Of a DNA stretch of 64,000 nucleotides, positions 1-64,000 are shown one piece after another. The notes beneath the pieces are model-generated. The model was not told the DNA's origin, ran no database searches, and saw only the letters and a program-made list of their open reading frames with translations. Position 1 is the stretch's first letter. Each line of letters opens with the position of its first letter. The DNA is taken from the NCBI RefSeq assembly GCF_036365525.1, contig NC_090392.1:58033247-58097246 (forward strand), read 5' to 3'. This DNA is from Heterodontus francisci. Taxonomy: Eukaryota. The position numbers and the translations under genes are program-made.

Positions 1-2259
1 CCACTTTCAAAAAGTCGCGCTGAAGCTTTGACACATGCGCAGAGGCCAACGTGGCGCGTTGCCCGAGGAAGACGACGTAACGCGATGACGTCATCTACGC
101 ATGCGCAAAGCGGTCCAGGCAAGACGGACCGCAGCGCATGCGCAGAGGGCATGAGACCGTCTGCGCATGTGCGCACTGCGGCGCATCCTGATGACGTCGG
201 CGATGACGTAGCGTTGTCATGAATTACTTTGTAAGTTAAAAGCACTGTCTATGGAAGAGTTGAGAAACATGGCTGAGCAGTGTGGGATCACTGAACATGC
301 TAAGGCTAGTAAGTCTGAACTCCTAAGACTAGTGGCCAACCATTTTTCCCTTGAATCTGAAGAAGCAGAAACAGGGTTAGAAATAGACTCCAACAGGGTA
401 TTGCTAGCAAAGCTATGATTGGAACAGAGGAAACTTGAATTAGAAGACAGGGAAAGAGAAAGGGAAAGAGAAAGACAGGAGAGAGAAAAAGAGAGACAGG
501 AGAGAGAGAAAGAACCTTTCAGAAAGAACATGAAGAAAAAGAGAGAGAGGAGAGAGAGAAAGAGAGAGCCTTCCAGAAGGGCTGTGAAGAGAGAGAGCTG
601 AGGCAGCTTGAGTTGACTAGGGGGTGACAGAGTGACCCCAGTGAAAGCGTGGCCAATATGGAGGATCGTAATTCAGGGCTGGGTAGAGAATTGTTACAAA
701 ACAAGGCAGTTAAATTGGCCAGCTGAAACTTGGACTCTCCTGTTACAAAACAAGCTAACAGGAAAAGCCCATGAAGTTTATTCCCTGTTGCCAGATGAGA
801 GTTCATCAAATTATGAACTGACAAAAAATGCTATCTTTGGGGCATATGAGTTAGTACCGGAAGCCTTTTGACAAAAGTTTAGAACCCTCAAGAAGCAAGC
901 TGATCAAATTTACTTGGAGTTTGAGAGAAATAAGCAGGTGGCTTTTGACCAGTGGCTGAGGGCTCTTAAAGTACAGCTCAGCTATGAAAACCTCAGAAGG
1001 TAATTTTGCTAGAGGAATTTAAAAACTCTCTCCCACTCTCCATAAAGACACATGTAGAGGAAGTTCATAAAGCCTGGCAAGTCACAGTTCTGGCTGATGA
1101 GTTTGCTCTCATCTATAAGTCAGTTTCACAGGGGAAAACCTTTCCTAGTCATCCCCATAAATCTGAAAAGGACAAAGGGTGGGAAGGTGATAGAAGCTCA
1201 AGCAGTCCTGGGAGAGAAAGAAAAGAAGGAGACAGAGGGACCCCTCCTCCAGCCAAAAAAAAATGTGCTGTAAGTAGGAGTGAGACCCGGAGACCTGTGT
1301 GCTTCCATTGTAAAAAGGCAGGACATCTAAGAGCTGACAGCTGGAAACTATGGGGAAAGCCTGTAGGGTTCATCAGGGCACACTCACTCAGTGAAGGAGA
1401 AGGGTCCTGATGGAACGCACAGCTGAACAAGCTATAGCTTTAACTGCAGCAGTAGTAAGTCCCAGAAAACATACTGCTGTAGGTGCAGGAAAATTTAATA
1501 GGATTCCTGAAGGTTAGCAGGATTTTGTGTCTGAAGGGAGAGTAACCCCATACTCCTCGAGTGGGGCAAGCAAGCCCATAGTAATCCTCAGGGACACAGG
1601 GGTCACTTGATCCCTTTTACTGGGAAAAAGCCTGACTTTTCCCCCAGAGAGTGCAGTAAGTACCAGAATGGTGGTGAATGGTATTGGAGGGCAGTGTACG
1701 TCTGTACCTTTACATCAGGTGCACGTGGAGCGCAACCTAGTTTTGGGACCGGTGATTGTAGGGATTGTCCCTAGTTTGCCTGTAGACGGGGTTGACCTGC
1801 TCCTAGGTAATGATCTGGCAGGGGCGAAGGCGGTAGCTTCCCCAGTAGTGAAAGCGGGACCGCAGGAGGTCAGAGAGACACGGCAGTGGCAGGAGATGGT
1901 CCCCTGCAGTTCCTCTGCATGTGTAGTGAATCGGGCCATGATCAAACGAGTTCCCCCAGAGGACACTGAATTGGCACTGCAGGCAGATGACCACGAGATT
2001 TTCTTTGGAAAGTTAGAAGACCCAGGGAATGAATCAAATGATTTTTTCCTAGCTGAGGCTCAGCGAGCTGTCCCATACTGAGAGAGTTAGTACAGGCTGT
2101 CCAGTCTGAAATTGAAGCAGAGGGAGTCCCGAACTGCTACTATTTAAAGAATGAGGTACTGATGAGGAAATGGAGTTCTCCTCACAGACCTGAGGGCAAG
2201 GAGTGGACAGTGGTTCACCAGTTAGTGGTGCTGCAGAGGTAGTGGAGGGAAATATTAAG

Positions 2260-3137
2260 TGTCATGAAAACCCCACCTGCCAAGAATGAGGCATATTAAT
2301 TTCATCATATGAACATTAATTTTAAACTGTTGCTGGAAGGAAGAGATGACTTGTTTAAAGAGATCAGTAGTGGCTGGAAAACATTTGCATACTAAGAGAC
2401 AGTGCCTGGAGACAATAGAATGACTCCCTGATCCAATTAACTCAAATGGATTTTTATCACCAGACATTGAATGTGCAAGAAAGCCAGCATTCCAGGGTGT
2501 CTGCTAAGATGAAGAATCCGTAAACACAGGACTTTGTTAAAATAGCTAGTCACATGACTAACCTGTTGGCCCAGGTTTTTGTTTGAACTGCTCACAACAC
2601 AGTTTGGGTCAACTGAACTTGGAAGAAGAGAGCCTCTCCCCAGGCTAGCTCTCTCTCTCATGAATCTCCGGATCCACTAAAGTCACTTAAACCTCAAAAG
2701 AGAAAAGACTCCTATATCGAAACAAAAGCATGCACTGGGCCCCAACGAAATGGCAAGACTTATTGGCAATCAAAGAACTCAAAAGACCATAAATAAATCT
2801 CAGCTATTGCCGTAAATGTTTCCCCTTTATTCTTTCTACTTTTCTGTTCCTATCGGTGTGTGTGTTTATCGCTTATGCACGCTCGTGTGGTCGCGTCACG
2901 TATTTGTAGCCGTTAACTGAATTGGAGTTTAAGGTTAATAAACTTTCACCTTTCTTGTTTAAATCTAAGAAAACCTGTCTGGTTGATTTCTTTGCCTTAC
3001 AATTGGAGAGCAGTGAACAAGGATTCACTGAGGGGGAGCTGAAAAACACGATGTTTTTAAAATTAAACCCTGTTATGGTAAAACCAGGCAAAGGCTGAGA
3101 GGGAACCCGTAGACCCCTTTCTCACCTGGTTGTAACG
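2260..3137 (+). mobile_element. Solo LTR nested inside the integrase zinc-finger region of the host Gypsy element
   Basis: Starts TGTCATGAAAACCCCACCTGCCAAGAATGAGGC and ends CTGGTTGTAACG. Both ends are similar to the LTR at 4208-5170 and to the reverse complement of 56870-57775. Host reading EIL(R)...MAHE resumes after it. Confidence 0.8.
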
Positions 3138-4207
3138 TAAAAATGGCCCATGAGATTACAATGACTGTACATGTCAGTATACGAAAAACCAAAGCCCAGG
3201 TAAGATAGCAGTTTGACTAGCCAAAACTCCACCAAGATGTGGTGGAGATCTGTAGGAGTTGCCACATGTGCCAGGTTGAGAGGAAGCCCCAACCTACAGT
3301 GAAATCTGCACCCCTAAATCCTGTACCGGTGTTTGGAGGACGCTCCAGCAGAGGGCTGGAGAATTGTAAGAGACCACTGCTGAGAACAAAAAGGGACAGA
3401 CAGGCACAAGACAGGCAAAATGTTAGAGAGGAAAAGGGACAAAGGAGACAGGTTAAAGGTGATCTGAGAGGATTCCCAGATGAAAACCCCTACTGTCCGC
3501 TCAGCCAACCCCGAAATGTTGGAAAACTTAGACCCCACATCCTCCTATGTAAATGCAGACACCAGAGGCACCCCACCAGAGTTGCTAATAGCATTTACAG
3601 AAACCTTCAGAGACAAAGAGAGTCCTCAAGAGGGCAGAGAAACTGTGAGGGTGATGCCTCACCTAGTTGCAGTGCCGCAGTGGAGTGCAGTGGAATCGGG
3701 ACAAATACCTGCAAGCAGGAATGTCCCAGAGAACAAAAGGAAGATTAGCATAGTCAGGAGAAAAGGGAAACAACCATCCCCTAAAGTGAAAAGAACATGC
3801 CTGACTCATCAGGGCATTGAAAGAGAGATCAGAGTGAATCCACCCACTGCAGACTCTGATGAGCAGAACTCCAAACCAGAGCTAATTAAATCTAACCCTT
3901 CCCCTGCAGACAGGCACACGAGGCAAACCTCCCCAAAAATCATATGTTTATTGGGATGCCCATTCCTAACGTATTGCAGGCTGATAGTGAAGAAACTTCA
4001 AACCCCTTTGGGCAACACAAAACTACCTCAAGGGCAAAGGGGCAGTTTAAAGTAGCACTGCTACAAAGGAAAGACAGGCTGTAACAATTTTTAGGATTTC
4101 TGAATGAATGAGAGAACTGCATGTGTGGTTTCCTGTACTTTCTCTTCTTTCTATTTTTATAATGAAATATCCCCTAATATCGCATTTCATTCCACTGGAA
4201 ATGGAGG

Positions 4208-5170
4208 TGTGCCGGAAACTACACCTGCCAAAATGAGACATATTAATTTCGTCATATGGAACATTATTTTTTGAACTATTACTGGACTTGAAATAACTTG
4301 TTTAAAAGGACCACAACATTGGCTGAAAACATGGCTGCACATTTGCATTCTAAAAGACAGTTGCATGAAGAAGACAATGGGAGTACTCCCTGATTCAATT
4401 AGCCAGATGGATTTTATCCATAGTGATGATCAAGAGAAATTGAGAGTCATTGAGCCAGCATCACCACCGACCCCCCCAAACCACCCCCCCAACTGAGAGT
4501 GTCTGGTAAGTTTGAAGGAATCCACAAATATCGCAGGCAAGGCTTCTCTAAACAAGGAGCTAGTCACATGACTAACCTGCAGGCCAACTTGGAGTTAATT
4601 GAATTGTACTCACAGATCAGTTTGGGAAAAACTGCAACTGAACTTCAAGAAGAGAGCGCCTCTGTCTCTCTCTCTTTCATGCAAAGTTTCAGGGACCCAT
4701 GGAAATAACTCAAGTCACAATACAGAAGACCAGCGAAACAAGTTTGAAAGTGTGTACTGGGCCCCAACGAGAACTGCAAGAGTTAATTTCAATCAAAGAC
4801 TTTACATCAAACCCAAAGCCAGTAACTGAACTCCAGCTATTGCTTCAAACCTTTCCCCTTTGACTCTTTCTCCTTTTCTGTCTCTATTTGCGTGTGTTTA
4901 TCGCGTATGCATGCTAGTGTGGTCGCGTCGCGTATTTTTAGTAGGTTTAACTGAGTTAGAGTTTTAAGGTTAATAAACTTACACCTTTCTTTTTAAATCT
5001 GAGAAAACCTGTCTGGTTGATTTCTTTGCAATCACAATTACAGAGCAGTGAGCAAGAACTCACTGATGGGAAGCTAAAACACGGTGTTTTAAAAGTTAAA
5101 CCCTGTTACGGCAAAACCAGGAAGAGGCTGAGAGGGGACCCCTATACCCCCTTCTCAACTGGTTGTAACA
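4208..5170 (+). repeat. 3' LTR of the Gypsy/Gmr1-like element
   Basis: TGTGCC...GTTGTAACA, preceded by the purine-rich TGGAAATGGAGG, with internal AATAAA at ~4972. Similar to 2260-3137. Confidence 0.8.
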
Positions 5171-6278
5171 CTACTTTAGTTATGCAGTGTGTGATCTGAT
5201 TCTGGGTAAATCATACATGCTGACCATTCATGTTTTTAGAGTCTGATGTGCTGACAAAAATCAACATGGATTGGACCTATCTCCCCTCAATGGCAAGTTC
5301 TGCTGCTAATGGAAGTGTTTCTGTCTTCTGTTTGCTGTGGCAGGAATTCTCATGAAAACGGGAATTTGTGTTGAAAGTATACGGTGGCTGGCATCACTTC
5401 AAGTAAAAGCAAGACTGAAGTAGATATGACCTTGATGGGAAAGGGAAGTGGGAGAAAGTGAAGGGGACTTTCAATGCCTTCAACATTTATAGATTCCTTC
5501 CTCAAGATTTCATGCACCAAAGTGTATTTTCCTTCAATACAATGGGTATATTTACAGCTTAAGCAGAAAACACAACCTATTTGTTTACACAATTCATAGA
5601 CCTATGACCAGGGCTGTATTTGAACTTTCAACTTTTATGAAGAGAAATATAATTAATTCAGAAATTCTAATAGCAGAACTGCAACTACCAGCCAATACCA
5701 CAACGGTATTGCCACATACAAACCTGGAACAAATTTTCACCACATAGACAATGCCAACTATTTATGGAGTGATTGAAGCTTCCTTGTAGCAATATTTGCT
5801 TATAATGGCTTTTGAGTTATAGAGAGAATGGGATCACTTATGATTGCTGAATAGTCACTTCTGATAATTCAAAGTAATTACTGCATTAGAAAATCAATTA
5901 TCCAATATCACAGCAAAATGGGCATTTAGTACAAAAACAAAATTTGCATTATCAGATAATTTGAATTAAATGATTTTGAATGAGAAGGAATACAATATTT
6001 TTTAGAGGTGGGCAACAATGGCAAGGCTGCATTTATTGCCCATGCCTAGTTATCCTGACAAGTTGGTGTTGGGCCTTCTCCTTGAAGCTTGTTGTGATGA
6101 TGCTCCTACAATGCTACAACACTGTTGGGTAGGAAGTTCCAGGATACTGACGCAGCAACAATGAAAGAACAGCAATATATTTCCAAGTCAGGATGGTGTG
6201 TGACTTGGAGAGGAACTTGCAGGTGATGGTGTCCTATAACTTTGCTAGTCTTGTACTTCTTGGTGGTAGAGGATACAG

Positions 6279-6638
6279 ATTAGATTAGATTAGATTAGAG
6301 ATACAGCACTGAAACAGGCCCTTCGGCCCACCGAGTCTGTGCCGACCATCAACCACCCATCTATACTAATCCTACACTAATCCCATATTCCTACCAAACA
6401 TCCCCACCTGTCCCTATATTTCCCTACCACCTACCTATCCTAGTGACAATTTATAATGGCCAATTTACCTATCAACCTGCAAGTCTTTTGGCTTGTGGGA
6501 GGAAACCGGAGCACCCGGAGAAAACCCACGCAGACACAGGGAGAACTTGCAAACTCCACACAGGCAGTACCCAGAATCGAACCCGGGTCCCTGGAGCTGT
6601 GAGGCTGCAGTGCTAACCACTGCGCCACTGTGCCGCCC
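6279..6638 (-). mobile_element. HE1-type tRNA-derived shark SINE
   Basis: Reverse complement begins GGGCGGCACAGTGGCGCAGTGGTTAGCAC (A box), has B box GGTTCGATTC, a CR1-like tail GGGCCGAAGGGCCTG and (CTAAT)n. TACAG is duplicated at 6274-6278 and 6639-6643. Confidence 0.9.
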
Positions 6639-6804
6639 TACAGGAAAGGGAGTTGTTGCTGCCGTGAACCCTGTAGGTTTTACATACTTCAGCCACATGC
6701 AGAGGTGAGGGAGGGGCTGGAAATTGGGTCAAATAGCAGGGGCATTAATCAAGTGAACTGTTTTGTGTGGATGGTGTCAAGCCTCTTGAATGCTGTTGAG
6801 TCGA

Positions 6805-7300
6805 CAAAGGAAAAGAAAGACTTTCATTTATACATTTTTTATTTGTTTCATGGGATGTGGGCATCATTGGCAAGGCCTGCATTTGTTTCCCATCCCTAAT
6901 TGCCCTTGAGAAAGTGGTGGTGAGCCGCCTTATTGAACGGCTGCAGTCCATCTGGTTCACGACCTCAGGATTCCACAAAATGCTTTACAGCCAGCGAAGT
7001 ACTTTTAAAGCGTAATCACTGTTGTAATGCAAGAAATGCAGCAGCCAGTCAGATCCCACAAACAGCAGTGTAATAATGCCCAGATAATCCATATTAGTGA
7101 TGTTGTTTGAGACATAAATATTTTGACATCTACCTGAGAGAGCAGACGGGGCCTCAGTTTAATGTCTCATCTAAAAAACACCACCTCCGACAATGCAGCA
7201 TTCCCTCGATATTGCACTGACGTGTCAGCCGAGATTGTGTGACATGAACAACCTTTTGACTCATAAGCAAGATTGCGACCACTGAGCCACAGCTCACACT
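6805..7300 (-). mobile_element. Deu-domain (SacSINE1/AmnSINE-like) SINE remnant
   Basis: Reverse complement contains GGAGGTGGTGTTTTTTAGATGAGACATTAAACTGAGGCCCCGTCTGC. Same family as 34638-35028, 46240-46670, 48150-52580 and 56200-56650. Confidence 0.6.
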
Positions 7301-8540
7301 TCTTCACAGCTGTACATATCCTGATGAGTGGTAAGTATTTCATCACACTCCTGACTTAAGTCTTGTAGATAGCAGAGAAGCTTGGAGGGTTCAGGGTAAC
7401 AAGTACCCAGCTTCTTCCTTGTTCTTATAATCATGATATTTCAATGACTGGTCTAAGCTTCTGGTTAGTGATGACCCTCATGCTATCGATGGTGGAGCAC
7501 TTTTTGGAAATTCAAGGGGAGATGGTTGGTCTTTCTCTTATTCAAATTGGTCATTAGCTGGCATTTAAGTGTCATGAATATTATCTTTGCCTTGTCAGCC
7601 CAAGCCTGGATGTTATGCAGGTTTGGCTTAAGAATGACACGGGCTACTTCATTATTGGGGGAGTTGTGTACGGAGCTGAACACTGTAGAATGGGCACTGA
7701 ACAACCTTTATCCTGACTTTGTGATGGAAGAAAGGTAATTGATGCAGCAGCTAAAGTTGGTTGGGCTGAAGACATTTTCCTGAGGAACTCCTGCAGTGAT
7801 ATTCTGGGGTTTAATTTTTGGCTGATGACAGCCAGGACCGTCTTTTATTGGAGAGTGGCTCGCAGTTGGTATTTTGAAGAGGAAAGGAGACCATTGATGT
7901 TAGCTAGTATGGAGGCTACAGTGGGGACTTGAGTGATCAGGAGTTCAGTGGTTATGTAAAAAGGAGTCTGGGGTTGTCTTTGCCACTTTATGGGTGGGAA
8001 ATTGATGTGGGATGAGAGAAGCTAAGAGGGAACACATGGCAGATGGCTGAAGTCATGGGAGTCAAAAGACTAAAGCAGACTGAAGCTGCCCCTTAGTTGG
8101 TTGAGCTGATAGCTTTCAGTGTCTGTAGAAATATCCAGTGGAACATTCAGAATGGCATAAAATCCATTAAAAAATACCATGCTCAAAATTCAATTTTGTG
8201 CCTTGGGAACACCATGTCTACAAATTTACAAATCTTCATCTGTTGAGCATTAATGAATGGACGTGTGGGATCTGCAATGCATTTGTTTAAAGAAGAAAAA
8301 TCAATTGTAAATGTGACAACAGTACATGTTGCCCCACCACCCTCCTCGCTCCCCCCCCCATAAGTTATTAGATTGGTTTTATGTACAATGTGCAGATCAG
8401 TTTCTCTGTTGAGTTTAATGGTGTTAGTCCTGTACTCTGGTATTATTTTCCACCCCAGTTCTGCTATTGTGGTTTCTGGATTCACCAAGAAACAGACCAC
8501 AGTCTGAATAGTTAAAACTGAGTTCTCTATCTGACTGAAT

Positions 8541-9224
8541 GGGCTTAATTTTTCAAAACAGGGTCAGGAACCCGTGCCTGGATAATTTCCAGGTCCTGAT
8601 CCCACACAGTGTCTGTGTCACTGACGCGATGCTATCTTCAAATGCAAATCACCTAATTGGGCTGGAGACGAGCTAAGCCGCAAATTAGTGGTGCCGAGCA
8701 TTGCCAAGAGGCAGACTGCTGAGTACAATCCTCAAAGGCAGACAGCAGCCATGACTTGGCCTGCTGGTGCCTTGCAAAATAGGGGATGCAGGAGATCAGA
8801 GGGCCAGCAGCCTCACGGCGCGTAAGAGTGGCCAAACAGCAAACAAAAAGGTACCACACCCACTCTGACACAATAAGCGCTTTGCCAAAACATTTTTTTC
8901 AAGATTAATATAACTTGATGATTCCACACATTGCACCGGACAGTTGTGCACTAATGTGCACCAGACAGTTCAGATTCACCAATCTGCAATTTCAATATCT
9001 CCTTCTGGCCCTCCTCAACCCGTTAACAAGCTCCTCAAGGAGCTTAACGGGCAGTTAGCTGGAGGTGAGCTGGTTCCTGGCTCCCTCCAGCCTCTGCCCG
9101 CCCTCGCTTTGAAAATAGCAGTGTGTCCCTGAGGTGTTGGGACACTGACATGTCATCCGGGAATGTTATTTTCAAAGCATGCCCACACCGATATTGTCCG
9201 CATGGGCGATTAAAAATCCAGGCT
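8541..9224. mobile_element. Non-autonomous PIF/Harbinger-like DNA transposon (MITE)
   Basis: Imperfect TIRs GGGCTTAATTTTT / TAAAAATCCAGGCT, flanked by AAT/AAT, with a GC-rich interior. Confidence 0.55.
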
Positions 9225-9551
9225 AATCTTTTAATAAATTTTTTTTCTCTCAGAGTGAATCTGTGATATAAATTAAATACATTTATTTGGTCTTAATGCA
9301 AAAACCTGAAGCATGTGTGTTGGTCATTTGATAATGTAAGGTTGATGACTGCAAGGCAAAGGGAGAAATTAAATCTGTGGCACTGATTTTCTCCACAGCA
9401 GCCATTTCATAGAATCCTACATTCCTGCTCACTCATCTTGAGTATTCTTTTTCAAGAAACTGTCTAACCAAGTGACTAAACAACTTATGTTGGAGTGAAG
9501 CAACACAGGCATAAAAGTTTATGCCAAATGGTAGAGGAGGCACAATTAAGA

Positions 9552-10735
9552 GCTTAAGGACATTAGAAATAGGAGCAGGAACATGCCATATGGATCATGG
9601 CTCAATGTCTACATCAGCTCCACTTTCTTGCCTATCCCCAATCCCTTGATTCACTTAGTGCCCAAAAACCTATTGATCTCAGTCTTGAATACATTCATTG
9701 ATTGAGCATTCACAGCCATCTGCAGGGGAGAATTCCAAAGATTCACAACCCTCTGAGAGAAGAAATTTCTCCTCATCTCTGTCCTAAATGGTTGACCCTT
9801 TATCCTGAGACTATGACCCCCAGTTCTAGACTCTCCAGCCAGGGGAAACAGCCTCTCAGCATCTATCCCTTGAAGAATTTTATATGCTTCAATGAGATCA
9901 CCTCTCATTCTTATAAGCCCCAGACAATACAGACCGATTCTACTCAATCTGTCCTCATAGGACAGCTCTCTCATCCCAGGAATCAATCTAGTGAACCTTC
10001 ATTGCACCTCCTATATGGCAAGTAAATCCTTCCTTAGGTAAGGAGACACAAAACTTCAGGTATGGTCTCACGAAAGCCCTATACAATTGCTGCAAGACGT
10101 CTTTGCTCCTATTCTCTAACATCCTTGTAATACAGACAAGTATACCATTTGCTTTCCTAATTGCTTGCTGTACCTATATATTAACTGTCTGTGATTCATG
10201 TGCAAGAGCACTCTGAATGTCAATATTTAATAGTCTCTCAGCTTTAAAAAAAAAATTCTGCTTTTCCATTCTTCCTACCGAAGTGGACAATTTCACATTT
10301 CATGACATTATACTCTCTCTGCCACCTTCTTGCCCAATCACTTAAATGTATGTTACTTAGAATTTAGAAGAATGAGAGGTGATATCATTGAAACATATAA
10401 ATTTGTTTCAGGATAGATGCTGAGAGATTCTTTTCTCTGGCTGGAGAGACTAGAATGAGGGGCCATATCCCTTTTCAGCCTCTTTGCCTCCTCGTCAGAG
10501 CTTACTTTCCGACCTAGTTTTGTATCGTCAGCATACTTGGATGTTTTACACTCAGTCCCCTCATCTAAATTATTGATAAAGATTGTAGATAGCTGAGGCC
10601 CATGCACTCATCCTTGGAACACTCCATCAGTCACACACTGCCATTCCGAAAATGTCTTGTTTATTCCTACTCTCTGTTTTCTACTCCTCACGCCATACTA
10701 AAATATTACCCCCAATTACATGAACCCTAATCTTA
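9552..10735 (-). mobile_element. CR1 LINE 3' fragment (RT C-terminus and tail) with an internal inverted piece at ~10352-10466
   Basis: ORFs 9651-9986 (MRGDLIEAYKIL...RRNFFSQRVVNLWN) and 10353-10607 (KYADDTKLG). Confidence 0.85.
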
Positions 10736-10806
10736 ATTCTAAAGCTGCTGAAAACTGTTCATATTGATTATTACAACAGAGTAACAGATTCCTATTTGAA
10801 ATTCGC

Positions 10807-12322
10807 TTGTTTAGAGTCGCTCTGAACAGGCTCCAGAAGCTGGCCGAGCGCGTCTACCCTGAGGCACAGTGTGGCTTTCGTGCAGAGAGATCGACCATTG
10901 ACATGCTGTTCTCCCTTCGTCAGATACAGGAGAAATGCCGTGAACAACAGATGCCCCTCTACATTGCTTTCATTGATCTCACCAAAGCCTTTGACCTCGT
11001 CAGCAGACGTGGTCTCTTCAGACTACTAGAAAAGATTGGATGTCCACCAAAGCTACTAAGTATCATCACCTCATTTCATGACAATATGAAAGGCACAATT
11101 CAACATGGTGGCTCCTCATCAGAGCCCTTTCCTATCCTGAGTGGTGTGAAACAGGGCTGTGTTCTCGCACCCACACTTTTTGGGATTTTCTTCTCCCTGC
11201 TGCTTTCACATGCGTTCAAATCCTCTGAAGAAGGAATTTTCCTCCACACAAGATCAGGGGGCAGGTTGTTCAACCTTGCCTGTCTAAGAGCGAAGTCCAA
11301 AGTACGGAAAGTCCTCATCAGAGAACTCCTCTTTGCTGACGATGCTGCTTTAACATCTCACACTGAAGAGTGCCTGCAGAATCTCATCGACAGGTTTGCG
11401 TCTGCCTGCAATGAATTTGGCCTAACCATCAGCCTCAAGAAAACGAACATCATGGGGCAGGACGTCAGAAATGCTCCATCCATCAATATTGGCGACCACG
11501 CTCTGGAAGTGGTTCAAGAGTTCACCTACCTAGGCTCAACTATCACCAGTAACCTGTCTCTAGATGCAGAAATCAACAAGCGCGTGGAAAAGGCTTCCAC
11601 TGCTATGTCCAGACTGGCCAAGAGAGTGTGGGAAAATGGCGCACTGACACGGAACACAAAAGTCCGAGTGTATCAGGCCTGTGTCCTCAGTACCTTGCTC
11701 TATGGCAGCGAGGCCTGGACAACGTATGCCAGCCAAGAGCGACGTCTCAATTCATTCCATCTTCGCTGCCTCCGGAGAATACTTGGCATCAGGTGGCAGG
11801 ACTATATCTCCAACACAGAAGTCCTTGAAGCGGCCAACACCCCCAGCTTATACACACTACTGGGTCAGCGGCGCTTGAGATGGCTTGGCCATGTGAGCCG
11901 CATGGAAGATGGCAGGATCCCCAAAGACACACTGTACAGCGAGCTCGCCACTGGTAGCAGACCCACCGGCCGTCCATGTCTCCGCTATAAAGACGTCTGC
12001 AAACGCAACATGAAATCGTGTGACATTGATCACAAGTCATGGGAGTCAGTTGCCAGCATTCGCCAGAGCTGGCGGGCAGCCATAAAGACAGGGCTAAATT
12101 GTGGCGAGTCGAAGAGACTTAGTAGTTGGCAGGAAAAAAGACAGAGGCGCAAGGGGAGAGCCAACTGTGCAACAGCCCCGACAAACAAATTTCTCTGCAG
12201 CACCTGTGGAAGAGCCTGTCACTCCAGAATTGGCCTTTATAGCCACTCCAGGCGCTGCTTCACAAACCACTGACCACCTCCAGGCGCGTATCCATTGTCC
12301 CTCGAGATAAGGATGCCCAAAA
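10807..12322 (+). mobile_element. RTE-clade LINE, 5'-truncated, with an uninterrupted 488-aa RT-to-C-terminus ORF (10807-12273)
   Basis: PEAQCGFR, FIDLTKAFD, GVKQGCVLAPTLF, LFADD, RRLRWLGHV and a C-terminal CxxC...H motif, followed by a short 3' UTR. Confidence 0.92.
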
Positions 12323-13149
12323 GGACCAAACCAGAATCATTCTTTCTTGCCTATTTTCTCCCCTCTTTCTCTAAATGCAGTTTGTTGCCAGAATGTTTTA
12401 GCATGTGCCCACATAGCCTTTCCATAAGAGTGAGCAAACACTGTATGTTAATGGACTGATTTAGTGCACGGAATATTACAAGGGAGTGCCACAATCAGAA
12501 ACCATCAGAAACCTAACAATGCTATGTTACAGTTATACACAAGGTGGAGCACTGGTAATTAACACAGCGACAGTGACGACAGTGCAATTAGGTTGCAATT
12601 ATATTGTGATGTGCCATTAGAAAGCAGTTTCAGACATACATTGATCTTAATGTGCCAGTGTAAGGAAGGGGTCAGCTCACAATCCGACCCCAGAGTACAC
12701 TAAAGGCAAGATGTGAAAGTCTGATCAAAAAAAGCATCTCACACGCTTTGAGTTCACAGACTGCAATGCTGAGAAGCCACATTTTAAAAGTGCGATGTTA
12801 TCCATTAGACCGTGTGAAAACTTTGAATGGAGCCTTTTTAGTGTTATGAGGAAATCAGTATTTCCAAGCCACCCCTGATAACAGCCAAAATTAACCACCA
12901 GTGACTGGGGGCTCTAAGCAAGCATTGAAAATGTTATTAAGAGCCCAAGGGATGCATCAAGGTGCACACTCCAATCTGCAGGTCGCCAATAACCCCAGAT
13001 CCTGGCCTGAAACTGTTATCTACAGGATCAATGCAATCTTCATTCTTGGGCACAAGAATGGTTGGGAGGAGGTGGGAGGGGCGGTGGTATCTGTAGCCTA
13101 AGCAAGGGGGAAAAGCACACATTCTTAAGACCAGTTTAACTGATGCAGT

Positions 13150-13650
13150 TCTAGGAAGTGAGCGATTTGTTTTGTAAAAGTGTTTGCAGGTAGAAAATAG
13201 CAACTGTATTCACGGGATGGATAATGATTTGAATCAATGTAACCGTGGTTGTAAATCTTTCAACATCCCCACAGTAGTGGAGTGATACAAGAGGCGTTGA
13301 AATCATTCCAAGGAGCATTTAGTACCCTGGGTCAGCTTTTATGGAGCAGGATTCAGTTGTATTTGAGCCAGACTCTCAGGTATTAACTTCCTTTACACAG
13401 ATCCTCGTCATCTGGTAGAACCGTTACTTAGAGAGAAAAAAAATATATTCGCTTCCCACGTAACTTCCTTCCTTACTGTGCCAAAAGCCATGGCATTTCA
13501 CAGTTTCTGCCGGTTTCGGGGTGAAATGCAGGTTATTTAACGGGTGGTGCATCCGCACTGATGTCTCAAACACGCCGAGAACAATATTGTAACTGGTTCC
13601 AGGTCTCGAGTTGAATAAGCTTTAGAAACACTGTTCAGAAACAGTGAAAG
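13150..13650 (+). promoter_or_regulatory. Candidate TATA-less promoter region of the IgSF gene with Ets/PU.1-like sites
   Basis: Repeat-poor stretch upstream of the leader ATG. AGGAAGTG at ~13153 and ACTTCC(T) motifs at ~13386 and ~13463. Motif-level evidence only. Confidence 0.3.
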
Positions 13651-13699
13651 ATGCAACTCCTGCTGAAGCTGCTTTTGATTTTACAAACCGGAGTTCAAG
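13651..13699 (+). CDS. IgSF receptor exon 1: signal peptide MQLLLKLLLILQTGVQ(G)
   Basis: AAGATG start, hydrophobic core, consensus donor AG|GTAAGT, phase 1, in frame with the next exon. Confidence 0.85.
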
Positions 13700-14366
13700 G
13701 TAAGTTACTCTGATCAGAATTATGTAACAACTTGGTGCTGGGATGTGCATTTAGAAGCATTCAATATTCTTTTAGAATAGTTCAGCATTATATAGATGTA
13801 GAACTGCAGAGAGAGAGAGTCAAAGTGACAACCATACATTTTGATCAAGATTTCTGTTCAAAGCCCCACATCACAGTGATTGGGTTAAGCCTCCACTGTA
13901 CTACTAATATTTAGGCTGAGATAATGTTTTGCATTATTAATTGTGAATCCTCACACTGTGATAAGAGCTAGATTATTTAAAATTGTGTAGATCTTGAGTA
14001 AAAGTGGGTCATTCATTGAACAGTGTTCAAGAGTATAGCAGCTATTGCACAGAACTGGAAGCAAAGATCTCCCATAGATTATTATGGTGACATCCTGAGC
14101 AGTCTGTGACAGTTTGTGTAAAATAAAACAAATTCAAAACAGGAAGAAGCTATTACTGCAGAATACCAGGTTTCAAACTGTTGCATAGTTTAGAATTAAA
14201 TCTGTGAAAATACAAGTACTTTAACAGTTTTTAAACATTAGATCCGATTGGGAGGATATCTCAAATTCCACATTGTTTAAATTGAGTTTTTGATCTTTCT
14301 CATTTAAGTTGAAAGAACTATTAACTGAAACCAAAATGAAAATGACAAACTTATTTATTCCATCAG

Positions 14367-14714
14367 GTGGCCCGTGGATTGGGGAGATAACCCAGCCGCA
14401 GCTGGTCAGTGTTTTGAAAGGAGCATCAGTCAAAATAAACTGTACATTTATTTATAATGGATCTGCTGATCACTGGGTCCATGCAGTCTGGTACTGGAGA
14501 TCTCCAGGGCTCCCTGATACTCGCTATGAAACGAAGAACCTGTCCTGTACTCCTGACATTCCACCAGGCGGTTTTAGCCGCTGTGTTGTTTCACTGATGA
14601 TCGAAGATGTTTCTTTTGATCACTCTGATAATAATTATACCTGTGCAGTGAATGTACCAACAGTCTATCCGCCGTTAGAGAGAAAAGGACCAGGTACACG
14701 GATACAAATATACG
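14367..14714 (+). CDS. IgSF receptor exon 2: V-set domain with germline J-like strand (KGPGTRIQI)
   Basis: Acceptor TTATTTATTCCATCAG and donor G|GTAAAA, phase 1/1, 348 nt. ITQP...GASVKINC...WYW...SLMIEDV...YTC...GPGT. Confidence 0.92.
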
Positions 14715-14814
14715 GTAAAATGTTTGCCTATCTTGTAATAAGTAGAAAGACATTGATGTTCTATAGATTTATAGTATTGTGTATTAATTATGGATGCAAC
14801 AACATTTGCACCAA

Positions 14815-16016
14815 CACAAACACAGAAAATGCTGGAAATGCTGGAAGTATTCAGCCTGGAGCTCGGTGACCAGTGGTGTTTCGCAGGGATCTGTTCTGGG
14901 ACCTCTGCTCTTTGTGATTTTTATGAATGACTTGGATGAGGAAGTGGAAGGCTGGGTTAGCAAGTTTGAAAATGACACGAAGATTGCTGGAGTTGTGGAT
15001 AGTGCGGAAGGCTGTTGTAGGTTGCAACGGGACATTGACAGGATGCAGAGCTGGGCTGAGAAGTAGCAGATGGAGTTCAACCTGGAAAAGTGTGAAGTGA
15101 TTCTTTTGGAAGATCGAATTTGAATGCAGAATACAGGCTTAAAGACAGGATTCTTGGTAGTGTGGAGGAACAGAGGGATCTTGGGGTCCATGTCCATAGA
15201 TCGCTCAAAGTTGCCACCCAAGTTGATAGGGTTGTTAAGAAGGCATATGGTGTGTTGGCTTTCATTAACAGGGGGATTGAGTTTAAGAGCCGCGAGGTTA
15301 TGCTGCAGCTCTATAAAGCCCTGGTTAGACCACACTTGGAATATTGTGTTCAGTTCTGGTTGCCTCATTATAGGAAGGATGTGGACGCTTTAGAGAGGGT
15401 GCAGAGGAGATTTACCAGGATGCCGCCTGGACTGGAGGGCATGTCTTACGAAGAAAGGTTGAGGGAGCTAGGGCTTTTCTCATTGGAGCGAAGAAGGATG
15501 AGAGGTGATTTGATAGAGGGGTACAAGATGATGAGAGGCATAGATAGAGTGGATAGCCAGAGACTTTTTCCCAGGGCGGAAAGGGCTATCACCAGGGGGC
15601 ATAATTTTAAGGTGATTGGAGGAAGGTTTCGGGGAGATGTCAGAGGTAGGTTCTTTACACAGAGAGTGGTGGGTGCGTGGAATGCACTGCCAGCGGTGGT
15701 AGTAGAAGCAGATACATTAGGGACATTTAAGCGACTCTTGGATAGGTACATGGATGATAGTAGAATGAAGGGTATGTAGGTAGTTTGATCTTAGAGTAGG
15801 TTAAAGGTTCGGCACAACATTGTGGGCCGAAGGGCCTGTACTGTGCTGTACTGTTCTATGTTCTATATGTTCTACTCAGCATGTCAGGCAGCATCTTTGG
15901 AGAGAAAAACAGAGTTAGCGTTTCAGGCCTGTGTGATTTCATCAGAACTGATCAGTATTTGCAGCATTTTCTGTTTTTGTTTCAGGTTTTCAGCATCCGT
16001 AATGTTTTGCTTTTAT
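14815..16016. mobile_element. Penelope-like (PLE) inverted fragment, interrupted by a CR1
   Basis: PLE terminal sequence on both strands, a degenerate hammerhead motif at ~15912-15950 (-), and a perfect 14-bp TSD AACATTTGCACCAA at 14801-14814 and 16017-16030. Confidence 0.75.
14843..15872 (+). mobile_element. CR1 (HER1-type) LINE 3' fragment
   Basis: [14 protein letters not shown]...DTKIAG; ORF 15120-15779 LYKALVRPHLEYCVQFW...FFTQRVVGAWNALP; tail GGGCCGAAGGGCCTG...TTCTATGTTCTAT. Confidence 0.92.
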
Positions 16017-17129
16017 AACATTTGCACCAAACCATTTATGGAATCATACACTATTAACAAGCATGCACAATGTAGAACCAGGTTATTCAGGTATTGCTAT
16101 CTAGAAGAATGCAAGAGGTAAACCAGTGCTCATGTTTTGAATGATGTTCTCTGAACATGGTTTGTGATGACTTGTGCTGTAGAGTCAATGGTACGTATGA
16201 AGGCCATCACTGAAAGGCATTCTGTATCTCTTCCACTTTCATTGTCTATTCTATTCATACCACAAGCCAGTTTTACAATTGTTAAGACATGTCTAGTTAA
16301 GAAGACTGGGTTAGTTATAGTTTTAGACTTGCTTATCTTACCTCCATGTTCAGTTACATTTCCGAGATTTTGTCCTCTAAAGCCTTGCAGTTCCATTATT
16401 CCAGTACATGACCAATAATATAAAATCAATAATCCAATCAAATAAAAAGACTGCAAATGTTGAAAATACACTGCATGTGAGTCAGTATCTGTAAAGAGAA
16501 GAACTAGGTTAATGTTTTGGTTCAAACGCTTAATCAAAATCAAGTCATATAATCAACAAGCTACAATGAAAATGGACAAATGTGTGATAAATAGCAAGTT
16601 GTAAAGAAATATCCAACAGGAGATTCCAAATATGAGACTTGTCATGTAAAGAGTACAGCTTCAGGCTTAGGGGACATGCCAGGAATCGCAAGCTGTTCGC
16701 AGTGCCTACTGACATCATAAAATACTGATCCTGATACAGAAGGAGTGTTACACTAATGAATAATAATTAATGAATGCTGTCAAGCTGATTTATTGCATTA
16801 CATATACAGATGGAAAACTCATTTCTCAGAGAAAGTAATGAATTTTAGCTGCATTGGCAATAAGCCAATGCAGTTGTTCAAAAGAGCAGTGTTAGCAGTG
16901 TTGATGACAAATTGTCGTTATACATAGATTTCTATAATTATTTTGGCTAATTATTTCCTTTTGAGTTTCGTACCTCGCAGTGTATTATTTGGGTTATGTG
17001 TCATTTTCTATTAGTTCTCCATTGACTGTCCAAGAGAACATTTTATTTTATTGGTTACATTATTCATGTCTGTCGCATATAAAAGGGTAGATTTTCCACG
17101 TCCTTGCCTATCGTGAGGTATTCTGTACA

Positions 17130-17838
17130 ATGCGTATCTGAGTTCACACCAAATTCCATATACCCATCATCCTTGTGCTTGCTGACAAACATTGGTTCCC
17201 AGTTCATCAATGTCGTGAATTCAAAATTTTTATACTTTTCTTTAAATCCATCCATGCCCTCACCCCTTTCCAACTCTGTAACCTACTCCAGCCCAACAAC
17301 ACTCCGAGAACTCTGCATTCTTTCAATTCTGACCTATTGTGCATCCCTGAGTTGCTTTGTCTCACCATTGGAAGCTGTGTTTTTAGCTTTCTAGGATCTA
17401 AGTTCTGGATCTACAAGATGCACTGCAGCAACACTCCAAAGCTCCTTCAACAGCATCTTCCAAAACCATAACCTCTACCACTTAGAACAACAAGGGTGGC
17501 AGATGCATGGGAACACCACCACATGCAAGTTTCTCTGTAAGCCATACACCATCCTGACTTGGAACTATATCAGCGTTCTTCACTGTAGCTGGGCAAAATT
17601 CCTGGAACTCCCTCCCGACCAGCACTGTGGATGTACCTATACCACATGGGCTGCAGCAATTCAAGAAGATGACTCACCACCATCTCAAAGGGTTATTAGG
17701 GAGTGGAAATAAATGCTGGCCTTGCCAGTGACACTTACATCCCATGAATGAATAAAAATATCCTCCCTAAATTTCTCCAACTCTCCTCTTTTGAAAAACT
17801 TCTCAAAACATGCCTCTTTGACCAAGCCTTTGGTCACC
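17130..17838 (+). mobile_element. L2 3' fragment interrupted by another LINE 3' end (17410-17757)
   Basis: L2-type HWFPV...FKI...YNPxRTL (ORF 17175). The insert ends in CCCATGAATGAATAAAA. Confidence 0.55.
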
Positions 17839-17867
17839 TGATGATACAAGGCTAGGTGGCAATGTAA

Positions 17868-18369
17868 TAAAAACAAGAAATGCTGGAAATACTTAGCAGG
17901 TCTGGCAATATCTGTGGAGAGAGAAGCAGAGCTAACGTTTCAGGTCAGTGACCCTTCATCAGAACTGGCAAATATTAGAAATGTAAAAGGTTTTAAGCAA
18001 GTAAAGTGGGGGTGGGGCAAGAGATAACCAAAGAGAAGATGTTGATAGGACAAGGTCACAGAGAATAACTGACCAGAAGGTCATGGAACAAAGGCTAATG
18101 GTATGTTTGCTCCGTGACCTTTTGGTCAGTTATTCTCAGTGACCTTGTCCTAGCAACACCTTCTCTTTGGTTATTTCTTGCCCCAACCCCGCTTTACTTG
18201 CTTAAAACCTTTTACATTTCTAATATTTGCCAGTTCTGATGAAGGATCACGGACCTGAAACGTTAACTCTGCTTCTCTCTCCACAGATATTGCCAGACCT
18301 GCTGAGTATTTCGAGCATTTCTTGTTTTTATTTCAGATTTCCAGCATCTGCAGTATTTTGCTTTTATTT
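17868..18369. mobile_element. Palindromic Penelope-like element insertion (arms ~17866-18092 and 18106-18332)
   Basis: Long imperfect inverted repeat with a 13-nt spacer and a hammerhead motif on each arm. 15-bp TSD TAGGTGG(C/G)AATGTAA at 17853-17867 and 18370-18384. Confidence 0.85.
18232..18268 (+). ncRNA. Minimal type I hammerhead ribozyme motif (PLE-associated); mirror copy at ~17930-17966 (-)
   Basis: AGTT-CTGATGA-AGGATCACGGACCT-GAAAC-GTT-AACT: conserved core, stem I AGTT/AACT, palindromic AACGTT stem III. Confidence 0.7.
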
Positions 18370-20077
18370 TAGGTGGGAATGTAAGCTGTGAGGAGGACAC
18401 AAAGATGCTGTAAAGAGATATGAACAGGTTAAGTGAGTGGACAACAAGGTGTCAGATGGAGTATAATGTGGAGAAGTTGAGGTTATTCGCTTTGGTAATA
18501 ATGAGAAAAGCAGAATTTTTTTAAAGACATGAGATTTGTAAATGTTGATGTTTGGAAGGACTTGGGTGTACTCATACAAGGAACACAGAAAGTTACCATG
18601 CAGGTACAGCAAGCAATTAGGAAGGCAAATGACATTTATTGCAACTGGATTAGAGTACAAGAATAAGGAAGTCTCCCTACAATTGTACAGGGCTTTGGTG
18701 ACACCACACCTGGATTACTATGCACAGTTTTGGTCTCCATATTTAAGGAAGGATATACTTGCATTGGAGGCAGTACAGCGAAGGGTCACTCGATTAGTTC
18801 CTAGGATGAGAGGGTTGTCCTTTGACGAGAGGCTGAGTAAATTGGGTTTATACTCTCTGGTGTTTAGAACAATTAGAGGTGATGCTAGATACAGGACTTT
18901 TATTTCAATTATTGATAGGTAACAGCTGAAGAATCTATATATTATATATTAATGCATGCTTTCCTAGCTGAAAAGAGATTCAAGTGAGTTCAGCTCTTGT
19001 AATCACAGGAACTAAGGGAAAAAGAGCATAAATTCACACACGTGTTTATGAAGTTGATCTCCATCGAATAAGGTTGGTATTGAAAGAAAATATTCAACAG
19101 ATGATTTAACCATTCATAAATATTTTGAATCAATAAATGCTCTCTCCAGCTTTAAAATGCAAGATGCCAAACAATTTTATGTATATGTAACAAGCGTATT
19201 ATATTCAGTTTATGTCAAAACAAACTTGGTGAGTGCTACTGAATTTCCAGTCATGTCATCAAAATTGAATGCTGTGAAAAGATGAGTGGAAAGAATTTTT
19301 CAAAGCCAAGTAGCATTGACGGGGCCCTTGCTGCAGCAAATGGTTTATTGGAAAATTGCAAATGATTTTCTCTCCATTTCCACTAATGAGTGGAAACCAG
19401 TGTCAGTGTACTGCAGTTTTCCGATAAGCCTCCTGCTGTGTTACGCTCTGCCTTTTGCACAAGGCTTTGGGAATTCCTGGGCACCTGTTGTTGCTAATGT
19501 CACTGGAGCAGAACTACAAGATGTCACATTAGGGAAATTTAACACAAATTACTGTTCCCAGGCCAAGTATGAAGTATGTAACATAAGGTGACAGAAATAT
19601 ATCATCTGCAGTACTCAAAGTACCTTATATAGACTTGGCTTCTCTTGAAATTTGTCACAGAGAAGAATTTTAATGTAGACTGATGAACATATACTCATTT
19701 AAGACAAGCTTCTGCTACCACTAATCCACCATCAAATTGTCTTAATGTGACATTCGTGTAACCCAGTAGGTAAAGTAGAGCATAGGACTATGGTATGTGA
19801 GTTACTCTGATTAGATGATTGATATTGAGAAATCCCAGTATAAGATCCTGATCGAGCAGTGATCTAGAGTGACATTAGTGTAATTCTCTAATATATATTT
19901 TATTTTTGATTCAATCTAGGGAAAAGGCTACTTTAACTAACGATGTGTCTCTATTTTACCAAAATAACCGGCACTGTGTGAAAGTACAGCAAAGTATTTT
20001 TATATATAGAATTAACTATTCATTCAACTATAAGTGATTTTACATTATGACACTCAGTACATTTTCAGAATGTATTC

Positions 20078-20180
20078 ATCAGATGAAAGGTCACACAGAC
20101 CTGAAATGTTAACTGCGTTTTTCTCTCCAAGGGCGCTGCCTGACCTGCTGAGTATTTCCAGCATTTTCTGTTGTCGTTTG
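20078..20180 (+). mobile_element. PLE terminal fragment with mutated hammerhead core
   Basis: CAGATGAAAGGTCACACAGACCTGAAATGTTAACTG...CCTGCTGAGTATTTCCAGCATTTTCTG. Confidence 0.65.
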
Positions 20181-20256
20181 TGATGTTAATAAATCTTATT
20201 CACAGAGAAGGATAAAGTCTTTATAGTTCCATATATTATGTTTTGTCCTCTCTTAG

Positions 20257-20559
20257 AACTTCCCGAAGTTTCCACTGTGGATGGTGCTTTAGTTGCCGGA
20301 CGTCAGTACAACCTGACCTGCTCTGCCAAAGGGTGGTACTCTGCAAATATTTCCTTTACTTGGGCATGCCATGGAATAAACAGCTCGACAAACATTACTA
20401 CACTGACCTCAAAAAGAACTGTTAATGGTACACCTGTTGCCACCAGCCAGCTTGAGATCATTCCTAAAGTGACAGACCATGGAGCTATTTGTAGATGTCA
20501 GATTAGTCATGTGACTTTCAGACAGCCAGTATTAAATCAGATCAAACTAGATGTTATGT
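20257..20559 (+). CDS. IgSF receptor exon 3: C1-like (C1/C2 hybrid) domain
   Basis: Acceptor TTTTGTCCTCTCTTAG and donor T|GTAAGT, phase 1/1, 303 nt. LTCSAKGWYSANISFTW...NGT...SQLEIIP...DHG...CQISH...LDV. Confidence 0.92.
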
Positions 20560-21199
20560 GTAAGTATGATCTTTAGAATTTTAAATACTTAGTATTATTC
20601 TCTGTAATGGTAAAGATTCTGACTTTAACATTTGACCATCTCTTATTGTTCCTATTCCGTGTTTACAACCAGCACATATGCACCCTTATCTGTGCCATGC
20701 CTATGCAATCTGAATTTCTCTGTGTCCATTTTGGTTGATATGCCAGACCTGATCCCATTACTTCTATCTCCCTTTTTCTTTCTCTTTTCTTTACCCATCT
20801 TGGGCCCTTCTCTCCTGTCTTCCTTCCTGTTATTCAGTCACACCTCCTTTCATTTTTCCCCTCTCGGGTACTTTATTCAACCGAATCCCCTATTACTTTA
20901 TCTTCCTACTCTCCAGCTGCTCTTACCAAGCTTGAGTCTATCTTAGACAAACCGACAGCTTCTCGCTCTCTGCCTCTTCCAACAATCTCTGGAGGGCACA
21001 TCGAGACATGTCATTGCCTCCACATGAGCAGCAAACCCAATTACCCTATCCTGTTTTCTTTGCCTATATTTGCACCCAATCCATTGCTGAGGGCTAATGC
21101 TACTAACTTGCTTCCTGTCCTGCTCACTCTCCTTCCGCTGACCTGGTGGACTGTGCCAGCAGATCAATAATCCTCTCCCTCCAAAATATATTTTCATTT

Positions 21200-23750
21200 G
21201 TGAACAAGGCCCTTGCTGTACATGATCCTATTGTGGGTGATTGCTTAGTTTAGTTATACAGCACTGAAACAGGTCCTTCGGCCCACCGAGTCTGTGCGGA
21301 CCATCAACCACCCATTTATACTAATCCTACACTAATCCCATATTCCTACCAAACATCCCCACCTGTCCTTATATTTCCCTACCACCTACCTATACTAGGG
21401 GCAATTTATAATGGCCAATTTACCTACCAACCTGCAAGTCTTTTGGCTTGTGGGAGGAAACTGGAGCACCCGGAGAAAACCCACGCAGACACAGGGAGAA
21501 CTTGCAAACTCCACACAGGCAGTACCCAGAATTGAACCCGGGTCACTGGAGCTGTGAGGCTGCAGTGCTAACCACTGCGCCACTGTGCCGCCTTGACTTG
21601 ATGGCCTTGATGGAAACTTGGGTAACACCTTGCCCATTACTGAAACCTGTTCACCTGGCTATGCCTTCCACCACCTGCCACAATCGCAATGTGGCCCTTA
21701 TCACCAAATCTCACTTAGGTCTGTCCACTTACATCTCTGGCACCTTTTGCCGCATCATCTTATTCTACTTCTCTTGTCTCTCCTTTAAAATCTTAATGCT
21801 GTACCACCCATCAAAGCCCCACTCCATTCCTCCTTCAGCTTTTGCACCAAGCTGATTCTCATCCTTGATGATTTCAATCTTCATCTCAATAACCCACCTT
21901 GATCTCTTAGTTCACTATTCTCCTGTCTTCCCTTAACCTCTCCTATCCATATTCACAGCTACCAGCTCAACCTTGCCATATCATGTGGCCTCACTATTCC
22001 CGCCATCTTATTCACAGACCAGGTCATTTCTGATCACTTCCTAGTATCCCTCACCACTCACATGCTCCTTCTACTTCCAACCCCTCTTCCTTTGGTGTCT
22101 ATTTTTTGAAAATAACTTCCCTCTAAGGCATTTCAATGGCACTTTTAAACTCCCAACTATCTATCCTTTGGCCCTCCATTCGTCACAGTGCTTCTGGAGT
22201 TATAGATCTGTTCAATCACATCCTCAGCTATGTCATAGATGCCATTCTGCCAGTACTCTCTCCCATCTTAGTTGTTCCTCCTGGTACAGTGCCTATCTTC
22301 ACTGCTTTAACTCCGAGGCACACTCACAGACGCACAACTGATTTAGCTATGCATTGCCAAATCTCACATCATCACCCCCTCCTCAAAAAACCCATCCATG
22401 TCTTTGCAACTTACTATCCCCATCTCCAACCTCCCTTTCCTCACCAAAGCCTTAGAACATGTTGCTTCCCACATCTATGCCCATCTTTCCAACAATTCCA
22501 TGTTTGACCCTGTCCAAATGCATTTCCACTCCTGCCAGAGCACTGAAACAGGCCATATCAAAGTCAGAAATGACATCCACTGTGACTGTGATGCACAATG
22601 CCTCCTCATTCTCCACAACCTCACTGTGACCTGTGACATGGTCAACCACATCATATTCCACAAAGCCTCTCCTCTGTTAACCAATTGAATTAGACTGCCC
22701 TTACCTTTTCCCACTCTTACCTACTCTACACAATCATGTTTAGGGTTCTCATGGATCTACCCTTGAACCCCTCCTATCTTTCATCTACATGCTGCTCACT
22801 ACTGACATCATCCAAAGAAATAGGTTCCATGTGTGCACAACAACACCCAGCGTTACTTTACCACCTATCACATTACCCCTTCATTACATTTTTGTTGTCA
22901 GACTAACCTGTCCGTGATCCAGTTCTGGAAGAGCTGCAACTTCCTCCAGTTAAATATCTGAAAGACTGATGCCATTCTCTTTGTCCCCATCACCCACCAC
23001 ACACCCATCAAAAACTCTGTTCCTTTTCCACCAATTCTATCCCCGTCCCTGGTCACTGTCTCAGGCTGCAGCAGATATTTTGTATCCTGGTGTTCTATTT
23101 GATGCTGAGCTGAGCTTCCAACCCTATAACCTCTCTATCTCCAGCTTCATAATATCACCTGTATCTGCCTTTGTCTCAACTCATCTGTTGCTGAAACCCT
23201 CAGTCTTTTGTTCCTTCCAGACTTGACTATTCAAACGCTATTTTGACCAGCTTCCCATTTTTTGTCCCTTCATTAACTTGAGAACATCCAAAACTCTGTC
23301 ACATGTATTCGAACTCATGCTTACTACCGCTCTCCCATCACCCCTCTGCTCAGCAACCTACATTGGCTCCCAGTCCACCAACACCTCAATTTTAAAATTC
23401 ACATCCTCATGTTCAAATGACTCCATAGCCTTGCTCCTTGTAAATGTTTTTCAGCCCTACAACCCTCCAAGAACTCTACATTTCTACAATTCTGGCCTTG
23501 TACATCCCCCACTTCCTTCGCACCACTGTTGGTGGCTGTGCCTTCAGTGTTCTAAGTCCTAAGCTCTGGAATTCCCTCCCTAAACTTCTCTGCCCCTCTC
23601 TCTCTCCTTCTTTAAGGCAATCCTTAAAACCTTTCAGTTGCACTTCCTAATATTTTCTTCTTTGGCTCGGTGTCTGTGTTTGGCTGATTATACTCCTGTA
23701 AAGCACCTTAGAATGTTTTCCTGTCAGAAATGCCCTATCTAAAGACAAGT
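21200..23750 (+). mobile_element. Decayed L2-clade LINE (endonuclease, RT and 3' fragments)
   Basis: LMALMETW, DDFNLHLN, PISNLPFLTKALEHV, QPYNPPRTL, AFSVLSPKLWNSLP. Pyrimidine-rich with many indels. Confidence 0.7.
21245..21592 (-). mobile_element. HE1-type SINE inserted in L2
   Basis: Near-identical to 6279-6638. Confidence 0.9.
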
Positions 23751-23835
23751 TCTTGTCAACTAGCTAGACTGTATCTAGATATGTGTTAATTATATTATTT
23801 TGATGTAAAATTAAGTGTATATTATCTACTATTAG

Positions 23836-24144
23836 ATGGGCCACAAGATCCCATAATAATGTACAGATTGAACAACAGAAACGATTACCATCCTGGGACC
23901 AGTAGCTCCATTCTCGTCCCTACTGACTCATTCCTGGAACTGAGATGCTCTGTGGATAGTAACCCAGCCTCCACTGTGATCTGGGTGAAAGACACTGAGA
24001 TGTTACAATTACCAGCTGGATCAAATAGTTCAAAAGTAGAGTTCAGAAATTTCCAGTCTGAAGACAGCGGAGTCTATTGGTGTATTGCAAACAACATGTA
24101 TGGCTGGAGAAACGCAAGTGTTTGCATAAAACCTGAGAAGGAAG
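23836..24144 (+). CDS. IgSF receptor exon 4: C2-set domain (Siglec/CD22-like)
   Basis: Acceptor CTACTATTAG and donor G|GTAAAT, phase 1/1, 309 nt. The junction gives LDVMYGP; LELRCSVDSNP...W.K...EDSGVYWCIANNMYG. Confidence 0.92.
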
Positions 24145-24216
24145 GTAAATAAACATCGAGTTCTCAATGTCTGTTGCAGAAGAACTACTTTTAGAAAATG
24201 GGAGCACAGATTAATT

Positions 24217-24811
24217 GGGCTGGATTTTACCAGCCCCCTGATGTTGGGGGTTGTGGTGGGGGTGCCTGTAAAACCTGCCATGGGCCTTGACGCTGGGAAG
24301 GCCTGGTCCCATATTACTGACCTTGGCGAGGCTTCGTCGTAGGCCCGCCACTCAACAATGGAACCTCAATTTAAATAATTAAATACATGGTAATTAATGC
24401 ATAATCACTTACCTTGTACTGACAGCCATCCCACACAGATATTCTGGCCGGTTGCCAGACCTCCATTGCTTTTGGGTCTCCGTTCGTGATCCGAGGTGGA
24501 ACACTGGTGGGGAGGGGGAAACGGTTGGGAGAGGTGATTCAAAGTGCTATTAAAATTTTATTTTTCCTTTTTGTAGACCGGAACCTTTAAAAATTTAAAT
24601 GGCCCTGAAAGGCTTGAAGCCCTTTAAAAATGGCGCCTGTGCGGTGTCATTGGACACTGTTGCTGGGGACAGAGCGCCTGCCCCCTCTACGTCATTGGGG
24701 GCGGGCATTCCGCCCCCTCCATGTAAATGAGCTGCCGTGCTAGATATCTCAGTGGCTCAGCGGCGCACATCTCTCACGTGCGCTGCACCATTTTTGAAAC
24801 TAATTCAGCCC
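24217..24811. mobile_element. PIF/Harbinger-like MITE
   Basis: TIRs GGGCTGGATTTT / TAATTCAGCCC flanked by ATT/ATT. Confidence 0.65.
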
Positions 24812-25286
24812 ATTGTGTAGCATCTTCTTTCTTGGTCTCAGAATTTGTAGGTTTGTAATATTTGTTCTACTTTCAACTACACTTGTATAGTAAATAACAC
24901 ATCTCATTCCCAAGACATTATCAATGGCTAGCAACTTACAGATTAAAGCATTTTGGTCCATGATTGACACCACTTGTTTTTAGCCATAACACTGGTACTT
25001 TGCTTTTGCACAGTGCTTTTTAATGTTGGGCAAAGTAAATGGAAAATTAACATGCTGCAATTTTATCCATTAACTGCATTGCACATCAGGCACCAAACTT
25101 GCTTTGGAATCTGAAGACAATGGTTCTGCGGTTGTCAAAGAAAAATTAAAAAATTGCATTGATATAATATTTTTTCATGTCTAACAAAAATATCTGCAAG
25201 TGTTTGATACACAGTAAATTGTGTTTAGATGTTGTGACTGTTGTCATTACTTTTGATTTCATTATTATTTATTACTTCTTTCACAG

Positions 25287-25388
25287 GTCCTTTGTTGCTT
25301 CCCATTCTAGTTCTACTCATTGCTGTCACTGGATTCATCGCTGTGGCAACAATATACTTTTGTCTGATTTGGAAGAAGCAATTTAAAG
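25287..25388 (+). CDS. IgSF receptor exon 5: transmembrane segment (G)PLLLPILVLLIAVTGFIAVATIYFCLIWKKQFK
   Basis: Acceptor TTACTTCTTTCACAG and donor G|GTAAAA, phase 1/1. Uncharged hydrophobic stretch followed by basic stop-transfer residues. Confidence 0.9.
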
Positions 25389-26077
25389 GTAAAACTTGAA
25401 ATAAGTCATTGGTTGTAGGTGTTAACCTTAGCATTGACATCAATAGCGAGCTGTAAAATGATGTGGTTTTCACTAGCCGGTGTGATTATACAGCCCTTTG
25501 CAATGATGTGTAAGTGTTCTTGCTTGTCAGATTATTTTCATGTTCCAGTCTTTCACTGTTATATAGGCTGTTCATGCCAACTAGGGCATTAGAGCAGATC
25601 ATTTTAAACATTCCAAATTTCATCACTTGTGTTCTGAATGTTATACCAGAATGATGTTTTGCTATGCCAGAAAATTAAGTAACACAATGAGTTGTTGATA
25701 AAGACAAAACTATTATATTATTTTTGCAACAAATATGTAACCAACATTTTTTATTAGTTACCAAATGGCAAATATATAGCAGTCATGGTTAGACTAGAAT
25801 ACAAGAGGTAAAAGGAACTATCCTCCAATATTTCTATTGCAGTAGTATTTTCCAATATTTGACTAGAAATGGCAATATATTGAAAATAAAGATAAACAAA
25901 TCAAAGGGACCTGAAGGCTCACATATCTGAAGGAAGCTGCAAAAGTTATATAAAAGGCTTTGACAATTTTCTAATCTCATTGGTAAAGAAAATTGAGCCA
26001 GGTGAATGGAGGGTGACAAAAGAAATACCATTCTTCAAAATGGAGATAAACCTGGAGACCAGTTATGCTTATTTCAG

Positions 26078-26112
26078 ATTTCCAGCATCCGCAGTATTTT
26101 GCTTTTATTTTA
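26078..26112 (+). mobile_element. 35-bp PLE 3'-tip insertion
   Basis: ATTTCCAGCATCCGCAGTATTTTGCTTTTATT flanked by ATGCTTATTTCAG at 26065-26077 and 26113-26125. Confidence 0.7.
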
Positions 26113-26729
26113 ATGCTTATTTCAGTTGTTAGTAAACTACTAGAATGCATAACACAGGATAAAATTACGAACAGGAGTTAACCAGGGCCAGTTGACACAG
26201 ATTTCTAAAAAGACTGGCTTTGTTTCGATGGATATAAGTTATATTTATTTTCAAAAAGCATTTGTTAAGCTGTTTCAAGAGCTTTGTGACAAAGGCAATG
26301 TAATTAGCTAGAAGGATTGTCGAAGAGCAGAAAGCAAAGGATAGTGATAAAAGGCAGTTTCTTGGACTGGAACATTTTTCGGTGACTGGTATTCCATAGA
26401 GATCTGTATTGGTTCACTATATATATGTGTATATAAATGATCTGGTTTCAGGAATTGAGGAATGAATATCAAAATTAGTTGATCATGTAGAATTGGAAGA
26501 TAGGCAAATTGTGATCAGCAGTCTGAAACACTGCAGACGATAGGCTTACACTATTGGAACATAGATGATAGATGCAACTCAATGCAGAAAAATATGATTT
26601 GATACATTTTTGAAGTAAAAATAGAGACTTTTTATGAGAATATTTTAGATTAGAGGAACAAAGCAACCTTGGTGTGCAGATACACAAATAATTTAAACCA
26701 CAAGCAGATAAGACCAAACAACTGTAAAT

Positions 26730-27016
26730 TACTATTAACACTCCCTTTGCTTTTGTTCCATGACACCTCTGTCATTTAATCTCCCCTGCCCTCCACCCTA
26801 TCACACACATTCCCTTTTGTTCTTCTTCCTCTCTCCCCACCTTTCACTTGCACAAAGCCTATTCTATTTCTAACTTTTGCCAGTTCTGATGAAAGGTCAC
26901 AGACCTAAAATGTGAACTGTTTCTCTATCCACAGATGCTGCCAGACCTGCTGAGTATTTCCAGCACTTTCTGTTTTTATTTCAGATTTCCAGCATCCACA
27001 ATATTTTGCTTTTATA
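26730..27016 (+). mobile_element. PLE terminal fragment with degenerate hammerhead (~26882-26918)
   Basis: CAGTTCTGATGAAAGGTCACAGACCTAAAATGTGAACTG...ATATTTTGCTTTTAT. Confidence 0.75.
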
Positions 27017-27314
27017 TGACTGTAAACGGAATACTTGCTTTTGTATCTGGAGGCATAGAATAAAAAAAAGAGAATGTTGGACTGGTTAGCTTGGCAGAGG
27101 TTAAATAGAGTGTTGTGTGTAGATTTGGGCTCTGCATTAGAGGAAGCGCAGAAACAGCAGTAGAAGAGGTGCAGCTCGGATTCACTGGGATGTTATTGAG
27201 AATGAGGAGTTACCGTTATGAAGAGACTTAAGAAGATGAAGTGTTTTTGACTGGAATTGAGAAGGTTAAGGTTGTCCTGAAAGAGGTTTATGGTCAGCTA
27301 AATAATGAGAGATT

Positions 27315-28057
27315 GGTTGGAATTTTACAGGCCCTTTGGGGATGGGCTCAGAGGCAGGAAGGCTGGCAAAATGGTGTGGGAAGGCATCGGGGGTAGGGGT
27401 GCCCAACATCTTCCCGTCACCATGCCATTTTGCCAGCAGCAGGAAAGTTGCCTGGTAGGCTGCCCAGCAGGAGGCTAATTATGCCAGTTCAGTGGCCAAT
27501 TGAGGGCCACTTCCTGTCTCGACAGGCATTTTGCCTGTGTTGGGAGGAGGGGCCTTCACCTCATGGGGAGACCACCCAGTGACACCTGGCAGCCGCCTAG
27601 CCAGCTCCGGAGTGGGGTGGGAGGGGTGGCCTCCTTTGTGGACACGCCATGACCCATGGAGGACCTCTACGATGGCAATGGCTGCCCTCACGACAATGGT
27701 GCCGCCTGCCCTTTGCGACCCCCACCCACTCCCCGGATCGCCCACCTCGCCGGCTACCCCAGCCCAACTTAATTGTCTTCAAGGGAGCCCTGCCATCGAG
27801 GCACCCTTTTCCTGCAGCTGCAGCCTCAGCAATGGCCACCGCTAGCACTGGCGCTGCTGAGCTCCTGGCCCTCTGATTGGGTTGGCTGCTCTTGGTGGCG
27901 GGCTGCTATTCTTGATAGGACAGCAGCCTTGCCGTCAGCCTTAATTGGCTGCCACCAGCAAAATGCGGCCCAGGATCCCATCCCCCGCTGAAATGTGATC
28001 GCCTCCCACTTTTGGCCCTGGCACTGGGACATCTGCCATCCCAGTAAAATTCAGCCC
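27315..28057. mobile_element. PIF/Harbinger-like MITE inserted in CR1
   Basis: TIRs GGTTGGAATTTTAC / GTAAAATTCAGCCC, TSD ATT/ATT. CR1 sequence resumes across the site. Confidence 0.7.
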
Positions 28058-28904
28058 ATTGTCTCAACTGTTCATGGAAGCAGTACCAAGAGGCAGAAAG
28101 TTTAAGATAATCACAAAAAAAATGAAGGGGAAGTTTTTAGAAAAAAGAATTTACACAGTGTCTGCTTCAAATGTGGAATTCTCTGCCGCAAACCATTTTT
28201 GGAATGCTTTGAAAAAGAAATTAGATAGTTGCTTGAAGAGGGGGATATTAAAGAATATGGAGGGTGAGCTGAAGAGTGGGAATCGATTATGTGGAGAAAA
28301 ATACTGGCACAAACTTAATTAGGGAATTAGCTTTTTTCTATATTGTAACACGTGATCCTTTGTAAAATCAGTATTATCTGCTTCTCAGATGAATAAATTG
28401 ATGCAGTAGAATTAAAGCTTAAATTACGCTGATGCTTCAGGAACATTTTGTTGCCGTGCTTCAGAAACTTTTTAACTGCACATTCTGCTGTGATTGTCCA
28501 TTGTTTTGTTATTGGCATCAATCTCAACTTTCCTCTAGTGTTCTTCTAAAGAAGCAAATACACTGTCCTACATGCACTTCCTGTTCTCATCACTGACAGT
28601 GTATTGAAATCATTGTATTGAAATCATTGTATTGAAACTTACCACCTCAAAACCTCAGAAATGTGGAATGCCTTACCTCCCTCTGTGTTTCCTTTCTCCC
28701 ACAATTTGCAGGCTTTTGTAACCAAAGTGTAAATGTCATCTTACCACTAATTCTTGATATTTCTCATCTTCTCTTCAACCCTTTTCAACATTAATATTGT
28801 CAGCTTGTCAAAAAAGTATAGAGGTCCAAAATGACACCAGGGTACCTCAAAATTTAAAAGCAGAGTTTAACATTGGCAGTTAGTAGTCAAACACATAACA
28901 CCTT

Positions 28905-29230
28905 TACAAAAGCAAGATATTGCAGATGCTGGAAATCTGAAATGAAAACAGAAAATGCTGGAAATACTCAGCAGACAACATCTGAGGAGGGAGAAACAGA
29001 ATTAACATTTCAGGTCAATCGCCCTTCACCAGAATTGGTAAAAGTTAGAAATGTAATAGGTTTTAAGTAGGTCAATTGAAGGAGGGTGGAAAAAAAGAAA
29101 AGGGAAGGTCAATATTAACATCTCCCCCAGACATGTCTTTTGTTTTTTTATTAGTCCCATTACCACTCCCTTTGGCTATGCACCACCAACTCTTTTGTCA
29201 TTTAATGTCTCCTATCTTCTGCCCGATCAC
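28905..29230 (-). mobile_element. Degenerate PLE fragment
   Basis: AAAAGCAAGATATTGCAGATGCTGGAAATCTGAAATGAAAACAGAAAATGCTGGAAATACTCAGCAG; mutated hammerhead at ~29000-29038. Confidence 0.7.
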
Positions 29231-29450
29231 AGACCTTCTCTTTTGTTCTCTGTAAATGATTAACTGATGGAAAACACCTACTCTGATTGAGAGACGAGAG
29301 ATTGAATCAATAAAAATAAATCATCACAACTCTACATAAAACTCTTGCATTCAGTTCTATCCTTGATAGTTTGTGCTACATAACATACTGTCAGCATAAT
29401 GTATATTCAATGGAATATAAGAATATTCTAAACAGTTGAAAATATTAAAG

Positions 29451-30487
29451 AGAAGCAGAGTTAACGTTTCGGGTCAGTGACCCTTCTTCAGAACTGACAA
29501 ATATTAGAAAAGTCACAGATTATAAGCAAGTGAGGTGGGGGTGGGGCAAGAGATAACAAAGGAGAAGGTGCAGATTGGACCAGGCCACATAGCTGACCAA
29601 AAGGTCACGGAGCAAAGGCAAACAATATGTTAATGGTGTGTTGAAAGACAAAGCATTAGTACAGATTAGGTGTAAATACACTGAATATTGAACAGCAGCA
29701 AGTGCAAACCTGAAAAAAAACAGTGGTTAAGCAAACTGAACAAACTAAGATGAAATGAAATAAATGCAAAAAAAAAAAGCATTGTAAAAAATGTAAAAAA
29801 AGAATGGGAAAAAAAAGGAAGAAAAAATAACTAAAAATGAAAGTAAAATGGGGGGCTGTCATGCTCTGAAATTATTGAACTCAATGTTCAGTCCGGAAGG
29901 CTGTAGTGTGCCTAATCGGTAGATGAGATTAGGCACACTACAGCCTGCCGGACTGAACATTGAGTTCAATAATTTCAGAGCATGACAGCCCCCCATTTTA
30001 CTTTCATTTTTAGTTATTTTTTCTTCCTTTTTTTTACATTCTTTTTTACATTTTTTACTATCTTTTTTTGCATTTATTTCATTTCATCTTAGTTTGTTCA
30101 GTTTGCTTACCCACTGTTTTTTTCAGGTTTTTTTTCAGGTTTGCACTTGCTGCTGTTCAATATTCAGTGTATTCACACCTAATCTGTACTAATGCTTTGT
30201 CTTTCAACACACCATTAACATATTGTTTGCCTTTGCTCCGTGACCTTTTGGTCAGCTATGTGGCCTGGTCCAATCTGCACCTTCTCCATTGTTATCTCTT
30301 GCCCCACCCCCACCTCACTTGTTTATAATCTGTGACTTTTCTAATATTTGTCAGTTCTGAAGAAGGGTCACTGACCCGAAACGTTAACTCTGCTTCTCTT
30401 TCCACAGATGCTGCCAGACCTGCTGAGTGATTCCAGCATTTCTTGTTTTTGTTTCAGATTTCCAGCATCCGCAGTATTTTGCTTTTA
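29451..30487. mobile_element. Young palindromic Penelope-like element insertion (arms ~29448-29917 and 29927-30400)
   Basis: Near-perfect ~470-bp inverted repeat with a 9-nt loop. The centre encodes the PLE GIY-YIG C-terminus (LIYRLGTLQPSGLNIEFNNFRA*, - strand, 29859-29926). Perfect 14-bp TSD TGAAAATATTAAAG at 29437-29450 and 30488-30501. Confidence 0.9.
30353..30389 (+). ncRNA. Minimal type I hammerhead ribozyme motif; identical mirror copy at 29459-29495 (-)
   Basis: AGTT-CTGAAGA-A-GGGTC-ACT-GACCC-GAAAC-GTT-AACT; predicted cleavage after GUU (30385). Confidence 0.78.
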
Positions 30488-30804
30488 TGAAAATATTAAA
30501 GGATTTGTGACTCACATTTACTGAAAATTAGTTGGATGTTGGTCAGGGTTAACTGAAAATGTTGATGCATTTATTACCTATGCACATGACTCATCAGCTC
30601 AAAGTGAAACAGCAATGGATATCATGTGGTATCAACTATTTTCTGGTAGATTCTTCTTGCTGATGTTTTTTTTATGGCTGTACCTCGATCTGCTGTGGCA
30701 TTATGTGAGTTCAATAGTTTTCATATTTCACTGAGGGTTGGTGTAGATGTTGTGAAGTACAAAGTATTATCGTAAGAGATGTGATTTGTGTAACAAAGGT
30801 AGGA

Positions 30805-30970
30805 ATATTTAATGGCACAGAGCTGGCAATATTTAATGGCACAGAGTGGTGAGTTTTTGCCTGATGGCACAGAGCTAGGAGTTTCTGATGGCACAGAGTT
30901 TTGAGTTGTTGTGGACATCACAGAGTTGGGAATGTCTGATAGTACAGAGCTGTGAGTATCAATGGCACAG
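30805..30970. repeat. Degenerate ~24-bp minisatellite with core ATGGCACAGAG
   Basis: About seven recurrences of (A/G)ATGGCACAGAG-like cores. Confidence 0.7.
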
Positions 30971-31169
30971 TTAAGGAAATATTACAGCAACCCTGAAACT
31001 AAATTCTGTCTTGTAAGTTCTCTGTTTTCCATTATGTAATGGTGCACGTACACTACAGCTTTTGATATCTCCGCACACAGAGTGTGTTACTACTGAATTT
31101 GTGGGTTTCACCAGAGCCACTTGGCTCCAGTCCTCATTACAGCCTTAGCCCAAACACGGCTAGGAAAGG

Positions 31170-32135
31170 GAATCAGGATCATTGGGGGTAGATGGGAGTG
31201 TGGAATTCAAAACACAATCAGATCAGCCATGATCTTATTGAATGGCGGAACAGGCTTGAGGAGCCGAATGGCCTACTTCTGCTCCTAATTCATATGTTCG
31301 CATGTTTGTATCTAAATCCAGAGGTGTGGTGAGAGTGACTGTCCTTGACATCAAGGCAGCATTTGACTGAGTGTAGCATCAAGGAGCCATTGTAAAAGTG
31401 AAGTCAACGGGAATCGGGGGAAAAATCTCGGGTGGCTGGAATCCTATCTGGCACAAAGAAAAGGTGGTTGTGTTCATTGGAGACCAATTGTCTCAGCCCC
31501 AGGACATCACTGCAGGAGTTCTTCAGGCCAGAGTCCTAGATCCAACTATCTTTAGATGTCTCATAAATGACATTCCCTCCATCATAAGGCCAGAAGTATA
31601 CCTGTACATTAATTATAGATTTCCATTCGGAATTCCTCAGATAATGAAGCAGCCCATGCCTGCACATAGCAAGGCCTGGACAACATTCAGACTTGGGCTG
31701 GTAAGAGCTAAGTGACATTCGTGCCACACAAGTGCCGGGCAATGACAATCTTCAAAAAGAGAGAGGCTATACGTCTCCCTATGACAATCAAAGCCTTTAC
31801 CATCACCAAGTCCTCTGCTATCAATATCCTCGGGAGGGGTCACCATTGACCAGAGACACAACTAGGGCACTTAAATGTCATGGCTTCTAGAACAGATCAG
31901 GGTTTGGGCATTCTGTGCCAATTGACTTACTTCCTGACTCTACCTCATGTCAGAATACTCTCCACTGGCCTTGATGAGCGCAGTGCCAGCAAAACTCAAC
32001 AAGCTCGATACTATCCAGGAGAAAGCAGTCTGCTTATTGGCACCCCATCCATCACCTCAAACATGCACTCCCTCCATCACCAATTTACCATGGTTATGGC
32101 ATGTACCATCTACAGGATGTACTGCAGCACCTTAC
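31170..32135 (+). mobile_element. CR1 3' tail (31170-31310) within or next to a decayed CR1-group RT fragment
   Basis: CAGATCAGCCATGATCTTATTGAATGGCGG tail; LDIKAAFD, QDITAGVLQARVLDPTIFRCLINDIP. Confidence 0.65.
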
Positions 32136-33368
32136 CATTTCTTTTATGTCGGCAGCTTTATATCTTTATTAATTCAGAAATATCAAGTTTAGTGATTCCT
32201 CAGTAAAGCTAACAAATTAGGATAAAAATAATAATTAAATGTTATTGATTGCCATTAACCCTAATTAATGTAATGTAATGACATTAGGGTGTTCTTAACA
32301 TTAATTCATTTCAAATGGTGATGTGTTTCCCTATGTAACATACTCACTCAGAAAAAAACAACTTTTATTCAATGAAAATCGAAACTTTCAGCAAATTAGT
32401 GTGACTCTATAGGTGAGCGACAGTGTTAAACTGATGGGAATTTTGCAGCAGTTCCTGGATAGATACCAATAAAAATTTATCATATCTTGACTCAAAGTGC
32501 GAGGTGTATTTTAATTAAAATATCATTTTCACTCTGTAAACTTTTGAAGCTGGAGGAAGTTATTTTAACAGTCATTTCTGAAGACAAGGGATCCTCCTAC
32601 GTTCCACGCACAAAACAAGGCCAAGGTTAGAGGAAATTGTGCCTGAGTTACATCAATATACAATACACGGATGTGGGCGGAAACTGTGTTCATGCTAATC
32701 TGTTAAGAGCCTTGACGTGCCACTCACAAGATATTGCCTGGAATATACTCGGGAAATATATATATATATATATTTTAAAAACTACAAATTTAATATGTAA
32801 AGCATATTCAGTTACAGTCCGTTTTTTTTTTTAATTGGCTGCTTGCTTGATAGACTCCTGCAACAAAGGAAATAGAAGTTCATTTCATAACACTTTGTGT
32901 TACTTTCAAGAGAAGCCAAAGGAATTCTTGTATTATTTCCAGAACTCAAATGTTCTTATTCAATTGGACATTTCAGTTTTGAGGATCAGTTTCACTCCTG
33001 ACCTATTGTCCCAACTTTGAAAGGATATTTTGGAATTTTGAAATGTGGAATCTTTGGCTCTCCAAGCCTCTCTCCAAAGATTCCATAGATGTCGTGCCTT
33101 CTGATTATGATCACTCTGGTGCCATTCCTTTCTGGATGAGACTGTCTACCCTACAAAACTACTGTTAGACCTGAAGAATTTCTGGCTGCCCTTATTCCCG
33201 ACCAAACAGTCTCTGGGTGCTCCTTCCTTCACCTTCCTGGGCCTCTGCGTGGTTTGTTTAAATCTGTAATGGGAGTAAAGGCCAGTGGATGACAACAGCA
33301 GGGGTTGCATCACCTATTTGTCATTAAGGCACTTTTTAAATATAATCTCTTTTTCAAGAAAACAAAAT

Positions 33369-33515
33369 GGGTTAGAAATTAATCTTGAGCAGTAGCGGCA
33401 AACAGAGGCTTTCGGATCAGCCATCCATATACTGAATATCGGGCGGGGCGAATTATGGGCAGCCGATGCAGTATCCCCCTGTTTTATGCTCCTAATCAAG
33501 ACAAATTTCTACCCC
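33369..33515. mobile_element. Short PIF/Harbinger-like MITE (147 bp)
   Basis: TIRs GGGTTAGAAATT / AATTTCTACCCC, TSD AAT/AAT. Confidence 0.6.
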
Positions 33516-34637
33516 AATGACTCTGCAACTCAGGGAAAATAAATTATAAAACATAAATGGGAATTAAAACTCCATATATAACAATGCACAGGGTTCAGGT
33601 CCTAGATTTGCTATCAAGGGAATTTATATAATATTTATCAAAGAAGTGAATCATACAATTTAATATTTTTCTGTCGAATTTGGGAAATAAATGAATAGTA
33701 TACTGAAACTCATTAATTTATCCTACAACAGCAGATTGAGATATTCAATCTTTACAGGCACCAAAAGCTAACTGTCTCCCACCTGTCATTACTGGGGCAA
33801 ATAAGGAACATTTTTCATCACAGATCAATTGTAATTAGTTCTCCAATACAAATTTTCCTTCATTCAAAAGGCTTTAGAAAGGTAAAACAGGGCAGTGTTT
33901 GAAAATTCTTGGTTTGGACACAGTAAAGTGGCACTCGTTTCCAAAGCATGGTGAAAATAAAAAGCATGTATTATAATGGTGTGGTCCGTACATTCAGTTA
34001 CATTTGTGCTTCTTTGCAATGAATGGTTATATGAAACCACTGAAAATGAATTCTGCAAAGATTGGAAAGGTCAGTAGTTTTGCTCTTGCACTTCTTATGC
34101 TTGTTACGCTTAAGCAACAATTCTATAATTTTCGGAACCGTGGTTTACTGCAGCCTTTGTAAGTAAGAAGCAGTGTGCAGTACGAGGTTGGCTATACCTT
34201 CAGCACAGTTCTGGCTGGGCACAGTAGAAATCCACAGACCTCTATCCATCAAGCTGTAAACCATTATATTTTAAACTAAACATAAACCTGTTTTTCTTTT
34301 GAAATGTTCAGTGTCCATATGTAAATGAAGATGTTTCCATCAGGAAAGTGCTTGGAGTGAGGTTTATGATCAAAGAAAGTGACAGACTGTAAATCCATTG
34401 GCACAGGGAGTGATGATTATTTTTCTGAATCAGATGAATTAGTATGGGTGACATTCAAAATTAAAAAGGGTGAATTTGACTCCTAATGATTAAGAGTAGC
34501 CAGGCCTCTTGTGTATGTCAATATTTTTACATGATTGTGGCAGTCTGTTATCACAAGTTACCAGAATGTTCCATGACTAAAATTAGTTTGAAACTAACCA
34601 ACCACTAATTATAAAGAAACCCTTGTACAAAAGAGAA

Positions 34638-35028
34638 AAAGACTTGCATTTATATAATGCTTTTCACGACCACGAGACATCTCACAGCGATGTACAGCCA
34701 ATGAAGTGTAGTCACTGCTACAATGTAGCAAACACAGCAGCCAAACTGCTCACAGCAAGGTCCCACAAGTAGGAATGTGATAATGGCCAGATAATCTGTT
34801 TTTGAGTTGCTGATTGAGAGATAAATATTGGCCAGGACACCAGGGATAACTCTGCTGTTATTCTTTGGAATAGTGCCATGGGATCTTTTATGTTCACCTA
34901 AGGCCTCCCTCAGTACTGCACTGAAGTGGCAGCCTAAGTTGTTGTGCTCAAGTCCTAGAGTGGAACTTGAACCCACAACCTACTGACTAAGAGATGAGAC
35001 TGCTACAAACTGAGATACAACTGACACT
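34638..35028 (-). mobile_element. Deu-domain-type SINE
   Basis: Reverse complement: GTGTCAGTTG...GGTTGTGGGTTCAAGTTCCACT...AAAAGATCCCATGGCACTATT...TATATAAATGCAAGTCTTT. Confidence 0.65.
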
Positions 35029-38000
35029 GTGAGGGCAATATCTATGAAAATGAAGCCTTTTTTTTTAGTAATGATTAGAAGAGTCATACAGAGGCATATA
35101 GTTTTATGAGAAAGAACTTTAAAATGGGTTCATATTAACAAAAGTTAATGATTGCATTCTGGTTGAGTTCCATTTGGACCACTTGTATTACAATTGGTTA
35201 ATTCTTGCTAAATCTCAAAATAGCTGCAAAAGAGCATATATAAAGTATCACTATAAGAGCAACACCGAGCATGCAGTTCTCCTGTATTGAAATAGATTTT
35301 GATAGTCAGATGTCAAAGCATTGTATCGATACTATTTAGTGCAGGGAATTTCATGCATTACTAGTTCACTAGCAAACAAAGCATCTGATTGTAATGCACC
35401 TGAAATAATATATATTTCTTTCACATTTGTCAAGCAATTGAATGGCTAAAAGGTTTAACTGATGCAAAGTTTGTGAATCCTGATAGGTAAATTAGAGTTT
35501 CTATTACTATCTTGATGCATATTTAGTTTAGTTCATCTTTGCTACCTAACTTATGTCTTACACCAAAACCAATCCAAAGGCTAACTAAACTAGAACTGTC
35601 TAATCAAGTGAACAGGTTTCTGCATATTAGCTCTTGGATAATATTGTTGGAGACTGCTGTGACCAATTGTTAAATTGACATTTACGATTTTGCATGTTGA
35701 TGAAAATATTATGGGTTAACTAAATCAAGCACTGATTTGTACCTTTTCATTCATATAAAATAGTAAATTATGTTGTAGATCTCAAGATAAGATTGTAGGA
35801 AAGACTGTGGTGATACTTAAACTGCGCCTGCTCAAACTGACCAACATCAGTTCACCTGATTAAATCTGGCTTTGCTTCTATTCCTTTCTGTGCAATTCTG
35901 TATTTCTTTCTCATTAATGGCCTTTAGTAAGGCTTTTACAAATAGGTCATTTGATTTGTACATTTCATTTCTGCGTTTTCTAAGAGTGATCTGCAATTGT
36001 CTAGCAGATAATATTAGAATCAGAATCCTGAGGAAATCTCTGTTGAACTGTGGCTGCTGCACTAAGATTTTTTTTAAAAATTGTGGTATTCTTAATATTT
36101 TCTCATGCAGATAAATACAACGTCTATTTCGTCACCTTTTGTTTCTGCTATGTCCCTGTCACTGTTTAGGATGGAAATGAGACTCAGATTCTGGTAGTGC
36201 CACATTGACACTCTTGAACAGTCTTACTCACCTACTTACGTACACCTTTTTTCCATTGCAACGGAACACTAAAAGGAACATATCTCCTTCAGTTTGAACA
36301 ACACAAATCACTAGATGGCTCCTCCCTACTTCTTCCTGCATGGTTGCTGATTTCAGATAAGTCATGAGCACAATTGTGCCTGCCTTCCTGTACAAGGTTA
36401 ATTTATGCCACTTTGTTAACATCAAATGATTAAAGAATAACACCTTACACTTCTTTAATAGTTAGTGACACTACACAAATGGGACCTGACTCATAACATC
36501 CCTAAAGAACACTAAAATTCACAAAAATAAAGTGACTAGTGGAAGTTATTAAGCTGTAATTATTCTAATACTTTGTGACCTAGTCACTAGCACTTACCTA
36601 TATTTGGTTTGAACAAACTGCAGTTTAGGCGGCATAAACCATTATTTACGGTTCTGTTGCTATCTTCGTCTCTGTTTAAACGATAACATTTTACAATCTG
36701 TTGACCTGTTAATGAGGTACAAGTTCTAGCCAAAATGAAAAGTGATCATCATTATCAGTAGTTCATAGAAAAAGTATGTTGAGAAGAAGTACTAGGGGGG
36801 TTATAAAGATATCAGAAGCATTGCTTGCTTCTTTCAGGGAATTAGGAGAAGGAACTTTGTTAAAAATTACTTTTTGCAATGTTAGTGATAAAGTATTAAT
36901 CACATTTATGTCAAGTTCCTCTCTGTCAGATTTACAAGCAATTTAACATACTTAAAATGAACAGGCTAATGTGCCTACTAAAGCAGAGAGAGAGAGAGAG
37001 AGAAATTTGCTACCAACACATTCAGCACTTTTTGTTATTCTCGGGATATGTACAATGCTGACAAGATCACATTTATTGCAAATATTAGTTAACTAGGCTA
37101 CTTCTGAATCAAGCAGTAGTGTGGACTAGAGTGATGGTAGACCAGACGAGGTAGGTTCGCTACCCTAAAGGTCATTAGTAAACCAGTTGGATTATTGTAA
37201 CACAAAAATAAAAGCTTTCAAGGGCATATTTCTTGGCGTCAGCCGACAAATTACTAGAATTATTGCATTAATTTCCACAATTTACTGGGATTTAATCTCT
37301 TGACTCTGGGTTGATAGCCCAGTGTCATATCGTTATTCCACAATCCATCTCAGAGGATGACATCACTGTCAGCAGTGTCTATTTTTCCATATTTGACTGG
37401 GGTTTTGGACATGACAGTAACCCTCTGAATCTGGTCCAAGTGATCATCCTCCAGGTGTGAGCCAGGGTTATGACTGTTTACATATTATGCAGATATAGTA
37501 TTGCCACAGTACAACAGTGATTACACTTCAGAAGGACTTCATTGGTTGTAAATTGCTTCATTAATTACGAATCAGTAATCCTGCATTAATTCTATCCTTA
37601 TCTAATGCCCACACAAGGGACTTTCCACAGCAACTAAGCTCGAAATGTGGCTGATATTACCCCCACCCACCCTTCCACCCTGACCCCCCCACCTGCTCAG
37701 AAGGACAAGCCCAGTAGTAAAATCTCAACTGCTGCATTGGGTATGCTTTACCAGGTAAGACAAAACTGACCACATTGCTTGATGCGCTTTTCCACCAAGC
37801 CTTTGGAGCAGCTTTAATCTTTATTCTCGTTGAATAATCAGCAATTGTGGATAGGTGGAAACAGGCAGAATCAAGGGGGAAGGTATCAATTCAGAAATAA
37901 AGCAATCATATAGCGTAAGAATAATCAACAGTTGCAAAATATAACAGAGTGATTATTTTAATAACAATTTTGCAGGTAGTTCAATAGTATGTCACTAATA

Positions 38001-38079
38001 CAGTGAATCCTCTGCTGGACAGTTCTGATTTTTATGAGGTGTATAAATAAATGTATTCATTTTTTTTTTTGGGAACTGA

Positions 38080-39860
38080 TCCATTAGGGACCAAGGGGGA
38101 AATCGGTGGGTGGATCCAGAGGACATTGGTAGGATGTTGAACGAATACTTCACATCTGTCTTCACCCAAGAGAATGAGGATGTAGATATGGAACTCAGAG
38201 AGAGAGACTGTGAGGTTCTTGAGCAAATTGTCATAGGGAGTGACAAGGTATTGGAGGTTTTGGCAGGCTTAAAAGTGGACAAATCTCCAGGTCCGGACGA
38301 TTTGTGTCCCAGGATGCTGTGGGAGGTGAGGGTGGAGATTGCAGGGGCTCTGACTCAAATTTTTAATTCCTCTCTGGCCATGGGCGAGGTGCCAGAGGAC
38401 TGGAGAACAGCTAATGTGGTCCCACTATATAAGAAAGGTTGTAGAGATAAGCCAGGGAACTACAGACCAGTGAGTCTCATGTCAGTGGTAGGGAAACTGT
38501 TGGAGAAAATTCTGAAGGAGTGAATCTATCTCCACTTGGAGAGGCAAAATTTGATTAGGAATAGTCAGCATGGCTTTGTCAGAGGGAGGTCATGCCTAAC
38601 AAATTTGATTGAATTTTTTGAGCATGTGACCAGGTGTGTAGATGAGGGTAGTGCAGTTGATGTAGTTTACATGGATTTCAGCAAAGCCTTTGACAAGCTC
38701 CCACATGGGAGACTTATCAAGAAAGCAAATGCACATGGGATACAGGGTAACTTGATAAGGTGGATTCAAAATTGGCTTAGCTGTAGGAGACAGAGAGTGA
38801 TGACAGACGGCTGTTTTAGTGACTGGAAGCCAGTGTCCAGTGGCGTACCACAGGGATCTGTGCTGGGTCCCCTATTGTTTGTCATTTATATAAACGACAT
38901 AGATGACTATGTGGGGGGTAGGATCTGTAAGTTTGTGGATGACACAAAGATTGGCCGAGTGGTTAACAGTGAGGTTGAGTGTCTTGGGCTACAGGAATTT
39001 ATAGACAGGATGTTCAAATGGGCAGAAACGTGGCAGATGGAATTTAACCCCGAAAAGTGTGAGGTGATACACTTTGGAAGGAGTAATGTGACACAGAAGT
39101 ATTCAATGAATGGCCTGACACTGGGAAGTTCCGAGGAACAAAGGGACCTTGGCGTGTTTGTCCATAGATCTCTGAAGGCAGAAGGGCAGGTTAATAGGGT
39201 GGTGAAAAAGGCATATGGGACAATTGCCTTTATCAATCGAGGCATAGATTACAAAAGCAGGGAGGTCATGTTGGAGTTGTATAGAACTTTGGTAAGTCCA
39301 CAGCTGGAGTACTGTTTGCAATTCTGGTTGCCACATTACAGGAAGGATGTGATTGCACTGGAGGGGCTGCAGAGGCGATTCACCAGGATGTTGCCTGGGA
39401 TGGAACATTTAAGCTAAGAAGAGAGGTTGGATAGGCTTGGGTTGTTTTCGCTGGAGCAGAGAAGACTGAGGGGTGACCTGATCGAGGTGTACAAGATTAT
39501 GAGGGGCATGGACAGGGTGGATAGGGAGCAGCTGTTCCCCTTAGTTGAAGGGTCAGTTACGAGGGGACATAAGTTTAAGGTAAGGGGCAGGAGGTTTAAG
39601 GGGGATTTGAGGAAGAACATTTTTACCCAGAGGGTGGTGATGGTCTGGAATGCACTGCCTGGGAGGGTGGTAGAGGCGGGTTGCCTCACATCCTTTAAAA
39701 AGTACCTGGATGAGCACTTGGCATGTCATAACATTCAAGGCTATGGGCCAAGTGCTGGCAAATGGGATTAGGTAGACAGGTCAGGTGTCTTTAATGCATC
39801 GGTGCAGACTCGATGGGCCAAAGGGCCTCTTCTGAACTGTATTATTCTGTAATTCTGTGA
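38080..39860 (+). mobile_element. CR1 LINE, 5'-truncated; ORF2 in a single frame with two in-frame stops (38521, 39415)
   Basis: ORFs 38110, 38536 and 39427 share one frame. KSPGPD, NYRPVSL, QHGF, DFSKAFD, GVPQGSVLGP, FVDD (YADD-equivalent), then a CR1 tail. Confidence 0.93.
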
Positions 39861-41229
39861 CTTTCACAGAGCAAACAGTTTTTGCACATTTAAAGACAAT
39901 AGAATCCACTTTTTATAAAGGCTCAAGCTATATATGAAAGATAGTATTCAGGGTGAAGGAGGTAATATGCAGCTGGTTTAGATGTAGCAGTCTGTTTCTT
40001 ATCAATATGCGTGCTGACTGTACCTCACTTTACATTGTTCCTTGTTCTGCTCTGTTGCTGTGAGCCTCTCTGAAAATTCACTTGTTCCTTTTCTTATACT
40101 TCCTCTATACTTTTGATTTATCAATGAATTGATATCTTCCCCCTTGATTCTGCGTGTCTCTACGTAGCCACGACTCAGATCAGCATTTGATTTATGAGCT
40201 ACAGGTTTCCTTTCTTATTAATTTTGGCTCCCTTTCCTCCTTCCTTAACCTTCTGTTAAAACAAACATGGATCAAACCTGCTTTTATTGGTACAAGTAAT
40301 TTATGAAAGCACAAAGAAAATGGAAGTATGCGTGTCAAATTAAGCAATAATATTTCTGTATTATATCAAACACATACAGAAATGTGCTGTTAACATTGGC
40401 CAGAATCTTGCTGCCTAAGTTTTTTAAATACAACCCGAGACCATTTCCAGGTCCCAACCCTAATGGTTTCTGCCGTCCACTCGCTTGCACGATCTTCCAG
40501 GAGGCAGCCAACTAACAGGTCACCTCTGGAAGCCCCATCCAATTCAGGATGGTGGAGGGGCTGCCCAGGTGGGAGGGCCAATCAGAGTGCCTGAGGCTGT
40601 GGGCAGTTGGCAGTCCCAACAGGAGAGTTGGGCACTGCGATGTAAGAAAGAGTGCCACAAGACAGGGGTGCCTTCTGAAGACTTCAAAAGTCTGCCCACG
40701 GCTGGAAGACCATCATTGTGGAGGGGCAAATATATTTTACTGTACTTTTGTTAAAAACTCTCTTTGGCTATTTTTGGCTTGTTTTAATTTGGAATCAGAC
40801 CTTTCCGTGGAATAATCTTTTGTTTTCATAATGTGAAAGTTGGCAAGGCTGCTTTATATTGTGCACCTCTAAGTTGCTCTGAGTAGGTGGTGGTGGTGAG
40901 CTTTATATTAGCAATTGTTTGTACAGCTGACTGTTCCTCACTTCACATAAAGAACCAACCACATAGTGTGGATTAGCGTTACATTTTAGTCAGACCAGAT
41001 CAGGCTGGGAGATTCCCTTCCCTGAAGAATATGAGTTAAACTAATTGTTTTCTTTGCTGGCAATGTCGTGGCTTTCATTGACTTTTTTTGGTGCACCTCC
41101 ACAAATTATCAGATTTGAACTCAAAAGTCTCTAGATTGTTAAGTTCAGTACCATAGCTTGCTCTTTAATCATTCATCGACTAAAATCTCATGTCGGGTTG
41201 TGGCCTCTTTGGATAAGTAAGACAAGTGA

Positions 41230-42480
41230 AGTGTATTTCAATGAGAGAACATTGGGTAATAGTGATCATAATATAATTAGGTTTAAAGTAGTTTTGGAAA
41301 GGGACAAAGGAAAATCAAAGGTGAAAATATGCAATTGGACAAGGGCTAATTTCAGTGATTTGAGAAGGGATCTAGCGCAGATGGACTGGAAAAAAAAAAG
41401 ACAATTGGCCAGGGAAAGAGTAAACGAGCAATACAGGAGATAGTTTGGGTGCAAATCAAGCATATTCCCATGAGGAGGAAAGCTGTGGCATCCAAAGTCA
41501 AGCTCGTTGGATGACAAATGAAATAGAGGTTGGAATAAAACAGGAAAAGGAGATTTATGCCAAATGTCAGATACAGAATGCAATTGAAAATCAGGCAGAA
41601 CACAGAGAGTGCAGGGGGGCAATTGAAATAAGAAGGGAAAAGAGAGAGTATGAGAAAAGACTAGCAGGTACCCAAAAATCTTTTATAAACACATAAATAA
41701 AAGGATAGTTAAAGGAATGGTGGTGCCAATGTAAAACCTTTGAAAGAATGCATGGAATCGATTGATGTAATCATATGCCCAGTGCATTCATAGTGAAAGC
41801 ACACAGTACAGGCTTCAACTAGTGCATCATTTAAAAAAAAAATCAGGGAATTCTAATTAACATCCATTTTCTGTTGATGATATAAATAATTTCAAAGTAT
41901 TTATAGTGTAGAAACAGGCCATTTTGCCCAAAGTGTCCATGTCAGTGTTTATACTCCACACAAACCTTCTACCACCCTTCTTCATCTGACCCCAACAACA
42001 TATTTTTCTTTCCCTTTCTCCCTCATGTGTTTATCTAGCTTCCTTTTAAATGCATCTATGCTATTTGTCTCAACTATTCCTTCTTGTAATGAGTTCCAAA
42101 TTCTAACCACTATCTAAGTAAGGAAGTTTCTTCTGAATTTCCTATGGGATTTATGAGTGACTATCTATTATCTATGGCTGGTAGTTCTGTTCTCATTCAC
42201 AAGTGGAAGCATATTCTCTATGCCGACCTTATTAAAACCTTTCATCATCTTAAAGATCTCTATCAGGTCACCTCTCAGTCTTCTCTTTTTCTCAAGAAAA
42301 GAGCTCTAGTCTGTTCAGTCCTTCCTGATATATGTAACCTCTCTGGTCTCATACTTGCAATTTTTTTTGCACTTTCTTCAGTGCCTCTATAACCTTTTTA
42401 TAATATGGACACCAGAACTAGTCACAGTTACTCCAAGTGTAGTTTATACAAGGTTCTATACAAGTTTAAAATAACTTTTC
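41230..42480. mobile_element. Two decayed CR1 fragments (41230-41735 +; ~41900-42480 -)
   Basis: LGNSDHNIIRF...NWTRANF...KREYEKRLA; reverse-oriented 3' region. Confidence 0.6.
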
Positions 42481-45020
42481 AATTCTATCTAGTAACTTTT
42501 ACCAAACCCAGTATTATGCATGAATTGCATTATTGCACAATGGCTGAAGTAGTGTCATTAATGGCTGCATATCTTCAAATATCAATTCACCTCCCTCACA
42601 CTATCAATCGCAGCACCTCAACCAAGCAAGCTTCCTCAAATATATTGTTAGCACTATTTAAAAAGATCCAAGAATACATAGAAATAGATGAAAACTGAAA
42701 TGATATTTTAGGATTATTTGTAACTTTATTTTTATTAAAGTATACTGAGAGTTAAGCTTGCTGCAATCATTTGTATTAATAGCAGTTTTTACATGCCCAG
42801 TTGTAATGTAACATTACGAGCCTATTTTTCTAAAAGCTACGGCCCACGGAAGTAAGCTATTCTTCCCTGATATAGCATGATGTACTTTCTAACAACAACC
42901 AGAAGGACAGGGTTGAGACAATTAAACGCATGTTATAAAACTGCTCTCCTAAAAATAGCCTGAGCAAATGACATTAGCTGGGTGCTATTAATTTGAAAAT
43001 GTTTACCTGTTTACATTTTGTCTAAGTCATTAATCTAATCAACACCTTTGTTAAAATAATGATCAGAGCAGCTTCATGCAAGTGCATTTACATGCTTTAT
43101 TGCAAATATTGAACAGCATAATTTCAACCCTGAGCACTTTCAAAGAGGAAAGGACAAGGAAGAATTTTATTGTCTTCAGAAAACATCCTTTGATATTACT
43201 TTTGCCAAATGAGTGGAAAAGAATTCTACAACTATTAGAATATTTTGCAAAATTATCTTTGTGTGAATTGGGATACCGCTGTCATATGCTTCCAGTGCGT
43301 CAAGTTCTAAATACGTTCACTAACGTACCACAGCCGAACAATTTAAAGCATGCTTCCTGGTTTCTAAATAATGAATATTTATCAAAAATAAATTTGCAGA
43401 ATTAATAAAGCAACAACACCAGCAGTCAACTTTGGAAAGAAAAATGTCCATTTATATAGTACCTTATAATGTTTCTCAGAAATGGCTCAGTACTTTGAAG
43501 TGCATTAAACTGTTACTATGCAAGTGAATATAGGAGAGAAACAAAAACAACTTAGCAAAGAGAAAAAATCAAATACAATCCACTGTTATAGACAGGAGAG
43601 AAATGAATGGCTCCCCCTTTTTCACTTCTCAACTGACTGAAGGCAGCATTTATAAAAAAAAGTGTTTTAATTCCTGAGTGCTTTAATTGTCAGGAACAGA
43701 AAAATGACAGGTTTTCTTGTAAGTTTTAAAAGAAAGATAAATGTTTATTGTTCATCACCCAAATATACACAACTACACCCACTCTTACACTCAAACAGAT
43801 ACACACACACTCAAGAAAAGATTGTGATTATAAAAGTAGCATGCGTTTACGCCTTATGATTTCAAGAGTTCACTGTTACAGTTACTGTTACCCGGGGTGC
43901 AGACTTGAAATGATGCAGGCCTGTAATCCTTTTTTTGTTCACTGAAGAACATCTCTGGTGGTTTAAGAGGGCAGATTTGTTGTTGTTTTAATTTCGCAGT
44001 AGCAGATTTCTCTTGTTATACTCCAGTCAAGGTTCGATGGCAAGATGGAAAGTTCAGGGCCAACACAAGTCTCTGCCTACATGTGGTCTTAGGCAGGGTC
44101 TTCTCTCTTCGTTAACATTGATGTTTTTCTCTGTCTGTTCTGCATATGCCTTATTGATACCCCTTATCAAGAAACCTAGTTTCTGTCATGTAACCAGAGC
44201 ATCTCTTTCCATTCACTCACCCACATACTATCTTAAAAAAAAATAGAGCTTTACACACCTGTTTTCTGGATTTCAAGTTTGGAGTTGAGGAGTCTGCAAA
44301 TAGTATTGTGAACCCAGATTTTTTATAATTAGTTGGAGAAATGCAGCCATGCTCACAGGAAGGGTCATTTACATTTCAATGACTTCTCAAAGATATATCC
44401 AGAAAGGTCATTTGCTTGAGAATGACTTTGCCTAGTCTTGTCCAGGATGAAAATTAGCTCGGGGATTTTGCAGTTCCATGTGTATTGGCAGGTAACAGAA
44501 GGTCACCTGACCTCACAACTCCATTTTGTTTTACAGGAAAGTGTCCGTTTCCAGTTTACACATCATAAGTTCATATTTATAGTTTGAGTTTGTATTGTGT
44601 GCCTGTGACACCAATATAAATTTTGCGAAAGTTGCAACAATCCATCTGAAAGGCAAAATAAATCAACATTTTATAAAACATAATTTTTCATCTGTTAAAC
44701 TCATTATTAAAGAATATTGAATGATAGTCCAAATGTTACAATGCTATTTATTCTTGCAGTATTTTGAAATGACCACATCATTTGTGTTTTAAGCAGTTTG
44801 CACAGGGGTTGGGTGTTATGACCCTGTGGTTCTTGGGGTTTAGGCTCTATCATATGAATTCGCAAATCCACAGCTTTCATAGGCAATGAATTTGTTTTTC
44901 GACTGAGCTGGTGGTAACAACTAACTGTGTTAGTGTCAGTTCTATGAAGTTCCTGTTTGTCCAGCAGGGCAATGATTACGGAAAGTTTACTGTGGTGAAA
45001 TAAGATGCAATAATTTAACA

Positions 45021-45366
45021 GGGCGGCACAGTGGTTAGCACCGCAGCCTCACAGCTCCAGCGACCTGGGTTCAATTCTGGATACTGCCTGTGTGGAGTTT
45101 GCAAGTTCTCCCTGTGTCTGCATGGGTTTCCTCCAGGTGCTCCGGTTTCCTCCCACAAGCCAAAAGACTTGCAGGTTGGTAGGTAAATTGGCCATTCTAA
45201 ATTGCCCCTCGTATAGGTAGGTGGTAGGGAAATATAGGGACAGGTGGGGATGTGGTAGGGATATGGGATTAGTGTAGGATTAGTATAAATGGGTGGTTGA
45301 TGGTCGGCACAGACTCGGTGGGCCGAAGGGCCTGTTTCAGTGCTGTATCTCTAAAACTAAACTAAA
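45021..45366 (+). mobile_element. HE1-type SINE
   Basis: GGGCGGCACAGTGGTTAGCACC...GGGCCGAAGGGCCTGTTTCAGTGCTGTATCTCTAAAACTAAACTAAA. Confidence 0.9.
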
Positions 45367-46239
45367 GAACTGAACACAAGATTAATTGAAAGAAGAAATG
45401 CAAAAAAAAAATTGGAAACGTAGCTTTCAGTATACACAAAATATGCATGTGAAATCAAGTTAGCTTATAGCAGACACTCATCTGATCAGTCGTTCCAAAT
45501 GTTAATATTGAGGAAGTTTTGATGAGTTAGATCTGATATGCTGAATTTACCCTAGACAGGATAAATTGTGATAGAACAATGTTCAGAATTGAATAGTTAA
45601 CTGAATTAGGGAGAGTACTTTGTTAGTACTCCAATCTATTGCGAAACCATCTTTGAGACTTTTGTGCAAGACTGTAGTGCTTGGGCAGCAAGTCTGCATG
45701 CTGTAAGTATAGAAATTAATGGGGTGTTATGCATTCCCAATCATTTGTCCTAAAGTGGATGCATCAACAGCATGTAAAGTTTAGAAAATTAAATCATGAA
45801 TGAAGATCAGTCAAACCATTAAGCATAAAATTACAGGGGAATGATAGACACTAACATCCAGAAAGGGAGCCAATCCTGTCCTTTGCTCCTTTAGTGCTGA
45901 CAAGATCTTGGCCCAACAACAGAGTTAGTAACTTATACCTGAGCAGTGATATGAACAGTGTGATTGGGTTGTGGTCTTACTTTTCAACTCAGAGGTTTAT
46001 CGGTTGCATTTTCTAGGTACCACATTTCGTGCAGTAAGAAGCATTTCCCCTAGATTGACAATACATTTGCTCTGCTGCAAGAATCAGCCCTACAGTGAGA
46101 AGCTAGCACAACAAGAGCAGCTAATCCATTTTAATTTCCAACTATGTAGATTTCAGGTTGAATCTGTTGATAGCAGACCACTGAGCCAGATATTTGTGGG
46201 TTTAAGACCCACTTCTGGATTTGAGCACAGAATGAACTT

Positions 46240-46670
46240 AATTGATATTGCACTTTATCGTGTCCTCAGAATAGTCTAAAGCACCTTACAATCAATTGAT
46301 TTCTTCTAAGTTCCTGTCACCGTTGTCCTGCATGTAAACACAGCAACTAATATGCACACAGCAAATTGTTACAAACAATAAAGAAATAAATAGCCACATA
46401 ATCTGATTTTTACTGGGGTTGGTTAACTGAGGAACGTTGAACAATGGGAAAACTCTCTGCACTTACTCAAATAGTGCCATGGGATCTCTTACATCCACCT
46501 ATGTAGATAAGCATGACTTAACGGGTTTTACCAACTGTGCAGAACTCCCTCAGAGTTGCACTGAAGTATCAGGTTAAATTAGGTACTCAAGTCTATAGTA
46601 GGACTTTACCTCACAACCTTTTGTTTTGGAGTTGAGAGATCTACCAACAAAGTCAGGCGAAAGCTCAGCT
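46240..46670 (-). mobile_element. Old Deu-domain-type SINE remnant
   Basis: AATAGTGCCATGGGATCT, CTCCCTCAG..TGCACTGAAGT and CACAACCTT are shared with other copies. Confidence 0.5.
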
Positions 46671-48207
46671 GATAATTCAATACGTTAGTGAGAAAGTGCA
46701 CATAGTGTGGCTCAACATTAAATTAAGGCTCTGTCTGCCTGTTTCAGTAGTTCAAGTGGTATTAAAAATTCAGTAGCAGTATCTGAAGGTTGTTCATGGG
46801 TGTTCTGATCAACCTTTCACCTGACGACAAAAAGATTATGGGGCTGAAATTGCTTGGCCTTTCTAGTGGACTCCTGCCACAACTCCATTGGGAATGCATT
46901 GTAAGGGCTCGGAAGTATGCCGTGATACCAAGGTGGCCAAAGGTGGTAGTAAATCATCTCTCTTTGGAAGGGGAATTGCGCACCCTTTATCCCTACACTG
47001 GGTGGCAACTGAAACCCGTGTTTCTGGTAGCATAGGGCTGGTGGCACCTGAGACGGGATGGTCAGCTGCCAGTCCCACGCCAATATGGTGCCCTCCCACT
47101 GATCTAGCAACCCCGAATGGGATTCAGCATTAACAGGCTTCACTGCTGGGATTGCAGCCCGTGTAAGTGCTCTCGCCATTTGTGGGGCACTGCTGACAAC
47201 AATTCATTGTTGGAAGTCCTTTGAAATATTTCAGCATTGTAGGAAACTAGATAAATACTAACATCATTTTGTGTTAATGGAGTGGGAGGTATGTTGAAAA
47301 GTTGGATGTAGATCCTATGTAGTCCTGTGTGCTTCCAGTAATCTTTTGAGTTTCATTTGCATCTGTAGAATTTTGTTCCTCCAATTGCCCCCATTTTCTT
47401 GATTTTTTTCTTTGTATCATTTTCTTATTTATTTGCTCTTTTAATGTGTCACTGAGATAATCTTTTGCATCATTGGACAGTTTTAAATTAAGCAGTTTGC
47501 ATTTAACACAAAAGTCTGTGATTTTGGGGCATTTGTTGTTTCCTCACTTACCCGTCACATTTCAGTTCAGATGAAGGGTTACACTCGTAAGGTTAACTTG
47601 TCTTTTTTCTTTTTTGATGCTTATTGCCATGCTGTGTATTTCCAACAAATTTTGTATTTTGAGCATTGCAGTTTTTTCAAGTAAATACAAACTTTATTCT
47701 ATTATTCCAACATAGTTATAAAAACTGCCATCAAGCAGCATACGTGAGTAAAAGATGATGTGAAACCAGTCTTGTTAACTGATAACTAATATTAGAAGAA
47801 GGGGATGCTGCACAGCAGTGTATATCTTGAATTTTCCTCATGTTGGGCAAATTGGATTAAAATATCTTGTAAACTGCAGTTTGAAAGCAGAGTGATTACA
47901 TTAATATTTATAGGTCTAACTCATTAAAAGGATGTTAGTGATTAATGTGCATCATTTGCCAACTTGCACGCATACCTTTTGAAGCCTGTTGTAATATTTA
48001 TGAGTTATCCTTACAGTCTCTCTTTTATGTTGTACTTCCAGTATGTTAATACAATAATTTGGGCTTTTTGTGAAGGCATTTGGGCAAACACAGGTGACAG
48101 ACAGAACTTCCATGAAGGGAGGTTTACAATTATACTCATATGAAAGGAAAGACTTCAGAACATCCCAAAATGCTTTACAGCCAATGGAGTACTTTTAAAA
48201 TGTACTC

Positions 48208-51200
48208 CAACCCCAATGCCCCACACGTAACGAAGTGGCCAACGCATCTCAGCTCTGCGACACCGGGAGCAAAGACACGTCTGGCGCACCTGAGCTCCGG
48301 GAGACCGGGAGCTGTGATGTTTTCGAGGAGGAACAGATGGAAGCAGCTGAGGACAACCCAATCCTCTCTGCCTACAAGACCCCCCCGATGTCACCCGAGC
48401 GGCACAAACCCTGCATGAAAAATCAGGAGGGGTTTCTGAGCCCAACCAACGTGAAACTGCTTGCGCATACGATGGGTATGCAGGAACATCCCGAAGGGGA
48501 AGGACTGGGACTAGCGAGGACAAATGGTATGGGAAGCAACAACTAATTTTTAGTAAAAAATGGGTGTAAGAATTGCTTCCATTAATGTGCATAGCATTAA
48601 ATCTACTACGCGATGTGTTTCAACCTTGGATTACCTTGCCAAGGTCAAAGCTGACCTACTGTTTCTGCAGGAGTGTGGAATACCACACCTCAGCACCTAC
48701 AGGCAGTGGTCGCGATGGTGGTCCCACGGGCCATCGATCTGGTCGGGGGGTAATGACTGCCGTTCCTCCGGCCTGGGTATTCTGCTGCGGGGAGGTAACT
48801 TCACCATCTCCGAAGTTAAGGAGGTGGTGGGCGGCCGCCTCCTCGTAGCAGACGTGATGTACAACAACGCTCCGCTCCGGTTGATCAACGTGTACGCCCC
48901 GGTACAACACAGCGAGCGGCTGACCGTCTTCCAGCAGCTCCCACTGCTGCTGGCGACGTCCAGGCCGGTCATCCTAGGCGGTGACTTCAACTGCATCATC
49001 GATGCGGCTGGACGATCCGGCAGTGACGACAGCAAACTGGACGCTACGTCCAGATTCCTAGTAGAAACAGTTAAGGATGCCAAACTGCACGACGTCTTCA
49101 GCAAACCTGCAGATGGAGCGCAGCGCAGATACACATGGTCAAGATCGGACGGGTCTGCCCGTTCCAGGATTGACTTCCTGTTTGTGTCCCGTGCTGTCAC
49201 GGTCGGATCCACCGACGTCAAGCCGGTGTTCTTCTCCGACCACTGCCTCTTACTGGCCGACTGTCACTTACAGGACGACCAGCGGGTTGGCAGAGGGACG
49301 TGGAAGCTCAATACGACACTGCTGACCCCAGAGAACGTTGAGGAACTCAAAAGGGATTACAAAGGCTGGAGGACCGTGAAACCCCTCTTTGAGTCTCCAG
49401 TTCACTGGTGGGAAGCGATAAAGGAGAACACCAAGAGGTTCTTCATCCACAAAGGTGTTCAGAAGGCGAGAGAGAGACAGAGGGAACTGTCCCGACTCCA
49501 GAAAATTATGCAAAATCTACTCCGGTTGCAGTCAATGGGGGTCGAGGTCAAGGAGGACCTCCAAGAGGTGAAGAGCCAGCAGGCCTCGCTCTTTGCCAAG
49601 GAGGCCTCCAAGATCATCTTCCGGTCCAGAGTCCGCTCCATCGAGCAGGATGAGACGTGCTCGCGTTACTTCTTCCAAAAGGTACACAGAGAGAGCTCTG
49701 TTATCAGCAGCCTGAAGGAAGAAGATGGCTCGGTAACGTCTTCGCAGTCCGACATACTAAGGATCAGCAAATCCTTTTATGCTGGGCTGTATGACGCGAA
49801 GCCCACAGACAGCAGAGCCTCCCAGTCCTTCCTGTCATCTATCACAGAGGTCCTAGATGACGGCAGGAGGGAGAGACTGGACAAGCCGCTAATTCTGGAC
49901 GAGCTGACAAAGGCCGTCGAGTCTTTCGAGACGAGTAAAACCCCCGGGAACGACGGCTTACCGGTCGAGTTGTACTCGGCCCTGTGGGACTGGGTCGGCC
50001 CGGACCTGCTGGAAGTATACAAGAGTATGCTCCTGGCCGGCAGCATGTCAGAGACCATGAGAAAAGGCATCATCACCCTCATTTACAAGCAGAAGGGGGA
50101 GAGGGCAGAAATCAGAAATTGGCGGCCCATCTCACTGCTTAATGTTGATTACAAGATTCTGTCCAAAGTCATAGCCAGTCGAGTCAAGTCTGCTCTGGAG
50201 TTGGTGATTCACCCCGATCAGACCTGTACTGTACCCGGCAGGAAGATCTCTGATAGTCTCGCGCTACTCAGGGATACGATCGCCTACGTACGGGACAGGA
50301 GGGTGGACCCCTGCCTCATCAGCCTGGACCAGGAGAAGGCTTTTGACAGGATATCGCACACCTACATGATGGACGTGCTTTCCAAAATGGGGTTTGGGGA
50401 GGGAATCTGCAATTGGATCCAACTGCTCTACACAAACATCAGTAGCGCAGTGTCAATCAACGGGTGGGAATCTGAAAGTTTCCCGATCAAATCTGGAGTC
50501 AGACAGGGCTGTCCTCTGTCCCCGGTCTTGTTTGTTTGCTGTATTGAACCCTTTGCTGAGTCTATTAGGAAGGATGCGAGCATAAGAGGGGTGACAATCC
50601 CAGGCAGCGGAGGCACTCAGGTCAAAACCTCCCTGTACATGGATGACGTCGCCGTCTTCTGCTCGGATCCGCTGTCCGTGCGCAGACTGATGAGCATCTG
50701 CGACCAGTTCGAACTGGCCTCGGGAGCCAAAGTTAACCACGGCAAGAGCGAGGCCATGTTCTTTGGGAACTGGGCTGACCGATCCTTTGTCCCCTTCACC
50801 GTCAGGTCAGATTACCTGAAGGTGCTGGGGATATGGTTCGGAAGTGCCGGGGCGTGCACCAAAACATGGGAGGAGCGAGTAGCCAAGGTACGACAAAAGT
50901 TGGGCATGTGGGGGCAGCGATCTCTCTCCATTGTGGGTAAGAACCTGGTCATCAGGTGCGAGGCGCTCACGTTGTTGCTCTACGTGGCGCAGGTCTGGCC
51001 CATACCCCACTCCTGCGCCGTGGCAGTCACCCGAGCCATTTTCCGCTTCGTCTGGGGATCTAAAATGGACCGGGTCCGGAGGGACACGATGTTCAAATCT
51101 CTGGACATGGGCGGGAAAAATGTACCCAACGTGGCCCTCATCCTGATGACCACCTTCGTGTGCGGCTGCATCAAGCTATGTGTAGATCCCCAGTACGCAA

Positions 51201-52236
51201 ACTCCAAGTGTCACTAAGTGCTGAGGTTCTATCTGTCCCCGGTGTTGCGAAGGATGGGCCTGGTCACATTGCCGCGGAACGCACCATGCAGTTGGGCGGC
51301 GCCGTACCACCTATCCTTCGTGGAGCAGTTTCTGCGGAAAAACACCTTTGACCACCGGTCCATCAGGCAGTGGTCTGCACGGAATGTCCTCAAGGCCCTA
51401 CGGGAAAAGGAAACGGTGGATCCTGTCGGATGGTTCCCCGAGCAGACCGTCAAAGTCATTTGGCGGAATGCCTCATCACCAGAACTTTCAAACAAGCACC
51501 AAGACGTAGCTTGGCTGGTGGTGAGAAGGGCCCTCCCCGTCAGATCCTTCATGCACACCCGAAGTCTCGCCCCCTCCGCACAGTGCCCCCGCGTTGGCTG
51601 TGGTGGGGAAGAGACGGTCGCCCACCTCCTCCTGGAATGTGCCTTTGCAAAGCAGGTGTGGAAAGAGATGCAGTGGTTTTTGTCAAGGTTCATCCCAAGC
51701 AGCTCTGTAACACAGGAGTCTGTGCTCTACGGGCTGTTCCCAGGGACGCACACCGAGACAAACATCAACTGCTGCTGGAGGGCTATCAATTCGGTGAAAG
51801 ACGCCCTTTGGTCTGCCCGAAACTTGCTGGTCTTCCAGCGCAAAGAGTTGTCCACCGCCGAATGTTGCAGACTGGCACATTCCAAGGTCCAGGACTACGT
51901 GCTGAGGGACGCACTAAAGCTTGGGGCAGCCGCAGCAAAGGCTCAATGGGGAAAGACCACAGTGTAAGGTTCCCCCACCAAGCTGGACTGAGGGGCTGGA
52001 TCCATGGGAAACCCCTCGAACTGTATCGTTAATATTCTGAATTGCTGTAAATGTAAAACTGTAATTGACATGACAATTGTGAAACGGAAGGGTTGGGAAG
52101 AAACTCATGACAGTATTGAAGGAAACTGATCTCCCTTGCAATGTTTGTATTTTTTGGTGCTGTTTGGAAACTGTTTGGCAATGTAATTTTTACAGATTTT
52201 TATGAATAAAGTATATTTTGGAAATTAAAAAAAAAA
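48208..52236 (+). mobile_element. Tx1/L1-group LINE, 5'-truncated in ORF1, with poly(A) tail, inserted in a Deu-type SINE
   Basis: ORF1 tail ending at 48546, ORF2 48560-51967, AATAAA at 52205 and an A-tail. GTACTC at 48202-48207 and 52237-52242. The SINE continues on both sides (48150-52580). Confidence 0.9.
48560..51967 (+). pseudogene. LINE ORF2 (APE endonuclease + RT + zf-RVT) broken by one TAA at 51215-51217
   Basis: SINV, FLQE, NVYAP, GGDFN, RIDF, SDH; NWRPISLLNVDYKI, LDQEKAFD, GVRQGCPLSP, YMDD; CPRVGC...ETVAHLLLEC. ORFs 48560-51217 and 51218-51967 abut in frame. Confidence 0.9.
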
Positions 52237-53454
52237 GTACTCACTGTTGTAGCAAACATGGCAGCTAATTAGTACACAGCAACGTCTTATAAATAGCAAT
52301 GCGATAATTACCAGATCAAATGTTGGATGAGGGACAAACATTGCCAAGATTTCCCCTTGTAAATAGTGGCATTAAATCTTTTATGTCGACCAGAAAGGGC
52401 AGATGGAGCTTTGGTTTAATGTCCCATCTGAAAGATGACATTTCCAACAGTGCAGCACTTTCTCAGTACTCTACTAGAGTGTCAGCCTAAATTTTGTGTT
52501 TAAGTCCCTAATGCATGACTGAAACCCACAACCTTCTGACTCAGAGGTGAGAGTGCTACCAACTAAGGTACAACTGACATAATGATGATCATGATTGCTT
52601 CAATTGTTTCTCTTCTCCAATTCCCAGTTAGATGGAACAGATGGTGGACACCACATTTACCCTATCAGTGATTACTTCTATACCTGTTGCACTGATTGTT
52701 TTCTGATATTGTGAAGTTCCCTTCAATTTCCTTTGAAGCTTTGAGTAAACTTACACGTTTCTCTTTGGGCAATGAAAAAGACATAACTCTCATCAAACAG
52801 CCTTTCATTGCACAATGAGTAAAGTTGCAGTCATTATTACCCATTTCCCATATGAGATGCTGCATATTTTAATTAATCTGTATAAGACTATAATGTATAA
52901 TTGTTTCTGTCATTTTCTTCAAAATATGTAAAGGATTTATTGAGAATGTTCCAAGGTAGGGCTAGACAATCTGACTTCAGAATTACCATAGTGTAAGTTA
53001 CGGTTCATTGCTTGCCAGTTAAAAAATAAAGGTCCTGAATTCCCTTGGACTCTGTTGCTGCACTGCCACACTTCCAGTGGAAGATATGAGTGGAGCAGGA
53101 GAAGCCCCAAGGAAACATGCCTCCCCAAGGAATTTGCCAGCTTGGAAATAACAACCGCATGACTCTCTTCTACCTCACATCCTCTATTATTTCCTTCTTA
53201 GCTTTGTTGCTACACCTGACCATTTGTTGCCTGTCTCAGTTCTTCCTTGTCCCACTGAGCACTGAGTTGAGTAAAAGATTGGGAAGACCAAGAGCAGTGC
53301 AAGTAGGACCCTGCATTTCCTTAGTGCATGTCAATCCCCAATCATTTACATTCGGACCAGCAGGAGGTACATGCTTGTATGTGTCAGGTGAGGGCTGTAA
53401 TTCCCACAATGAGTCGAGTAGCCTGCCATTTACTCTCTAGGCTCACACATGAAG

Positions 53455-53792
53455 ATTCTTCTTCTTCTTTGGCCTCCTTGTCTCGAGAGACAATGGGTAA
53501 GCGCCTAGAGGTGGTCAGTAGTTTGTGAAGCAGTACCTGAAGTGGCTATAAAGGCCAATTCTAGAGTGACAGACTCTTCCACAGGCGCTGCAGATAAAAT
53601 TGGTTGTCGGGGCTGTTACACAGTTGGCTTTCTCCTTGCGTTTCTGTCTTTTTTCCTGCCAACAGCTAAGTCTCTTCGACTCGCCACTCTTTAGCCACGC
53701 CTTTATGGCTGTCCGCCAGCTCTGGCGATCACTGGCAACTGATTCCCACGACTTGTGGTCAATGTCACAGGACTTCATGTCGCGTTTGTCAC
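53455..53792 (-). mobile_element. RTE 3' fragment with (AAG)n tail and a 58-bp target-site duplication
   Basis: ORF 53515-53778 matches the C-terminus of the RTE at 10807. Flanking direct repeat at 53397-53454 and 53793-53850. Confidence 0.9.
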
Positions 53793-54412
53793 GTAAATCC
53801 CATAATGAGTCGAGTAGCCTGCCATTTACTCTCTAGGCTCACACATGAAGGTTGACCTCTTGGATTCAGCAGCAGAAGACAACCATGAACCTGACATTGG
53901 GTATCAGTCAGGATAGGAGAGGACGAAATCGTAAGAAGAAAAGTTTTTAAAAGGGAATAGCAGCATGGTCTGTCAAACACAATCTGGTCACTAGGTAGAG
54001 GTGTAACAAAGCTAGCAGATGTTATATTTAAGAATGCAGTCCTGAAAGGTTGGACTGTGACAAATGATTGGACGAAATCATAGGTTGAATAACAGGTATG
54101 TAACTGCCATTATAAATGAAAGTACGCTGTGGAAGACTAAAGCCAAAGCTTGTAATAATAGTACTTTAGCATCTAAAATGTGGAAATGGGTAGGTTGAAA
54201 CAGGTACCTTCTGAATAGTATCCTGCTTTAATTTGTTTTAGTGATTCTATTTTTCCAATGTTATGCCATGCTGGATAGGAGTGCAGGTTGGAGATATCAA
54301 TTTAAAATTATCACTCAAATTCTCCTATCCTAAGCTCCTGTTTTGCAAGGCTGAGTGCTGTGAACACAAATTGTTATATTTTTATTCCAAATCATATATG
54401 ACCAATGCTGTG

Positions 54413-54565
54413 ATAAAAGCAAATTACTGCAGATGCTGGAAATCTGAAACAAAACAAAAAGTGCTAGAAATACTCTGCAGGTCTGGCAGCATCTGTGGAC
54501 AGAGAAGCAAAGTTAACCTTTCAGGTCTGTGACCTTTCATCAGAACTGGCAAAGGTTAGAAAAGA
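54413..54565 (-). mobile_element. PLE terminal fragment with hammerhead motif (54511-54548)
   Basis: Perfect 15-bp TSD ATGACCAATGCTGTG at 54398-54412 and 54566-54580. Reverse complement CAGTTCTGATGAAAGGTCACAGACCTGAAAGGTTAACT. Confidence 0.8.
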
Positions 54566-54712
54566 ATGACCAATGCTGTGTTGTGCACATATTTATTAAA
54601 GTCCCCCAAAATTTCCTTTTAGCACATTGTTATATGTCTCTGTATCATTTTTGGTCACCTGGTATAGTAGAGAAAGACCCTTACTATTTAACAATCTTTA
54701 AAATTGTATAAA

Positions 54713-55505
54713 AATGAAAAAACAGAATAATTTTTAAAAGGTGAGAGACTAGAAAATGTTGGTATGGAGAGGGATTTGGGTGTTCTTGTACCAGAATCAC
54801 AGAACGCCAACATGCAGGTACAGCAAGCAGTTAGGAAGATAAATGGCATGTCAGCCTTTATTGCAAAGGGTTTGGACTATAAGAGCAAGACAACTGTGTT
54901 GCAATTATATACAGCTTTTGTGAGAGCACACCTGGACTACTGTTTACAGTTTTGGTCTCCTTAAATAAGGAAAGATACATTTGCCTTTGAAGAGGAGCAA
55001 TGAAGATTCACTAGAATGATTCCTGGGAAGTGAGTCCTATGTGGAGAGATTGAATAGAATGGGTCTATAATTCTCTGGATTTTAGAAGAATGAGAGGTGA
55101 TCTCATTGAAACATATAAGATTCTTAGCGGGCTTGACAGGGAAAATACTGAATGCTTTTTCCCTAGCTGAAGAGTCTAGAACTGAACTGAACTGAACTAG
55201 AACTGAAGAGTCATAGTCTCAGGTTAAGAGATCAGCCATTTAGGACTGAGATGCAAAGAAATTTCTTCACCCAGAGGGTTATGAATCTTTGGAATTGTTT
55301 ACCCCCAGAAGCTCATTTGGACACGGACAGTCAAGACTGAGATTGATAGATATTTGAGCACTAAGAGAATCAAGGGATATGGGGATAGAGAAGGAAAGTG
55401 GAGTTTATGTAGAAGGTGAGCCAGGATCTTACTGAATGGCAAAGCAGGCTTGAAAGGTTATATGTCCTACTCCTGCTCCTGCTCCTGCTCCTATTTCTTA
55501 TATTC
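54713..55505 (+). mobile_element. CR1 3' fragment
   Basis: ERDLGVLV...LYTAFVRAHLDYCLQFWSP; tail CCTACTCCTGCTCC...TTTCTTAT. Confidence 0.8.
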
Positions 55506-56199
55506 TTATGAGTAATACAGCATTGATGGAGGCCATTCAGTCCATCTTGATTGCACTGCCTCTTTGAAAGAGCTATCCAATTTATCCTACTCTCCTGCTT
55601 TTTCCCCATTGCCATGCAATATTTTACCCTTCAAATATTGATCCAATTCATCTTCAAAAGTTATTCATCGCTCATTTTTAGTTATTTAAAAATTAATAAA
55701 CAATTACACTTCTGAATATCTGTTTAAAGCATTACTTCCAAAGATACCATCTGGAAAATGACTGGAAAGAGTAACTGAGAGTGACAGCGTTGAATTGATA
55801 AGATCATCAACAGACTTGTGTTATTGATTCCATCTACTGATACTAATTCACACCATCAGGCTTACTAAGTCTACCAGACTGCTTTTTTCAATCATAGCAG
55901 TACTTAACAAAACAAGAAATAAATAAACATGTTTAAAGGTAATCAAGATTATATTTTGTTGCCTTCTAAAAACGAAACATAGGCCCTGAATTTTCTCAGG
56001 CTCGGCTGTCATGAGTTCGGCACACACTCCATATATGCATGGAAATAAGGTTTCCACTGCTTTTTTGGCAGTGCTGTGCAGAAAAACTGAGGAAATTCAG
56101 AGCCTCAGTGTTGGTGAAATCAAAAGCTTATCTCACTGTAAATGCTAGATTCTGCCGGTGACTTACTTTCTCTCTTATTTTCAAGCTGGTTAAAATGTA

Positions 56200-56650
56200 A
56201 ATAAAAACTTATAAAATTTACATATAAGCATCTCATCACAGCTCTCAGAAATATCTCAAAATGCTTCACATGGAATTGATTGCTTTGGAAGTGCAATGAC
56301 TACTGTTATGTAGCACACATTTTACGGAGAGCAAGGTCCCTTAAAGGCAATAAGATGAATGTTCAGCTAATTTGTATTTTAATGGTGTCAGTTGAGGGAG
56401 GAATGTTGGCTAGGCACTGAGACAACTCAAACTCCCTGTCCTTCTTTAAATAGTGCTATGGGATTTTTAACATTTGCAGTACCTTAATTTAACTTTCCAT
56501 CTATAATATGACATCTCTCACACCAGCAGAGCTTGCTTTAAGAACTGCACTGAACTGTCAGCCGCGATCTACTGAAGCACTTGCTGTGTAGCTTGAACCC
56601 ACAAACGTCTGATCGTTGGCAGTAGTTGTACCAACTGAGCTAAGCTGACA
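56200..56650 (-). mobile_element. Old Deu-domain-type SINE remnant
   Basis: AATAGTGCTATGGGATTTTT, CTTGAACCCACAA and CCAACTGAGCTAAGCTGACA are shared with other copies. Confidence 0.5.
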
Positions 56651-56869
56651 TGAATACTGCATAGTAGAGTGCTGTGGTAATGTAGTCAGCAGTAATATGT
56701 GTTACTGAAATGTTCATATTGGTTCCTTGAAGTATTGGACTACTTAAAATTGTTTTGGGGCCTGAGATGGTATTTTCAGAATTATAGTTTGAACAGGACC
56801 CCTTAAGATCTAAAGCATGCAGTTATATTGATGACTTATGTCAATGATAACTCATCTGCAGAAAGATTA

Positions 56870-57775
56870 TGTGACGACCAGATGAGAAAGAGGTCTAGGG
56901 TTCCCTCTCAGCCTTCACCTGGTCTTACCGTAACAGGGTTTAATTTTCAAAATATAGTGTTTCTAGCTCTCCCTTAGTGAATCCTTGTTCACTAACTTAC
57001 AATTATAAGGCAAAGAAACTAGCCAAACAGGTTTTCTTAGGTTTAAAGAAAAAAGGTTGAACTTTATTAAACTTAAACCCTAATTCAGTTAATGCCTACG
57101 GATACACGAAGCACCCACGCTAGCATGCATACGCGTTACACACATGCAGATAGAGACATAAAAAGAAATAAAATGGAAAAGTTTGAGCCAATATCTGAAG
57201 ATGGTTTTCGTTACTGTTCTTCGAGCTCACTGTAAAGTCTTTGATTGTAGGTAGGTCTTTCTTTTCAGTGGGGGGCCAGTATTCTTCTTAAATCTTATTC
57301 GATGTGGGAGACATTTCCCTCTTGAAGTTCATGTGTCCTCAGTGGGTCCAGAGGCTTGTGAGAAAGAGATGGGAGCAGACAGGAGAGGTCTTCTCACTCC
57401 AGGAGCAAACAGTCTTTTTCAGTTCAAATTCTTTGTACAATTCAGAAAAGCCCAGGTTGCCCAGCAGGTTAGTCATGTGACTAGCTGGTCTGACCACGTC
57501 TGTTTGTGGATTCTCTGGTCTTAGCCGACCCTGGAATGTCTCTTCTTACATACAATACCTGGTGCTCAAAGTCCATTGTGTGTTAAATTGGAGCAGGGAA
57601 TACTCCCTTTGTCCCTCCAAGCACTGTCTGTTAGTATGCAAAATGTTTTTCCAGCCAAGTGCCTGGTGATTTTTTTTTAACAAGTCCTTTCTTCACTCCA
57701 GTAGCAGTTTAAAATCAATGTTCATATGACAAAATTAATATGCCTCATTCTTGGTAGGTGGGGGCCTGCATGACA
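56870..57775 (-). mobile_element. Solo LTR of the same Gypsy/Gmr1-like family as 2260-3137
   Basis: Reverse complement begins TGTCATGCAGGCCCCCACCTACCAAGAATGAGGCATATTAATTT and ends CTGGTCGTCACA. Confidence 0.85.
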
Positions 57776-58123
57776 ATACTTAGATGAAATTATGCATGCC
57801 CATTGCTTCACGACTAACAACTATTATAGTATGATGTTAGCGCCAGTCTCACATTTTTATTAATCGATACATCATATTTTTAAGTAAATTTGTTTTTGAA
57901 GGTGGCTGTGCTCAAACCATCACACTTATCTTTGATCAGTTATGATGGAAGAGCTGAAGATTACTTCCGTAGGAATTGATGTTTGTGAGAAATACAGTCA
58001 CTTTAAACGCTTTGAAATCTTTCTCTGATGACCACCTGAGGAATTGCCCAGAGATTTTTATTATACAGCTAAGCATCTAAAACAAACTTAGTTTTAGTCA
58101 TTACGTTTATTGTTGGAAACAAT

Positions 58124-58888
58124 GGGCGGGATTTTACGAGCCCGCTGGCAGCAGGTGAAAAAAATGGTGGCTCGGCGCCATTGAGCTGCTGTGATCTATA
58201 GCTCATTTAAATACCTGGGTAAGCCTGCCCCCCCCCAATCACGTGGAGGGGCAAACTGTCCGCCACTGGCAATGGTGTCAGCTGCCCTTTATTCAAGGGT
58301 AACCAGCCCTGAGGTGAAATTAAATTTTTACGGTCATATCCCACCCCAGTGTTGCAATACAAATTCTATCTCCCCTTTCCTACCCCCCCCAATACCAATA
58401 ACATTAAGTATTTGCCCTCCCCCCCACCCCACAAAACACTTGCCTTTGAAATATGACCTTCCCCCCCCAATACTGTACAAAGTTTAAAGTTCACCCCTTC
58501 CCACCATTTCCGACACTCATGATGATTATTTGACTCTGTCCCCCTTACCCCACACTAAAAATTGTAACTCCCCCAACCCCCCTCCCACCAGTGTCATGCC
58601 TGCTTTCCCCAGACGGGGAAGTGAAGGCATGGGAGTGCCTGTTGCTACTCTGAAGATCATGGTGGGCCCCTAAGACCCCAGTTAAGTGCATGTTAATGTA
58701 TTTATTTACGTATCTAGATGCCGGTCCCATCGCCCAGAAATGGAGGTGGCTGCCACGGAGCCTCGGCGCCATCAGGAGGATCGTGCCCGGTTCCTGGCGT
58801 CGGGCTCCATAGCGGGCCTCTGCCGGAATGATCTTCCGGCTTCCCCCACCACAGAGTCCGACGTCGGGAGATCAGTAAAATCCAGCCA
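58124..58888. mobile_element. PIF/Harbinger-like MITE
   Basis: TIRs GGGCGGGATTTTAC / GTAAAATCCAGCC, flanks AAT/AAC. Confidence 0.65.
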
Positions 58889-59296
58889 AACGTTTTCCAA
58901 ACACGCATCCAGTTTCATTAAAGGGTATCACAACTGACGCCAGATTGTGGCTTCTCCTGAACCTCCAGATCAGTGTATAGCTGGAGCAATCTAACACCTA
59001 AATTGTTTAAATGCTATATTTCCAGTTGAAGGGAATTTTATTTCATGCTTTGGCTTTCTATAGTAAGTGGAATCTTTTAAGAAATGGATGGATACGATGG
59101 AGGACTGTAGACTGGACTGTGATGAGCCAAATAGTCTATCTAATGAAGCATACCCTCTCTTGTGAGAACAAAAGGTCACCATTGCAGATTCCTGTAGAAT
59201 GGGCCCTCCTAGCATCACAACTGAGAAGGCTCATACGGAAGTTAGGGGTTATCAGAAAACATCAGATTCTAAAGTATTTGTTATTTCTTTCTGCAG

Positions 59297-59324
59297 ATCC
59301 AGCTAATGTATCCATGGAACTAAG
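59297..59324 (+). CDS. Probable cytoplasmic micro-exon of the IgSF receptor, (D)PANVSMEL(R)
   Basis: Strong acceptor TTGTTATTTCTTTCTGCAG and donor AAG|GTAAGA 28 nt apart. Open in the phase-1 frame left by the TM exon, in non-repetitive context. Confidence 0.5.
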
Positions 59325-60249
59325 GTAAGAACCATTATTAAATTTGGTCATTAACCTTTTTTTGCAGCCATTTTCATGCTTTCACATGACAAATTATGTT
59401 GAAGTGCATTTTAACTAGTATGTATAATATATGTTTAATTGGATACATTTATTTCAAATTCCGTAAAGCCATGTAGATACCAGCTCAGTTGAAAGTATAT
59501 TATATAACTTCCAGTGCCTAACGTCTGACTGCCAGCCCTCATGATTCTTCCATTCAGCTCATGCCACCAGATGGATTAATCACATAGTGGCATAGAATTT
59601 CCTGAAATGGCGTAAACAAAGAATTATGCAGATCTTTGTGTCGACAAATTACACCAAATTTTCTTGGGAAACTCATTAGCATAGCCTGGAACATGTAAAC
59701 AATTGGAAATCAGTGTAAACAACAGAAGCCTGAGGGAAGCACCACACTCAGACCATATTCCTTCTGCAAGTCTTTCTTTATGCATGAAAATTAATTTTGA
59801 AGGCATCACACCATCATTTATGCACATCAGGCACAGAACATACAAGAAAATGTAATCATGGAAGATCTTCAATTAAAATGTGCCCATCTAGTAATCCATT
59901 CTTAAATAAAAACAGTCACTAGTTTGCCACGTATGTGATAATGAGATTAATGTTTTCAGTCAATTACTATATTGTCATTCTATTGTAGTCCCTTTCAGTT
60001 AAATATATTTAAACATACAGTTCCCCTTTTCACTCCCTCCCCCAACCAACCCCCCCACCCCCCCCCCCACCCACTCCGGCTGTGATTCTGCTTCCTTTCA
60101 AACTTCGATTTGGGCTCTTGATAAAAATAGGTTGAAAACCCAAATCTTTTAGCTCATTATTTTGGAAGGGGGTTTAATTTAGTGATAAATGGGCAAGATT
60201 TTAACTCACTGAAAGCCCATCCACTTGCATAGAGTTATAATTGGGCCCT

Positions 60250-62235
60250 TGACCAGTATGTTCTCGGTCCAACTAAGAAGGAGACATTTCTGGATCTGGT
60301 GCTGGGAATGAGGTGGACCAAGTGGACCAAGTGTCTGTAGAGGAACACTTGTGTAAGAGTGATCATTGTATCATAAGGTTTAAACTAGTAATGGAGAAGA
60401 GCAAGGAACAATCTAAAGTAGAACATCTAAATTGGAAGAGGGCTAATTTTAATGGGGGTGACAAGGGATCTAACCTGGTTAAAATGGAACCAAAGGCTGA
60501 TAGGAAAAACTGTAATGGAACAATTGGGGATCTTTAAGGAGGAGAGCTTCAGATACATGGTAGGTACAATCCAACGATCTAACAAGGGTGAAAGGTAAGG
60601 GAACCAAAGCCAGGACTCCTTGGCTGACGAGGGAGATGGAGAATATGACGAAACAAAAAAAATGAATGTGTATGATGCATGTCAGGTGAATTCTTCAAGT
60701 AAGAAGTCAAGTATAATAGGTTGAGTGGGGAAGTGAAGAGGAAAATAAGATTCGAAAAGAAAGAATACGAGAATAAACTGGCAGTCAACATAAAAGGGAA
60801 CCCAAAAATCTTCTACTGGCATGTAAATAGTAAGTGGGTACTAAGAAGCAGTGTGAGTCCTTATTGGGGACATAGAAGGTGATATATGCTTAGAGGCAAA
60901 GGGCAAGCTAGAATACTTAATGAGTACTTTGTATCAATGTTTACTAAGGAAGAGGATGCCGACAAAATATTGGTAGAAGTGGAGTTGGTAGAGGTAATGG
61001 ATCGAGTGAAAATTGAGACAGAGGATGTACAGGAAAGGCTGGCTATGCTTAGAATGGATAAGTTGCCTGGTCTGAATGGTTTGCATCCCAGTTTGCTAAA
61101 GGAAGTGGCAGTGGAGATAGTGGAAGGGTTTGCCATAACCTTCCAATATTCCCTGGATATGGGGGGAGCTGCCAGAAGATTGGAGGTGCGACACACTGAT
61201 TCAAGAAAAGGCCTAAAGACAGTCCTAGTAACTACAGATGAGTCAGTTTAACATGAATGATGGGTAAGGTTTTTGAAACAATAATCGGGGCAAAATCAAC
61301 AAGCATTTGGAGAAGTTTTAGTTAATTAAGGATAGCTAGCACGGATTTGTAAAAGGCAGATTATGCTTGACTAATCTATTTGAATATTTTGATGAAGTAA
61401 CAGAAGTTTGATGAAGGAAATGCAATGGATGTTATCGATATGGATTTTAAGAAAACATTTGGCAAATTACCACATAAAAGGTTGGTTAACAAAATTGAGG
61501 CTTATGGAATAGAAGGGTCTGTGACAGCTTGGATAAAAAATTGACTTGAGGACAGAAAACAAAGAGTCGAGGTAACTGGTTGATTTTCAGACTGGCTGAT
61601 GGTGGTGTTCCCCAAGAGTTCGTGCTAAGACCACTGCTTTTTTGATAAATATAAATGACGTGAATATTAGAATACTGAATACAATTTCGAAAGTTGCCAA
61701 TGATACCAAACTTGGAGTTGTAGCTAGTAGTGAGGATGATAGAAATCGAGTGCAGCAGGAAATAGGCAAGCAGAATGGGCAGACAAGTGGCAAGTGGAAT
61801 TTAATACAGAGAAGTGTGAGCTAATGCATTTTGGCAGAAGGGATAGGGAGAGGCCATATAAACTTAATAGCACAGTTCTAAAGAGTGTTCAGTGACAGAG
61901 GGACCTTGGAGTGCATGTGACTAGATCTGTGAAGTTGGCAGGACATATCGAGAGCAAGCACATGGGGAAGTGATGCAAGGGGGATGTGAGGAAGAACTTT
62001 TTGTGCAGTGAGTGGTAATAAGTTGGAACACGCTGCCTACGAGGGTGGTGGAAGCGGAGACGATCAATGATTTCAAAAAGAAATTGATTAGACACTTGAA
62101 GGAAACAAACTTGCTGGGCTATAGGTATAGAGCAGGGGAATGGGGCTCACTGGATTGCTCTACAGAGAGCTGACGTAGACTTGATGAGCTGAATGACTCT
62201 GTCTATGCCATAAATTACTCTGACTCTATGACTGT
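60250..62235 (+). mobile_element. Decayed CR1 LINE
   Basis: SDHCIIRFKL...NWKRANF, ILNEYFVSMFTKE, ANDTKLG, then a tail with (ACTCTATG)-like repeats. Confidence 0.8.
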
Positions 62236-62412
62236 AATGCTGGGTCACGGTTACTTTTTGGCACACCACTAGATATTTTTAATGAGCACGTACTGTCTTG
62301 CATGTAACCGTTTGACATGAGTACTTGCTTTAGAGTGCTGTGAGCAGCAGAACAGAATAGTACAAATATTCTAGGCTAAACGGCATATTTTGATCAGACA
62401 ATGTCTGATCAA

Positions 62413-62772
62413 GGGCGGCACAGTGGCGCAGTGGTTAGCACTGCAGCCTCACAGCTCCAGCGACCCGGGTTCAATTCTGGGTACTGCCTGTGTGGAGTTT
62501 GTAAGTTCTCTCTGTGTCTGCGTGTGTTTCCTCCGGGTGCTCCGGTTTCCTCCCACATGCCAAAGACTTGCAGGTTGATAGGTAAATTGGCCATTATAAA
62601 TTGCCCCTAGTATAGGTAGGTGGTAGGGAAATATAGGGACAGGTGGGGATCTGGTAGGAATATGGAATTAGTGTAGGATTAGTATAAATGGGTGGTTGAT
62701 AGTCGGCACAGACTCGGTGGGCCGAAGGGCCTGTTTCAGTGCTGTATCTCTAAATAAAATAAAAAAAATAAA
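62413..62772 (+). mobile_element. HE1-type SINE
   Basis: GGGCGGCACAGTGGCGCAGTGGTTAGCAC...GCTGTATCTCTAAATAAAAT. Confidence 0.9.
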
Positions 62773-64000
62773 TGTGGAGCTTTGAATACGAGTGTTCAGA
62801 GGAGTGCAAAGACTTCTGTTGTTCAGTATTCAAATACAGGTGCATGTTTAGTCTCAGCAAAGAGCCTATGGGATATTTCAGATACTGGGACTAGTTCCAC
62901 CAGAGCAGAGAAGGTTAAGGGGAGCTTACATGAAGTTTATTAAAAACATGATGGGTATTGTTGGGGGGAATAGGGAAATATTATTACCTCTGAAGAGGAA
63001 AATTTGTGACAAAAGATCATCAATTTAAAATAAAAGTAATTTCTGTATGCAGAGGGTTGTTCAAACTTAAAATACTTTGCTACAAAGAGTAGTTGAGGCA
63101 AAGAAAACTGTACTTCTTAAGGGAAAAGAGGATTAAAGCAGAAGAAGATACCGAGTAATGGAGAGATATCAGAGCAATGGGATTAGTGTAGGTTTGCTCT
63201 CGCAAAGAGCTGGCACAGATAAGACGGATTGGAAGGTCTTGCTTTGTGCTAAAAGCTTCTATGGGATAGTTTTTGCTAACTCTATAATAAGATAAACTTG
63301 TTTTGAATGTGACATTACTTGCATTAAGGTTGTAGGCAGAGTAACTATGGACAAATGTGTTAAATGGCAGGTATCACATGGCATAATTTCAGAGTTGCTG
63401 TGTACATTCTTACTATGAAAATTAAAATGCAGAACTGGAGAATTGTGGAAAATCCTGGCACTCTTCATTAACAGCATTCAAGAGTGAGCTCAATTCTTGT
63501 TATGTTTCTGACTGAGATGGCAGGGTGCTGCAGTGATCTCAAATGGTTCAGCATTTCAGAGCAGAGCGATATGAGGTGTTAATCACATGACATTTGGTGG
63601 TCTGATTTGACTCAGAACTATTGACAAAACCACAACTAATGAATGGCAGACCGTATTTGCTAACTTACATAGACTGATATCGTGTTCCTGCAGATAAAAA
63701 TAGCTGATACATTACCAATTACAATAGCAAGTGCTTGCAAGCAATGGTTGGGTTGCATAAAAAGACAGATCTTTGCTTAGTGATAACAAAATGGTTATTT
63801 GCCACCACTGTGAAATCCTGGACTTATGTTACTTGTGGTTGCGCTAATTTTGCCTTGCCTTTCCTCTCCCTATATACGGACCTTGATGCATGTTACAGAG
63901 AGTTGCTCTAAGATTATTATTTAATTGGCTAGAGTACCACAGCATCCCTGTAAAAATAGATTACTATATTCCACATCTTCCAGTCGTTATTTTGCCTTAT

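Follow-up and report, generated by a model that had tools for sequence, protein, structure and literature searches.

Chromosome C22 of the horn shark, Heterodontus francisci, carries in the window (the whole stretch of 64,000 nucleotides that was analysed) what is, by its predicted splicing, an intact gene for a surface receptor with three immunoglobulin (Ig) domains, D1 to D3 (Table 1). The leader, domain and transmembrane (TM) exons join into 370 residues with no stop codon, all four internal acceptors being AG, all five donors GT and every junction phase 1, just as the first-pass annotation had described them, and every sequence motif it had quoted is present. The 370 residues are identical to Heterodontus francisci RefSeq models automatically named Siglec-13, a label of the kind which that annotation had foreseen. 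These joins are not a product of chance, because RefSeq XP_067909978-982 shows the same ones, as do models of the orthologs in rays, bony fishes and sharks other than this species. Of the 10 sequencing runs listed with the D3 exon, none is on record as RNA, which bears neither way on expression.

The extent given at first, positions 13651 to 25388, takes in these five exons but leaves out the cytoplasmic tail, of which one exon lies farther along the window and four lie past its end. Exons past the window encode three tyrosine motifs of the ITSM/ITIM type, which in isoform X4 lie at residues 396, 431 and 481. Their tyrosines are invariant among 10 elasmobranch orthologs; in these the tail is the best-kept part of the protein, with a mean identity of 62% vs 53-57% for D1-D3. 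The inhibitory-type tail had been missed in the first pass, as had the Arg-bearing partner and the synteny.

Table 1. Exons of the horn shark receptor gene (window positions, or C22 positions where so marked)
Feature	Position	Strand	Remarks
Leader exon: ATG, 16 codons + 1 nt	13651..13699	+	N-terminus as in XP_067909979
D1, single-exon V domain	14367..14714	+	Cys42/Cys109 B-F pair, Cys77/Cys89, GxGT G strand, without Siglec Arg
D2, C1-set domain	20257..20559	+	Cys154/Cys213 plus Cys170/Cys211
D3, C2/I-type domain	23836..24144	+	Nearest: Siglec C2 domains
Transmembrane exon	25287..25388	+	Helix without charged residue
First cytoplasmic exon	59297..59324	+	Preceded by a 34-kb intron
Four further tail exons	C22 ~58,105,8xx; 58,114,3xx; 58,114,4xx; 58,116,9xx-58,117,08x	+	Past the window end

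Domain relationships

D1 is a weak V-set match in Pfam (20.8 bits, cut-off 26), and its C'' strand is absent in the structural model. The B-F cysteine pair described in the first pass is there, but a second pair, C77/C89 on the D and E strands, had been overlooked; likewise the J-like strand has its GxGT but carries Lys where antigen-receptor J segments have Phe or Trp. No RSS-like site was found between positions 14200 and 15000, in agreement with a non-rearranging gene. A D1 profile applied to 221 proteins, with many members having served in its training, gave full-length members at least 59.8 bits and non-members at most 28.0; a profile from bony fish and coelacanth alone gave the shark D1 76.0 bits vs 40.7 for the next non-member. 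The best match outside the family is a CD28H-like V (42.6 bits, with Siglec V at most 25.3), the V at C10:82.297 Mb, which carries EIPPP and GxG (hhalign probability 93.8%, E 1.7e-7); a C1 exon comes after this V, and a B7 V-C-V gene lies beside it. That C1 scores only 55.7 bits, not above MHC-II or IgL C1. A complex predicted between D1 and the B7 gene's V domain scored 0.16 (mark 0.34), a value that speaks neither for nor against binding. Structure searches with D1 returned no more than tied matches to generic V/I-set domains (IL-18R-beta, LRIG, TCR V, IgL V; Z 11-12.7) in a listing that names no Siglec and does not exclude one, PDB sequence searches were swamped by antibody light chains, and the clusters retrieved from the ESM Atlas, at 0.91-0.93, were mixed V-set ones.

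D2 scores 31.1 bits for the C1-set (cut-off 21) against 24 for C2-set_2, and all seven family members scanned stand above the C1-set cut-off. Its nearest relatives outside the family are B7-H6/TAPBPR (tapasin-type) C1 domains, at 66.8-69.2 bits vs at most 37.8 for Siglec D2, and its top PDB match by summed domains is UrIg2. The D2 trees are unstable, the family's place shifting between runs; in the free tree the family is not one clade, but one clade is not rejected (p-AU 0.144). D3 is Ig_3/I-set in Pfam with no C1-set match; 23/25 of its matches are non-family, all on C39 or on contigs repeating C39 scores, and its nearest relative outside the family is Siglec C2, within a comparison set that was gathered using D3 itself and holds no CADM D3. 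For the whole model, Foldseek ranks MAG Ig1-3 and CD22 d1-3 first, and the best TM-score in its list belongs to Necl-4 (0.41/0.64). The base of the ectodomain tree is not settled, and no tree puts the family as sister of the Siglecs.

Range of the family and its paired forms

Using phmmer with the 520-aa model, we found full-length V-C1-C2 relatives in sharks, rays, Latimeria, Erpetoichthys/Polypterus, Polyodon/Acipenser/Huso, Lepisosteus, Amia, Albula, Aldrovandia, Scleropages and Arapaima. The V-C1-C2-TM family, which had been thought specific to chondrichthyans, in fact spans sharks, rays, coelacanth, bichirs, sturgeons, gar, bowfin, bonefish and arowana. It carries at least eight different automatic names, and many of the genes called 'Siglec-12/13/14', 'MAG-like', 'CADM-like' or 'SHPS1-like' in fish genomes are one unrecognised family, of which we found no description in the literature.

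There are two types of receptor in the family. Among 45 members (50 rows less one alternative isoform and four without a clear TM), 10 carry a TM Arg without a motif, none has both, 29 have a motif and no Arg, and 6 have neither, ITIM-like motifs thus occurring in 29/35 members without TM Arg; these counts are not independent, the members being relatives and predicted models, some probably truncated, and a Fisher p-value on them was disregarded for their relatedness. TM Arg with a short tail is the build of the FcR-gamma-coupled activating LILRs (PMC10679719). The two types have related ectodomains and are clustered: in Latimeria an Arg form and an ITIM form are 97.5% identical over the ectodomain, and in the horn shark an Arg partner, broken by a SINE, lies head-to-head with the gene on C22. 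The family is therefore predicted to consist of inhibitory/activating receptor pairs. Paired receptor families are usually lineage-specific with fast turnover; a layout, motifs and Arg/ITIM pairing traceable through sharks, coelacanth and ray-finned fish are unusual.

Matching IgLON/LIM2 blocks on C22 and C39

On C22, an IgLON exon lies at 57.547 Mb (best single-stretch matches OPCML and neurotrimin), the receptor gene at 58.05-58.12 Mb, then a CBS-like gene, a PMP22/MP20-family exon (LIM2-type) at 58.395 Mb and JHY at 58.47, with GH35 and GT43 genes beyond it; the receptor gene is thus flanked by an OPCML/NTM-type IgLON and a LIM2-type gene. The MP20-type exon has two matches in the genome, the other being at C39 40.090 Mb, and C39 also holds an IgLON at 40.190 Mb and, at 40.45-40.71 Mb, 4 of the 16 CD22-type V matches. 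Since LIM2, IgLON and true Siglecs occur jointly on C39, the Siglec block and the family are likely ohnologs, as read in one genome, that of the horn shark; gene order differs between the two blocks.

An IGSF6/16p origin, suggested by an otoancorin-like neighbour, was rejected: METTL9 and the mesothelin family are located on C24 and not on C22. CRTAM identity was also set aside, neither an insensitive exon scan nor the family profiles having found a CRTAM-like V/C1 exon in the 200 kb past JHY. Ig C1 clusters or MHC-type C1 matches lie on C8, C23, C34, C46 and C29, and none of the top 150 C1-set matches in the genome is on C22. The first-pass annotation had held the family relevant to the origin of antigen-receptor-type domains; the link is overstated and only indirect, because the gene sits on the IgLON-LIM2-JHY stretch of C22, away from these clusters and matches, and because D1 is closer to CD28H-like V than to Ig/TCR V. 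On the RAG-invaded ancestor itself the family gives no evidence.

Relation to known receptors and origin of the family

With the Siglecs (CD22, MAG, sialoadhesin and the CD33-related members) the family shares a V domain followed by C1/C2-type domains, TM and an ITIM/ITSM tail, together with the Siglec-like D3, the LxVxYxP linker, inhibitory and activating pairs and, on the sister chromosome, the IgLON/LIM2 neighbourhood. Siglec V domains have a B-E intra-sheet disulfide and have lost the F-strand Cys. The family, by contrast, has the canonical B-F disulfide (F-strand Cys kept in 13/13 D1s), its E-strand Cys at L-4 instead of L-2, two residues off, a V about 10 residues shorter and without C'', a much more canonical C1, activating forms that use Arg, and another chromosome. 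The F-strand Arg, essential in the Siglec V domain (PMC5624926), occurs in 0/13 family D1s and 4/7 Siglec V outgroups; PF24518, the CD22-type first domain, matches 1/19 family D1s (E 0.16), and 0/16 of its genome matches lie on C22; and a starred clade of Siglecs leaves the family out (96/90 in one tree, 99 in the ectodomain tree). As the first pass had argued, Arg and disulfide show that the gene is no Siglec, since the Arg is missing and the B-F cysteines are kept. The receptor probably does not bind sialic acid. That it is a divergent Siglec which lost sialic-acid binding, like the Arg-less Siglecs, and that the automatic annotation is broadly right, would suit the names, the Foldseek ranking and the Siglec-like D3 and tail; yet the Arg, Cys, length, clade and PF24518 results largely refute this reading, which we consider very improbable.

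Other receptors resemble the family in part. The SIRPs (SIRP-alpha/beta/gamma) also combine a single-exon VJ-like domain with C1, paired forms and a tyrosine-motif tail, and the family profile matches SIRP-alpha over positions 23-225; the SIRP ectodomain is V-C1-C1, whereas the third domain here is C2/I, with no C1-set match, and D1 has its own disulfide pattern. UrIg/UrIg2, PRARP (reportedly in Fu et al. 2019) and other non-rearranging VJ-C1 genes, said to be listed by Ohta et al. 2019 (J Immunol), share the unsplit VJ exon, the phase-1 split leader and C1. UrIg-type genes are linked to the MHC or AgR complex and UrIg constants are C1 alone (PMC12227049, PMC10751288), whereas the horn shark gene combines a C2 domain with an ITIM tail and is located elsewhere, with no RSS-like site in 14200-15000 and no C1-set match on C22 among the top 150. 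The NITRs of ray-finned fish have a VJ exon and ITIM and TM-Arg forms (10.1101/2021.06.11.448072) but are two-domain V-I proteins, unlike the V-C1-C2 family. As for NFAM1, an ITAM receptor, Ig_NFAM1 matches 4/19 family D1s weakly (best 26.4 bits, cut-off 27.2) and not the horn shark D1, and a search of the horn shark genome for NFAM1 family members, which is uninformative, gave 0 matches among 19 candidates.

The first pass had called the receptor a mosaic, and in the per-domain search the best outside matches do fall in three different families; but a Siglec-like C1 need not be mosaic, because V-C1-C2 is the classic Siglec layout, d2 of both CD22 and MAG being C1-type (PMC5624926). A true mosaic would be a checkpoint-like receptor that arose in early jawed vertebrates when shuffling joined a VJ-C1 module of CD28H/NKp30 type to a C2-TM-ITIM module derived from a Siglec, a reading we hold to be rather unlikely; its ligand would belong to the B7 family, and the IgLON/LIM2 neighbourhood would reflect the D3-tail half alone. 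CD28H/TMIGD2, CD28HL1-3 and NKp30-type V domains share YxC...IP and GxG in the FG region, E-I-P being the CD28H CDR3 mark (PMC11599192), and the C10 V with its C1 exon and B7 neighbour, like the tapasin-type affinity of D2, favours such shuffling. The family motif, however, is YxCxVxIP (YxC-E-V-K-I-P), mostly with GxGT, two residues shorter than the CD28H motif and more closely spaced than the CD28-family CDR3 pattern YxC[E/K/Q/N]xxxEIP plus GxG; the C10 C1 is undistinguished; and CD28 relatives are single V-TM-tail proteins in other synteny blocks (same source), unlike a receptor with three Ig domains and ITIMs. The D1 and D2 matches fit domain shuffling as well as ancestral-state retention. 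We find it quite improbable that the receptor is a nectin/CADM/CRTAM-type molecule from the IgSF region 11q23-25 which acquired tyrosine motifs and serves mainly in cell adhesion: the V-C1-I layout, the Necl-4 TM-score and the CADM-like names agree with it, but the starred clade of nectin-type D2s (100/97, with labels assigned by motif and CADM D2 perhaps absent) leaves the family outside, and a split into ITIM and Arg forms, with almost the same ectodomain within a pair, is characteristic of immune paired receptors.

The gene thus codes for an unbroken type I membrane protein of V-C1-C2 layout whose three Tyr motifs are conserved. We hypothesize, as a rather likely explanation, that this protein is the inhibitory member of an old jawed-vertebrate paired family and that the family is probably the WGD sister of the Siglec cluster. 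If the receptor works as LILR, SIRP and Siglec receptors do, D1 would bind a protein ligand on another cell, Src-family kinases would phosphorylate the ITSM/ITIM tyrosines, and SHP-1/SHP-2 would be recruited and damp leukocyte activation; short-tailed Arg siblings would signal through an ITAM adaptor of the FcR-gamma type and act against pathogens exploiting the brake. As the Arg sibling is broken in the horn shark assembly, the inhibitory receptor would act alone there.

More tentatively, the family may be the surviving, little-changed sister of the Siglec-founding gene: a pre-duplication VJ-C1-C2-ITIM paired receptor with antigen-receptor-type V and C1 would have left an 11q24-type copy, preserved intact from sharks up to coelacanth and early teleosts, with an apparent loss in tetrapods, and a 19q13-type copy that turned into a sialic-acid lectin once its V disulfide was rebuilt and the Arg acquired. 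If true, Siglecs, CD28H-type receptors and those antigen-receptor relatives that bear C1 would all go back to a single ancestral type of gene, and the family would define a lost immune checkpoint pair. The family adds a non-rearranging VJ-C1 receptor away from the MHC and antigen-receptor loci, and offers a testable outgroup for the origin of Siglecs.

A Siglec-named gene and its models

The five exons proposed in the first-pass annotation have canonical splice sites, are all in phase 1 and join into 370 residues with no stops. A Siglec-like automatic name had been predicted as well, and D1, the V domain, matches Heterodontus francisci RefSeq models called 'sialic acid-binding Ig-like lectin 13' at 100% identity; among the models sharing D1 at this identity, all of them predicted, isoforms X1-X4 carry the Siglec-13 name and X5 is uncharacterised. 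The gene is real and intact, and its Siglec name is a mis-annotation. Isoform X4, whose tail matches ortholog tails, ends at ~58,117,085 on the window's chromosome (C22). The terminal exon of X1/X2 lies ~140 kb farther on (G000:C22 ~58,259,120, plus strand), beyond an opposite-strand CBS-like gene, has no counterpart among the orthologous tails, and is probably a mis-join or read-through. Predicted isoform X3 uses a donor within the V exon (window 14367-14714), so that its J-like strand lacks the final seven residues; predicted isoform X5 skips D3 (window 23836-24144).

In the AlphaFold model of X4, the three Ig domains and the TM helix are confident and the tail is disordered; D1 modelled alone has a mean pLDDT of 89 and no C'' strand. 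Retroelement ORFs, by eye LTR-like fragments and LINE reverse transcriptases, occupy window 988-4052, 10768-12270, 38080-39768 and 48557-51964, two of these four regions sitting within the gene's 34-kb intron.

Features of the gene and of related or neighbouring loci in the horn shark genome (G000)
Feature	Position	Strand	Loci and remarks
First tail exon	window 59297-59324		four more tail exons beyond the window
Arg-TM short-tailed partner gene	G000:C22:57,983,5xx-57,997,310	-	L018-L019
Degenerate piece of third family V exon	G000:C22:58,011,675-58,011,812	-	L020; stop inside
Lone intact V-set exon	L034:3647-3943, C22:57.937 Mb	+	extra cysteines; no clear family
Otoancorin/stereocilin-like multi-exon gene	C22:57.72-57.80 Mb	+	L056-L063; no Pfam match
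Separate non-rearranging VJ-C1 gene	L258:663-1253 + L257:2498-2860, C10:82.29 Mb	-

Domain affinities and alternative origins

Pfam assigns D1 weakly to V-set, D2 to C1-set over the cut-off and D3 to Ig_3/I-set. In an alignment of 26 members of the family, D1 has invariant B and F cysteines, first recognized as a pair in the horn shark sequence, and a nearly invariant E-strand cysteine (C89); from the strand register we infer a C77-C89 disulfide. Compared with seven Siglec V domains, 13 family D1s keep the F cysteine (13/13), lack the Siglec arginine (0/13), whose absence from the horn shark D1 was initially noted, place the E cysteine two residues earlier and are ~10 residues shorter. Outside the family, D1 best matches a CD28H-like V on chromosome C10 (42.6 bits, versus at most 31.9 for other V exons, Ig/TCR among them, and at most 25.3 for Siglec V), with a weak lead to NFAM1; D2 best matches C1 domains that in turn have B7-H6 and TAPBPR as their top single-stretch PDB hits (66.8-69.2 bits for D2 on these domains, versus at most 37.8 for Siglec D2); and all 23 of 23 non-family matches of D3 are Siglec-cluster C2 domains. 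The best outside matches thus lie in different families, and the receptor does not trace as a whole to a single known one.

A CD28H-type VJ-C1 unit shuffled onto a Siglec stalk would suit the matches of D1 and D3, and a separate VJ-C1 gene on C10 has a V with CD28H-type EIPPP and GxG motifs; no TM or tail of this VJ-C1 gene was located, and a B7-family V-C-V gene, which we read as HHLA2/B7-H7, lies ~23 kb away. This origin is nonetheless unlikely: CD22 and MAG are themselves V-C1-C2 (PMC5624926). The nine CD28-family members in PMC11599192 are single-V with different synteny. A degenerate Siglec would agree with D3 and with a fold search using the whole model, which puts CD22 and MAG on top; given the cysteines and missing arginine of D1, it is very improbable. 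An adhesion molecule, as some automatic names imply, is also very improbable given the ITIM and Arg forms described below. In trees, Siglecs, nectins, B7/BTN and Ig C1 form separate clades, each without the family, which itself gets no placement. By eye, another V-C1 gene (L009, C17:89.34 Mb), its V and C1 exons <1 kb apart, is SIRP- or PRARP-like.

Family range and synteny

The family was sought exhaustively with the 520-aa model, 20 of whose matches were looked up, and in two profile searches. On D1 it is clearly set apart from non-members. Supposed at first to be chondrichthyan, the V-C1-C2-TM layout is common to sharks, rays, coelacanth, bichirs, paddlefish, sturgeons, gar, bowfin, two elopomorphs, arowana and Arapaima. 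Members carry automatic names such as Siglec-5, -6, -8, -12, -13 and -14, MAG-like, sialoadhesin-like, SHPS1-like, CADM1/2-like, VCAM1-like, tapasin-like and Ig-kappa-like. Named members from tetrapods, chimaeras, lungfish and clupeocephalan teleosts are absent from the best 150 of 1,500 matches; because several matches are unnamed and only these 150 are listed, loss in those groups is suggested only.

Across 1.26 Mb of C22, a simple exon finder gave the order OPCML/NTM-type IgLON, otoancorin-like gene, lone V exon, broken partner, this gene, CBS-like gene, PMP22/MP20-family exon, homeobox, JHY, and GH35 and GT43 genes. We take the PMP22/MP20-family exon to be LIM2, the homeobox BSX, the GH35 and GT43 genes GLB1L2 and B3GAT1, and these neighbours to be genes of human 11q24-25; the gene that we liken to otoancorin/stereocilin is on a different chromosome from METTL9 and mesothelin. 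C39 brings together a second LIM2-type exon, an IgLON and CD22-type V exons inside 0.62 Mb, an association also seen for LIM2, IGLON5 and CD33-related Siglecs in human 19q13.4. Four IgLON matches fall on four chromosomes (4/4), the pattern expected of two genome duplications. From these blocks and the separate IgLON chromosomes, in the synteny of one genome, the family is therefore likely an ohnolog of the Siglec block.

Paired forms and proposed function

The X4 tail, which is better conserved than any other region in 10 elasmobranchs, carries TIYAVV (residue 396), which we regard as a fit to the ITSM consensus, VPYADI (431) and SEYSAV (481). Each fits or approaches the ITIM consensus of 10.1101/2021.06.11.448072. 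A TM arginine with a short motif-free tail occurs in 10 of 45 members (an eleventh Arg form escaped the scoring rule), from sharks, coelacanth, paddlefish, gar, bowfin and arowana; such forms must have arisen or been lost three times or more on starred tree branches. In Latimeria, ITIM and Arg forms (XP_064424813 / XP_064424814; P0158 / P0026) have ectodomains 97.5% identical, suggesting recent conversion or duplication.

The horn shark partner, ~50 kb upstream and head-to-head with the gene, has V, C1, C2, TM and short-tail exons. Its V exon is broken by an in-frame insertion of 354 bp that contains stops and comes with a 7-bp target duplication. This young, SINE-like element has 43 copies over 280 bp (itself counted) within 1.06 Mb, their identity reaching 96.6%. 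The lone V-set exon lies 50 kb past the partner.

Full-text literature searches found no description of the family; subscription catalogues of VJ-C1 genes could mention members, as those reportedly compiled by Ohta 2019 and Fu 2019 may, and there is some chance, well short of even, that the family was described earlier. The gene belongs to an ancient paired-receptor family, so far apparently undescribed. Its structure, motifs, pairing and position are observed; its product is most likely an inhibitory leukocyte receptor, which would bind a protein ligand through D1 and signal through SHP phosphatases. By analogy with LILRA (PMC10679719), Arg forms might couple to FcR-gamma, and in other species such siblings would balance the inhibitory receptor.
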